The translations under genes and the position numbers were made by a program. From Phoronis australis (taxonomy: Eukaryota; Animalia; Phoronida), in NCBI GenBank assembly GCA_002633005.1, contig NMRA01000861.1, positions 53,589 to 116,991 on the forward strand: a stretch of DNA of 63,403 nt, read 5' to 3'. Below the pieces are notes generated by a model. That model was not told the DNA's origin. It saw nothing but the letters and a program-made list of their open reading frames with translations, and did not search any database. Shown here one piece after another: positions 1-63,403 of this stretch (its first letter is position 1; each line of letters begins with the position of its first letter).

Positions 1-673
1 CAAAAAACTTTAAATAACAAACATTTCATGGAGTCACCTAGCTTGCTTAATTGAATGACTAATCTACTTTGTCATTCTAACTTTAAAATTTTGCAAGTCA
101 ACCTATAAAAAAGCAATTTAATTTGCTTAATAAAGACAATTTTGATTTTGACTGACATCTAGTGGCAAGTTAGAACTTTATGAGCTTATTAAACTTGACA
201 ACAGGTGTCACTAAAAACTAGGTCACATCAGAACTCATGTTAGTAGTACTTAATATGTCTAATTGATATTAAAATCGGCATTGGTATTATTAAAGGAACT
301 TTTGATCTTTTGTTTGCTGCTCTTGGTCTGTCAAATGCTTTGGAGAAATTATGAGATGCATTGGTAGGAAAGCTAAACTTTGAAGTGTCTAAGAAGTAGG
401 TCACACCAGTGCAGTGTGCAGTTTTAAACCATATATAAATACCTCCAGCATGACCATGCTTATGGGTAGACAAAAAACAATGTCAATAACTGACATTCAA
501 CATTTGCGTCGAGTTTGGAATTTATAATGTGAACACTGGAGTTAAACCAGGCTTTACTAGACCACTGGTCTAAAAGTTAAACCACCTTAATAAAATGCAT
601 ATTATCTTTAAACCTCGTCCAAGTCCAGTTTACACCAAGTTTAAATTTAAACCACCTTTATGAAATCAGCTGC

Positions 674-1157
674 ATGTGTCTAAACTGGGGCAGTAAACAT
701 GAACACACGGCAAAGGACTTGTACAAAAGAGCAATGCAATTCAAACACACCAGTTTCAAGTTGGAGGAGCCAGGACTGACATTGTCACGTAATCATCACT
801 ACATTGGTTGTTCTGTGGATGGTGTGGCATCGTGTGTCATGGACTTAAACTTGTTGAAATAAATGTCCATTTGCTTTGCGGAATTCGCATCCAAAATCTG
901 CCTTGTTGTCCAAGGGGTGTTCAGATGACAATGGCCAACTGATTTGTCAGGCAAACTGCCAGTATTATGCTCAGAAACAAGGGCAAATGGGCATCTATGG
1001 TGCCAAATCTTTTGATTTGGTGCTCTTCACCAAGAAGGGCACTGAAGTTGTCAATGCAGCTTTTGATGAAATTTTTTTTAGTGAAATGCTAGGAAAGCTG
1101 GTGGCGTTTTATGAGTCGGAAGTTGCGACTCATTTGCAATTCTGGTCAAAGCCATGA
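674..1157 (+). pseudogene. YqaJ-like (lambda-exonuclease family) ORF remnant, frameshifted
   Basis: WGSKHE...PGL...HHYIGCSVDG in one frame, a GAAATAAATGTCCA (E-I/K-C-P) remnant at ~856-869, then YYAQKQGQMGI...DLVLFT; these match the YqaJ motifs SPDG / EIKCP / YY.Q.Q.QM. Confidence 0.75.
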
Positions 1158-1529
1158 ATGACCAGTGGTTACAAGAGGAGTGATGTAACTGATCATGTCA
1201 TTGTTACATTTATATTATAATACACGACTTAAAGCAGATGCAAATGTTTTATTTATCCATAGCACAACACTGAAATGTCAAATAAAAAATAGATAGCCTG
1301 AACACTTCTATTTCATAATATGCCTAGCAAATGTGCTACACAAAACTTATAACAATTTTTTCTATTCGGTTCTGTCATAAGATGCTCCTAGTTATTCTGT
1401 ACACTTGTGATATATGTTACTTATATATTTGCTATGCAATTCTGTTCAACAAGAAGTACTAAATGTTTTATGAGCTGAAGTTTCTCTGAGGAACTAATTT
1501 TGTGTGTTACGTAACACAAAGTTCATTTC

Positions 1530-2261
1530 ACTAATGGTGCATCTACATAGGTCAGAGCGGCGACAACAAAGAGTATCTAGTCCAGGACATTCTGAAGGGT
1601 GACTGGTACAACACCTGATAACAATTTATATTGTTTCAGTCTACCTATGACACATTCAACATGAATCCTTTCGCGAACAATTCTACCGGTTTTGGTAGCT
1701 GCTTTGTTGCTCAACTGTTGTCCATGAGTAAATGGGGGAATGTTGAGAGTTGCACCATGCAGTGCTAACAAGTCGCGTATAAAAAAAAACCCTGTCTGCC
1801 ATTATATCATCAACATATTCCACACGGTCTAGAAATCCTAATACTTCTGTTATTTGCCAATCAGAAATGCATCCAGTCCATAAACTGGAGACGAAGCAGA
1901 AGCCACCAGTAGGAGATATGCCAACTAAGGCTTTAAGACTATTACGGTGCTTATAGGACGACCATGTAATACGCTGTGAGGAAGGCAAACTGGGGCGTTG
2001 CACGTAGATTTCTGTGCAATCAATAATAGCCCGTGTTCTCTTGAAGTACTTAGATGAACTAGGAAGAGTTTTCCAAGTTTGATTTTTGTCTGGCCAAGTA
2101 ACAAGAAATTGCAACTCATGATAAAGCAAATTGATCCATATTGCAAAAATATGACTCACTAGAGATGAAGAAATGCCAAAAGAGTCAGCGATCATGTCTA
2201 CATCAGTAGCACGCCTCATTCGTACTAGTGTCATAACAAGCTCTTCAAAGACACTGAGCAA
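1530..2261 (-). pseudogene. Harbinger/ISL2EU DDE_Tnp_4 transposase core, frameshifted near 1785
   Basis: HTH (LVRMR..DMIADSFGISSSLVSHIF), IIDCTE, WSSYKHRN, GCISD, IMADR, RIHVECVIGRLKQY. Confidence 0.85.
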
Positions 2262-3207
2262 TCACATCATTGCTGTTTCGTTCTGGAGGTTGGCGAGCAT
2301 GACCTTCCCAGTAAGTCATTTTCTCAGCAGCGAGCATCACAATGTTGAAAACAAAATGTAGTGTAGCTAAAGTCAGACCTACAAAATGGGTAACATATGT
2401 ACATAACTCAAGTGAACAATAAACATCCGAATGCTCTATGTTAGTAACTTTTTAGTTGGAATATGACTCTTTAATAAGAGAACAAAAAACATCCAAATGC
2501 AAGTAAATTTTTTCAGTTGGTATAAGTCATTAACTGAAGTATTAGGCAAGTCACAAATAACATGGACAAGATCAGATCTTAAATATGCAAATTTATGAAT
2601 CAGTGCAGATAATTTTCCTAATGATGATTTTCATACAAATTGATAAACAAGTGTATTTTTATATCACAGCTATAATTACCAGTGTAAAATTATTTTGTTG
2701 TCTCGTAATTCTTTAATACGTCTTTCATGAATAAACTTCTCTTGAGCTTTCGAGTGCCCGACAACTCCTCATCGGTGTAATCCGTGAGATTGGGCAACGT
2801 GAAATTTGTTTGGCAAGCGGCTGAGCATGTTGCTGCAAAATAACCCACCAGATACAATACCTGGGATTATACTCTCTAGCAAATGATCATAAGCAAATGG
2901 TCTGGTATTACACAACTAGTAAATGACATCTAAACATACACAAATACAACAAAACAAACCAAAATGATTATTTGATTTTTTTCGCAAACACATTAATTTT
3001 TAACAAAATACTTACTTTTAACTGACAGTGTTTTGCATTGAGAGTCTTGGGTGGTTGTCACTACAGGATCGGGTTCTGCATCAGCACAGATTAACTCTGC
3101 ACAACTTGTGCTATAAAACAGCGAAGGTGATGCTCTGGCTCTTGTCAATCCGTAACAATGATCCATAAGATGAACAGTGTCAAGGGGGACTGCAATACGA
3201 CGCTTAA

Positions 3208-3540
3208 TTACAGGGCCCTCACGTTTTTTCGGAGCAGGTCTGGCCCATTTAGATAACACTCGATTGACCTCCATTTCAGTGACAGCAGCAGACTTTGGTC
3301 AGGGTGTTCTGCAGTCAGTCCTTTGCCCCCAACAAAGTGTTTCAAACAAATGTAAGTATATTTAGTCACATTTCCAACAGTGAAGTCTTTCCTACCACAT
3401 CTCCCGACCCACAGCTGGCACTTCGCAAGAGAAGACTTTGGTTTCGGGAAATTAATAAAGTAAACATCGGCCATGCCGTCCCGGTCGCTGTATCTCGAGT
3501 CACTGTTACAAGTTCCGTAACAGCAATGTTTCACGGGCAT
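3208..3540 (-). pseudogene. THAP zinc-finger N-terminus of the ISL2EU transposase
   Basis: MPVKHCCYGTC...FPKP...W...ICLKHF = THAP C2CH pattern. Confidence 0.8.
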
Positions 3541-4701
3541 TTCGCAGAGCAAAGTGAGTTAACACCATCCAAAAGGCGTAATTAATATTGGAAATTTTCA
3601 GTAATAAAGAAATGTTACACTGCGAGTACGTAGAACATGAGATTTATTAGTCACGGCTATCGACAACCGCAGCAAGTGGGACACGAGATCTACTATCAAT
3701 TCTCCCTACTCTGTCCCCCGTTTCCGGGCAGTTCTATATGCTCTCGTGTTTACACGCGTGATGTTGATACAACCCGCAAATGGTATATCTATACTGCAGG
3801 GCGTGACATCCAACTGTTTAATAAACCATAAGCTCAAATGACGATATTGAATGTTAACCAGTCACAGATTTGTCTGCATGGACTGGATTATTATATCGTC
3901 TGCTACGCCAGCCAACGCCAATCCACTATCACTGATTTATGTTTAGCAAGACGGTATCAATGGAAGTGTCGTTACACGAAATAGTTTCTTACGTCTACAA
4001 AGCTCAAATAGTTTTTGTTCTACGTTTGTCACTTCCTGGATAACTGAATTTTAACACTGTTTTTTGTACTCAAGCTCGACAGAGATCACACTATGCCGGA
4101 CAATTCATTGCTAAATTGTCTGGTGAAGTGTTCTTTACCCAAATACTTCCACTACAAGATGCTTGGGTTAAGGTCTTGTCTATGTTGTCTATGATGAGCA
4201 GACTGCACCCAAATACATCTATTTTTCAAATTTTGCCTGGGGAAGGTCTCCCAACCCCCCCCCATGGGAGGATCTCACTTCATCCCATACTCGCATGTGG
4301 TGCCGGGTTCCGCATACGCGTCAAGCATTCACCACCACGCTCCTTTCGAAACCCAGCTAATTGGGGGATCCCATTTCTTATATTCGCATGTGGCAACGGG
4401 CTTTGCACCCCGTTTAAGCCATTCACCACCACGCTCCTTGCAAAACCCAGGGGAAACACTGCATTCTGTCTACTTTCAGAAAATACATGTTTCCACGGAG
4501 TTAAAATCAATGCTTTTGTAGACATTTGGCTAAATGTACTGACTTATTAATAACGTGCTACATAACTTTAAAAGCCGTCAGTTAGTTATATATCCAGTGT
4601 TGTGATAACTCAAGTGTCTGGCAATACCTAAGGGGTGGTGTCTAACATAACTCAGTTAATTAAATGTCCAGTGTCGTGATAGCTCAAGTGTCTGGCAATA
4701 C

Positions 4702-4856
4702 CTGGGGGGTGGTGACTAACACAGCTCCATCAGGGTTGCAGCTACGTATGTTCTCCACCACTGAGATGTGTTCGTCTGAGGTGCCTGGCGGGGTGTCAAT
4801 GATCAGATAGTCAATGTCCCGCCAATAGACATCGTTGATGAACTGTTTAATCATGG
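4702..4856 (-). CDS. NUBP2: NUBP2/CFD1 (cytosolic Fe-S cluster assembly P-loop NTPase) internal exon
   Basis: (A)[29 protein letters not shown]...GAVLVTTPQ; flanked by ag/gt; 155 nt, phase fits the preceding exon. Confidence 0.93.
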
Positions 4857-5223
4857 CTGAAATCATGGAGAGACAAATAACACCTTCGTCATACTGAAAA
4901 CACTGCCACTACAATGAACTAGATAAACTTGTGAGTTTGTTGTGCTAAAAAGCATAACTTTTTCTATGATTGGAGGTCACTTCTGAAGTGAGAAATCAAT
5001 GTTTTTGAAAAGCTGCACATGTGTTTTTAATCACTATTTCCAGTTTATTAATACTTTAAAAATTACTGCTATTGGGAATTCCCATACATTAACCCACACA
5101 AAATTTATGCAAAATGATGATCACCAAAGTTAGGCCAAACCAAAGGACAAAATGATGAGTGAAACTTGCTGTTGGGTGGTCCATAATACATTTTACAGGT
5201 TCCTAAAAAATGAAATGCTCTCC

Positions 5224-7410
5224 CAAGACTCGACACAACGAGCTACAGGTAGCGTTTACGACCTGAAATTAGGAAATGCGAGCTGAGATTTTTGCCAGCT
5301 CGTAACAAGTCGCACTATGTGACCTGGAACTTCCAACGCTTCTCGGCAGATACCTGGCAAATATGAAACAAATTGTGTGAATCTGACCATTATTTGGTTG
5401 TTACCAAATGAAGTTCAAAAGAACACTAACCGAGAACAGTCCTCCCGATGACTTAAAGCATGTCGCGAGAACATGGGAAAATAGAGAATCGATCTCTGAC
5501 TCGTTTCATTGGCTAACATTTTCGGCTACTTTTGAAAAATTCCAAATGCGTCGAAGAAAGTTTAGGACCACGGTACGACACATCATAAAACATCACACAA
5601 TAGCGGTGTTTCTCCTTATTTTTAAACAATGGACTTTGAAACTTCATGGTGGAAAAACATTTATTTTTCACTTAAAATGTCCTTATTACCAAATATCCAT
5701 GACAATATTCCTGATATCGCACTAAGGCACTGGTCGGTCGCGTTGTAAGCACGCAAGCTACCTCGGCAGACGTTTCTGGGGATACGTGCGCAACAAATAA
5801 GTCGTCAGTCACATGTTGTTGCTAGCGTAAAATGTAGGCCTACTCCGGCGATTCAAGTGGGTGAACTCGCGCGTGCACATCACTCCAAAGCGGTACATCA
5901 AAACAGAACAGTTACAGTTTTAAATGTAAGAATGTATCGGCTTAGCTCTGTTAAGCATATGGGTGCCAATGGTTTATTTGAAGATGAACATAATAGATTC
6001 CCGTCAGTTATAAAAGACCCAATGTTTTACGATATTCCCTGGTCCGATGTAGCCCAGAACTGATATTTTCCTGTTCCTGCGCATCCGAATACGTCATTGA
6101 GCTTGGGCAATGTTTCCCGGATTTTTTCGACAGGATGTTTTTCAAACATCCAGTTAAGTTGCAAAGTTTCGGCTGCAAACAAAAAACTGGAGGGACCTTG
6201 AACTCAGTTAGTCTGGATCTTTAATGACAATCATGTAGCAAGTCAGACCGAGCAATACCTCTTCAACAAGAATTTCAACAACAAAAACTATCCCTTTCTA
6301 TCAACGGTTCTCCCATCGAGAATGTTGACAAGTTTAAGTACTTGGGCCTTACTTTAGATCCCAATCTTAAATTTAATATGCACATAGATCATATCACAAA
6401 GAAATTATCAAAGAAAATCGGTGTACTTAAACGTCTAGGCAAATTTCTTAATATCCGTACTCTTAAGACCCTTTACCATTCTATTATTCAGCCTCATATT
6501 AATTATTGTTTACCGGTTTGGGGGCACACTAGTGACACACTTGTAAACAAAGTCCAAGTAATCCAAAATAGAGCCGCCAGGGCTATCCTGGGTACTAAAA
6601 TTAGGGACACAAGGGTTGACGACTTGTACTCCAAGCTGGGATTTATGAAAATAAGACAAAAAAAATAAATATCTCTCTGCCTGTTGTATGTACAGATGTA
6701 TCAATGGCTTGGCTCCTGCATATCTCAGCAGTAAATTCAATAGCAGTCAGGCTGTTTATTCTACACGTTCTTATCTGTTGCTGGTAATGTTTCTTCTAAA
6801 AAAATTAAAACCGAGACGGGCAAGAGATCTTTTATCTATGCAGCTGCTATAATATGGAATTCTTTTAGCCCAGAAATTAAACGGTCCAATTCAATTACTA
6901 CCTTTAAAGTTAATGTTAAAAAGTGGCTGTAATTTACTTAACCTGTTATACCCTGCCTGTCTTAATCATGTCATTTTTTCATTGTCGTAAATACTCTCAT
7001 TGTCTAGAGTCATCTCTTAATTTATTTCATCTGTCTTAGTTAATTTTTTTACCATTATTTGTCATTTAGTTATTGTCTTAATTCTCAACCTTAACTGTTT
7101 TAATTGTATCTTTGTTACGTATATTTCATTGTTGTTTTATTACTTCATTGTATTATATTACTGTTTTTCTTGTTGAGGGTCCTCTTGGAAAGCAGTGCTA
7201 TCACTGAAGAGGCCACCCCCATTTTAAATATCACAATAATAAATAAATAAATTTCTTCTCTTTTCACATTGCAAACTTAGCTAGGTGTTAGTTAGAGAGC
7301 ACTGATTCAACTTAGCATTTATGAATGCGAGTTGGATTTTAAAAAAGCGGCCTGGGATTTTAGTTTGGTCACAGAATGCCACCTGGCGATTTTCATAGCG
7401 TTGAGTCCTG
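5224..7410 (+). mobile_element. Non-autonomous TIR element (CAGGGTTCGAC-type ends), older copy, interrupted by a LINE
   Basis: Ends caagactcgac / gttgagtcctg; direct repeat TCTCC on both sides; colinear with the 58748-61237 copy. Confidence 0.75.
6280..7250 (+). mobile_element. 5'-truncated CR1/L2-group LINE: C-terminal ORF2 remnant, 3'UTR and (AATA)n tail
   Basis: KYLGLTLDPNLKFNMHID...LYHSIIQPHINYCLPVWG...IQNRAARAI; GC stem-loop at ~7176-7220; aataataaataaataa tail. Confidence 0.85.
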
Positions 7411-7897
7411 TCTCCCTTAATAAAGCACTTCTATTAAATATTACTTCTAAGTCTTAGGTTTCCATAAGCATCCAGTTATTTTAAAAAACAAGAGCCCTAG
7501 CCCAATTAAGGTTAAAATTACCCTGAATTTCCCAGATTTCTGTGAAACTGCCAAGAATGTAATTCAGGAGGTTCCTGGAAGTGTATCAACACTGCAGTTT
7601 TTGTATGTCTGACTACTTGAACAACATGGCTTACACACTCGTGATGCACTTAACTCCGCACTCATGAACCTGTAAACTCAGTTCACTGACTCACAAGTAC
7701 GATCCTACACAGTTTACACACCAAAAAAAGCACAGATCCTGGACCACAAATGTGGCACAGACATACAAACATGGCTCATGGACTTTTCAGTAAGTCAGGC
7801 AAGTGATTCTTAGTGAGCCATGCTCTTTAGGTGCGCAAGTCGTGTTTTACGAAAGCTAGGATGTGTTTGTAAGCCAATGAGTGAGTTGTGTTGTTAA

Positions 7898-9065
7898 AGG
7901 AAAATGTCACCCGATTTAATTAAGTCTTTTTTACCGTCCTAATCGGTTTATATCCACATCGCCTCGCATACAGTCGACCTCAACTTGCTGAGAGGTGTCG
8001 TGTTAACCTGTGAGGAAGGTGAGAAACGACGCAGCGATGTCAGTGGTTCGTCTGCAGAGTGACTGCCTCTATATTGCAGTGCATCATTCCCGTTTGTTCG
8101 AATTATGAAGCTGCGAAGAAAGTGGGTACATCATGTTTTCGACTTCCTCGAGAGCCCGAAATGCTTAGGAAGTGGCTCGCGGTAGTGAAGAATGAAAGGT
8201 ACGCTGTTAATAGCAAGTATGAGGCCGTGAAACATCTCTGTGTCTGTGGCCAGCATTTCGTCGACAGTGATTTCTCTGATGAATTCCGGCTTACCAAAGA
8301 ACTATCCATACGTTCCGTTGCCTGTGCATGTTCATGGCGCCTCTCTACTATTTCTTGATCAGTGTATTCCGGTTCAAACTGATAGCCTGTGAAACCTAAC
8401 GGTCTGACCCGTGAACTCTTTGTCGGATGAGCTAAGTCGGGATTGGCGCCAGACGAGTTGCCATGTAGACGTTTATTATTCTGCGTTCTGTGTCAAAATG
8501 AATTATTCTCATTCTAACCAACGAGTATTTGAAACTGAAACAAATACAATTTGTAATGCCTTTGCAGTATCCGTGAGTGCAAATGTTGAGATGCCAGCAT
8601 TGAATAAACCACTGCGTTACCGGTAATTGACCGGGCACCGAGGCCGTGAGCGCATGCTAATTCAGTGTTGGCCGACAGAAAGCTGTTGTGAAACAATTAC
8701 ACGATTTTGTATGCTATGGTCACATTTTAGGGGAATCTTTATTTAATACAAACACGGTCTGTGGAAGAACCCGACTTCGTGGCCCCCAACAAGTAAGTAG
8801 ATTTTCAGTTTCGTGGCTAATTCACATAAATAATTACGTGTACATTACTTCTTTGGCTCACCATTAGTCTTTTCGTGACTGGAGGTTTAATTTCCAACTC
8901 AAGCTGCTTTATGTTCGTGCCAGTCCCGGAGGCCGAGACGGGCCTGATCGGGTTCAGAGCTACTGGCCGGGATAACGAGTCAGTCTGGCCGCGACGCACC
9001 TGATTGCCCAGGGTTTCGAGCCACTGGCCAGGATAAAAAGCTTTTTGTGGGTTTTGAACTAAGGA
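7898..9065 (+). mobile_element. Kolobok-like non-autonomous element family A, truncated copy with THAP remnant
   Basis: TTAA followed by AGGAAAATGTCACCC; ORF 8059-8358 CIIPVC...LP...W...VCGQHF; homologous to 24445-28509 and 50806-52726. Confidence 0.75.
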
Positions 9066-9139
9066 AGCCTGTAGGTCAAAGATTGAAAATTTAGAATCAT
9101 TTAAAACCTATGGCTTGTCATGCTGGAAGAAGGGGTTAC

Positions 9140-9249
9140 CATTTTTCTTGGGTCCTCTCCACACAACAGCATCGTCCTTCTGGCTTAGCAGAAACCTGAT
9201 AGACATTATACCAAGAGACTGGTCTTTGTCAGTGTACACAGGCACCCAT
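9140..9249 (-). CDS. NUBP2: NUBP2 internal exon
   Basis: [36 protein letters not shown]; ttcag acceptor, gtaacc donor; 110 nt. Confidence 0.93.
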
Positions 9250-10168
9250 CTGAAGAAAAGGGAATACAGAATCATCATACAACGGCTTAAAGATTGTGGG
9301 TGCAGATCTGGGGCTGACATGTGACTATTACGTTGGGACACACATGTACTTCAGTGGCAAATGATTTTCTTTTTGACTCTGTATTTTTAGAGGGAATATG
9401 CGTAATTCACCACATACTCTTGCATTTAAATTTCATTGCATGCTTTGGGGTTATTGATATAAGCACTGCAACAAGCGGTGGTAAAGTCATGTGGACCAGA
9501 CAGGTTACAGGTTACACAACATCGATTGGAACAAAAAAATAAAGTAATGAGAAATTTGAATATTCCATGATAGATTTAAGTTCTAAAGTATGCAGAGTCT
9601 AAAATTGTAGGGAATAAGTTACCACAAATAACCCTCGGTTTTTGAGGAAAATGGTCTGTGTTACCTGATCCCAAAACAAAAGAAGGCAACTACAAAAATC
9701 CAGGCTCTGTGGTAAGTGGCATTCACAGGTGCTGGATGGGGAAAAATGCACTGTAACACCTAATTCTTAAATATATAACTTAAACGGGTATTTAGCCACA
9801 GTTTAGAAGGTAATGTTAAATTCGGCTTTGAGGTTTAAAAACGTTACCACACTTGCCTACCACAAATTGTGACTAAATGAGCTGGCAACAAGAAATGCAC
9901 ACATGGGCCATTTTCAAAATCCCGATTTTACAGTTGGTCTTATTATACTTGTTGGAAAGTGAAATCAAGTCCTACCATGGTACAGAATATTACAAGATCT
10001 ATTTGACAAGCTTAATTTATGTTTCGTTTTTTGGCAGCCTAACACTGGGAAAAACTGTTTTGAGACTTGTAGTTATCTAAACTGAACTTTGTCTTTGGCG
10101 GCATTCAAATAGTACACACATTCTCGCTTTAAATCTGCTAAGTCTCATTAAAATGGAATAATTTAGCA

Positions 10169-10278
10169 ACTGACAGCCTACTTCCCTAAGACTGACAGCC
10201 TACTTCCCTAAGACTGCCAACCTACTTTGCAAAGACTGACAGCCTACTTCCCTAAGGCTGACAGGGTACTTCCCTAAG
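10169..10278. repeat. Minisatellite, 5 x 22 bp (ACTGACAGCCTACTTCCCTAAG)
   Basis: Head-to-tail units read directly, no spacers. Confidence 0.9.
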
Positions 10279-10354
10279 GACTAGAACTCTAGACTACATT
10301 CAATTAAAGGATAAATCATTTAAATTTAAAAACCGTGAACAAAGTGAGTCTAAC

Positions 10355-10443
10355 CCTTCCGAACACTGGTGAACATCTTGTCCATCAACTCCCAACATCT
10401 TAGGAATGCTTGGTCCACACAGATCAACATCTAACAAACCGAC
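10355..10443 (-). CDS. NUBP2: NUBP2 internal exon
   Basis: Hand translation [29 protein letters not shown](G); ttgcag acceptor, gttag donor; 89 nt. Confidence 0.93.
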
Positions 10444-10729
10444 CTGCAATGAAATAAATGTGTAATTTCACTTCAGACTACTGACAGCTTTCACTGAAAC
10501 TTCAATTTATAGTAACACAGGCAGTACGGTTGCCAATATCAAACATTTTACATACAACTCTTTAACATCGTGAAAGCACTAAAGTGGCACCCACTTGATC
10601 CAATTTCAAAGTCAGGGGGTCATGACAAATGGATTTAACAAAGACAATATATAACCTTCAACCAGGGACATCATTGCCGAAGTCATTAGATCATCCCACA
10701 GAACAATAACGACAATTACAAAAGAATTT

Positions 10730-12010
10730 AAACAAGAGCAACGCGGAGCATTGAAATGCGCCCATGAATGCACTACAAATGGTGTGCTTTTAGGGTTGTT
10801 TATTTGTATCATCAAAATGGAAACTAGATGGTCCAAAAACATACAATCCATCCAAAAACAGGAACAAGCCATATTTCAAAAAAACCGGCAAGGAATTTCA
10901 GAGAAACAAAGGAAAACAGAATAAAATGAAATTGCCACTAGTGGGCACAGTGTCCACTGGATTCGCCTGAAAGTGGTCGTCGTCTGTTGTTATCTTCATA
11001 TAAATACACTTACTAAATTTAGTAAAGATCCTTCAGTGGGTTCAAGAGATACAACTATGGGCGCAAAACAAAACTACCACTAGGAGGCGCCACAGTAATC
11101 AGTCACCATCATCAAAGGTCGTCTTCACACTGAGAACATATATGCCAATTTTCAAATGATTTGGTTGATACAGGGATGGACACCAAAAACAAGATTTGAA
11201 CACAGCAAAAGTGGCCACAAGGTGGTGCAAAATACCTCGATTCCATCCAAAAACAGGCAGATAGCATCATCACACCAATAGATGCTTATATTTAAAACTT
11301 TATGAAAATCCGACTTTTGAAGATACAAAGGTAAATTTAAAAAAATAAAATTGCCACTAGGGGCACAGTGGTAGTCGGATCTGTCCAAAAGTTGTCATCG
11401 ACCGTTGTTAACATCATGTAAATTTACTTACTAAATTTTGTAAAGATTCTGCGAATGGTTTAGGAGATACAGCCATAGGCGCAAAAAAACAACTGCCAAT
11501 AGGAGGTTACACAGTTGTCAAAATCGTAGGAAAATCATCGTAAACCATCCTCTTCATAGTAAGCAAATATATGCCAATTTTCACAATCATCCTGTGAGCG
11601 GTTTGGTTGACAGAGAGGTGGATGCAAAAAAAAACAGACTCGAAAACGGTAAAAATGGCCACTAGGTGGCACAAACTATATCGAATCCATCCAAAAACGG
11701 GACGATAGTGTCATCTCACTAATGGGTGCCCTTTTACCACATTTTATGAAAATCCATTCAGGACTTTTGAAGATACAGAGGTAAATGTAAAAAAATTAAC
11801 TGCCACTAGGGGGCACACTGGTAGTCGGATCCGTCCGAAAGTTCGCTCATGCCGTCCCATTCATAAATGGAACATATGTGCCAAATTTCATGAACTTATG
11901 TCAAAGGGTTTTGGAGATAGAGCAGCGAACGCTGGACAACGGACGCCGCCCGGACGGACGGAGATGACCGCATAATGCGTCCATGTATAAATATGTGGGC
12001 GCATAAAAAT
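10730..12010. mobile_element. Helentron-like non-autonomous element (HINE/DINE-like) with internal ~420-450 bp tandem units
   Basis: AAACAAGAG end with ATGCGCCC subterminal motif; opposite end has GGAC microsatellite, hairpin ATGCGTCCA...TGGGCGCAT and an A run; unit tgccactag.gggcac at ~10933, ~11352, ~11801. Confidence 0.6.
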
Positions 12011-12046
12011 GCTATGAATTCCAACTACTCTAAATCTCAATTCAAG

Positions 12047-12530
12047 CCAAGTTCCATTTGGCGACCTGGCAACTCCGTGAAATTCGTCAGAAGTCATGCG
12101 AAAGTAACATGCTCTACTCGCAGTATCTTACGTGTACCCTCGCAAATTCTCCTGTAAATGTGTGTAAAATCACTGTCTAACTCAAGTCCTCCCTTCCTCC
12201 CAACACCGAACCAACATGCGACACGGACGATTGCATACACTGGTGGTGCGGTGTATTTCACCGCCTTGTACTATTTTTGTTGGACAACTCCGACTTCTGT
12301 CTGTTTACTTCCAGTCGTAATTTAAGCGTGGGTTTGACATGTGCTGACTGCTTTGGGTGCAAATGCACTGATTTCAGAAAATAAACGAAAGCATTGTGAA
12401 TCAAAGGTAATGAATATAGGAAAGCCGTTAAAATGAACTTTGAAACGAACTAAGGGAGAATTAATGTCCGACTTTGATGATCACAGTGGCGACTTCCGAT
12501 TTTTACCAGGTCGCCAAACACAACCTCTGG
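12047..12530. mobile_element. Possible MITE
   Basis: Inverted repeat TTTGGCGACCTGG (~12057) / CCAGGTCGCCAAA (~12506); no TSD found. Confidence 0.35.
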
Positions 12531-13015
12531 TCACAACTAAAGCGCTGTTTTCCCATGATAGAATTATCTGGCAAAATGGGAAATGTTTGCAAGTAAATTC
12601 ATTATTATAAGGTAAAACTTCTCAGGTTTAGGCCAGTGAAAAATTTTTTATTTTGCTCCAGATTGTAGCTTGAACCACATTTCATGTTGGAAATAAATTC
12701 AAGAATTATGATAAATGACAAATAATCATTTTTGTGTTATACACTATGATGGAGACACACGGAATGTAGCACTGGCAGCAACTTTTTAAAATTTCATGAA
12801 CTGCAAAGTCAATTTTCAGACTGTTGATAGGCAATGCAGTCAATTTTCAGACAAAACTGAGACGATACAATACCCGATATTTGAGAAATATGATGAACAA
12901 CATGTCTACGTCCCAATGTTTAAAATCAGGAAAATTCAATTTCAGATTAATTTTCGGAAAATTCCAAGTTAAAAAGCCTGTTCAAAATGGGAGATTTTTT
13001 ACCACAGTATGTTAC

Positions 13016-13137
13016 CTTCTTTCCTACATGTCTCAAGCCTAAAGCCAGCTGGGTAGAGACCGTGCTTTTACCAACGCCGCCTTTACCAGATAGTACTAGT
13101 ATTATGTGTTTCACCGACAACAAGTTGTTAATATCAC
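13016..13137 (-). CDS. NUBP2: NUBP2 exon with Walker A; the upstream start exon was not located
   Basis: Hand translation (G)[40 protein letters not shown]; ttcaag acceptor, gtaac donor; 122 nt. Confidence 0.93.
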
Positions 13138-13569
13138 CTTGAACAACAAAAACAAAAGATAGAGCTTAAATACATTGACGATTATTTACACAGTTTTGGA
13201 TAAAATTATATGATTTCAAAATTGAAATTTTGCTTTTCCAATTTTACTTCATTGTTAGTATGAGGTGTTCAAGGTCATCTAATAATAATTTGAGCCTTAA
13301 AGAATTACAACAAAAAAACAAATGGAAGTGGTATTTTTCCTAAACTAAAAATTTGTTCCACGTGTCCCTGATAAAACATTTGTAGGTTAAGGTAGAATCC
13401 AACGAATTCTTAGAATAGTCGGATAGGTGGCTTCATCAATTAAAATTGATTTGAGAACCAGTTACTATCACTGCATAACAAAATTAGTTAACTTATGAAA
13501 ATATATATCTTATGCTTTTAGGCTCCGTGGTAGCTTACTGCCATATTTATAAGCATGTTTCATCAACTG

Positions 13570-14200
13570 ACTACAGCCAGGTCTTACATCTAGAATTCCA
13601 ATACGCCGAGCAGAAGCCGGGGGAATCTATTGAGAATTGGGCATGTAGGTTAAATAAGTTATTTTTAAAAGCCTTCCCAAACCCTTCGGAGCAAGAAAAA
13701 GAAGATCTTGTTTTCCGGTTCTCCCTTCGGTTACGAGACAAGGTAGTAGGTACGCAGGTGATGAATTCATCTCCTTCGTCCCTAGCTGAGGCAGAGTCCA
13801 AGGCTGCATGGTTTGCTATGACCAAGCGATTGATGGCCAATCAAAACTGTCGGTCTGTTTGGTTCGAGGGCTCACCATCGTGTCCAGACGATGCTTCGGT
13901 CAACCTGGTTTCACAGCAGAAAAAGCCTGCCTTAAAGTTTTCTCCACTAGCATCCTCTGACTCAAGCTCTGCGGTTGAGTCTAGGCTACATGCTTTGGAG
14001 TCTCAGATGGCTAAGGTCAACTCCGAAATATGAGGTCTTAAAGGAGACAACGGGAACTTAAAAGTATGTCCCAGACTATGAGTTCAAATTTTAGGGGCAT
14101 TACCTCAGATTTGTCGAGGGTATTAAAGGTACTGGATTCTAATCCCAGGCCATCTAAATCCCCTCCAGTAGTATGTTTTAGAGTGCAGGGCTTGGAATGA
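13570..14200 (+). pseudogene. Ty3/Gypsy-type Gag fragment (capsid C-lobe, coiled coil, eroded knuckle)
   Basis: FQYAEQKPGESIENWACRL..L..KAFP...FRFSLRLRD resembles the Gag major homology region; VESRLHALESQMAKV coil; VVCFR remnant at ~14170. Confidence 0.7.
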
Positions 14201-14329
14201 CCAATGACAAAAAACGCGGAAACTTTTACGGCCCAAATCATGCCCGATAACTAGCCTTGAAATGATCAATGTGAACCTTTCCTCGACAAAAATCGGGAGG
14301 ACTAAAAAAAAAAAGTTACCACCATCAGT

Positions 14330-15124
14330 AGCAGTCCTCGATTTGGCTATAGATACCCATTTCCATTTGGATCGCTTGTCAGCATCCTGGGCTCAGCCAC
14401 ATCTCTCTAAGACTAGGATGCTGACGATAGACCAAATGCTCACCGCCCAGCTGCCACGGGCTTCTCAGAAGCCTGTACAGTTGGTCGGTGGGATTGAAGT
14501 TTTCTGCGATGTGGAAAACTGGAAGTAGGTCGAGGCTTCGCGTTTTCCACATGGCTGGAAAGCTGTGATGGGTATCCACCCCAAACAGGTTGGAACAACG
14601 AATCCCGGTGTTCTAGAGCGTCTCCCCCAGCTACAAAAGGAGGCCTTTGTAGGTGAGGTCGGTCTCGATGCCCGGGATGATTTGTCCACCCCAAAAGAAG
14701 CTTTGGAGGAGATGGTGCGGATCTTTCCGGAGGTCCGGGCCAGTTCCTTCAACCTTCACGGTTCTCCCGGCAATCCACGCTTCCAGGAGGGCCAGGACTT
14801 TGACCTCCTGAAGCACCACTGTGGTGCAGACTTGGATTTGCATCTCCATTGTTTTGTAGGTGCGCCTGAGGATGTACTTCGGTGGTTGGGGGACTTCAGA
14901 AACTGCCATTTCGATTTTGGCGGACATGTAAAGCGGTTTCTAAACTTCCAATAATAAGAGGTTCTGCTGAATCAACTTCTAGAGTCCGATTCACCGCCTC
15001 GCCATTGGGCAAGCCCCAATGGTGCCCCAATACCTGGGCGAAGTGGCTATGGAGGTAGCGCAGCATTCTCGTCGTTCGCTGCGCAACATCCACCAGGAAC
15101 GCCAGGCGGCTTTACCAACGCTAA
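14330..15124 (+). pseudogene. Intronless TatD-family nuclease with stops and frameshifts
   Basis: IDTHFHLD, GIHP, VGEVGLD, HLHCF and LLESDSP in one frame through stops; after frameshifts, YLGEVAMEVA and NARRLYQR*. Confidence 0.85.
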
Positions 15125-15596
15125 CAAATTGTTACAGGGGGGTATAGCATCCTGGTGTGCCTGGCTCATAACTTACTAAAGTAGGGGGTGGGCGGTTAAC
15201 TGAGCATGGGCGTTAACCCGAACGATTACGGTATGCCCAACGTTTTCTCCTAGTCGTTTGGGTAATTGCCCGTTATTGTAAATTCTGAGGCTGATTACGG
15301 TCTCTGGGTTTGTGCCCTACCCTTGGTCCTAGGAGAATTGTGGTGTCCTTTTAAGTAGTTATAAGTAATTAAATAGCAAATTGGCCTATTATTTTTATGT
15401 AGTAGTGTTTATTCGTTAAACCTATACATTTGCCATAAGTTATGTTTCCATACTATATGTAGTCTATTTATATTATCCAAGACTATACTTCCTATAGTAT
15501 TATGTTTTGGTTGGTGCTACGTAGTTTATTTTTGTTAAGTTTATGTTGTTTAAGTTGTTTTCCATATAGTCTATGTATGTTAAGAAAGACTATATC

Positions 15597-15757
15597 ATTT
15601 TTTATACAATATTAGCCTCGAATGGCAGATACAGCCATGTAATAACCCACAAAGTTATCTCACTCGCGAGATAACATTTTGGCGGGAAACCGAGGCCGGA
15701 TTCGAACCCGGGCCTCAAGAGTTGCGAGTCGCCGACTTTACCACTATACCACTCAGC
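15597..15757 (-). mobile_element. tRNA-derived SINE
   Basis: A box TGGTATAGTGG and B box GGTTCGAATCC with tRNA spacing; D and anticodon stems do not pair; ~90 nt unrelated body ending in an A run. Confidence 0.6.
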
Positions 15758-17009
15758 GGCTGACATCATCGAACGTGAAAATGGAATACTTAAATGAGCA
15801 CGCGCAACAATCGCATGTTTAGCAAAGGGCATTGCACTGACATTTATACACTATGAAAAATGAGACACATAATTTCCATAAAAACAATATAATTTTAATT
15901 CCGCGAAATTTTTCTCTCGTGTTCTCTCACTTGTAAATCACCGATCTCCAATTTGAATGCGGGTATCGTGTCGTCGGGATCCTTTGACTTGAGCATTACA
16001 TTCAGTTACTAGTGGTTACCTACTTTAGCAGACGATATTTTCCGGGTCGAAGCTTAGCATGATGAAATGTGTAGTGAGCTATAATAGTTGCTAAACCTTA
16101 ATTTATAGATTCACTTTATTTCTATTTTGTTTCATTTTTCAATTGGTTTTGAGTAAAATCATTATTTGACAAAAAATAGCTAGACTTTTTCTTAAAAGGT
16201 CACGACCTCCGACCCCGGGCCTCTGACATAGAAAGTAGTTACAAAGCCGAGGCTAATCAAGAAAAGTAAATCGATTCATTGCAATGTTTCTCGTCCAGTA
16301 TGTGGTATAAATAGATTATTACGTTATCAGTCCTTATCCTCCGTTATCTACAGCCCAAGTGGATTTTGGAGAATTATCGCCCTCGGGGCGTTCGCCATGT
16401 AATAATCTATTATATCACTACTAAAGTATTATAATACTCATTTTATTGGCCAGTATGCTTTTCATCGTTCAGTTCCTTCTTAGCTTTTAAAAAACGAATG
16501 TATGTATATTCTCACCAGGTCATCACCAACAATCAGAGTGTTGTCATATCATAGTCCAGAATTTCCATGCCCCCCTGGTACTTATATTAGTGAGGCATAT
16601 TTTTGTTTTTATTTCTTTTTTATTCGTGTCCGACTCCTCCGTTGGATATATGCTATGACTGCATGTGTCTCTTTAGTTTTCATGTTTTTTTTAGTAGGGG
16701 GGAGAATAGTTATATTTAAATTTATTCAGAATAGTCATGATCAGAAATTGGTACTTTACTAGGGTCACTCCACATCATTTTAGTTATAGGATTTAAAGTC
16801 ATATGACCCATTTTTAGACGTTTTAAAAACATCGTGAATCTGCATAAAAACCATTGAAACGTACTCTCTGACACTTAATTAGAACTTTTCGTAAGTATGC
16901 GGTCGATCTGCTGCCTGCACATATTTTTTCTTTTATTTTTTATTTTCTTGAAATCTGCGTGATCAAAACAAACAAATGTTGCCCATAATGCTGTGCAGTT
17001 TGACCTTTC

Positions 17010-17079
17010 GGCAACTTCCGAGACAAATCGTCAGCTGTTTCCGGTACTGCTTCGAAGAACAGAAGTTCACCTTAACCAG
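17010..17079 (+). promoter_or_regulatory. Candidate promoter / non-coding first exon of a plus-strand gene, divergent from NUBP2
   Basis: CpG-enriched, ETS-like ACTTCCG and TTTCCGG, donor CAG|gtaatt at 17080. Confidence 0.4.
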
Positions 17080-17737
17080 GTAATTTATTCGTTTCTTAAA
17101 CATTTTGATGACGATATTGCTCCCTGTATGAGCAGAACAGTCTATTACTCTTAGAATTAGATGAAACCATTACCAGTGGGAAAATTACGTACTGAATTCG
17201 ATAGTAATCATTGGGCTCTAGTCGAATCTGCAGTGGTATCCTAGCCAGCCAGCTAGTGGTATCAAAATACAGCCAGATGCCACTGTGTGTTTTTCTTCAA
17301 TAGACCCCGAAATTCACACAGCCAGGGTAGTATCTTTAGTATACAGATTTGTACCAAGGCTAGCCGTAGCCCTAGGCCTATCAATGCTGTGACTGAAAAA
17401 GAGTGTAATGTTATTGTGGTTGGATAGACCCTGTTTGTCACTCGATGGTCGTGAGTTGAATTCTATCTCCTGGCAGTTTTCAGACTTTGGACTTGAATTG
17501 CAAAATTATTCATGGTTCTTCATTCACCAGGGACTATATACTCTACTTGTATATTGTACTAGCAGGGGCACATTGGCGGATTTAAGGGGGGGGGGGCAAG
17601 GGGGCAAACTTGGGAAGTGCTGGTAGGCTGAAGGTTGTTGCGAGAAAAGTGAGATCATACAAAACCATGGTTGGGAATGGGATGCAACAAATTTGATGCC
17701 TGTTCTTCGTTGAAGAAATCTGGTTCTCAAATTACAG

Positions 17738-17805
17738 GACACTGGGAGTGGTCACATCATTACAGGACAATATACTATGAATGGGACCTCCTCAAAGGCA
17801 AAAGG
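17738..17805 (+). CDS. Candidate exon of an unidentified gene
   Basis: ttacag acceptor, GG|gtataag donor; DTGSGHIITGQYTMNGTSSKAK(G); phase fits the 21029 exon. Confidence 0.3.
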
Positions 17806-18019
17806 GTATAAGCCAAAGGCAGATCAATAGGAGCATTAATAAAGGTCGAGCAGGTTATATCTTGTACTATCAGTGATATGGTCTCCATTGGGTAAATAAA
17901 GGGCTAGGGACAGGGTAATTTGAGTGTGTGACTAGGCCCTTGCAGACTCACTTTATCAAGAACACAATCCATCAGTTTACATGGCAGAGGGCCTAAAGAG
18001 TGCTTCGAAAAATCATCTA

Positions 18020-18420
18020 TCTTCCTTGAATGTCAGCTGTTACAGAGTTCTAGCATCAGCTTCCGGACGACCATTCACACAAACCAGAACCTATCGTGAC
18101 CACTACAGATCCTCCACCTGTCCTGAGCTCTTCCGAGCCCTCCCCTGCTGCAGAACCACTCGGGAACGTCGCAAGCCCGCCTGGCAGGATGATTTCGTTA
18201 CTTCATAATACATTACTCCCTCCATAACTTAGGGGGAGGTAGAGAATTATATGATAGTTCACACTATAACCACTAGGTGTCTCTGTAGCTAGCTTCCCAC
18301 CATATTGTCTGTTAGAGTATGATCTCATATCCGAGTGAGTGCATGTGTAGTAGTTCAGAGAATTAAATGTTACGTAATACACCCCCAATATGAGGAATTG
18401 TAGTAAACATGTTTGTTCAG
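18020..18420 (+). mobile_element. 3' end of a separate LTR retrotransposon (pol tail, PPT, LTR start)
   Basis: RTTRERRKPAWQDDFVTS* resembles pol C-terminal tails and is followed by the purine tract TTAGGGGGAGG at ~18229. Confidence 0.5.
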
Positions 18421-18427
18421 TATATCC

Positions 18428-20010
18428 TGTTATGATTCATGTATGTCACTATATAAGTATATGATCGCATGGATTGTAACAAAATGTAGTATCAGTAGAA
18501 GAGTATGTAATAAAACTATTATCCTCCTTCAGACTAGTATTATCCTTGGACTGCGTTCTCGCACTGCGTCGCGCATTCAACGTTTCTAACCGAACAGAAT
18601 GCCTTCCACTGCTAGCACATCAACAGGTTATGGGCCCAGCACGGCCAGCAGTTCCAGCATTAGCGTGAGTAAAAGTTCAGGAAGACTGAGTCGGCTGTGT
18701 TTTGATGGAGATGAAAGAAGGTATGAACTGTGGGAAATTAAGTTTCTCGGACATTTGAAATCGGTAGATCTGCAAGCGACAATTGAATCCGACGCGGAAA
18801 CCGTCGATGATGAGAAGAATGAAGAAGCATTCTGTGAACTAGTTCAATACTTGGACGACAAAAGGTTGAACTTAATAATTCGAGATGTGAAAAGTGACGG
18901 CTGTGAGGCACTCAAGGTTTTACGAGAACATTATACGGGGTGCAGTAAACCAAGAATAATTGGGCTATACAGCAAACTGACGGCACTAAAAATGCAAGCA
19001 AATGAGTCTGTGACAGACTATCTGATCAGGGCAGAATGTGCCGCAACTTACCTGCGAACAGCGGAAGAGGTTATAAGCGATAGCCTGTTGATCGCAATGG
19101 CCATGAAGGGATTACCAGAAAAATTCGGACCCTTCATCGTTAATGTGTCTCAGAACACAGATAAAATAGCGTTTGGAGACTTCAAAGTGAAGTTAAAGTC
19201 TTTTGAAGAAAATGAAAATGCGAGACAACACAGAAGACTCCGTAATGAGGTCGGTGACCTACCGACGGAAGAAACCAGTGGGCACAAGGCACAAGATTGC
19301 AGAACTCGAACAAGATGGTGCAGACTGTGTAAAAACAGCTCCCACAACTTCGAGGATTGCCGAAGAAGGAAAGGCACAAGTAAAGCCCACAAAGCAGCTG
19401 AGGAGCAAGACCAGCAGGGAAGTAGATTTAATGATTTCAGTTTTAAGGTTAGCGATGATCGATGTTAGTAAACAAGCTGTTAGTTGATACTGGGGCAACA
19501 TCCCATATTGTTACAGACAGGTCCAAGTTTAAATGTTTTGATGAGAACTTTTCACTGCATAGAATTGGCAGATGGGACTAGGACAACTGGTATAGCACAG
19601 GCACGTGGTGATGTTGACATTAGGATAATAGACGGTAAGGGCAGTGTCATCTGTTCCACATTGACAAATGTTTTATACATACCAAGCTATCCACAGGAAT
19701 TATTCTCTGTCCAGGCTGCTGTTGCTAATGGAGCTTCAGTGATTTTTGAATCAGAAAATGCAAAATTAATTGCTCGTGATGGGACAGAATTTGAAATTGA
19801 AAAAGGTGGAAAATTTTATTATTTGGATTATTTGGATGTATTAGTTTCTGACACAGCAAAAAAGTCAGAGAGCATGACCTGTGTACATGGCACAAAATTT
19901 TTGGCCATTGTAACAATGATGACGTATTGAGATTAGAAACAGTTGTTAGAGGTATGAAAATTACTGACAAGGCTAAGGTGGATTGTGACGTTTGTACTCA
20001 GGGGAAAATG
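18428..20010 (+). mobile_element. Ty1/Copia 5' half (GalEa-like): LTR, PBS, gag, protease, GAG-pre-integrase; truncated
   Basis: TGTT...AACA LTR ending at 18625 (start uncertain); PBS GGTTATGGGCCCAG 18626-18639 (half-tRNA-iMet type); FDGDERRYELWEIKFLG, CRLCKNSSHNFEDC, a DTGATSH-like remnant, LTNVLYIPS, CDVCTQGKM. Confidence 0.88.
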
Positions 20011-20535
20011 TCCTCAGTAGCCGCCTCGTTTCTCTCATCAGCTGCCTGTGCCAATGCGTACTCTACCTCGTTATACTCGGGCTCAAACATGTACCCACCC
20101 ACTGAATGTCCGTGAAAAAATTCCTCGTCACCACTGCTGTGAACAAGGTCTCCGTCACTCACACTACTGTCACTGTGATACGGTTCACCGACTCCAGCCA
20201 TTTTCAGCTTACAACACACTAAACAATCCCTAAATCCAATGCAGTTGAGTTCTCTACTAACCTATCTTGCCGCAGAATACTCGCCGATGGAAAGTGGTGG
20301 CGACAATTGTTGAAAAACAGCACAAAACTAAAGCAGAATAGAACAGATTCGCACGGTAAAGTCAACGCAAAACCAAGTGGTGGGAAACGCTTGCCTCCTA
20401 AAACGTCACTTCCGGAGTAGCGGACAAGTAATTTATAAAATTACGAAAAGCTGTAATTACGTGGAAAATATGTCTAGGATAACCAACCAACCTTATTTTA
20501 GCTCAAAGTGACATGGAAAAAGGTTGCCTTCGCCT
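20010..20535 (-). mobile_element. Kolobok family B terminal fragment with the start of an accessory (KolX-like) ORF
   Basis: Ends GGTTGCCTTCGCCT then TTAA; ~150 bp similar to the ends of 45803-47114; inward acidic ORF with GYMFEPEY. Confidence 0.65.
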
Positions 20536-20748
20536 TTAAAGACTAGCTATGGATTATTGGCAGGTTCATGATAAGGTCCGGTTATAGTCAAACTAAACAA
20601 TAAAACACATTCCTTATTTTAGTTTTGTTTATTTTTTATCTGAAATTTAAGTATAAATACCAAAATAGCCATAACAATGGATTGCCTACAGTGCATTCTA
20701 TAAGGTATGTATAAATATATCTTTCAGTAAGACATGGAAAAATGTCCT

Positions 20749-20925
20749 GAGCAGTTTGTCCCGTCAGCACGCCATATTTTTGGTCACATCACGTGACCTA
20801 ATGAATATCAATCCAAAAAGATTTCTGCCCCCGTCCCTGTCTAGGGCAGAAATCTTTTCGGACTTACAGTCATTTGATCACGTGATGTGACCAAAAAGAT
20901 GGCGTGCTGACGAGACAAACTGTTC
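20749..20925. repeat. ~177 bp near-palindrome (foldback MITE)
   Basis: GAGCAGTTTGTCCCGTCAGCACGCCAT..GGTCACATCACGTGA is mirrored by TCACGTGATGTGACC..ATGGCGTGCTGACGAGACAAACTGTTC. Confidence 0.85.
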
Positions 20926-21028
20926 GCATTCTGTATAAGGTATTCAGCTTTTGAAGTACACTTGTTAATGAAGAATTTTTCTCTTATACATGGCTATGAA
21001 GAAAATTTTATTTTGATTTTTGATTCAG

Positions 21029-21154
21029 GAGTTTTGGTTTCTTCGTCATAAATGAGGAACTGGCAAAAGTCTACTGTAATGATGTGCTGGCCTTCGACAA
21101 AGGTACCAACTACAACAAAAGGCACCTACCCCAACATATTTTCGCAATGCAAGG
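21029..21154 (+). CDS. Candidate exon of an unidentified gene
   Basis: T-rich tract and ttcag acceptor, GG|gttatg donor; open frame SFGFFVINEELAKVYCNDVLAFDKGTNYNKRHLPQHIFAMQG. Confidence 0.45.
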
Positions 21155-21487
21155 GTTATGTTACAAATCGTACTGCTTTATCTACTTTGCTTGCAGTCAA
21201 ACAAATTATGTTATTTACTCAGGCAACATATTTTATGTGTCTAATGCATATATTGGTTTTGTCTACTACTTAGTACTCAGATAAATGTGATTTCTTTGTG
21301 GTACTAATAAACAAAATTTATGCCCAATACCATTTCTTAGTTTCATACTGAAAATCGGATGAAGACTTAAATGTGATGAAACAGAACTGGTAAAGTTGAT
21401 CCAAACCAACATTCCATCAACAATAAAGTAATTTAATTTATACCATTTTCCGCATTAGACCTCCGATCAATAAATTTCTTTACCCAG

Positions 21488-21566
21488 GTGGGGATGGGTT
21501 TCTTGGCTTGTAACAAATTCACCTACAGAAAATGACAAGCTGTTTCAAGGAAACTTGATAAACTGA
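21488..21566 (+). CDS. Candidate terminal exon of the same gene
   Basis: tttctttacccag acceptor; in phase: WGWVSWLVTNSPTENDKLFQGNLIN*. Confidence 0.4.
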
Positions 21567-24444
21567 GGTTTGAGATATAACGAACTATCAGTTCTTTCTA
21601 ATTGTACTTGAGTAAGGAATGTGCCAAGACAATGAATAGTCAAAATCAAGCGTTGGTTTAATTGAAGGAAGGCAGGTTTATAGCAGCTTTAACATCAATG
21701 ACAATCACATTAATGAACAAAATGAAGTTTCACTGCCAAAGTTTAACCTGTATAACATCAAATGCATTTCACTGCAGCAATTCTCAACACAACAGAAATG
21801 TAAATGCAAACAAGAGTTGCTGCATGACAAGTAACTAATCGAAATATGTTTGAGGTCATGGACACATTTATTTTAATTACGTAGTCAATTCGCACAGCCA
21901 CGTGGATCAACAAAAGCCAATGATGATGATTGATAGACTCAACATGAACCAAGTTACATGAACACTTCAATTACAAAGTAGGTACTGTATCACAGTTTTG
22001 GAGTCAAATGTAGGCAAACAGTGGTCAAGGATTGTTGGTTTACATATATAAAAAGTAAAATGTCAGTCTTATATGCTGTACGGTAAATGAGTAAGATCAA
22101 AAATATAGCCATGTCCTTTTGTATTGACAACAGTCTATATCCATATCAAGCTACTGTGCAAAGATGACTTTAAAATTAGTGTCAAATGTTCACTGAAGCA
22201 GTGATAGTTTCTTTTGATAGATCAAATAACATTTGTTGTCATTGCAAACCATTGATCGTCAAGGCAATGAACTGGGTGGCCCTGGAAGTCGTGTCAAGAT
22301 TGTGCACGCCTTGTTTTTCTCTCAAGCATCTGCTAATTATGGACACCGATGGCACTGGAGTATAGACCTTTCTTAATCCTTGACAGCATTACTCTTGGAT
22401 TTCTCAATGAAGTACCTATGAAGCCTGTAAGTGTAAAATATTGTGAAAAGTTACAATATAATTGACCACTGAAACACTAAAACCAAAGATACAGTGCAAA
22501 GAAAACCACCATTGGGTACGAGTAATGATAACTGTATCTATACCACCAACTGAATGCTAGTATCAACAAGTGTGAGAGGTTGCAAGTTAGAAAGATGGTG
22601 CAAGAACTAATGCACGTATTGCCACTTGACTCTTTGTATAAATCTTCAACACAGTATAACTTTTGAAGGCTATTACAAAACACTTTATGGTTTAAGTGGA
22701 TCCTAGAGTTCTAAGACAAGAAATTGAACTCATGGCAACATGGTTATGTCCCAAGTGCTACTCAGCAGCCGTTGTATGAATATGTTACCACACAACTGTT
22801 TTATCAAGCCCAAACAATGGTCATACTATTATCGTCTTTTAACAAGCAGTAAGAAACCTACATTGAGAGACAATAGAGTTACATTTTCACAGAAAAATTA
22901 CTGCGACTATAAACCCTGTTATCTGCGCAACTTCACTTATGATTTTAACCACTTTCCACATTCAGATGAGAAATAAGTTTTGGTATTGCAAAGAACTGTC
23001 AGTTCATTATGGTTGTGACCATGTCAGGTGAATGAAATGGCTTGCTGTGACACGTCATCCTAAAGAAACTCTCAAGTAGTAACAAATTGGTGGAGATTTT
23101 CAAGCCCAAAGTTCACACCTATTTTTACCGAGGAACAATTCGAGATCAATATCATACTAATGGTACAAGGTCTAAATGAACAGTTGGTTTTCGTGACATA
23201 AGGCATGCCTATATCTACTTTAAATTCCAATAGAGCATAGAGCCTTTACAAGAGCAGACACAAACCTTTGATCCAGTTTGTGAGGATGGAGGTGACAAAG
23301 AAGATAAGGACAAGGGTGAAAAACAGCTCTGAATCCCTGCAAGACGACAATAGTGGCCTTTGTAAGAAGACATTCAGTTTAAAATTTATTCTGAGGCCTC
23401 TACACCGGAAACTCAGTCTTGTACATATGAATCTGAAACAGTGACATTGAATCGACAGATGGAATCGTAAAAGGGCAAATTTTCAAAATAAGGTTTTTAG
23501 AAATCGTGATTGCTCCCCACACCAAAAATGATGCACAGAATTTCAACCAGCAGCTGGAGTTCGCTTGCATTTATACTAGTTGTAAGCGAGTTGAAAATTT
23601 TCACATGCAAATTAGTTACATTACAACTGTTCTTTGCTCAACTGGACATCCTCCAAAGCACTGATACATTAGAATAAAAATATCACACTGCAGTAGGGTT
23701 TACACAAACCTAACATAAATAATTCATTCAGACAAATGAAACACTGTTTCGTGCATTTCAATGTGCATTTTCATGTTCTAATGTGGAACAGCAATGATAA
23801 CAACATCTGCGAAGTGCACTCATCCTTCAAAAATATCGCTACTATTTGTCTGGTAAGCAGCTTGGCTGTATTCATAAGTTTAGGTGTAAAAGTCTAGGTC
23901 CAAGCAGTTTTTTTAGTAAAAGAGCTCGCTACAGGGGGTTATTTTGAAAACACAGATATGTAAATGCTTTGATCTACGTACTTTTGTAAAAAGTCAGTGT
24001 GAGGGGTTGCTGGTGCATGGTGGTAGGGGTAATGCGTCGTTAGAATCCCCAACACTCCGAAATATTGGGAACCCCATTTTGGACACCCTATTTTCGAAAT
24101 CCTGGGTGAATCAATGAATAGAAATTGAACATGCTTTAAACAAGGAATGTTTAAATACTGTAAATATCTTTGGATAGGATTGTGAGTTGTGAGTTGAATA
24201 AAATGTGAAATGTCGCTCTGCGAGATATTAAGGAAATGAATGAAACAATACCTCAAGGTTTTTTCAGGTAATGACCAGTCTGGGACTCATGCAAAGAAGT
24301 TTGTAGAGGGCGTTGTCTAAACCACTCATTCTGAAAGTATAGATAACAAAGGAGGGTTTAAATACAATTTGTCTCATTTTACCAGGAGCAATCACAAGAT
24401 TTAAGAATGTACTTTCAGTCAATTTGACAAACCTTTATGCTTAA

Positions 24445-27400
24445 AGGAGCATGCCACCCAAAAAACAACCTAATTTGAATCAATTTAGATCAAGTAGTTC
24501 TACTCCAAAACGACACGTACTCTGGAGTTCCGAATAGTAGTAGAGATAGCAATAATAGTATAGACTGGAAAATTTCACGATTTTTAATAATAGTAGAGAC
24601 TCTAATAATAGTATAGACCCAACATTTTTGCCACTAGAAAAGTAGATTAATCGTATAGACTGGAAATTGTCGAAAAAAAATTAATAATAGTATAGAATGG
24701 AATAATGGTATAGACGGCAAATTTGTGGAAATTTAAACATAGTGTAGACTGGAATAATAATATTGGTTACAAATTTAGGTAAAATCCAATAATGATATAG
24801 AAGAGAATAATAATGCAAAACAGCAAATTCTAAGGAATAATGGTATAGACGGGAAATTTGTGGAAAATTAAAAATAATATAGACTGGAATAATAACATTG
24901 ATTACAAATTTGCGTAAAATCTAGTAACGGTGGATGAAAATAATAGGAAGTGCAAAATCTAATAATGATGTAGATGGGATTGGAATAATAATGCGTAGAA
25001 GCATATTCTGTCTGACTTACCACCGCTATAAGTAATTGTTTCAAAGAAAAACTTTTAAATTGAACATTAGCATATTAGTTAAATTATTGCAGTGGTGTAC
25101 CCACACATGCCATAACATAGTACAGTGAAGTGGAATAAAGTATCATTGCTAAAACAAAGACCATTCGTTTATTGAATAACTTTAAATGGAAGTCTATATA
25201 GATGTGTTTCAAACAGTATACATTATCATTTTACTCAAAAAAGAATGTGACATTCATACTAGAGATGCCAATGTCGACTAAGTCCAAAAATTATAACAAG
25301 GAGGTAAAGATTTCAGCAGCAACATCCAGTCTTCCACGAAGCCGACAGTCTGAATAAAGTGTCTTGGTAAAACGAGTCGCATTTTTATCATACATATTCC
25401 TGACAGTCGAGCCTTTGTTTCTCTCAATCTCATGTCTTGCACAACGTTCATAGTCAATACCCTCGGAATATTAGTCAGAATTCGACGTCAAAAAGTCGGT
25501 ACATCCAAAATTTTACACGGCCAGAAATTGAGATTTCTTGCAAAACGTTCGAGTCTACGACCACAACTACGCCCACCATCTTGAATGTCTAATTAGGTAT
25601 AATAAACAAACCGATTCACATGCGCTTTTCCATTTATTTGGACGGGAGAGCAAGTAGAAATGAATTTCAATAGATATTGACTGGATTGTTGAACGTTAGC
25701 AACTATGTCATTTTCAAGATTGTCACAGGTCCATTCTTCCTGTTCATAAAAACAATCTATTCTCAAGTTTGGAGCGAATTGTAAAAATGCTGATGTCCGA
25801 TGTTGTCGGCAACTTGTTGGTACTTTTGGAACCTAGTTCCTAGGTTGATTGAAAGGTTCGGCACCGTTCATTAACTGCACGGGTATTTGCGCTTCGTCGA
25901 CTTGCCGCGTTATCACCACGGTCCGTATCTGTAGCTGGATTATTTGTCGTACCAGCATCTGAATCAATGTCTGTATCTGGAACATCTCTCGGTTTGTAAA
26001 ATAATCCTCGAATTCTTTAGGCCTTTTCGCGGAAGACGACATGATTAAGTATGTAGAATGCGCATGTCAAAAATGACGAAAACCGCAGATGACACTGGCT
26101 GTGCAAAATCCCGGAATTACTCCCCCGGAAACCCAAACTTAGGGACAGACACAGTGAACACTTGGTACGGCTTGCCAGTTTTTCACAGGGTGCAATCATG
26201 AATATTGGATCACCCAAAGAAACTCGTCGAAAGCGTTTTTATTCATATGCACATCGAGCTGCCGGTAACACCGGTCTGTGTCACGGGGTGCGCGGAATAT
26301 TAAAAAAGGCACTTTTTGTGCATTAATTTCATCATTTCTGATGGCCTATTTCTTTGAGCAACTGCCGACCAGCCGTTAATATTAAGAGAAGTGGTAATCA
26401 TTTCAAGCTTTTTAAATTTTGCCAACACTTTAATTCTGACCGATCCCCTCGAACCCGTCCTAAATAACATTCTGGCTGTCCAACAGAAGGCCGCTGTGTA
26501 AACCATTGCTTGGGAGACCGATTATTTTACACTTTGAAACATACAGTTGTATATTTTATTGAATAAAATCTTTTAATGTGTATGACATGTGACTTCCGTG
26601 TGTAACGCGGAGTCGTATATAGCTCTTCTAAATTACGAAATCTGAACCGAGTGTCTCGTGGTCTAGAGATTTTGAGCGAAATAACCACGTCTTACGGCCA
26701 AGGTACGATACCCGGTGTCTATATCTAAGTTTTGGAGTAACAAATTTGTAATGAATGAGAATTTGCTAAAACTAATAATCGTGGAGAGTGGAAAAAAGTT
26801 AGAAAATTAATAAACGTAGAGACCCGAATAAGCGTCGTATAGACCGGAAAACGAGTCTGAAAAAAAAATTTATAGATACGACTATTCGGAACTCGAGAGT
26901 ACTGTTGCGTTACCTGACACCTGACGGCAGACAGACGTGTTGAAATTATCCAATGACGTCATCAGTTTCACACGAAGTCTGTTCAGCAGTTCACAACATG
27001 GGTTACTGGTGTCAGCTTATCGCTTGAAGTCATCGTTTAACACCAATAAATCATGAAATTTCGATGTAAATCCCTTAAAAATGGTTCTTATAAAAACATG
27101 TCATTTTATTTCGCTCTTACGGCTTGATTGATATTTGGACACACCGTAGCCTACAAAATTCGGCAGGCCAATAAGGTCCGTAGCAGGAGTTAGGGGGTCT
27201 GTTCGGAGACAATTTCGAAGTATTTTCCGTGAGATACAGACAGGAGAACCTAGATCTGTGTTGTTTAGACCTGTGATTTTTTGAGTTATAAACACAAAAC
27301 GCTTGTTAACCTGGCCAGCGGCTTGGAACCCGATCAGGGCTGTCGCGGCCGGCCGGATTGACTCATTGTTATCCTGGCCAGTGGCTCGGAAACTGATCAG

Positions 27401-28509
27401 ACATCACCAACATAAACCACCCAAAGTTCAGTGGAAACTTAACTTCCAGGCAAGAAAATACTATACTTGTGCGCCAAAGTAATGTGCACGTGATTATCGT
27501 TGGTGAATTAGCCACAAAACTGCAAATCTACTTCACTCGTCGGGGGCCGCGAATTCAGGTTCCGCTTTGGCCACAGCACCGTCAGGGCAGAAGTTGTACA
27601 TCGACGATCATTATTTGAGTAACGTAAATGTAAATACAGATTCCCCTAACACCTGGCTGTGAGATGGAAGTCGAGTTGTTTCACAACAGTTTCTGCCAGC
27701 AAACACCGAATTAACATGACCTCACATGGCCTCAGTGTCCCGTCAATTAGTTTTATTGCACCTAAAGCCAGTAACGCAATGATTTATTCATTGCTGGCTT
27801 CTCATATCATTTGCACTCATGAACAGTCCAAAGGCATTATAAATTGCATCTAATGAGACACATTTGTTTCAGTTTTATATAAGTATTGGTTAGGGTGAGC
27901 ATAATTCATTTCGAAACAGAACGCTCAGTAATAAACGCCAACATGGCAACTCACAATCCCGACTTAGGACGAGCTAGAGCTCATCAGTCCCGACTTCGAA
28001 AGTGGATCGTTAAGTTTTACAGGCTATCAATTCGAACAGGAATACAGTGATGAAGAAATACAAGAGAGGCGCCGTGAACAAGCCCAGACAACGGAACGCA
28101 TGGAGTTATTTGGTAAGTCGGCATTCGTCACTAGGCACTGTCGACGTCTGCAGGCCACAGACACGGAGATGTTTCACGGCCTCATACTTGCTATTTACAG
28201 TGTACATTTCATTCTTCAATATCATGAGCCACTTCCTAAGCATTTCGAACTGTCGAGGAAGTAAAAAAAAAACCGATGTACTTGCTTTCCTCGCAGCTGC
28301 TTAGTTCGGACAAGCGGGAATGATGCACCGCAACATAGCGGCATTCATTCTGCATATGAACCAATGACGTCGCTAGCGTCGTTTCTCACCTTCGTCACAG
28401 GTTAACGTGACAGCTCTTGGCAAGGTAAGGTCGACCGTATGCGAGGCCATGTGGATATAGACCGATTAAGACGGCAAAAAAGACTAATTAAATCGGGTGG
28501 CATTCTCCC
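24445..28509 (-). mobile_element. Kolobok family A complete non-autonomous copy with a nested insertion
   Basis: TTAA-AGGAGCATGCCACCC ... GGGTGGCATTCTCCC-TTAA; THAP remnant at ~28150-28350. Confidence 0.85.
24520..26899. mobile_element. Tc1/mariner-like non-autonomous element with subterminal repeat arrays
   Basis: TA TSD; TIRs CTCTGGAGTTCCGAATAGT / ACTATTCGGAACTCGAGAG; the empty site is visible in the 50806 Kolobok copy (~52651); many AATAATAGTATAGAC units in 24540-24990. Confidence 0.8.
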
Positions 28510-30411
28510 TTAAAACAACTTTGATTTAATTACCAGAAAGCAAAATTTGTAGCTGAGACAGTATTATTCTAAACTGACAGCGACTTAAGAGACTTATAAT
28601 TGATAAAAATTCAGGCTTACATTAGAGCCCATAGCCTAAACTCTGTATTCGATACACAACTCGAAAATTGTCGAGCAATTCCATGACATGAGCAAACATA
28701 AGATTTGCACTCCAATCACGTGATTTGACTAGCTAATTTTTTGAGGTTGTGAGTTCAAGTAATGTGCCTGGACCATGTAGACTGCAAGTAACCATTTTCT
28801 CCTAACCTGCACAGTCTAAGATGGAAATACAGAGAAAAGTGGCCATCAATAACTGAATAAGTTTAGCACACCTATTCTTTCTTTTAAAACTTAATGGAAT
28901 ACAAAAGATCAACTTACGGTTACAGGGGCCCCTGCAGGTGGTCAGTATTCTCCTAACTGGAAAAGATAAACAAAAGTAATAAGACATTCTCAAGTATAGC
29001 CATCTTGACCAAGACTTACCCCAAGCCCCCCACTGTACTCAGTACGACCAACACTGATATGAGTTTTCTAATAAAGCTATAGGCATGGCCAGGTGAAGTC
29101 CCTAACACATCCTACAAATATCTCTCTCCCCCCTCTCCAGCCACAATTCTTTACACTAACTGCTAAATTGTTTTGCTAGTTGAAATCGATCTAAAGGCCT
29201 TTTTGTACTTAATTCCGGTCTGAGAAGAGTGTCAACATGCACTGCGAAGTTAATTGAATTGTTTATACCGGCTTTGGATGTCTAGGTAAACTGTAGCTGA
29301 CGATGTTGTCATCGAAAAAATCGCAACGTAGTGCAGATGCAACACTTGTACACCAGGATTTTTTAATGTGATAATTTGGGAACATTGACATGTGCTAATT
29401 GACACAAAAACCTATTTCTAATTTGATTGGTGACCATTCAAGCAAAATATGAGCAGCTTTTAGCGATGACACTACCCTGTAATTGTTGATGATAACAGTG
29501 ACCCCTTACAATAACTTCATCGATGTAACCGAAGTTGATCATTCATACTACACCGCAGCGTCGACGCTGCGCTTGTCTAATGTGAAGTCAACTGGCACAG
29601 TTAACTTCGATTCAGGACCGAAGTTAACCCTACATACTGACTGCAACTCACCAAAACATCGACATGACGACGTTAGAATGAAAGGGCCTTAGCAGTTTCA
29701 ACTACACGTTAAAACAACAACATGGTGTAACTAGTCCGGGTCAGCGTGAATCAGTACTACAAAGTGCAACAAATCGCAGAACAAAAACTGAACAGCTGAT
29801 CGAATTGAGGCTCTTCAAAATAATTCGGGTCCGATGTATGCTGACTGAGATCTGCAGTTACCCATCAGTGAATGCTCTAACCGTGTATACGAGCCACTGA
29901 ACATTTCAAAAACAGCATACTTACTGACTTGTACTTGTCCATCGAAAGCCTTGTATTGTTGTAATGTAAAACCTTCATGAGTTCGAACATTCAGTCTTGT
30001 CCTCATTGTTTCTCACCTATCGAACGAGTCGCTTGTACAGGTCCACGGTTTGTTGGTAATGCCGCTTGTTGTACTGGCTAACACGGCTTTTTCTGAATCT
30101 CGTAGAGCAGGACGACAGCGTTTCGCCTTCGGACGTACACTACATAGACCTACTAGTTTCCGTCATTTGTATTAATTCTGTTGACCTCTAGATCTATGGC
30201 TGCGCATGCGTTGTTGTAATGTTTACATCTATTAGAACATCCTGGATACTATATTCTTTGTAAACATTTCATTCGTTTGAAGTATTTACGTTTTTTTTCA
30301 AAAATTTTGCACACGTTGAAAGTTAATAACTTTTCGAACTCCCTGTCACATCAAAAAACTGGCTTAAACGGCATTAAGAGGTTTTTTTCTTCTGTAACTC
30401 CCGAGGACCAT

Positions 30412-30763
30412 TGTAATATAATGAGACACTGCTCTCCACGTGTATGTAAACATGTCTTAAAATATTCCCAGGGGATGTTCATACTCCTCCACGTGCATGC
30501 AAACATGTCTTAAAATATTCTCAGGGGATGTGTATACTTCAGTGGTAGTCGAGATTTCTAAAGGATGTACATATCTCTAGAGTGGCAATTATATGGAGAT
30601 TTCTCACGGGATAGGCACATTCCTGGTGTAGCAAATCTGAGAAGAGTGGCAGTTATGCAAGAATTTTCTATAGGATAGTCAATTAGCTGGTTGTAAGAGA
30701 GATGTACTAAAAGAGGTGGGACCATCACGTGATGGCTCCAAAGGTATTATTTAAGACACTAAC
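30412..30763 (+). repeat. 5' LTR (visible part, cut by the gap)
   Basis: Nearly identical to 39070-39423; contains an internal ~57 bp tandem duplication. Confidence 0.95.
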
Positions 30764-31254
30764 NNNNNNNNNNNNNNNNNNNNNNNNNNNNNNNNNNNNN
30801 NNNNNNNNNNNNNNNNNNNNNNNNNNNNNNNNNNNNNNNNNNNNNNNNNNNNNNNNNNNNNNNNNNNNNNNNNNNNNNNNNNNNNNNNNNNNNNNNNNNN
30901 NNNNNNNNNNNNNNNNNNNNNNNNNNNNNNNNNNNNNNNNNNNNNNNNNNNNNNNNNNNNNNNNNNNNNNNNNNNNNNNNNNNNNNNNNNNNNNNNNNNN
31001 NNNNNNNNNNNNNNNNNNNNNNNNNNNNNNNNNNNNNNNNNNNNNNNNNNNNNNNNNNNNNNNNNNNNNNNNNNNNNNNNNNNNNNNNNNNNNNNNNNNN
31101 NNNNNNNNNNNNNNNNNNNNNNNNNNNNNNNNNNNNNNNNNNNNNNNNNNNNNNNNNNNNNNNNNNNNNNNNNNNNNNNNNNNNNNNNNNNNNNNNNNNN
31201 NNNNNNNNNNNNNNNNNNNNNNNNNNNNNNNNNNNNNNNNNNNNNNNNNNNNNN
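30764..31254. other. Assembly gap hiding the rest of the 5' LTR, the PBS and most of gag
   Basis: 491 N; ~470 bp of LTR alone is missing, so the true gap is probably longer. Confidence 0.95.
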
Positions 31255-31674
31255 GGGCTCCGGGACGTGAGAATAAGAGAGCACGTCCTACGTTCAGGCC
31301 CAACAACTCTCAGGGACGCCCTTAAAGTTGCTGTCCAAGAAATACACCTATGGGCGCGAATGAATTTAAAACCAGGAGATAACAGGGAAATCAGCCCCAT
31401 GGACATAGATAAAGTATCCCCTCCTCAAAGATGCAGGATTTGCAACAGAACAAATCATAGGACGAGGGACTGCCGGCCGCCCAGAACTGTTAACGCTCTA
31501 GACAAAGAACCAATCAGATGTTTCTTTTGTAAAAAACCTGGCCACATGAAACGTGACTGTTTTAGTTTTAAAAGATTTTTGGCCGCCCAAGCGAATCAGA
31601 AGCCAGTTAATTACTCTGACAACCCAAGCCCTGCTGATACCACACCACATGACGTTAACCCACAGGGAAACTAA
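31255..31674 (+). CDS. gag: Gag C-terminus with two CCHC zinc knuckles (5' partial)
   Basis: SPMDID, CRICNRTNHRTRDC, CFFCKKPGHMKRDC. Confidence 0.9.
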   Translation, partial: GLRDVRIREHVLRSGPTTLRDALKVAVQEIHLWARMNLKPGDNREISPMDIDKVSPPQRCRICNRTNHRTRDCRPPRTVNALDKEPIRCFFCKKPGHMKRDCFSFKRFLAAQANQKPVNYSDNPSPADTTPHDVNPQGN

Positions 31675-31739
31675 TGTGCACTGACTCGAGAGCTTCCGCG
31701 GGTCAGGATGATGTTGTAACTTTATGTTTTTTGGGAAGC
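31665..31739 (+). promoter_or_regulatory. -1 ribosomal frameshift signal at the gag-pol junction
   Basis: In-frame G GGA AAC directly before the gag TAA; pol is in the -1 frame; stem CTGACTCG/CGGGTCAG at 31681-31706. Confidence 0.75.
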
Positions 31740-34700
31740 GAAGATAGTATTCACGTACAGGTGGGACAGACGCGAGTCAGAGCGTTAATTGACTCGGGTG
31801 CTGCAATATCCGTTATTTCGGAAGTTACATTTGAAGAGCTTAAACGAAAAGACTTGGTAGAAATAGTTAATCGAAAACCTGTAGTTCAGACAGCGAATAA
31901 TCAACGTTTGAATGTCCTCGCTTGTGTCCTGTTAAGCTTAAAAATCGGAAACAATATTCTCAAGCATGAATTCGTGGTGATTCGAGATGTAAATCGAAGA
32001 ATGATAATTGGAAAAGACTTTCTTCATAAAAATAACTGTTGTGTCTACTTTGATCTCAGAATGTTACGAATAAAAGAATTTTACACACCCTTAATTCAAG
32101 ATTCGCTGGTTAAGTCTTATGTTAGAATAATCAAAGAAATTATAGTTAAACCTTATTCCAAGGTTGTATGTCGTGCCAGAAGCTGCGCCGCCAGGGGTAG
32201 CAAAAGACAACAAATATTCCAGGTGTCACCTTTAGCAACCGGATTCCTAAATGCAGAACCTGGCTTATCAGTTTCGAACGCAGTAATAAAGCCGGGCAAG
32301 GCCGGAAAATTCCCGGTGGAAATAATCAATAATTCTGGCCGATATATCAAGATAAAACGAGGAGTTGCAGTAGGACAGGTTGAAGAACTAAGTAATGCAA
32401 ATATTGTGAATGTGCTAGAGAAATCAACATCAGCCCAGTCGGCTAGTAAACAAACGTTGGACTTATCCGATATTGATACACCTGATGAGTAGGTTAGCTT
32501 AGTGAAAACGTTATTAAAACAAAATAGCGATGTTTTCGCAGCAACCGATCTCGATTTGGGGAAAACAAACACGGTACAAATGCGCATAGACGTACCGGAC
32601 GGCACAGTTGTCAAACAGAGGCCTTATCGGCTTCTGATAGCAAAACAACAAATAGCTAAAGAAGCGGTGGATAAAATGCTTACTGCGAAGGTCATAGAAC
32701 CATCTCGATCCAACTTTTGCTCACCTATAGTATTAGTAACCAAAAAGGATGGTAGCGTAAGGTTTTGTGTAGACTATAGGAAACTAAACAGTGTAACTAA
32801 AGGTTATTCGTTCTTTCTACCGAAAATTGATGACATATTGAACGATCTTAGGGGTTCAAGTATTTATAGTTCATTGGACTTACGTAGTGGTTTCTGGCAG
32901 ATTCAAATGCACCCTGATGACAAAGAAAAGACCGCTTTCTCTCCAGGATTTTCAACTGGTCACAATCTTTACCAATTTCAAGTTATGCCATTCGGACTTT
33001 GCAATAGTCCCAGTTTCTTCCAAGAACTTATGTCAATCGTTTTAGAAGGACTTCCTTTTGCTCGGGCCTATAACGATGATTGCATTATTTACAGTAAAAG
33101 TGTCGCTGAACACGTTGAACATCTGAAAATCGTTTTCCAACGTCTCAGAGAACATAATTTGAAGTTGAAATTGTCCAAATGCCAATTTCTTAAGCCTCAA
33201 ACGAACTATCTGGGCTTCATAGTAGATAAAGAAGGGATCCGCCCAGACCCAGCCAAAATTTCGGCTATTAGATCAATGAAACGACCAGCCTCGGTAAAAG
33301 AAGTAAGGGCACTACAAGGAATCCTGTCATATTATCGAAGGTTTATTCCTAACTTGGCAGGCATTATGACTCCATTGACTGAACTGACCAAGAAATATGC
33401 CAGATTTAAATGGACACCTGAATGCGAAAACGCTTTTAAATTTATCAAAGAACATCTTTCCGCAGTTCCGATGCTAAATTATCCTGATCCCAAATTGAGT
33501 TATATTATATACACCGATGCGAGTGATTTTGCAATTGGGGCCTGTTTGGTACAAAAGTGTCAAGATGAAGATGTTGAAAAACCTATCTACTTTATGTCAC
33601 AAAAATTGACTGACACGCAAAAGCGTTGGGCAACCATTGAAAAGGAATGTTTTGCAGTATTGATGGCCCTTAAGAAATTCGAACACTACATTTGCAATTC
33701 CAAAATCACGCTTTTCACGGACCATATGCCTCTCATTTATTTGCTTAAAAGCGACATACAAAATAAGAAAGTGGCGCAATGGTCGGTACTTATCTCGGCT
33801 TATGATGTTGAAATTAAGCATATTCCGGGCAAGGATAACACGATAGCTGACCTGTTGAGCAGAGCGCCCTCCAACGATGATAATGCGATTGACGAGGAAA
33901 CCCTCGACATAGACGATAGGACTTTTGAGGTTCAGGCTCCGATAGCACAAGTTAATGTAGTAGATAACAGCAGAATTGATCCTAAATCTCATGAAATGGA
34001 GAGTCCTCCAATACCTAATTTTACCTCTGAATTGCAAATGCCTAAGTTAGAAATGAATATGCAAGAGGAACAAAAGAAAGATCAAGAGTGTAGGACAATA
34101 ATCGATGAACTGTCGTCTCCTAAGCCTAGCAAAAGAATTGGAAATAAGTATTTACTCAAAGAAAATGTCCTATATTACGTTTCCGACGATCACGGCGACG
34201 TCAAGGTTTGTCTGTACGTCCCCGAACATTTACAGTCGCTTGTCATCAAACAATATCACGATCAACTGGGGCATGCAGGGATAGATCGAACATATCAGTC
34301 GTCTAGGAACTGTTATTTCTGGCCTAGAATGTTTAAGGACATTGAGAAGTATGTTTCAGAATGCGTTACATGCCAGGAACGAAATCTAAAAACAGTTAAA
34401 TCTCTGCTAGGGGCGTCTAATGTTGTGAACGGCCCCTGGCAACAAGTAGCAATAGATTGTGTCGGTCCTATGAAACCATCACCCAGTGGTAACCGATATA
34501 TTTTGACTCTGACTGATTGGTTTTCAAATTACACGTTGTTGTATCCGATGCCGGATAAGAGTGCCGCCACAATCGCACGAATCCGGACCACTGATATCTT
34601 TTGTAGATTCGGTATAATGAACATTTTGGTCTCAGACAACGGCTCTGAATTTGTAAACAAAACAGTAAAAGATGTTTTGGAATCATTTAACATTCGGCAT

Positions 34701-35795
34701 GTTACCACAAGTTTTTAAAATCCAAAAGCAAATGGCCGAGTCGAACGATCACACAAAGTACTTGGTGACGTTTTGAGTAAATTATGCCGTGAAAATCCAG
34801 AACAATGGGATGTCTATCTCAGTCAAGCAGAGTCATGCTTAAATTTTCATACTAACTATACTGGGTATAGCAGTTATTTTGTTATGTTCGGTAGAGACCC
34901 TAAACTTCTTGTACATAACATAATGCGACCACGTGCTAAGTACGTGGGCGAGGAAGAACATAAGGTTATCCTACAAAACCAACATAGAGTTTTTAGGACA
35001 GTTTATCGAGTGATAAAACACCATCAGAACAAAAGATTAGCTACCGCGAATAAGGATAGAATTTTGGTTGAATTAGAAATTGGCGATCCCGTGTACCTTA
35101 AAAATAATTCTAAAACCAGCAAACTGGACCCTAAGTGGACGGGTTATTGGCGCGTCCTAGAACGACTGTCTGAAAAAACATATGTCATCAGGAATCAGTT
35201 AGATGGGACGGTTACCAAGTCGCACATTGACAACTTGAGGTGGGCACAAATCGACGATTGGAAGGTGAATGACGACGATTATCCACAAATGAGGAGAGCG
35301 CGCTACACCGTCCCTCCCAGCTCTAGTGAAGAAAGCGATGTGTCTGACGACGAACCACAGCAACGTCTGCAGGATCATTTGCGCCAAATGAAGGGGGATT
35401 CATCTTCAGATGACTCTGACGTTCCCTTAGCGGAACCTCAAAGAAGACTCCAACAGAGGGGGCAAGTGAAGACGTTGGCTCAGACGAAGCCAGCACCTCA
35501 GATGGAGGATCCAGGGACTCCATCATCTGAAAGCGAAGGACCTGAGTCCAAAGCCAAGTCGGATCCGATGACAGACCCCTCCTCACCAAACGACGAACAG
35601 TCTATGCCGTCGGATGGGACAGATATGGACGTTGCCATGGGACCACGACCAGACGATGATGCCATGGATGTGAACGTCCTCGCGCGATTGGACAAAAGGA
35701 GAAGCCGAAAGTGCAGAAAAACGACCCAAAATTCCTCCGCGGCTTATTTAGATTTGTGTCGCATGATGTTAGAAACATTTAGGAACGGTCGATAA
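31674..35795 (+). pseudogene. pol: pol (protease, RT, RNase H, integrase, acidic tail) with two in-frame stops
   Basis: LIDSGA; RFCVDYR, LDLRSGFWQ, MPFGL, YNDD; TDASD, EKE, TDH; HHCC, IDCVG, SDNG, VERSH; stops at 32490 and 34716 with the frame conserved. Confidence 0.93.
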
Positions 35796-36029
35796 GTAAT
35801 TAAGGTTTCAGATTTCATCAGAACCATTTATTTAGTAGCATACTTATACTTGAATATATTTGAATATTAGAGACGGGGGTGTCTCCCGAAAACGATATAG
35901 CCATGGGCACTCATACGTAACGTATCTGATCTAAGGGTATCCGAGTCAGTTCTCGGCATGGCAAGTACTTTTAGTAGAATGAGGAGCGAGTTAAGTAACC
36001 TCAGTGACTATTGTTGTTTCAGAGAGACA

Positions 36030-38016
36030 ATGCAACGATTAACAGGTTTGCTGTTGTTGGCTGGTATCGTGCAATGCGTCATTGTCAAAAATGGGGTAGT
36101 TTTTGAGAAAATTAATTTATTTTATAGTTCGTGGGGACACTGGTGGGTGACGAGTTTTATTGACCTCAGCGAATTCTCTGAGTTCATGTCCCAGTTTTCC
36201 CGGGACATAGAACGTGCTTACTATACGCATACTCAGGTAAAGAAAAAGTACGCTGACCCCAAAGATGTCAATTTCTTGGGATATTTTTCCAGATTGAGAA
36301 AACAAATTGATGATATCAGATTCACGAAAGAGGCCGTCGACGAGTTGTTGACTGGCTATAACACTTTGGCTCAATTTCGAGGTAACAGAAGCAAACGGAG
36401 TCTTCTGCCTTTCATGGGAAAAATTAGTCATTGGCTATTTGGCACAGCCACTGATGATGATATTAAAGCTATTAGGGAATCGATTGATATGATAGTGAGG
36501 AACCAAAAGAGGATTGTTACTAACGCATTAAAGAGGGTAACCGTAATGAAAGCCACTAGAACCGAAGTAAATAGAAATCGAGAGACCTTGAATGACTTGA
36601 TTCTTTCGACTTATGAAATAGAACAACGTCTTAATAACGTGACTGATATGCTACACGATGAAATACAGGATTTGTCGGTCTTCACCCAGAGTTACATACA
36701 CTTAGAACTCATTTTAAACCATCTGGAATTGGCTGCGCAAAAAGCCTTAGGCTATTTGGCTCCCATTGAAAGTCAAATAGGAATATTGTCTCTGGGACAA
36801 GTTACTCCAGCGGTGGTTCAGCCGGAAGCATTACGCAATATATTAAAGGACATACGAACGAATATTCCACGCCATTTAAAATTACCTTTTGATCCTGACA
36901 GAGTTGTTTCAATATTATAAGTCTCTCCCGTATCATACTGCGTGGGAAAATGGACGAATCTTGGTCACGTTTCGGATTTCATTAATTGACACTTACGCAC
37001 GTATGGAATTATTTCAAATTCATAATTTGCCAGCTCCCTTCCCTAATTCCAACCGCTCTCACATTTTGGCGAAGTATTCATTGGAGGCCACGGCGTTAGC
37101 CATAAACCCAGAACGAACGTCTTATGCCTTACTAGATTATGCCAGCATGAAGGCATGCTCATCGCTTAATTTCTGTGAGACCCGACAACCGTTACGCCCT
37201 GTTAATTTGAGCAAAGATTGTGTGGTGGCTCTGTTCATGAAGTTTGACGATACTATCAAAAGGCTCTGTCGTGTTTTTATTAAAACAAATACAGCCTTAC
37301 CACAGGCCATATATCTGAGATCTGGCTGGTACGCTGTAGTTAGTAACGAGGTTACAAGATTTGCCCTCCTGTGCAACCACAGTCGCACTAACACTAAATC
37401 AGTTACGGTGGACATTGGGGTAAATATGATACACGTCGATTACGGATGCCAGGCCACACATCCAACTATGTCCCTCCTGGGAACTTTTCACAGGGAATCT
37501 AGATACGAACATCCTGATAGCTTCGCTCGAGTTTTGAGAATTCGAAAAGGATCCTTCACGATGTGGTCTCCTTATATTGCAGCCTTTCCTAAACATGTGG
37601 AAGCAAAAATACCGCCATGTCTCGCTCACTTAGCCGAAATTTCCCTGGACGGTTTAGTCACTGATTTACGAAACCTGGAAACTCCAAAACCTTGGACCCC
37701 CGATAATGAATTTTGGTTATAAGTCGCTCTGGGAGTAGCAGCATCGCTATTAATTTTGGGGTTAATTGTTTTCTTGAAACGTAGACAAATTGCACGTGCC
37801 ATACTTGAACAGTATCAGCCTGTGGTAACCGATGGTAGTTGTCCAGTTGCCACTGCACCGCCAGCGTTCGCACTCATGAGCGCACCGAACGATGCCCGAC
37901 AGACGTCACCGGCTGGGGAGAAACCCAGTGCTGACGACCACCCGACCGTATCGACTCAATGGAATGGCAAACCAATCGAGATGAAGCAATTCGTCCGACG
38001 TATGTATCCTACCTAG
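36030..38016 (+). pseudogene. env: env: class I fusion glycoprotein of baculovirus-F/gypsy type; one frameshift (~36900) and one stop (37720)
   Basis: Signal peptide MQRLTGLLLLAGIVQC after a tttcag acceptor (36022); furin site RSKR (36387-36398) followed by fusion peptide SLLPFMGKISHWLFGTA; heptad region; Cys-rich region; TM VALGVAASLLILGLIVFL-KRR. Confidence 0.88.
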
Positions 38017-38206
38017 GATCCGGAAACTGGAGAGGGCCTGAAGGAAACCTCCATGTGACTCCGAGCTGTCTGTAGCCGTCGTAGTAGTACTACTGAACCT
38101 TACAAGTAGAGTATGCTAGATAGTCGTCAGAAAGGTGGTGGTTATTAACATTGACAATTGTTACGATATCTAAAGGAACTTATGAAACTATTGCAGGAAA
38201 AAAACA

Positions 38207-38599
38207 ATGGCCGAACCAATCTACAAAACGTTACCCGCTGTCCGTTTGGACGCCTCAGTGGAAGGGCAGTGGATCGTCTTCCGCGTCGACCCCACGGCGG
38301 ACGCCACTGTGTTGTCACTTGCAGATTTTGCAAGCATACAATACGGGGGTAGTCAGACTCCAAAAGGACTATCGTGCGACAGACAGTCGTGGGGTGGCAC
38401 AAAAGAAAGTGACGCCCAATACGCTCAGGTCTACTATGACCGGAGGGAATGCGTTGCGGATGTGGTCGACATTTTCTCACTGGAAGTGGAGATACAAGGG
38501 AGGACCAAGCATATGCCTGTGGCAGTAGCAAACGTACCGGAGAGCCTGTTGGCGTCTGATTATTTTCAAACGCCGCAGACTCATCCGCTACGGTTATAA
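38207..38599 (+). CDS. Unknown 130-aa ORF4 between env and the 3' LTR
   Basis: Uninterrupted; AAACAATGG start context; ttgcag 11 nt upstream; balanced globular composition; AT-rich UTR follows the stop. Confidence 0.55.
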   Translation: MAEPIYKTLPAVRLDASVEGQWIVFRVDPTADATVLSLADFASIQYGGSQTPKGLSCDRQSWGGTKESDAQYAQVYYDRRECVADVVDIFSLEVEIQGRTKHMPVAVANVPESLLASDYFQTPQTHPLRL

Positions 38600-39069
38600 A
38601 TGATTAAATAATATGTAATTGTAATGTGCTATATTCTTAGTTAGTTTAGTTGGGGTGGCACTTTCATGGTTAATTAATTAGTTACGATATGAGATATTTT
38701 GGTAGATTTGGTTTAAGGGGAACTGTGACTTAGTTATGATTTTAATGGATATAAAGTATAATTGTTCATGTAATAAGGGGTTGGTATAAAGTTCGTTTGG
38801 TAATAGAAACATTCTGTATGTGTGTGTTACATTATATTAATTGTTGTGATAGTTTCTTGTGGTTGATATTTCATTGTGAGATGCTGTTTGTTAACCTGTT
38901 TAACGATCATCTGGAGGCTGACGACTTTCCATGTTTTGTCATTGATTTTTTTTGTGTGTATCTATTGCAGTTGTATGGCGATCACCTGGGTGAAACTTTA
39001 CATTGTCGGAAAATCTACGACTTCCCAAAAATTTATTGTGTAAATGTTTTGGCTTAACAAAAGGGGGAG

Positions 39070-39894
39070 TGTAATATAATGAGACACTGCTCTCCACGTG
39101 TATGTAAACATGTCTTAAAATATTCCCAGGGGATGTTCATACTCCTCCACGTGCATGCAAACATGTCTTAAAACATTCTCAGGGGATGTGTATACTTCAG
39201 TGGTAGTCTAGATTTCTAAAGGATGTACATATCTCTAGAGTGGCAATTATATGGAGATTTCTCACGGGATAGGCACATTCCTGGTGTAGCAAAGAGTGAG
39301 AAGAGTGGCAGTTATGCAAGAATTTTCTATAGGATAGTCAATTAGCTGGTTGTAAGAGAGATGTACTAAAAGAGGTGGGACCATCACGTGATGGCTCCAA
39401 AGGTATTATTTAAGACACTAACAAAGGCAGATCAGTTAGACCGCACCGAACAAGACGACTGAAGTCTTCAAAAACTGCAAAGTCACGATCTCAGCTAGAC
39501 AGTGAACGGCAGGGACACAGGACCGGACGGGAAAAACCACGAATCAAGCACAACCGAGGTATAGACATTTAACACAGGTGTTGGTCTCAGCCTGTCAGTC
39601 AATTCGAACCAGTCTAGCGATTGTTCTAGAGGTTTAGTTCTTTTTGCGACTTGTAGTGTGTTTACATGTGCGGTTGCTATTGGTAACTGGTGACATTGTT
39701 ATTTAATACTTTCTCTAGCAGTGATATCTCTTCTCGTTCAGTTTGTCGTCAGCCTCGCATCTTATTGTAAACTATTGTTTGTTAATCACAACGCTGCAAA
39801 TTAATAGACGTATTTTATTGGTTGAGGTATTTGTGTGTTGTTTTAATTACTACCACGTGCGCGCCATCTGTCGGCCGCAACACGATTCATTACA
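39070..39894 (+). repeat. 3' LTR, 825 bp
   Basis: TGTAAT...ATTACA after the PPT; matches the 5' LTR. Confidence 0.92.
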
Positions 39895-40348
39895 CCACAC
39901 NACCCTCTAGATATTTGCTCTTACACTGTGAATAGGCCGAACCTGTGAGGCTGTATTGTAGCCTGTATGTTTGCAGTAGCCGACAATTAATACAATACTC
40001 AATAGTTTTAAGCCTTGGCTTGGGCTTGGTTGGTAGAGATCATGAGTGAAAACTGAAAGTGAAACTGAGACGTTCTGTGAAATAGGGCAACGCTGTCAAA
40101 ATATTGGTAATATATCTTTCACACCTTGTTTAATATCACCATCGATTCATATGATTCGTTTCTTCCTGAGCTCAGCGCGAGAGCTGATTTACATAATACA
40201 TTTACGAGATATAGCCACACGTCTTGCCCAAAGCAAGTGCACATAATTATCTCCCCTGATATGTGTGTGACTTAGCAAAGACACTTACTCGCTGGTTCCC
40301 TGAGTGCTCAGCCCAGCCAGCACGCAGGTATAACGCAGTGGCACGCGC

Positions 40349-41023
40349 GGCACTAGTCGGATGTAATGGACCCAAACTTATTCCAAATAAATCCACTAAA
40401 TGTTGGTCTAAATGAATGATTTTGGTATCGTTGCATTCCTCAGACATCTGGCTATTCGTACAAATCATTTTCACGACCCTCAATTACTCTAGTCTATAGC
40501 TACGCTGTTCCGAACTCGGTCCACTTTAGCCACGCGCATCGTGAAAACGGCAGCCATTTCAGGGAACTTACTGTATCTAGCGACATCTATCGGCGATTTG
40601 CTACAACATGCGCTGTTCCTTTTTCATCAGTCAATGTCATTGGTCAATATTATTAACGTCAGTCGTTATTAATCATCTGCTTTCGTCATCACCTTCGTCG
40701 TCTCTCTCACGATCGTATCTGTCATCGTCGTCCATGTTGACTGATGAAAAAGGAACAGCGCGTGTTGTAGCAAATCGCCGATAGATGGCGCTAGATATAG
40801 TAAGTTCCCTGAAATGGCTGCCGATTTCACAATGCCCTAACGCTAAAGTGTACCAAGTTCAGAATGGCGTAGTTATAGACTAGAGTAATTGAGGGTCGTG
40901 AAAAGGATTTGTATGGATAGCCAGATGTCTGAGGAATGCAACGATACCAAAATCATTCATTTAGACCTACATTTAGTGGATTTATTTGGAATAAGTTAGG
41001 GTCCATTATATCCGACTAGTGCC
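40349..41023. mobile_element. Foldback MITE with ~285 bp arms (MULE- or Merlin-like)
   Basis: GGCACTAGTCGG...CCGACTAGTGCC; 8-bp TSD GCACGCGC at 40341-40348 and 41024-41031. Confidence 0.85.
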
Positions 41024-42052
41024 GCACGCGCTTTAGCATTGGTCGATGTAACTTCGGCAGTCATTGGTTAGCTTTACAACAACGTGAAAAAATGGCCGGC
41101 TGTGAATGATTTTTAGCCTTGTCATGGAAGTGGCGTCGCAGAAACTATTTCGTTTCTGCAGTGATGTTTAATAGCCGCGTGCTTGAAGCACATACATATA
41201 CAATAAACACACATCTAGCCGATTTAACCGGTGTGTTATTCATACTGTATGAATACAGGACACTATCGTAAACAAAAGTCATCGACAGTGCATCTCGAAA
41301 AGGCGCAATTACAATTTCTAGGCTTCACATTTCCTGAACATAAATTTTAAGCACCCGATTTGTCTGCACAACAGACCACATTTACACTTCAGTCCATCAG
41401 TCATACCAGTTTGTTTGCGTAAACCGCTGCCTGTTGAGAATTTGACTAGCCAATCAGAAACGCCGGTGTAAAAAAATTTACCGAGGAAAATTAAGGGATT
41501 ACCGCCCCACCTAGCGGCACGCAGGGAACCAGCGAGAGACACTTACAGCATGAATAATGAGAAAAATAACCTCGAAAGTGATAGAAAAGTAATCAAATGT
41601 GCTTTTACTAAGAAAAAATCGCATAAAAAACGTCCAAACAGGTTCACTTTGTAAGAAACTCGAGATAAATTTGGCTAAAATCACAAGCAAGCTTACACAT
41701 GGCTTCTGTGAGCTCTTCTGTCGCTGGCTTCTGCGGAAATATTGTTTGCAAATAACATACTCTTCGATTAAAAATCCAAATTAATTTGTGTCTGTTTTAC
41801 CACAAAGAGCACAAAAATGATTCAAAACACACATTGTGGGATTACAAATAAATCTTTCAAAGTTTTTAGTATTCCGTAAGTCATATAATTTTATTGTAGA
41901 TTTCTGTTCGTTAGGTGAGTTATAGCGGTTCAAGCTCCTCGTAAACTTCCGACTGTCACTCGAGCGGTCAGCGGTCGTCGAGTTATAACCTCCACTGACA
42001 GAAGGTTGTTGTTGTTGTATCTACAAGTTTGTTCGCTTGTTTGCTAACCACG

Positions 42053-42371
42053 ATGATCCCGCATTATTCAGGAGTAGCCTACTTCACAGCAGCCGTTGTT
42101 GTTATATTGACTGCTATTGTAATGTTTTTCTACTCAAGGCAGAAAAATGCTACTGTCTGTGAAACGAACGCCAACGTGACGATGAATTCACGAAAGAGTG
42201 AGTTAGAGACTAAGTATCAAGCTGAGAGTGAGAGTTCAACCGCGAGAAAGCCTTTGATAGTCTCAACAGAGGACGCTAAAAAGATTACCAAACTTTGTGA
42301 TAAGGAATGTAAAAATCTGAGAGGACCCGCAAATGGCGATTCTAACTGTGAATTTATTGAGGATAAATCAG
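42053..42371 (+). CDS. Candidate first coding exon of an N-terminally membrane-anchored protein
   Basis: Upstream ACTTCCG and CpG-rich leader; MIPHYSG-VAYFTAAVVVILTAIVMFFY-SRQK; donor CAG|gtaggc. Confidence 0.6.
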
Positions 42372-42535
42372 GTAGGCCTACCCAATTGTTAATTTACTTC
42401 CTAAGAAAACAACCAACACTTGCAGTAATTTGTATTATCTTAGATCCGGTCAAATTGTGGTAATGGTGTCAAATACGGCACCCAACGTACTTCTGTTTTT
42501 CCCATTAATTACACCTTTTTGGGTAAATAAAGTTA

Positions 42536-43334
42536 CTGTCAGAGGTCCTAAAGTCGTGAGTGCCCTAAAGTCGTGAACGATCTTATTTCCTCGGTCCTGC
42601 GACATCTGGCGTTGAAGTTTCCAGCGTTCGTCTGCTTGCGAATGTCAAACGAACACCAGGATGTGTTGGTATTCACAATATGTTAACAAACAGTGAGTGC
42701 GTGGCTTCTTTTTAAAAATGTATTATAAAAACAGCATATTTCACTAATCCACTTTTTTGTGCATTATTGGGATATATTTTCGAAAATATTCATCGTTCAG
42801 ATTTACTCAAACACGAGCTCCAGAGGTAGCTTGAACAATGTATCAAAATGTCCCAGGGTCGATAAAGTTTTGTAAGGCCAAAGCAATAAAATACAGAAAG
42901 ATAATTGATGCTGGGTCCTTAGCGTTTTACGTGAACAACCTCATTGAAAACGTCTGTGCACATCAAAGTTGGGTGCAAAACATATAACAATTTATTTCAA
43001 TTGCAACTGAATTAATAAACAATGCAATGCATTTTTATGTCATCTAGAGTAACTATACGCACTGTAGTTGACTTGTGTGGTCTTACCTCGTGTATTTGCG
43101 TCTAACCGAAACGGTCACGACTTTAGGGCCTCATTCAAAATGGCCGGCGATATCAGCGACCGTTTCAAATCTCTGCTTACGGAGACAAACAAGGATTAAG
43201 ATTGTCAAAAGACGTATAGTTGTGAAGGTTGATATATGTCCATGACATCACATGAGCAGTTGCTAACGGACATTGGGTAGTATGACAATCAGCATTTATT
43301 ATGCTTCTATTCACGACTTTAGGTCACCGGTGTG
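42536..43334. mobile_element. Tc1/mariner-like MITE
   Basis: TA at both flanks; CCTAAAGTCGTGA twice at the left end and TCACGACTTTAGG twice toward the right end. Confidence 0.6.
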
Positions 43335-43482
43335 TAATATCTTGGGTACCAATGCTTTCTAGGCAAATTCTATACTCCCCTTGCGATGTTATTTTTGCTT
43401 TAAAACAGCCAGTTTTGCTCAAATACGAACGAATTTCCCGTACTCAATTCTCTCCTGTACTGACGCCATCTTTTGAAAATAA

Positions 43483-45222
43483 GAGAACGCACGTCGTGTA
43501 AATAACCACCAAATGACTACGAGATTGTTTACTCAGACTTATACTAAACCACCGTGTAGGCTGCAGTATTACCCAGTTCGCTGAATAAGATGATTTAGTG
43601 GTCCCCACCAGCCACACACTACATAGGATTAATTTAACTCCAATTAAAACGTATGGTCACATGGATAAATTTTATCCGCTTGGACCACAAAGTTGAACGT
43701 GGTCATCGTGTATGAAATATGTCCGCCGACCACGCTGCTGATGGTCGTATGAACGAAACATTGTCTCCAGACCTCAAGGCAAGCACTATTCGTCGGGACC
43801 ACGCCTTCTTCAACATAGGCCTACTTATAGCACGTGGTCGTTTGGACGAAAAATGACCGCCCGACCACAAGCGATCTGCCGACTCGAAAAATCGTGTCAG
43901 GTCAGTAGGGATGAAAATTGATTGCCCCGACCACCCTCTCTAAATCGCTTAAAGCGCGTGGTCGTATAGTAAAAAATATCCGTCGGGACCACGCCTTCTT
44001 GCGCGTGGTCGATTGGATGAAAAATGACCGCCTGACCACAAGCGATCTGAGACTCGAGAAAAATCGTGTCAGGTCAGTAGGAATGAAAATTGACTGCCCG
44101 GACCACCCTCTCTAAATTGTTTAAAGCGCGTGGTCGTAGAGTAAAAAAATATCCGTCGGGACCACGCCTTCTTTAACATAAGCCTACTTATAGCGCATGG
44201 TCGTTTGGACGAAAAATGACCGCCCGACCACAAGCGATCTGAGACTCAACAAAATCGTGTCCGGTCAATATGGACGAAAATTAAAAGCCCATACCACCCT
44301 CTCTAAATCCATAATACAGAGCGACGAATTTGCAAGCTATAGAGGGATTGCCAATATACCGGTGAATCCGCCGTACATTCCTTTAACTGTTAATCACTCG
44401 GTGAATTTCGTCAATCCTGTCAATGGCGCAACAACGAATAACGTGGAAAACTTTTGGAAAAACGCAGAGACGACTAAAAGCTATGTCAGGCATGGGCGAT
44501 GAGCAATTGCTAAGCCATCTCGACGAGTTCATGTGGCGTGGGGAACAAGAACAAACATCCAGTGCTGCTTTTTTCAATATACTGCACCACATATCAGTAA
44601 TGTATCCGATGCCGTGAAGAAAAGCAGGACGTACATACATAATTATATACTTGGCGTGCCTCCAGGAATATTTTTGTGATTTTAGTGATTAATTGTGTTA
44701 ACGAACTCTGTATTATTGTCTTTGGTAAATACACTATACTCTATATTATCGTAAATACTCTATATTATTGTCTATTTTAGTCAATATAATTCTTAAACAT
44801 TTATCGGGCCTAATTTTCTCAGAACAATTCATGCTCGCACCCAGCCTTCAATATGGCTTAATATTGAATTGCCCACGTTGTGGACCTTTCAATAACAAAA
44901 GAGCGGTGGACTAAAAAAAGTATTAGAAGAGGGAGCACCACTGTGAATTGCACATTTGCGCTTATTTAATGGAGTTTTGTGAGCATGCAATTTGCCTAGC
45001 ACATACATTTAATGGCCGTGAGCCACGCGCTTTAAGGGCCTTGGAGAAGGTGTGGTCCCGACGTACATTTTTTTACCAGACGACCACGTACTTTAATTGA
45101 CTCAGAGAGCATAGTAGAGGCTTTAATTTTTTGTCGGTACCGACCCGATGCAATTTTGCTCAAGTCTCAGATCGCTTGTGGTCGGGCGGACATTTTTCCT
45201 CCATGTACACGACGTAGTTGTC
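43483..45222 (+). mobile_element. Merlin (IS1595/ISXO2-like) deleted element; boundaries approximate
   Basis: ~44305-44617 SDEFASY...VNHSVNFVNP..G.TTNNVENFW, then after a frameshift HLDEFMWR; arrays of GTGGTCG/CGACCAC and ~160-180 bp tandem units; ACGTCGTGTA inverted at the ends. Confidence 0.75.
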
Positions 45223-45802
45223 ATCCACAGGTGGCGCAATAATACAACCACATTCAAACATGGCGTCTCCGCAAGTTCATTGAGTTAGAAAAATTTGCTG
45301 ATATTACGACTGCATGTTGGAAGTTGGGAGAAGTATTAACACTGCAAGATAGAAGAAAATAGTCATTTCATATATTCGACCCACATATGTGAGTATTTAT
45401 AAGGAAAAACAGAAATACGCTGGGTGCCGTATTTGACACCATTACCCAAATTGTATCTTCACAAGTGACATTTTTCAGACAAAAAACATAGCAGCTGAAA
45501 ACTAATGCCAAGCGACCATTTCTTTGGTGACTGGGTTTTAGCTTCATTTCTTATCATTTATGCTTCTCTTTCTTGTAAATTGTCTCTTTTCCCAAATATT
45601 TAGGGTATTCCTGCGAAATGTCGCAACATGTTGTTTGGTAGTTCTATCTAGGTGAGCTGACTTATGGATGAGACATTCTCACCACCCAGTGACTGAAACT
45701 TTGTTCACAAAAATGCAGGGTTAATTAACTGTAAGTTAATGTTACACTGCTACTGGAGCTTCTTTCGATTTCGCTAAACATGCATTAATGATACAGTGTT
45801 AA

Positions 45803-47114
45803 AGGCGAAGGCAACCTTTTTACATGTCACTTTTAGCAAAAATAAGGTTTGTTGCTTATCCCAGACACATTTTTCACTTAGTTACCGCTTTTCGTAATTT
45901 GATTAATTTCTCGTCCTCTACTCCGGAAGTGACATTTTGGGAGGCAAGAGTTTTGCGCCAATTTCTTTTCATTATAGTCTGACTGTGAGAACTGTCGAGT
46001 CAATCATTGTTCTACCTCGGTTGTGATAAGTTCGGTAGTTGTTTGCTTTTGTTTACAAGTCAGTCAACATGCCACACTGTTGCTGCGTGCCGGGATGTAC
46101 TCATTATCATCTCACGCGCTTTGGGTACCCTGCGTCGCTTTCCGAAAGATGACACTCTTCGCCGTACTTGGCTAGCTCGTTCATGTGAAGAACGCAGCTC
46201 TACCCGTCCACGCAACATACAAATTAGTGGAGGGTTACCGAGTGTGTGGCAAGTATTTTCTGCCGTCGGATTACGACAGAGATATGTACGCTGAATTGAT
46301 GAAGGTCCCTGCGAAACAACGCCCGAAGAAGTGTACCATACTGTCGCTGTTGATTCCCGGCAGTGCCCCATTGCCAACCCCGTGAAGTGCGTTTTTGAAG
46401 CGAGAAGCCTTGCGAGCTGTGGCCACAATATACAATGACTGGAGGCACTTCATCTACTGTCACCCGTGCCTCGGAACGTACCACATTGCGTGCAATTACG
46501 GGAACTAGCAGTGATTCGCCCTGTGCTGTTGTCTCTAGACCAGAGCCTGTAAGCAGCCCTGCAGCGATGTCGAGTAGTGTGAGTGAATACAGGCCCAGTT
46601 CGACATCCAGTGAAGAGGGCAGTTTGTCATCCGTCAATGAACAGATCGGTGAGCCTAAGTTTGATAAGTTTATTGAAGACTTGTATTGGAGCTATTTAGA
46701 AGGTGCCAGGTGTGTGGCGAGGGAGTCACACGGCGGGATGTAAGCAGTTTGGGTGCTCAGATCACCCTCCAATGGGAGTGTGTCGCGGGACAGTTCTTCC
46801 TCTGTACATGAGATGATAATGAGTACACCCCAGTACGCAGCAACAGCGTGGCATGTAGACTGACTCGTAAGCAAAAGCAAAGAACAACCAAACTTATTAC
46901 AACCGAGGTGGAACAATGACTGACTCGACTGCTCTCACAGTCAGACTATACGAAAAGAAATTGGCGCGAAATTCTTGCCTCCCAAAACGTCACTTTCGGA
47001 GTAGGCCACGAGTAATTAATTAAATTACGAAAAGCAGTAAACACGTGACAAAATATGTCTGTGATAATCAACGAACCTTTTTTTTGCTAAAAATGACATG
47101 AAAAGAGGTTGCCT
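45803..47114 (+). mobile_element. Kolobok family B derivative with ~310 bp inverted arms and a THAP remnant
   Basis: TTAA-AGGCGAAGGCAACC start; MPHCCCVPGC / RFPKDDTLRRTWL / RVCGKYF..LIPGSAP across frameshifts; right end clipped at GGTTGCCT. Confidence 0.75.
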
Positions 47115-47533
47115 GTCAGACGATTGACTGTGGGTTTGTTTAAAAGGTAGCTATGCTTTGAGATTGCGCGTAGATGGAGAGTGAGTAATCAAATCCAGTA
47201 ATTAATTTATTACATGATAACCCCTAATTAGATAAATGAAACCTATTGTTAATTAAGTAATCAACTACAAAGAGTAACTACACTAGCACCCTCTTTAAAG
47301 ATTACTTTAATCAAACAACCAAAACAATCAAATGTCTTATCTGCTATCCAAGCTAGGATTCTCCACTTGTTGGATGTTTGTCCTGTTAGTGAATCTTCGA
47401 ACTGCACACACTGTATAGCAACAGTGTACTTGCTGGTCACTGTCTCTGGTGATGCAACACTTGCAGGCAATTTCTTCTACCCGTGATTCTTCTTGCTGGT
47501 CACAGTCTCTGGCTGATGATGCAACACTTCTGA

Positions 47534-48750
47534 CAGGGCTCAACGTTAACTTTTTAAGCCATTTGCCCTTTGGGCAAGTAGTTGAAATTTTTACTTGCCC
47601 GAACAACAAATTCACTTGCCCCAAGTACAATCCCAAATAGCACCGTGCATGTGCACACCTAGGTAATGTGTTACCGTAGGGCTGCAAATTAAAAGAGTAA
47701 CTACTATGGTATCTGAACCATTGCCTCACGTTCACAGGCGCCGAAATGAGCTAGGACATGAACTCTAGACACTTCTGTGTATTCTTCAATTTATACGCCC
47801 TCATGCATTAAAGTTTGTGTTGTTGCTTAACCTGAATTTGAATTTTTGCTATCCGTAAAAATCTTGAACAGTTTTGGTCATCGGTACCTTGTATTAAATT
47901 AAAATCAAATTTTAACATATAATAATGCCACATATAATTTTATTTTCAATAAATAATTATATTTTTGAAAAATATATATACCGTTCAGAGCGACAATCTG
48001 GAGTCACCACCGGGAGCTGGGCATTCATAAGAATTTCCTTAGGAATTCCCCCTGAATAAATGGCAGGCCTTTAAAACTGCTGTGTAGTGTAGAAAATATG
48101 TGGTCAATCATTCACTTTTTAGTTTTTGCGCTTATCTGTATGACTTAATCCTCCAACGAACACAGTGCTTCCAGCTGTGCATGAGTAAACGCCGGCAAAA
48201 ATCACACGTTATCCCTTGTTCACTGTCTCGCAGGCCAGGAAACCTAATTTCCCATGACGGAACCCATCCCCGCACTCTTTTCGTTTCATTTTGTTGCTTT
48301 GATTCTTCCTGAACTCGTTTTTTAGCAACTAAACCAATGCCGTCCAGGCCTGGACGGCTTCCTTGTTTGGACGTTTTGCCAGTGTGCAGATGATCAGTAG
48401 TATCACGTAACAACTTATTCAGAAACTGCAGGGCACGTTCAGAGAATCGAAAGGATTTGACCGCAGGCGTCATCTGTGTACGCTGCATCACACTTGTTCT
48501 ATTTTCCTTTCGGCGCTCATTCGAAAACGGAAGATTCTTTGACGGCCACAGGGGCTTTTTCGACGGTTTATAGGCTTGTGTCGGGGTTCGTTACTTTGGA
48601 ACAAATGTCGAGCCCGCAGACAATCTTAGGATCTAATTGCCTATGTGGCCAGCTTTTTAACTTGCCCATCGGGCAAGTACTTTTCAAATTCCACTTGCCC
48701 AACGCAAAATCTACATGTACACGGGCAATCGGGCAACCGTTAGTGTTACT
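47534..48750. mobile_element. hAT-like non-autonomous element, right end degraded
   Basis: CAGGGCTCAACGTTAAC start; CTTGCCC/GGGCAAG subterminal clusters at both ends. Confidence 0.45.
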
Positions 48751-50805
48751 ACCCACACCCACAATGCAAGTGACAAGCTCTTAGTTAACTTCCTGTTCGT
48801 TAACCCTTGCCCTTGCCAAGATCCTTTCTAGAATCTTCCACGAGATGGCTCTGTTGTACAATTGCTTCTGTATACCGTAGCAAGTCTTTATGCTTCAACT
48901 ACTATAGCGCATCTAATTATCTTGTTGATTTCAGCCTATAATATAACCTTCTACTTATTTAGCGATTGGCTAATAAAAACCGCATGATCATATCCACTCA
49001 TATTATTGGCTGTTACAATTTGTTCTCAGAATTTTTTAGAATCTCTAGAGTACTTTGACCCCAGAACCCAAAGTTGTAAACACCATCTAAAAGTAGTTTT
49101 TACATTAAAATACATGTCAACAAGTCTGACCCCATGATTTAAAAGTACACATGCACAAATTTTGGGCAACTTGAAATGGATCTATTCTTACTGATTACTT
49201 AATCAATATTTATTCTGACATTGCCTTCATCTTTAAAAAAGAGATAACTACTATCAGGAAGAGATAACCAGGAAGGGACAACTGTTTTAGCGCATTTTAA
49301 CGTGGTTTCAAAAGTGATTTCAAAAGTAAATGTTGAAGTCGTCTGGAATCCAAGCATTGTGTTTGAAAGCTTAACTCTTTAGCTATAAAATGACACCACT
49401 TTGGTTCCCAAAGACTGCACATTAATGGCACTAGGGTGCTTTGAACATGACTTGTTTTACCCTTCTAAAAGATGCCTCTTCCCAGGCATGTACTCGGGCA
49501 TGATCCTCTTTCTTGAACCAACAGATGTCACGAATATATGCAAATGAGGCTCGCATCTCCTACGTCATATGACGTCATACAACGCAAACTTCCAATTTGA
49601 ACCCTCGGGTGACTATAGTGAATGACTTGAAACGCAGTTCTACCTGATTGGACAGATCTAAGAAAATTAAGAACTCACTCAAGTCAATGTTCAAAGAACA
49701 TTGTGTATGGTTTCACATGAAAATACATTTAATTGTATTTAGATACGCTTGCATGTGTGTGAGCGTGGACTTTGTCATTTTGCTTAAATCCAGATTTAGA
49801 AGCAGGTGTTAGTCAAGAAATTAGCTGCTCCTGCCGCGGTGGCCGGTGTCGTGGTGCCCGAGTCACCGAGAAGTCTGATCCATGCACGCGCAATTCGACG
49901 AACTAATGCTAGTCGCTGGTCAGCTCCGCTATGATTCATTTGAGACGTGCAGCTTAACTCGTACCCGTGTCCTGGCTCCAAGGTCATTTTGTTGCCAGTT
50001 TCGGGAAAAGTTCATTTTAATACGGTCATTTCCTGAAGATTTTTTTGAAAGATATGATCCCGAAATCCTTGGCCTATAGACCTGTATCAAAATTCCTTGT
50101 TGAAACACGGCCACTGGTCCAGCTTCTGCCGGGCGGCTGGGGAAAATGCTATGGAACGCATGTCCCAACAATGCACACACTCCAACCCCTGCAGTTCAAG
50201 TTCTTTTCCCGTCAATCACAGTGCGCGGATTCTACACGGGCAGCCTACTGTATGACTACACCTTATTTTTAACAAGGTGCGTCACTGAGTCACGATGTGT
50301 CCAGCCTTTGCAGTATGCACAGGAATGTCAAGCAAACGATTCGGTTTAGAAGAACCTACTGGGAACTACAAGCATCAAGGAAATGCAAAGACAATCTTTC
50401 CAAATTTATGAGCAATGACTTGAACTTCTTTTTCGATCTGATCTACGGTTTGTAAATTTTTAGTGTAGTTTTTAATTCAATACATTCATGAATATCACTG
50501 TTATTTAGTGTCCTTCTTTGCGATATGGTGGTCTGATGATGGATCGAATTTTTGCAAATCAGCCTTCAGCCTTCAACTAAGTTCAGTGACGCATCGCCAT
50601 TTCTTACAAGACAGTTTCTGTGCTGTGCACGAATGTTTTGTGTTTATGGTGAGTTTGGAATCTCAACTTCCCCTCGTGAGTAGTTGGCAGTGTCATGTCG
50701 GAGGTGTATAGAGGGCGCAGCACTGAAAAAAGTGGGAGCTAAAGCCCCCTCAGCCCCCCTGTAACGCACCGCCTATGGACCACTGAAAAACTTGGACTGA
50801 ATTAA

Positions 50806-52726
50806 AGGAGAATGCCACCCGATTTAATTAGTCTTTTTTGCCTTATTAATCGGTCTATATCCGCATCGCCTTGCACTGACACGGTCGACCTTACCTTGCC
50901 AAGAGGTGTCACTTTAACCTGTGAGGAAGTTGAGTACTGACGACAGCGACGTCAGTGGTTCATCTGCAGAGTGAATGCCGCTATGTTGCGGTGTATCTTT
51001 CCCACTTGTGCGAACTGTGCAGCTGCGAGGAAAGCGGGTATATCGTTTTATCGACCTCCTCGAGAGTCCGAAATGTTTAGGAAGTGGATCGCAGTAGTGA
51101 AGAATGAAAAGTACGCTGTAAATAGCAAGTATGAGGCCGTGGAACATCTTGTCTGTGGCCTGCAGTCGTCGACAGCCGCGTGAGTGCCTGATGAATGCCA
51201 GCTTGCCAAATAACTATCCCTACGTTCCGTTGTCTGAGCTTGTTCACGGTGCCTCTTTAGTATTTATTCATCACTGTATTCCTGTTCGAACTGATAGCCT
51301 GTGAAACCTAACGATCCACCTCCGAAGTCTTCGTCGGGACTGATGAGCTCTCGTCCAAGTCGCAGGGGATTGCGAGTTGCCATGTTGACGTTTACTACTG
51401 AGCGTTCTGTTTCAAAATGAATTATTCTCACCCTAAACAATACTTATATAAAACTGAAACAAAGTCTGTCTCATTAGATGCAATTTGTAATGTCTTTGGA
51501 GTGTTTCTGAGTGCAAATGATTTGAGAAGTCAGCAATGAATAAATCACTGCGTTACCCGACTTTAGGTGCAATAAAACTAATTGACGGGACACCGAGGCC
51601 GTGTGAGCTCATGCTAATTTAGTGTTGGATGGCAGTAACTGTTGTGAAACAACTCGATTTCCATCCCACGGCCAGGTGTTAGGGGAATCTTTATTTATAC
51701 TTACATTATACAAATAATGATTGTCAATGTACAACTTCTGCCCTGACCATGCGCGCACCCATGGGGGCTCGAACGAGGGCAAAGTGGCGAAGTGGGCAAA
51801 AAGGTCCGCCGCTGGGAAACAAAAAGTCCGAGAAAATGAGACTAAAGTCCTCTAAATAAGCACAATCGCGTAATTCACAGTGGCGCCCCCGTTTTTTTTT
51901 AGCACACCTGCTTTTTTGTTACCAAAAGGTCCACAACGTCAGAAATTCGAGCCCCCCCATATTGAAGGCTGAGTGCGCGCATGCTGACGGTGCTGTGGAC
52001 AAAGCGGAACCTGAATTCGCGGCCCCGACGAGTAAGTAGATTTGCAGTTTCGTGGCTAATTCACCAACATAATCACGTGCACATTACTTTGGCTCACTAG
52101 TATAGTATTTTCCTGACTAGTTTAGTTTCCAACTTTGGCTGGTTTATGTTCGTGATGTATGATCAGTTTCCGAGCCAGTGGTTGGGATAACAAATCAATC
52201 CGGCCGGCCGCGACGGGCCTGATCGAGCTCTGAGCCACTGGCCAGGATAACGTGTTTAGAACTCAAAAAATCACAGTTCTAAACAACACGGACTAGGTTC
52301 TCCTGTCTGTATCTCACGGAAAAATACTTCGAATTTATCTCCGAACAGACCCCAAACTCCTGCTACGGACCTTATTGGCCTGCCGAGCTGTTGTAGGCTA
52401 CGGCCGTGTCCAATTACCAATAAATCCGTAACAGCGAAATAAAACAACACGTTTTTATCAGAACTCGGTGTATTTTTAAGGGTTTTACATCGAAGTTTGA
52501 TGATTTATTGGTGTAAAACGATGAATTCAAGCGATAAGGTGACACCAGTACCCGTGTTGTGAACTGCTGAACAGACTGCGTGTGAAACCAATTACGTCAT
52601 TGGATAATTTCAACACCTCAGTCTGATGTCAGGTGTCAGGTAACGCAACCGTACGTGCCGTTATGGAGTAGAGCTACTCGATCTAAACTGATACAAATTA
52701 GGTTGTTTTTTGGGTGGCATGCTCCT
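50806..52726 (+). mobile_element. Kolobok family A complete non-autonomous copy nested in the 7.35 kb element
   Basis: TTAA-AGGAGAATGCCACCC ... GGGTGGCATGCTCCT-GTAA; THAP remnant 50971-51183. Confidence 0.85.
51748..51983. mobile_element. 236 bp MITE with a 5-bp TSD
   Basis: TIR CATGCGCGCAC; CTGAC duplicated; single CTGAC at the empty paralogous site (~27580). Confidence 0.85.
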
Positions 52727-55700
52727 GTAATACGCTCCGCAAAATTTTTGCTTTACAAATTTTCTCAAATTTTAGAAATACATGCATGAATGATTCAGTG
52801 CACATTGTCAAGAGCGCTTAGACGACCTATGCTGCAAAAAGGGAGACCCTAACAACAATTGTCCTGGTCAGGGCCTTCAAATGGTAAACCATACACCGAT
52901 ACTGAGTTGTCAAAGTTATCTTGAGTTTTCTCTCTGATCAGTATTTGAAGTCTTTCTTTTTTGTCTTTCCCCAGCCGCACACCTTTGTCGGTTGCCATGG
53001 TTTAACCCTGAGGCATGCAATTTTTTTAGGGTGGCACTCGCCCTCCCCCTGCTTACTAAGGTCCTGGTGCAAGGAGTCCATCTTTGGTCCAAGGTCAATG
53101 TTGTGTTTCAACACGCACTCGTTGTATAGCTTGAGCATTAAATTAAAGGTTTAAGAAATACAGGAGCAGTGTTGCGCATTTAATTGTGCGTGTAAAAGGG
53201 TTTATGGATTCGTACTGAATTTGTTGCTGCAACTTAACTCTTGGGCTTGTACCTGGCACGTGACCACAAATGTGGACACTAATTCTGCTATTGCGCAAGT
53301 CGACTGTAGCAAGGTGGCCAGTGAAAATGTAAGGCAGCACCTGGCCAGTGGGTGTGTGTGACAACTCGGATTTCTAGTCTCTTATTATGAAATCATTGAA
53401 GGCAGTTATCAGCACCTGCAAACAAGAATTTTGAAGTATAGAGAATTTCAACAGGAGTTAGCTGTAGACTTAGTCGCAAAGCTGCCGACATTCCAGCCAC
53501 GGTTACTGCCAATCCTTCGAAGCAATTATAGCACATATATACGAATTTTTAAGAATGGCAAGGGTGCGTTTTGTGTTGACGGAAATGTCCATGGCGTCGA
53601 GGAATCTGAGGCATTTAATGATGAACAACTGTTGTGGCTTAATTTGGAAAAACACTTAGCAAAACTAACTTCCAGGTATGCATACTGTGGTGGAATTAAG
53701 AAATGCGATTATGGCAGTGCTAATTGTAGCAGAGCCACAAAGTGTGCTAAAATGGTAGAAAATTAGGCACAACATTTCTGTAGCAGATTAAAAGTTGATT
53801 GGCGCAGGAGAAGGCCGATGTCTTCAATGCTCAGAGACTTTCGGCAGGCAAGAGACTTGCCAAGAAAATGGTGCAGTTGAGTCCATGCATTCTAAAGGAA
53901 CGAACTGCAGCCAATTCCAGTTATTCGGTGCAACTTCTCTCACCCGATGGCGTTGTTTCACGATATCGCAACCTCAAACAATGTCAAAGAAACGAAACGC
54001 GGAGGGTGAGATATTACAGGGTATTAATATTTATTATTGGATACAGGTGTCCACCTCAAAACGAATTTCCCACGGTCATTCTTTATGCCGATGGCAATGT
54101 TTTCGTCAACTGAAGAAGAACAGGAATCATAGACAACCCGCGCTCTCCGTCTATGGTTCTGACACTTCAAACTTTTGTCAACACGATAAGTAACCGCAGA
54201 AAGTTTGATGTTGACCTCATTCTAATCTTCTCTGCAATCCACTGTCAGGGGACGAAAACAATTCAAAGTCCGCTCCTCGAAATAGGGCTTGCTTAGCTGG
54301 AATTCAGAACTGCGGTCATGAGAGTGTTTTCACCTCCTGATTGCGAAACGATCGAGTTCGCTGTGATATCTTCATCAGCGCGTGCTCTCAGCGGGAGGTC
54401 ACCGCTTTATTCACTCAAGGGCTTGACCAAGAATTGACGAGAGTCTCAGAACTCCCACATGCAAATTTGATATGCAAATGAGGGAGTACTTGACTGCTGC
54501 GCCATCTATACATCGACGGAAAAGCTTAAATACCCGTGACTGCGTGCGGGAAGTTGCGATTGCGTGCGCTGAAGTCGATATTTTCAAAGTACAATTACAC
54601 CACTGTTTAAGGTTGCAAGTGAGTTTTTTGATATCCTTCTATAGAAAAAGCTTTAAAGTCCTTGTCTCACGCGTTGTTAACCCTTATTACATGGTTAGAA
54701 GATGTTATAAGGATCCAAGAAGTACCTACCCCATAACTAATACACGATCCGTACTCGAAAACAGTTTAAATGAACGCGCCACTCACGATTCGCACCCGAA
54801 GAAACACCGCCATTTTGAACTTGCCGCGAACCCGGAAGTACAATTCATTCAGGAACCCACGCCGAGAAAACGCCGTCGGTGCGACTGGAGCAGTGCCTGT
54901 ACTGTTACCAGCCAGCAAATGGGGATAAAAAAAATCGACAGCGCGCCTTAATTTTGATAAAATCAAACTACGGACAATTTTATGGAATTTGCTGAAGAAA
55001 TGTGGCGAATAAATTTTGACAAAAACTATTTTGCTAGACTCGGGACCGCAGCCTATCGGACCCGGTGCGGATCGAGACCAGACACTGGCAAACGGTAAAT
55101 GCATGCGGTTGCAAGCTGTTTTGTCGAAGTAAAATGGTCAAATGATAAATGCTGCATATATTCAAGGGTAGTTTCATACACTTGCATGAAATTGCGGGCT
55201 GGTTAGTCCTGTGTCACACTGCCGCGGCAGACCTTAGTTAGCCTCAGTCACCAGCTACCAGTGAAGACTATAGTCAAAATACAGCTTGTTAGTAGGCCTA
55301 TACAGTCTCCCGTTCAGTAGCGCTAGGACCTCGCAAAGAAGCAAGACTTCGCGAGATTACGTGAGATATTGCCGTGTATTTTAAATGAGAACATGTGACT
55401 TTGACTAGGATTTTGCAAGGTCCTAGCGTAGGTCCTGGCGTCTACTGAACGCACGCCAGCTTTGCGCCAAGACTACCCTTAGGCCAACTGGTCGCTGGCC
55501 ACAAACACAAAAAACACTAAAATTGAACAAAGTTTCTTTTTTGTAGCAACGTTTGTCAAAATGTATCAACGTTAAATCTTCACAAATTACAAAGTAGCCG
55601 ATTGAACATGCCTTTCAGTTCAGCAAAAGTCGACATTGCAGGTGCCGCCAGAAATGAGACGAAGTCCAACGGGAATGTGAGCACATTTATCTCTTAATGA

Positions 55701-58700
55701 GTAACAACTGCGAGTCTGAAATTTGGTGAACACTGTTGAATCGTGCAGGATAGTAAGTAAAGATATGTCTAACTAAATTTCACCGTAATTTGTTTGCGAA
55801 AACAATTTACACAAAGTTTTAAACTCGTAACTTATCCCGCTGTCCTCCAATATGGCCGACGCGATCCAAACAAAGTGACCCAAATTTCGCCACAAAACTT
55901 GCAATAACTTTACAGTGCTTGCCCCGATTTTGATACTTTTTCGATTTTTACTGAGTAGAATGTACTACCTTTCCGATGATAGCAAAGTACTTTTTCAAAA
56001 CGAGGAAAAAAATAAAACCGAAAAAAAATTGGTTCGACCCATATTGGTTCCTAGGTTCGACCCGCCTACGTAAGGAACTAAACACCAATGCTATTTTAAC
56101 ATACTAAGTACGCGTAACATTCCAAAAAAATCAACGACCACTAACTACAAACTATAAATACACTACATATGCAAACGAATCACGATATATTACTAATAAA
56201 ACAAAATAATGAAGACTTTTCGAGCAAGCCATAGCACATTCAGTTACAAGGAAAAAATGGCGGCGTTCAGGACAAGTTCCTGAACTGATGAGCCGGAAAT
56301 GTGGGTACGGAAATAACCGATGACAACCGGTAATCATACGCTCAGAGAGAAGGGTCAAATACTGTTAAAAAATCGCTTTTGGCAAGAAAGGCGAAAAGAA
56401 TATAAAGAAAGGGTGTCGAAAATAAGAATTTATGTAGTAAGTATTTTCGGATACTAGAACCACATGGGCAGTTTGCAACAAGGACTTTAATCTCTCTGAT
56501 AAAATCATCTGTTTCCTTTTAAACGAAACTTAAGTCCTGAAATTAGTCCAGGGAAGGAGGCCAAAAACGGGGGTTTACCTAGTTGTCCCTTCCTGGTTAT
56601 CTCTTCCTGCTACTATACAGGAAAAAATCCCCTTGTTCCAAGATTAGAATTTTGTCTCGTACCTCTTTTTTCAAAGCCAGAACATGTCCTCGCCAATCAA
56701 CCAAAGAGCAGTTTGCCTGCAGGCGAGTGTTTAAACCATTAAGAAGGCGTTTTCCTGTTGCTCCCAACTTGTTCGATTCTGTAGCCCAACAACAAGTTGG
56801 GAAGTTCACCCCTGAGGCAGGGACTCATCTAGCGGCCGTCATTGGGACGGCACTTTTAAAAAAATGACGGCTTTGGACGGCACGGCCAAGACGGAAAAAA
56901 GACAGCCTGTTCTAAGACAACCTCGGCGAAAATGAAGGCTAAACGAAGACTTTTAACATTTATTATTTATAAATTTTATTGAAATCTACAATTCATTGTT
57001 TAAGTTCACTAAGTATTAACAAATAACTCGACATTAGAAACATATGCGACCTATTTTTACTATAAATTCACAATGACGATCGGCAAATACTGGCAGCCAT
57101 CTTTGGGGAATACTTTCCTGTTCTGTGACGTCAAGGTGATTTCATACGGAATCCCCGTACGGCTGAAATATTGCATCCAGCGCTGACTAGCTTCACATAC
57201 ATGGACACTTAATCTTTGAAATTGAAGAACGCACACCCGAAGTTCAAAGAATTTGCCGATAAAACTTAGCACAAACTTCCTTAATTTTTTCGCGTAGTTC
57301 CGTTGCAACTTGAACGAATGAATGAAAAAATATAAAAAAATCCTCACGGCCGAACGACGTATATTGATGCGCGGGAATGCAGTGCAAAATGTGGTATGTT
57401 ATGTTAGTTACGTATTCAATGAACTTAGCATGAAAGTAAAAGCCTCGAAATACTTCAACTTTTTGTGGAATTCCATGATTATTGGTCGATTTTAGTTTAT
57501 CCTCTGTGTGTGTTTCCGTGTGCCGTATATGGAAAAAGTGGGTCAGCCAGTCACGTGCACAGCACCTGTTACTTCGGCCGTGAACCAGGCTGGGATTTGG
57601 CTCTTAAAACTGTGAGAAAAGAATGGTTCTTTTTAAGAATATATTTCTTGTAGCGTACTATGAAAGACTGTGATTGACTTTCGACCTGGTAAGTTTCAAT
57701 TGAGTAAAGCGTCCACTTATAATGCACTGCAGAAGACGTTAACAACTACGATGTCCCTGGCGACCACTGGCAACGCTCGTAGCCAAACGACTTGAAATTT
57801 GCGAGTAAAGCGCTCGGAAAAATGTTTAGAAAATGTAAAAATACGAGCACCAAATTCAAACACGTAGTTTTGACATTTTTTTTTGTCACGATCTTTTACG
57901 AAGTCAAGTCCGGGTAAACAAGCGCGAGTGCACGTATGCTATCACTCTTATTTTCCAGCGGAGATTTTCGCTGATGTTGAGCAACTGGTGGTCCTGACTT
58001 GTGATTGACCAGAACTGGTTCTTATATCTGATTCACCCCTATACGCAGTTTAAGCTTTCTTATATGTGATTATAATTTGGGCACTACTTCAGCGTTTTAC
58101 TGCATCCACTATATTTTCCTTGTGTGGCATTTATTTTTCTAAGTGGCTTGACAGATTCTGGTGAAACTTCACAGTATTTATTACTTGGCGAAATAAATTT
58201 TGCCGAAATAAATTTTGCCAAGTATGTTGCTCTTCCATCAATTTTTTTTTGTTCGCATGACGCAATTTTCGTCCGATCATCACGAAATTTACAAATAACA
58301 CATAGTTTTGGTAGTACTGGAAGCCTATTGTTTTTCGTCATAATCGGATCCAAGATGGCGCATGTGGTGGCCATTTTATTTTCATTTTAAGATTCAAATG
58401 CTTCTGGAGGTTACAATCTTTTACATACAGGGCTTGAAACGCGGCACAATTATTGGACCAGACGTGTGCTACATGTATACCGGAAATTGTTCACTTCCAG
58501 TTAAAGATGGCGGAAATATCGGCAATCGCGCATGCACACCTGGATTTTGGGAAAAAACATTTTCTCCTGTAGAGGGCGCATTATTGGGCCAATTCCTTTG
58601 AATTTTTGCAGGTATTAGTTTCTTATGACATGGTATTATACAAAGCCAAAAAAAACAGAAGTTGTTCTCAAGATGGCAGATCCGGCGCATGTTGACCTTT

Positions 58701-58747
58701 TTTCAGTCGTGCTGGGGTTCCATTTAAACAGGAAGAGGAAATGACAT

Positions 58748-61237
58748 CAGGGTTCGACATAACGAGCTGCAGGTCGCATTTGCGACCTGAACTTTGGAAA
58801 TGCGAGCTGAGATTTTTGTCAGCTCGTATCAAGTCGCAAAATGCGACCTGGAATTTCCAACAAATGCGAGCTGAGTTTTTACACTTCTCGGCAGATACCT
58901 GGCAAATATAAAGCAACTACAGTATTGGTAATCCGACCATTACTTGGTTGTTGCCAAATCCAAGTTCAAAAGACCACTAACTGAGAAAAGTCCCCCGATG
59001 ACTTGTAAGCAAGTCGCTTGACCATAGCATATGCAGAATCGATATTTGACGCGTTTCATTGGCTAACATTTTCAGCCACTTTTGCAAATTTCCGGATTTG
59101 CCGAAGAAAGTTTCGGGCCACATAACACGTCATAAAACTTCACAAAACAGTGGTGTTTCTATTAATTCTTAAGCGATCAACTTATCAAACTTTGTGGTGG
59201 ACAAATATGTTTGTTTTTCGCTTAAGATGTCCTTATTACCTTTACCAAATAGCCACGACAACATCCCTGATATCGCACTGCGGCACTGGTCGGTCTCGTT
59301 GTTAGCGTGCAAGCGGTCCCGGCAAGACAATCGTGACTTAGATATGTGCGCCTCGTTTTTATCCCATAAGACAGCCAAAGTGAAAATGACAGCCTATTAA
59401 TCCCCAAACGACGATCAAATCTTTACTTTCAGTTGCCAAGAAATTCTCAAACCCCATTACTTGTTTCTGGGGCTACGTGCGCGAAATATGATTCGTCTTT
59501 CACACGTTGTTGCCAACGTAAAGTGTAGGCCTATTCCAGCGATTCAAGTGCGTGAACTCACGCGTGCGCACCGTTTCAAAGCTGCACACCAAAAGAGAAC
59601 AGCGGCAGTCCTAAATGAAAGAGTATACCGGCTTGGCTCTGTTAAGCACCCGGGTGCCAATGGTTTATTTGAAAATGAACTCATAGATTTCCGGCGGTTA
59701 TAAAAGACCTGATGCTTTACGATATTCCCCGGAACGGATGTAACCCAGAAGTGATATTTTCCGGTTCCGATGTTTTCGAGGTCGATGTTCTCTAAATCCT
59801 ATATTCTATGCCCGTAGCCAGCTATTACAACTAAACGGGTACTAGATGTGAAATTATGGTTAGCGAACTTTTTCTTCTCTTCATACACCTCCCCCGCCCT
59901 CTCCCCACTCCCCGGCAACTTTTCGCTCCCCGGACCACCGCCGCCGTAAAAATGCTCAGACTCCAATAAAAATAATCATGTTCCAGCTGAAGCGGGGAAT
60001 TAAAAACAAAATTATTCCGGGTGGCTAAAAAGGGTACAGTGTAGATGGTAACGATATGCAGAAAGTCACCCCTAATAGATGGAGTTTGCCTCGCAAAATC
60101 GTATTATTATAACGTTTCTTACCATTGTAGTCTTTTAATATCTTATTACCGCAAACACTCGGGTTAACGACTGTGCTAACGCACAAGCCTACTCCCTATC
60201 TTTGAAGTGTTTCACAATAAGCGCTCACTGATCTACTAAGCGTTCCCCCTCAACTTTTGAGAATTTCCAATTAAGCGCCCACAGTTTAGGCTAGCGCCCA
60301 TCATATCGCACTACAAACGACCGAGCATGGTTTAAAATTGACTCGCAGCCTATATGGTGTGTCACTGTCATTTTACACAACAATTCCGTTTTCAAAAAAC
60401 GTCTTTTCTCAATATGTAAAAAACAAATTCCGGCTTTGTTTTATACCTCCGAAAGAAAGTTAACTCTAGTGACATGCGTGTCGTTTTATGACTGACCTAT
60501 TTTTCCCGTACCTGGAAGGTATTGAGCAAACTTGCCATTACCAGATGGAAACTCGCACGGAGGGAGTCGGGAATTATTTGGAGTCTATTCACTTCATGGA
60601 AAACTAATTTTTGAGTACGTAAACAGCATAAGTACCACATTTTTGTTGTGAAATTTGCACTGAATTGTTTATTCGGTTAAAGCATCGTTTCTTGGACTTT
60701 TTTTCGACAGGCGTTTTTCAAGCATGAGTTAAGTTGCAAAATTTGGGCTGCGAACAAAAAGCGGAGGGAATTTGCCCTCGGAGTTAGTTTGAATCGTTAA
60801 CGACTTTGATGACAGCCAGTAGCAGGTGAGACCTAGCAAAATCCCGGATACTTTTTCAACGGGCATTTTCTCCCTTTTCAAATCGCAAACTTAGCTACTC
60901 AAATGCACGTGTCAGTTAGAGAGAACTAATTCAACTTTCACTTCGGGAACTTGACTTGCGCTCTAGAGACTTTCAATGGCGGTCGTGAAGAACAGTAACG
61001 CCGTACCTATGAACAAAGTCAGTTTTGGGATCTGAAATTTGTGAGTATGTAACGCGACAGGAAAGAGCATAATCTAAGCATTTTATCGATGATCTAAAAT
61101 CAATTTTGGCGCGTAAAATGTCGGGAAAATTTTGCGACCTGTCATTTATGAATGCTAGCTGGATTTTGGAAATGCGACCTGGGATTCTGGCTAGGTCGCA
61201 AAATGCGACCTGGCGATTTTAATAGCGTCGAGCCCTG
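58748..61237 (+). mobile_element. Non-autonomous TIR element, longer copy of the 5224-7410 family
   Basis: CAGGGTTCGAC...GTCGAGCCCTG; TSD GACAT; GCGACCTG subterminal repeats. Confidence 0.85.
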
Positions 61238-61244
61238 GACATGA

Positions 61245-62383
61245 AGTTTTGCATGTGGATTCTCTGAGGTATATTCTTTCAAATGAAATGTTACAATTTT
61301 TTTCTCAAACTTACGGTTTTCGAGTTATTTGACTTTTAATTTCGAAAAAAACTCAAAATATCAATTTTTTCAAAAAATTGACAGAATTTGGCGATACCAT
61401 CAACTTAGATAGAGTTTTAAACGGGCTTTCAGAAGATGTTTCCGTTTTTTGCCAGGACGTTTACTTTATGAATTATTTGAGATTTTCTGATTGAGCACTT
61501 TGACTGCGTTGATGTTGGTTTAGCTTCTATTGAATAAGACTGTAGCCTATGTTTTGCTGATTTATGACATCTAAGTGCAATATATGAATGTTATGATGTT
61601 GTTCAGCATCGTCACCATCGTCATCATCTTCGTCGTCGTCTTTTCAGTTAATTTTGCCAAGTGTCGCTCAAGACTGTACTTTCTTTGTTCATCATCTTCA
61701 CCATCGCCGTCATTTTCGTCATCATCACTATCGTCGTCTTTTCTCTTAATTTTGCCAAATGTCGCTCCTCGGAGTGCTTTCATTTTAAATTTGTGGGTGG
61801 GATACACCAGCACCACTTGATTTTTGAACGAATTTAAGTGCTGTGCTATCCCGTTTTCAACAAAATACTGCTTGTCCAAAATTGTCCAAATGGCTTTGTG
61901 TTTTAACGAAACATACCTGACACAGGGGTACATGGCGGAGATGCATCGCTTTTTGTGCAATTTTGACTGCAGTTCGACGAACAGATTTATTTTCTGTCGT
62001 GGCTTGGAATAACGAATCATACTGTAGGGGACCAAAAAGGCAAAAATTGTTACTATTGGACACTAAAATCAAAAAAAACTCAATCTTATGATGCTGCATG
62101 TCCAACGTTAACTCAAGTGCTTCATTTCGTATATTTTATGCCATTTCGTAAATCCGTTTTCAATATAACTTTGTTTTATCTATTTTATCATTTATCGTAA
62201 ACATAGTGCTACTTCATAAATTCAGCGGTGTTTTACATTACATTTCACATATTCAAACCAGTTTAGTAGATTCTGTTCTGTCACTTCAACTGCGTTTCAT
62301 TTATGGTACTAATATAAACACCCCTAAAAGTATATCATTTGCGGTGCTGTCGGCGCATTTCAATGCTCCGCGTTGCTCTTGTT
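61245..62383. repeat. Second Helentron-like family member in opposite orientation, with (GAY)n-rich units; left limit uncertain
   Basis: GGCGCATTTCAATGCTCCGCGTTGCTCTTGTT is the reverse complement of the 10730 end; a related unit recurs inverted at ~63245-63345. Confidence 0.5.
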
Positions 62384-63403
62384 GTATATGAAGTAATTTC
62401 TGGAGTGGAAACAGAAATCCCAGGTAATTTCAATATGTTAACTCCAAAAAATGGACATTCTTATTTCGGGAAATATTTCAATTTGTGCATAGTAAAGTAA
62501 GTGTTTTGGAATTTTTCCATTTATGGCTTTCCTAACTTCTTCAAAATGACCATTCCTGCCTGTTGGCCTGCTGAAGCCAGTTAACTAATGCTTGCACTGC
62601 ATGGTGTTCTGCCATCTAACCAGTGCTTACACAGTATGGTGTTCTGTAACTTGTAATTGGTGCCTATTGTAAAATTACCTCTCCTGTTTATGACAAAGCA
62701 GGCCAAATGACCTCTGTTGTGCAGGTGGTCTGTTCCACTTGGGAGGTCTAATGAAGAACTTGGGAATTATTATCTAACATTTAATATGCCTTGCTTTGAT
62801 GGATATTAGTCATTACTGAACAAGGTTGAATAATTGTTGCTCGCTAACGTTACTTGAGGTCATTCTTATACAGTTTGCTCAATCTAGTTCTGTTGAAGCT
62901 TCGATGTTGTTTAACCAGAAAGTTAAGGTAGGTGGATACACAAAAAAATTAATTTTGACTGTTTTTTACATTTTCATATCATCCTAATCTTTAATTCTTG
63001 ATGCACAGTATACTCAGGAAAAATAAAATCATTCTGAAAATCCAAAGTTGTTTTTTTAGCTATATTTGACCAAGCCTCAGTAAGTCATATGGCTTGAGTG
63101 CTCACCAGCTCAGTGATTGACAACTGGGGCGGAGCTTATATACAGGGACACTAGCTCGAATCTAACCCTGTCAACAAGCATTGCGTAACCGGGCAATCGC
63201 GAGTGATGTACCAGCTGATATTGGTGTTGTAGCAAGACCAAGAATAAAATGAAAGCGCTCCGAGGAGCGAACCTTGGCGAAATTAACCAAAAAGATGACG
63301 ATAAAGATGATGACAAAGATGACGAATATGACGACGATGGTGAAGAAAAGAAGTATTAATAACATACACATGGCGAACGTAGAGGTCCGAAATCAGTAAG
63401 AAA

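Follow-up and report, generated by a model that had tools for sequence, protein, structure and literature searches.

A dead, truncated Ty3/Gypsy copy in Phoronis australis, most likely from LTR elements whose third open reading frame ends in a TatD domain

The described elements closest to those considered here are Juno and Vesta of bdelloid rotifers, which are Gypsy-type, carry an enzyme rather than env in the slot of a third open reading frame (ORF3), and have kept the catalytic residues of that enzyme, with function unproven in the account given in PMC5408684. Our elements resemble them in each of these respects. They differ in the enzyme itself, since ORF3 of Juno and Vesta encodes a DEDDy 3'-5' exonuclease (RNase H-fold) or a GDSL esterase, whereas here a TIM-barrel TatD ends a long multi-domain ORF. 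They differ also in history: PMC5408684 reports recent, repeated acquisition and no significant departure from neutrality, whereas the TatD elements combine purifying selection with co-divergence with integrase across several animal groups. Compared with the Ty3/Gypsy (Metaviridae-type) norm, the relatives of our locus share a gag with a zinc knuckle, the order PR-RT-RH-IN, a PPT, and LTRs, but add a HhH at the N terminus of gag, a PHD finger after integrase, and the TatD-bearing ORF3. Among host proteins, animal TATDN2 (as described in PMC10711561 and PMC10085689) is most like the element TatDs: both are of the HxH class, have a C-terminal TatD behind a long N-terminal region, and share the motifs CD/E-P and HxHC, and TATDN2 is the best-scoring host group. 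Element TatDs differ from it in occupying a separate branch, in their other N-terminal domains, and in being multi-copy and element-borne, with a predicted activity.

No description of a TatD-bearing LTR element was found in the literature searched, which left supplements, subscription journals, Repbase, and Dfam outside its scope, and a term look-up in the main text of PMC6238403, PMC8556966, and PMC8220671, which survey LTR elements of molluscs and annelids, did not return "TatD". TatD as ORF3 cargo of an LTR element therefore appears to be undescribed, although enzymatic ORF3s as such are already known from the bdelloid DEDDy and GDSL cases.

The window, by which we mean the whole 63,403-nt stretch of Phoronis australis DNA that was analysed and to which all coordinates below refer, contains such a sequence at 13547-15550. 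We read it, with a probability of about 0.8, as a dead, 5'-truncated, most likely internally deleted Ty3/Gypsy copy whose intact relatives carry an ORF3 ending in TatD, a predicted active two-metal nuclease that may act on RNA and probably derives from a single capture of a TATDN2-like host gene. Missing from the copy are the 5' LTR, one half of gag, pol, and the front two thirds of ORF3. Its parts and immediate neighbours are as follows.

13016 to 13137, minus strand: host NUBP2-like exon (P-loop GKGGVGKST), a neighbour outside the element; Pfam ParA/NUBPL, E 2.3e-11; acceptor side at 13137, donor side read from the sequence.
13400 to 13481 (limits approximate), no strand assigned: moderately repeated short sequence left of the broken 5' end; depth 4,923 in bin 13399-13481 versus 51-65 in the flank, loose ends at 13440.
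13547 to 14185, plus strand: 3' half of a Ty3/Gypsy gag, with the capsid C-terminal MHR-like region, a coiled coil, and a frameshifted tail ending at the start of the zinc knuckle (read from the sequence); placed by tblastn, a gag profile, and related contigs that start near 13547.
14186 to 14314, no strand assigned: one end of an unrelated, very high-copy, probably MITE-like repeat at the gag/TatD junction; summed depth 245,072 and 119,034 versus about 740-1,300 on either side.
14315 to 15124, plus strand: C-terminal TatD domain of ORF3, interrupted at 14526, 14952, and 14955 by stops and, after about 15000, by frameshifts; placed by motifs, Pfam, homologues, and the tree.
15136 to 15142, plus strand: PPT-like tract AGGGGGG, read from the sequence; it resembles the tract before the TGT start of the LTR in relatives L212, L213, L218, and L222.
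15143 to 15550 (limits uncertain), plus strand: probable remnant of the 3' LTR; related contigs span the stretch, with depth 2,122 in bin 15308-15390 that drops after 15390.
15173 to 15231, no strand assigned: 59 nt from another high-copy repeat, inserted with TA on either side; the two DNA runs each have contigs that join 15172 to 15232 (depth 781 in run X1), with mixed flanks behind 15233.

An earlier, sequence-only reading of this DNA had proposed that a gag is followed by a complete TatD nuclease whose hallmarks lie in order on one strand. Five of these hallmarks do share a single plus-strand frame (DTHFH at 14352, GIHP at 14571, GEVGLD at 14652, HCF at 14847, and ESDSP at 14982), but NARRLY at 15098 is in another. 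Completeness holds for the domain, which is nearly entire, but not for the gene: a middle domain typical of the family's ORF3 is missing from all six frames of the window, which thus keeps the end of a much longer gene. The segment 14529-14951 passes the Pfam TatD_DNase model (29.6 bits, cut-off 27, E 5.9e-7), and the domain read through with X at its stops matched 292 proteins at E<=0.001, 84 of them at E<=1e-10, among 1.84 billion representatives, the best homologue being 41% identical. No match was obtained with the unbroken TatD piece in a word-indexed search confined to longer proteins, and nothing fell below E 0.1 when pieces of the window were compared with PDB sequences. Five of the six metal ligands are clear and the LxxH histidine is misaligned; the N-terminal HxH (DTHFH) is the mark by which Class II TatD proteins are defined, and ligand roles are given in the same source (PMC10085689). 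The stops and frameshifts listed above agree with the earlier judgement that the copy is dead. Two candidate imperfect hairpins lie in the TatD coding region (14367-14436, 30 nt at 73%; 14500-14561, 26 nt at 81%), and Rfam gave 0 matches in 10000-20000.

Downstream, the sequence AGGGGGG-TATAGC is present at 15136-15148, about 11-12 nt past the stop at 15122-15124, as had been pointed out, and the plus strand of the window has just four runs of at least six G. The tract precedes TA rather than TG, and the LTR boundary is not among the loose ends listed; in the five of 23 relatives in which a PPT was recognised it lies about 140-620 nt past the ORF3 stop, versus 11 nt here. A PPT and LTR start at this position is plausible from the sequence. 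Related contigs skip the 59-nt piece within the putative LTR. A search of the window for a partner of the putative 3' LTR sequence found none, similarity to the element begins inside gag, and no empty target site was seen; this copy does not have the LTR pair and PBS of a complete element. Further, PR, RT, and IN are all missing between gag and TatD, as the earlier reading had noted; with no pol match in that interval, this copy is a remnant and not a complete member of Ty3/Gypsy.

What the gene looked like before its decay can be read from the family. In most of the 150 best homologues, TatD forms the C terminus of a long ORF. Pfam analysis of 65 of them found TatD in every one, a zinc knuckle in two, and a gag capsid or pol domain in none. 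Named members include uncharacterized proteins of Mya arenaria, Argopecten, Saccostrea, Diadema, and Elysia, as well as a "TatD family hydrolase" in Sedimenticola MAGs; in Mya arenaria, 13 members that are >=90% identical form a cluster spread over 11 different chromosome-sized sequences. The structural model of an intact relative (P0005) has two confident domains. Its C-terminal domain (pLDDT >90) is a TIM barrel that matches TatD crystal structures, YcfH being the best Foldseek hit (E 1.4e-14). The middle domain, seen for instance at L177:9430-9897, has a zinc-finger-like start (C-P-x3-C...H-x4-H) followed by a helical bundle, was modelled alone with pLDDT 89.6 and pTM 0.85, and occurs in 80 of the 150 homologues, including 66 of the 71 that are at least 450 aa long. 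It has no Pfam match common to more than one of 20 members, no PDB sequence match, and no Foldseek match at E<=0.001. All 21 context rows carry the same residues in the six metal-ligand columns (H, H, E, H, H, D), as do 47-48 of 48 further family rows, and HxH is found in all 21 and all 48, so that the ORF3 TatD is predicted to be an active two-metal nuclease.

The genomic context of intact members comes from 24 contigs holding family TatD, which we took from the three MAGs, among 380 prokaryotic genomes, in which family ORFs were found. These MAGs (G372, G373, and G253) contain many Gypsy contigs, about 21 in G372 (L177, L178, L187, L192, L208-L224), and NCBI lists their ORF3 products as bacterial TatD hydrolases; the element contigs are probably contamination from animal hosts. 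The layout of the relatives is that of a Ty3/Gypsy element, HhH-gag-CCHC / PR-RT-RH-IN-PHD / ORF3 / PPT / LTR, in which ORF3 spans 500-1100 aa and consists of low-confidence, probably disordered linkers, the zinc-finger-like helical domain, and a terminal TatD. It is read from distant relatives (best 41% identity) rather than from full-length copies of Phoronis australis. By Pfam, L177 and L179 carry PR, RT, RH, IN, and PHD in Gypsy order together with TatD in ORF3, and both have a gag with a zinc knuckle, with HhH seen in L179; RT is present in eight contigs. The two ends of L177 also form a repeat (98.9%), with a purine tract ahead of the 3' copy; a CA..TGG site is present as well, and a G-rich tract followed by TGT occurs in four more of 23 relatives, 300-620 nt past the ORF3 stop. 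Pol lies directly upstream of ORF3 in 16 of the 24 contigs, seven are uninformative because they offer too little or unusable upstream DNA, and one, L224, is a decayed deletion copy. An apparent pol-ORF3 deletion in L213 was rejected as an assembly artefact, its junction falling at an N gap, and is counted among the seven. Scans of metagenome, viral, and genome contigs with a generic TatD motif (alignment A1) gave ordinary, mostly bacterial TatD loci, in which the middle domain is absent, and family-specific scans of viral contigs gave no match.

This layout bears on two forms that the sequence-only reading had offered for the element. A Gag-TatD unit as a design of its own does not fit: the TatD of the relatives ends a separate third ORF behind pol, none of the 150 homologues matches the window gag, and the junction in the window holds a truncated foreign repeat. 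A pol-deleted copy does fit, since the relatives have pol between gag and ORF3 and the window has none.

The gag assignment, made earlier from an MHR-like region and a coiled coil, is borne out by comparison with gags of TatD-carrying elements: the window gag is 30% identical to that of L177 over 106 aa (E 3e-9, tblastn), and 13587-14030, coiled coil included, matches a profile of eight such gags at E 2.7e-16. Pfam by itself gave a weak PNMA match (E 0.084), Atlas matches were all under 0.9 and serve as a lead only, and a word-indexed search confined to longer proteins returned no match for the gag piece. Since gag and TatD both match the same element type, both stem from one type of element. 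They are less close together than the roughly 150 bp first estimated from gag and its coiled coil, with DxHxH 322 nt past the coiled coil and 167 nt past the end of the gag remnant. Moreover, 129 nt of this gap (14186-14314) derive from an unrelated high-copy repeat, of which only a piece is present, at the start of the gag zinc knuckle: 91 contigs, their flanks mixed, stop at 14186, an end visible in RNA reads too, and other copies of the repeat diverge behind 14227 and 14314. We infer that the repeat inserted at the zinc knuckle and that a later deletion took the remainder of the repeat, pol, and the front of ORF3, which would have placed gag beside TatD by accident. That the deletion came after the insertion is required by the presence of only one end of the repeat.

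Related copies in the same species were sought in Logan contigs of two DNA runs (X1 and X2) of one study, where depth cannot be read as copy number. Matches to both gag and TatD turned up at about 90% identity, the similarity starting near 13547, inside gag, and in X1 both have contig depths of about 690-800, versus 51 for the single-copy flank, a roughly 15-fold ratio that X2 does not repeat. Such similar depths are what one would expect if the short gag-TatD form had itself been copied many times as a non-autonomous family using the Pol of full-length elements, with the junction repeat a later insertion; the existence in another host of a gag-PR-TatD copy without RT or IN (L224) points the same way. 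However, full-length elements would likewise give equal depths of gag and TatD, and L224 is riddled with stops and has its breakpoint elsewhere. An intact gag directly before TatD was seen in 0 of 24 contigs and 0 of 150 homologues, and the single remaining end of the repeat needs a deletion after its insertion. One record from X2 (record 12) matches 14340-14527 and then departs from the window for 48 letters, which weighs weakly in the same direction. We consider a non-autonomous family unlikely.

The same data bear on whether gag and TatD came from different copies or subfamilies of one clade, inserted next to or into each other and joined by recombination or deletion. As this would predict, the joints listed include no read or contig that passes from gag to TatD without the repeat, and a joint from the end of gag to the start of TatD is absent from the 15 of 19 joints listed, although contigs cannot show absence and we give this little weight. 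Against it, the two pieces are on the same strand, in the correct order, at similar divergence from their relatives (about 10%), and at similar depth, so that one copy with one deletion is simpler, and two insertions seem to us quite improbable. Reads from 18-19% of each of three raw RNA runs of one study cover gag at a depth of <1 and TatD at about 1.5-2.7, mostly antisense to the element.

The remnant probably sits in an intron of a NUBP2-like host gene. The exon at 13016-13137 is real, but the scan for the upstream exon 1 that it needs returned two candidates, both weak and neither decisive. The surrounding DNA has several other features. Plus-strand RNA covers 16880-18400, where donor-like sites lie near 16891 and 17080, and may point to a divergent promoter that NUBP2 shares. 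On the minus strand, an expressed gene end at 20960-23340 has a long 3' region and a spliced joint at 22423-23265 (CT..AC). At 10731-12010 lie three diverged units, each of about 420-450 bp, of a very high-copy repeat that is strongly transcribed on one strand. Other mobile sequences include a DDE_Tnp_4 plus HTH transposase fragment (1683-2261, minus strand), a Copia-type gag with a Pol beta-barrel fragment (18590-19990; matching contigs at depth 500-700 in X1), and a young env-bearing Gypsy-type element at 30412-39422. The last has LTR pieces that are 99-100% identical, PR, RT, RH, IN, and a split baculovirus-F-like env, with stops in pol and a 491-nt N gap that hides the 5' LTR end and most of gag.

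The origin of the TatD was addressed with trees that lack TATDN1 and TATDN3 and in which all supports are SH-aLRT. In a quick IQ-TREE analysis of 110 TatD domains, the window falls inside a branch of 55 element rows (support 99), separate from 15 rows of host TATDN2 (98) and from 25 bacterial rows (100), the latter outgroup being 25 loci taken from two sets of contigs (18 + 7). An Elysia protein (P0187) entered as a host sequence falls with the elements in this tree and was regrouped. A smaller tree of 46 rows, which left out 64 of the 110, including the long rows P0140 and P0182, places its 28 element rows on one side of a branch (96) and rejects a grouping of the window with TATDN2 (p-AU 0.0036); the end branch of the window TatD is long (1.7). 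In line with the proposal that a retroelement lineage captured TatD as cargo, the domain thus ends ORF3 of Ty3/Gypsy relatives and the window nests among their TatDs.

The same trees weigh against a processed pseudogene of a host TATDN gene that landed by chance beside a gag fragment. TATDN2 is the nearest host paralogue sampled, and a foreign repeat does separate the two pieces, as such an origin would allow. However, the window groups with element TatDs and not with TATDN2, the gag is of the same element type, and both pieces have related copies in the species. Among other host paralogues, a family member searched against PDB matched TATDN3 at 24 bits, far lower, and TATDN1 was not among the matches listed. 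A host pseudogene is accordingly very improbable. The ultimate source was nevertheless probably a host gene, for the best host TATDN2 outscores the best of the 25 bacterial TatDs for all 22 element domains compared, which together with the shared motifs points to capture from a TATDN2-like gene; for the window TatD itself the margin is negligible (30.5 versus 29.7 bits, or 0.8). The element TatDs lie beside, not inside, the sampled animal TATDN2 branch.

Since then the domain appears to have been maintained. Its dN/dS is 0.138, 0.139, 0.159, and 0.170 in the four closest of 253 pairs, values that are not comparable with IN, RT, or gag, as dS is saturated for all pairs of those listed. TatD and integrase identities co-vary across 12 elements (Mantel rho 0.675, p 0.0008). 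A dN/dS of about 0.14, invariant ligands, and co-divergence with integrase identify the TatD as old, selected cargo, and the pattern fits one old capture followed by vertical descent.

For the function of ORF3 we offer a tentative proposal, drawn by analogy, which is the least certain part of our reading and has clearly less than even odds. ORF3 would be made as a protein of its own. Much like human TATDN2, its TatD would remove or trim the RNA of R-loops, or structured RNA, on the transcription units or the replication intermediates of the element, and so aid copying of the element. The human enzyme is reported to degrade the RNA of R-loops and hairpins, with little DNase activity and minimal activity on plain RNA-DNA duplexes, and to need its own N-terminal region for R-loop binding (PMC10711561). 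Two findings speak against a TATDN2-like role: the N-terminal region of the elements differs from that of TATDN2, and the elements keep their own RNase H. For the latter reason, it is also unlikely that the ORF3 TatD replaces RNase H.

The same element could instead use ORF3 for another job, with TatD acting on DNA as a 3'-5' exonuclease or AP endonuclease (like TATDN3 and YcfH) that cleans damaged or unintegrated cDNA, or counteracting silencing by degrading small RNAs or other immune-triggering nucleic acids. TATDN3, YcfH, and YjjV, which are Class II (HxH), have AP-endonuclease and 3'-exonuclease activity on DNA according to PMC10085689, and the best PDB matches by sequence and fold are of the YcfH type, a ranking biased by the fact that no TATDN2 structure was among the PDB matches. 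The additional zinc-finger-like domain of unmatched fold is in keeping with such a job, and a silencing role for nuclease ORF3s was raised in PMC5408684. Against action on DNA, motifs and scores favour TATDN2, which PMC10711561 describes as having little DNase activity, and we rate these other roles as slightly less likely still than the proposal above. As intact natural copies exist, the function of ORF3 is testable in vitro.

The copy in the window is itself only a fossil, and its interest lies in the family to which it leads. A TatD ORF3 under purifying selection across elements that are 30-60% alike places a second, unrelated nuclease fold at the ORF3 position. This suggests that a 3' nuclease is needed repeatedly, either for the Gypsy cycle or in conflict with the host. 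It also flags annotation errors, as these ORF3s are listed as host genes (13 in the one Mya cluster) or as bacterial TatD in contaminated MAGs. In a broader reading, which we regard as doubtful at present, an old Gypsy clade across molluscs and echinoderms would have retained an RNA nuclease of TATDN2 descent, joined to the zinc-finger domain whose fold is unmatched. This accessory gene would be dedicated to removing R-loops or to overcoming RNA silencing by the host. If true, retrotransposons would have an equivalent of the accessory nucleases of viruses, one that public annotations conceal under dozens of genes labelled "uncharacterized" or bacterial TatD.

Follow-up and report, generated by a model that had tools for sequence, protein, structure and literature searches.

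The iERVs of Drosophila (gypsy, ZAM and idefix) encode an Env-F with a signal peptide, furin site, fusion peptide, cysteines, transmembrane (TM) segment and tail (Senti et al., PMC12992720). This protein is made from a spliced subgenomic RNA, in which the env exon is linked to gag, to an AU dinucleotide or to short exons upstream (PMC12992720). Outside the insects, Chary and Hayashi (eLife 2026; PMC13524379) reported 1,512 intact env-carrying Ty3/gypsy elements over most animal phyla, with F-type env elements in annelids, bivalves, gastropods and a hemichordate. On these ‘ancient errantiviruses’ the main text of the survey is silent as to splicing, accessory genes and zinc (CCHC) knuckles, and it presents no fourth gene or splice map. 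There is precedent for extra genes in invertebrate LTR elements (PMC10309623, PMC11952523, PMC5408684). Cer1 of C. elegans produces from a spliced RNA the accessory protein CERV, which exports RNA (PMC10309623). The MDG1 group has the accessory proteins sORF1 and sORF2, the latter a small TM fusogen of env-less elements (PMC11952523). The LTR elements of bdelloid rotifers, which are also aquatic invertebrates, have captured 3′ ORF3s including a paramyxovirus-like F env; in these the extra ORF (GDSL, DEDDy) replaces env, and the available text of that paper mentions no ORF4 (PMC5408684).

In this study, we analyzed a 63,403-nt stretch of Phoronis australis DNA (the window), in which a retroelement spans positions 30412-39894 of the + strand. 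It is almost certainly a Ty3/gypsy LTR retrotransposon with an F-type env, present here as a broken copy. We give about an even chance to the fuller reading, in which the element also carries a fourth gene, ORF4, whose RNA is likely spliced from an LTR donor and whose predicted product is a retroviral-type protease in disabled form.

Organization and relatives of the element

The features that define the element, apart from env and ORF4, are as follows.

30412..30763, + strand: visible portion of the 5′ LTR, a direct repeat of 39070-39422 (348/352 identical)
30764..31254, no strand: assembly gap of 491 N, in which the remaining (3′) half of the 5′ LTR, the primer-binding site and the greater part of gag are hidden
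31258..31674, + strand: gag C-terminus with two CCHC knuckles (Pfam PF00098, 2 stretches, E 3e-8)
31659..35795, + strand: pol, with protease (DSGA), RT, RNase H, integrase and an acidic tail (Pfam), and stops at 32490 and 34716
31665..31671, + strand: GGGAAAC heptamer at the gag-pol overlap, from its sequence a likely -1 frameshift site, pol being in the -1 frame
39057..39069, + strand: polypurine tract directly before the 3′ LTR
39070..39894, + strand: 3′ LTR of 825 nt, with a TATA-like box at 39407, an initiator-like TCAGTT at 39432 and a GT donor at 39559

The order protease, RT, RNase H, then integrase between LTRs with TG...CA ends, together with the polypurine tract, is that of the Ty3/gypsy group (Metaviridae). 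The LTR termini read TGTAAT...ATTACA, and the flanks CCAT and CCAC represent a 4-bp target duplication with one mismatch. Across the 352 comparable bases the LTR pair differs by 4 mismatches and 1 gap (1.1% apart). Since the 491-N gap lies inside the element, its length exceeds 9.5 kb, and the 3′ LTR was used in place of those 5′ LTR positions that the gap conceals. A 53-nt unit is tandemly duplicated in the U3 of both LTRs (30434-30538 and 39092-39196). No second copy of the element was found within the window.

A slippery heptamer follows the rule XXXYYYZ, to which the sequence at the gag-pol overlap conforms. The two CCHC knuckles that the original prediction had placed in Gag were recovered by Pfam; we know of no such knuckles in the Gag of insect errantiviruses. 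The closest solved relative of Pol is Ty3 Gag-Pol (E 5e-91). The bridge of ‘ancient’ errantiviruses is marked by RNase H plus a mini domain, as opposed to a duplicated pseudo-RNase H; here RNase H appears as a single region in Pfam, with a bridge of 131 aa that falls inside the range of 115-146 in 79 relatives. Between protease and RT (32090-32480) lie about 130 aa with a beta-rich pattern and no Pfam match in that stretch, reminiscent of the dUTPase-like insert that some gypsy elements carry in degenerate form. The integrase is followed by some 180 aa of acidic, low-complexity tail (35250-35795); it is absent from the ends of the related proteins P0002 and P0003, perhaps because their contigs are short.

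Among the best 120 RT matches, 15 bear an organism name, namely five molluscs (50-56% identity), six bacterial MAG labels, three frogs and one pseudoscorpion, but no insect, in agreement with the prediction that the element is not typical of insects. The two nearest of these 120 matches, P0002 and P0003, are 79% and 69% identical. In an RT tree of 48 of the 121 rows, which contained no insect reference, the window sequence, P0002 and P0003 formed a clade with support 100 that had no firm place among the mollusc elements. The six MAG-labelled matches (P0028, P0033, P0067, P0098, P0106 and P0115) are gypsy Pol proteins filed under bacterial ‘Candidatus Thiodiazotropha’. These bacteria are clam symbionts, and the entries are likely contamination from the host animals. 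As for the surrounding transposable elements, from which an aquatic invertebrate had been predicted as the source, a DDE_Tnp_4/HTH_Tnp_4 transposase (1686-2261, - strand) and a Copia gag, the latter in a gag-pol remnant at 18590-19930, were recovered among 14 flanking ORFs scanned, none of which was named Kolobok. The window further contains a gag-like frame at 13488 that is followed by a TatD DNase-like frame (14529-14951). A near-perfect long inverted repeat of MITE-like appearance (40341-41031; arms of 190 and 99 nt, 93-95%) lies 450 nt downstream of the element.

The envelope gene and other copies of the element

36001..36022, + strand: predicted env splice acceptor (motif: AG after a pyrimidine-rich run, 7 nt before the ATG)
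36030..38016, + strand: F-type env of 661 codons with two breaks, namely a frameshift near 36900 and a stop at 37720 (Pfam Baculo_F; relative P0001)

The env product begins with a hydrophobic N-terminus, carries RSKR at aa 120-123 (furin site, 36387-36398) followed by a hydrophobic peptide, and ends with a TM stretch (37723-37779) and a tail. The anatomy originally proposed for it, a protein of about 660 aa with signal peptide, furin site, fusion peptide, TM segment and tail, was thus borne out, and it is the same as that of the Drosophila iERVs. Pieces of the ectodomain matched Baculo_F with E-values of 7e-6, over the curated cut-off, and 2e-5, slightly below it. An unbroken relative of this env, P0001 (666 aa, 52% identical), matched Baculo_F at E 2e-15 and reached a score of 0.96 in the Atlas with 223/256 features. 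Although the fold model of P0001 was of low confidence (pLDDT 41) and the TM-scores were low, all ten Foldseek matches with E <= 0.001 were the F proteins of RSV or henipaviruses. The proposed fusogen homology therefore stands, and env is solidly predicted to encode a homolog of F-type fusogens.

PMC13524379 recognizes errantiviruses by an env-like ORF of F or gB type after a Ty3/gypsy pol, and the element has such an ORF, of the F type. It shares with the ‘ancient errantiviruses’ described there the gag-pol-env order, the Ty3/gypsy pol, the LTRs, a likely host outside the insects and an F-type env in which a furin site and a fusion peptide are present. The uninterrupted gag, pol and env required for inclusion in that survey are lacking here, which concerns this copy and not its family; the family may be among the 1,512 elements or in the authors' sequence sets (PMC13524379). 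An F-type env outside insects, offered as a surprise in the original prediction, had thus already been catalogued at scale (PMC13524379), and as such envs are established there, the element alone adds one family.

Of the predicted splicing of env, the acceptor motif was recovered; the read depth was zero in the bin covering it (35980-36119) in both raw RNA runs, X5 and X6. In contrast to the Drosophila iERVs, env here is provided with an ATG of its own downstream of the predicted acceptor, and the only donor observed is that of the LTR. With two stops in pol and one stop and one frameshift in env, four coding breaks in all, this copy cannot be infectious. The suggestion of a recently infectious lineage was not sustained: this copy has these breaks and LTRs 1.1% apart, and of the related copies in the species none was demonstrated to be intact, nor was an env splice seen.

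Assembled contigs and reads revealed variation among these copies. At the env break near 36900, the window sequence is not matched by contigs of run X1, one of which is otherwise almost identical to this copy; either some copies lack the break, or it may have arisen in assembly. The stretches 38009-38128 and 38148-39047 are skipped by contigs of X1 and X2, and depth is highest over the env tail (37781-38148). These skipping contigs represent a derivative from which ORF4 has been deleted while the tail of env is kept. An opposite-strand joint between pol (32135) and the env tail (37970), seen in all three raw RNA runs and in X1, comes from a rearranged copy elsewhere in the genome.

ORF4 and its junction with the LTR

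38171..38196, + strand: splice-acceptor-like site, 10 nt before the ATG of ORF4 (RNA-read junction, contig ends, context)
38207..38599, + strand: ORF4, an ATG frame between env and the 3′ LTR that encodes 130 aa (an orphan protein, soluble, and a candidate for a degenerate retropepsin)

In shuffles of the interval between env and the LTR, an ATG frame of equal length arose in 4 of 2,000 cases. A copy of ORF4 in a contig piece showed 44 differences over 351 nt (12.5% diverged) and no gap, and two of the three variants listed for it were silent. The synonymous codon use of ORF4 resembled that of pol no more in its own frame than in another. The GC content of ORF4 is 54%, against 42% and 32% in the adjoining stretches. 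No TM stretch was found, nor did a search of 1.84 billion protein representatives return any homolog; Pfam (E <= 1), PDB sequences, PHROGs, and metagenome and viral contigs gave no matches, and plasmids and phages gave at best E 2-8. Relatives beyond the source species were thus absent from the protein representatives and from the metagenome and viral contigs, and scans of these contigs with env and integrase yielded no loci behind which ORF4 could be sought. An NCBIfam match to TruD (E 0.009), which scored 15 bits where the cut-off is 654, was rejected as chance. A recent duplication of the element's own protease was ruled out as the origin of ORF4, no DNA match being found under E 0.25. We consider ORF4 very probably a real gene.

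The raw RNA runs X5 and X6 were mapped to the stretch including the 3′ LTR. In X6, three reads with three different starts and 73 letters on the short side joined position 39559 to 38200; in X5 the junction was not seen at the listing threshold. It sits on GAG|GTATAG as donor and TTGCAG|G as acceptor, allowing for an A-run that varies among copies, and the ATG of ORF4 that follows is in good context. The TATA-like box and TCAGTT in the LTR suggest that transcription starts some 125 nt ahead of the donor, and the intervening sequence is free of ATG. The same join was present as loose contig ends in two runs guessed to be DNA, in one contig of X1 and two of X2; depth in these runs was even on near-identical pieces.

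The reads themselves came from other copies, since most of them are less than 95% alike to this one. Most RNA reads over 35700-39894, all three junction reads included, have their first mate on the + strand. In most stranded libraries such an orientation denotes antisense RNA, and the one-sided reads suggest transcription in antisense, such as an intron or a piRNA-cluster-like locus would give.

The junction was probably made by splicing. The contig ends, an AGG common to donor and acceptor and the read orientation weigh against a spliced mRNA that is made at present. Because the join also occurs in probable DNA contigs, splicing may have taken place in the past and its product been copied into DNA, and likeliest is a true splice of which part of the product was copied back. 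As splicing would remove the primer-binding site, copying back would need another route, for example LINE machinery.

A different origin of both the frame and the join, which we regard as unlikely, is that ORF4 is a passenger, either a decayed piece of protease or other DNA from another element or the host, and that the join arose as a deletion, when the template was switched at a short sequence common to both ends, and was later multiplied as a non-autonomous derivative. The foreign base composition of ORF4, its want of homologs elsewhere, the probable DNA contigs with the join and the existence of other deleted derivatives are all consistent with such an origin. So are the AGG common to both join ends, a sequence that occurs at 14 sites in the LTR and 101 inside the element, and the summed contig depth in X2, which per bin is 103-137 over ORF4 against 17-54 over env, a depth that does not give copy number. 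Set against this origin are the frame that has stayed open for 130 codons, with a 12.5%-diverged copy gapless over 351 nt, and the position of the join, which coincides with a consensus donor and lies 10 nt ahead of a well-placed ATG.

Protease likeness and possible role of ORF4

Comparison of language-model features placed all ten best named Atlas clusters of ORF4 in the retropepsin clan, at 0.91-0.93 (Atlas recognition 2910), with 131-153 shared features, which is under the 170 typical of true family members; such ten-of-ten clan agreement is also reached by one third of shuffled proteins. The three top clusters had no names. In the sequence, D-P-T-A at aa 28-31 stands in place of D-[ST]-G-A, and LLASDYF follows at aa 114-120. 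By eye, FRVDPTADATVLS and VANVPESLLASDYF of ORF4 match both motifs of the element's own protease and those of a SASPase alignment, with 87 residues between the motifs against 69-73 in relatives. Three alignments to the proteases of relatives set D28 of ORF4 on the catalytic Asp unaided. In sequence tests of the protease likeness, 21/500, 114/2,000 and 105/1,000 shuffles scored no lower than ORF4, and none of these tests was significant, nor were hhalign comparisons with proteases (E 0.54 and 0.65) or those with our own profiles (z 1.2-1.65). An alignment of ORF4 with full-length Pol scattered ORF4 over RT and was set aside. In a single-sequence model (pLDDT 41) the order of strands and helices fits a retropepsin. 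Fold searches with this model listed no retropepsin among their matches (best Z 4.1, none with E <= 0.001), the model being too poor for either reading. On balance, we slightly favor a retropepsin fold for ORF4.

The protease likeness being non-significant in alignment tests and the three top Atlas clusters being unnamed, ORF4 could instead be a real spliced accessory gene of another fold, acting like CERV of Cer1 in RNA export or as a counter-defence factor. A spliced accessory protein has precedent in an invertebrate LTR element (PMC10309623). We nevertheless hold this explanation to be rather improbable, for every named Atlas cluster is a retropepsin, and both protease motifs occur in order at a plausible distance. 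ORF4 also differs from CERV and sORF2 in that it has no TM stretch, lies behind a full env and is protease-like.

Within the retropepsin reading, activity is in question. D25 and G27 are invariant in 38/38 aligned proteases of the element and its relatives, and the catalytic motif D-[ST]-G is absent from ORF4, which lowers the case for an active protease and not that for the fold. The kept aspartate and a recognizable C-terminal motif would be compatible with an active, atypical aspartic protease directed at a separate target, be it Env, Gag or a restriction factor of the host, but with P and T after the Asp at these invariant positions we find such an enzyme very improbable. Because ORF4 keeps the Asp without the following Thr/Ser-Gly, it would most likely serve as an inactive partner or decoy. 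The retroviral protease is a dimer in which two Asp-Thr-Gly triads build one active site, and its premature activation harms assembly (PMC8537868).

We propose that an intact element would make Gag from its full-length RNA, together with Gag-Pol by -1 frameshifting. A single LTR donor would serve either the acceptor of env, as we infer, or that of ORF4, for which the join was seen; with no ATG between the start site and the donor, translation of either RNA would start at the gene spliced to it. Cleavage of Env at the furin site would enable it to fuse particles with other cells, as homology to the Drosophila iERVs suggests. ORF4, by pairing with the Gag-Pol protease or competing against it, would hold back processing by this dimeric enzyme until the particles have been assembled, a delay that would matter most for an element whose particles exit the cell. 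That ORF4 damps the element's own protease in this way is our best guess, to which we give well under even odds.

In complex retroviruses such as foamy viruses and HTLV-1, the major splice donor lies in the R region of the LTR and accessory genes lie between env and the 3′ LTR. Their pol and env are unrelated to those of this element, and their accessory proteins are not protease-like. The most extended form of our model, in which the element resembles complex retroviruses in that an LTR donor feeds both env and a dead second protease timing maturation, and in which the spliced RNA of this protease was copied back into the genome and multiplied, is about as doubtful.

Search listings of the literature outside subscription journals and Repbase showed no retroelement with a separately spliced pseudo-protease or with a spliced protease-like gene behind env. 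It is ORF4 that matters most at this locus, since how the protease of a retroelement is kept silent before assembly is a long-standing question. If the proposed role is true, ORF4 would be a natural protease regulator that is testable with two small purified proteins, and surveys that end at gag-pol-env would miss accessory genes in non-insect errantiviruses.
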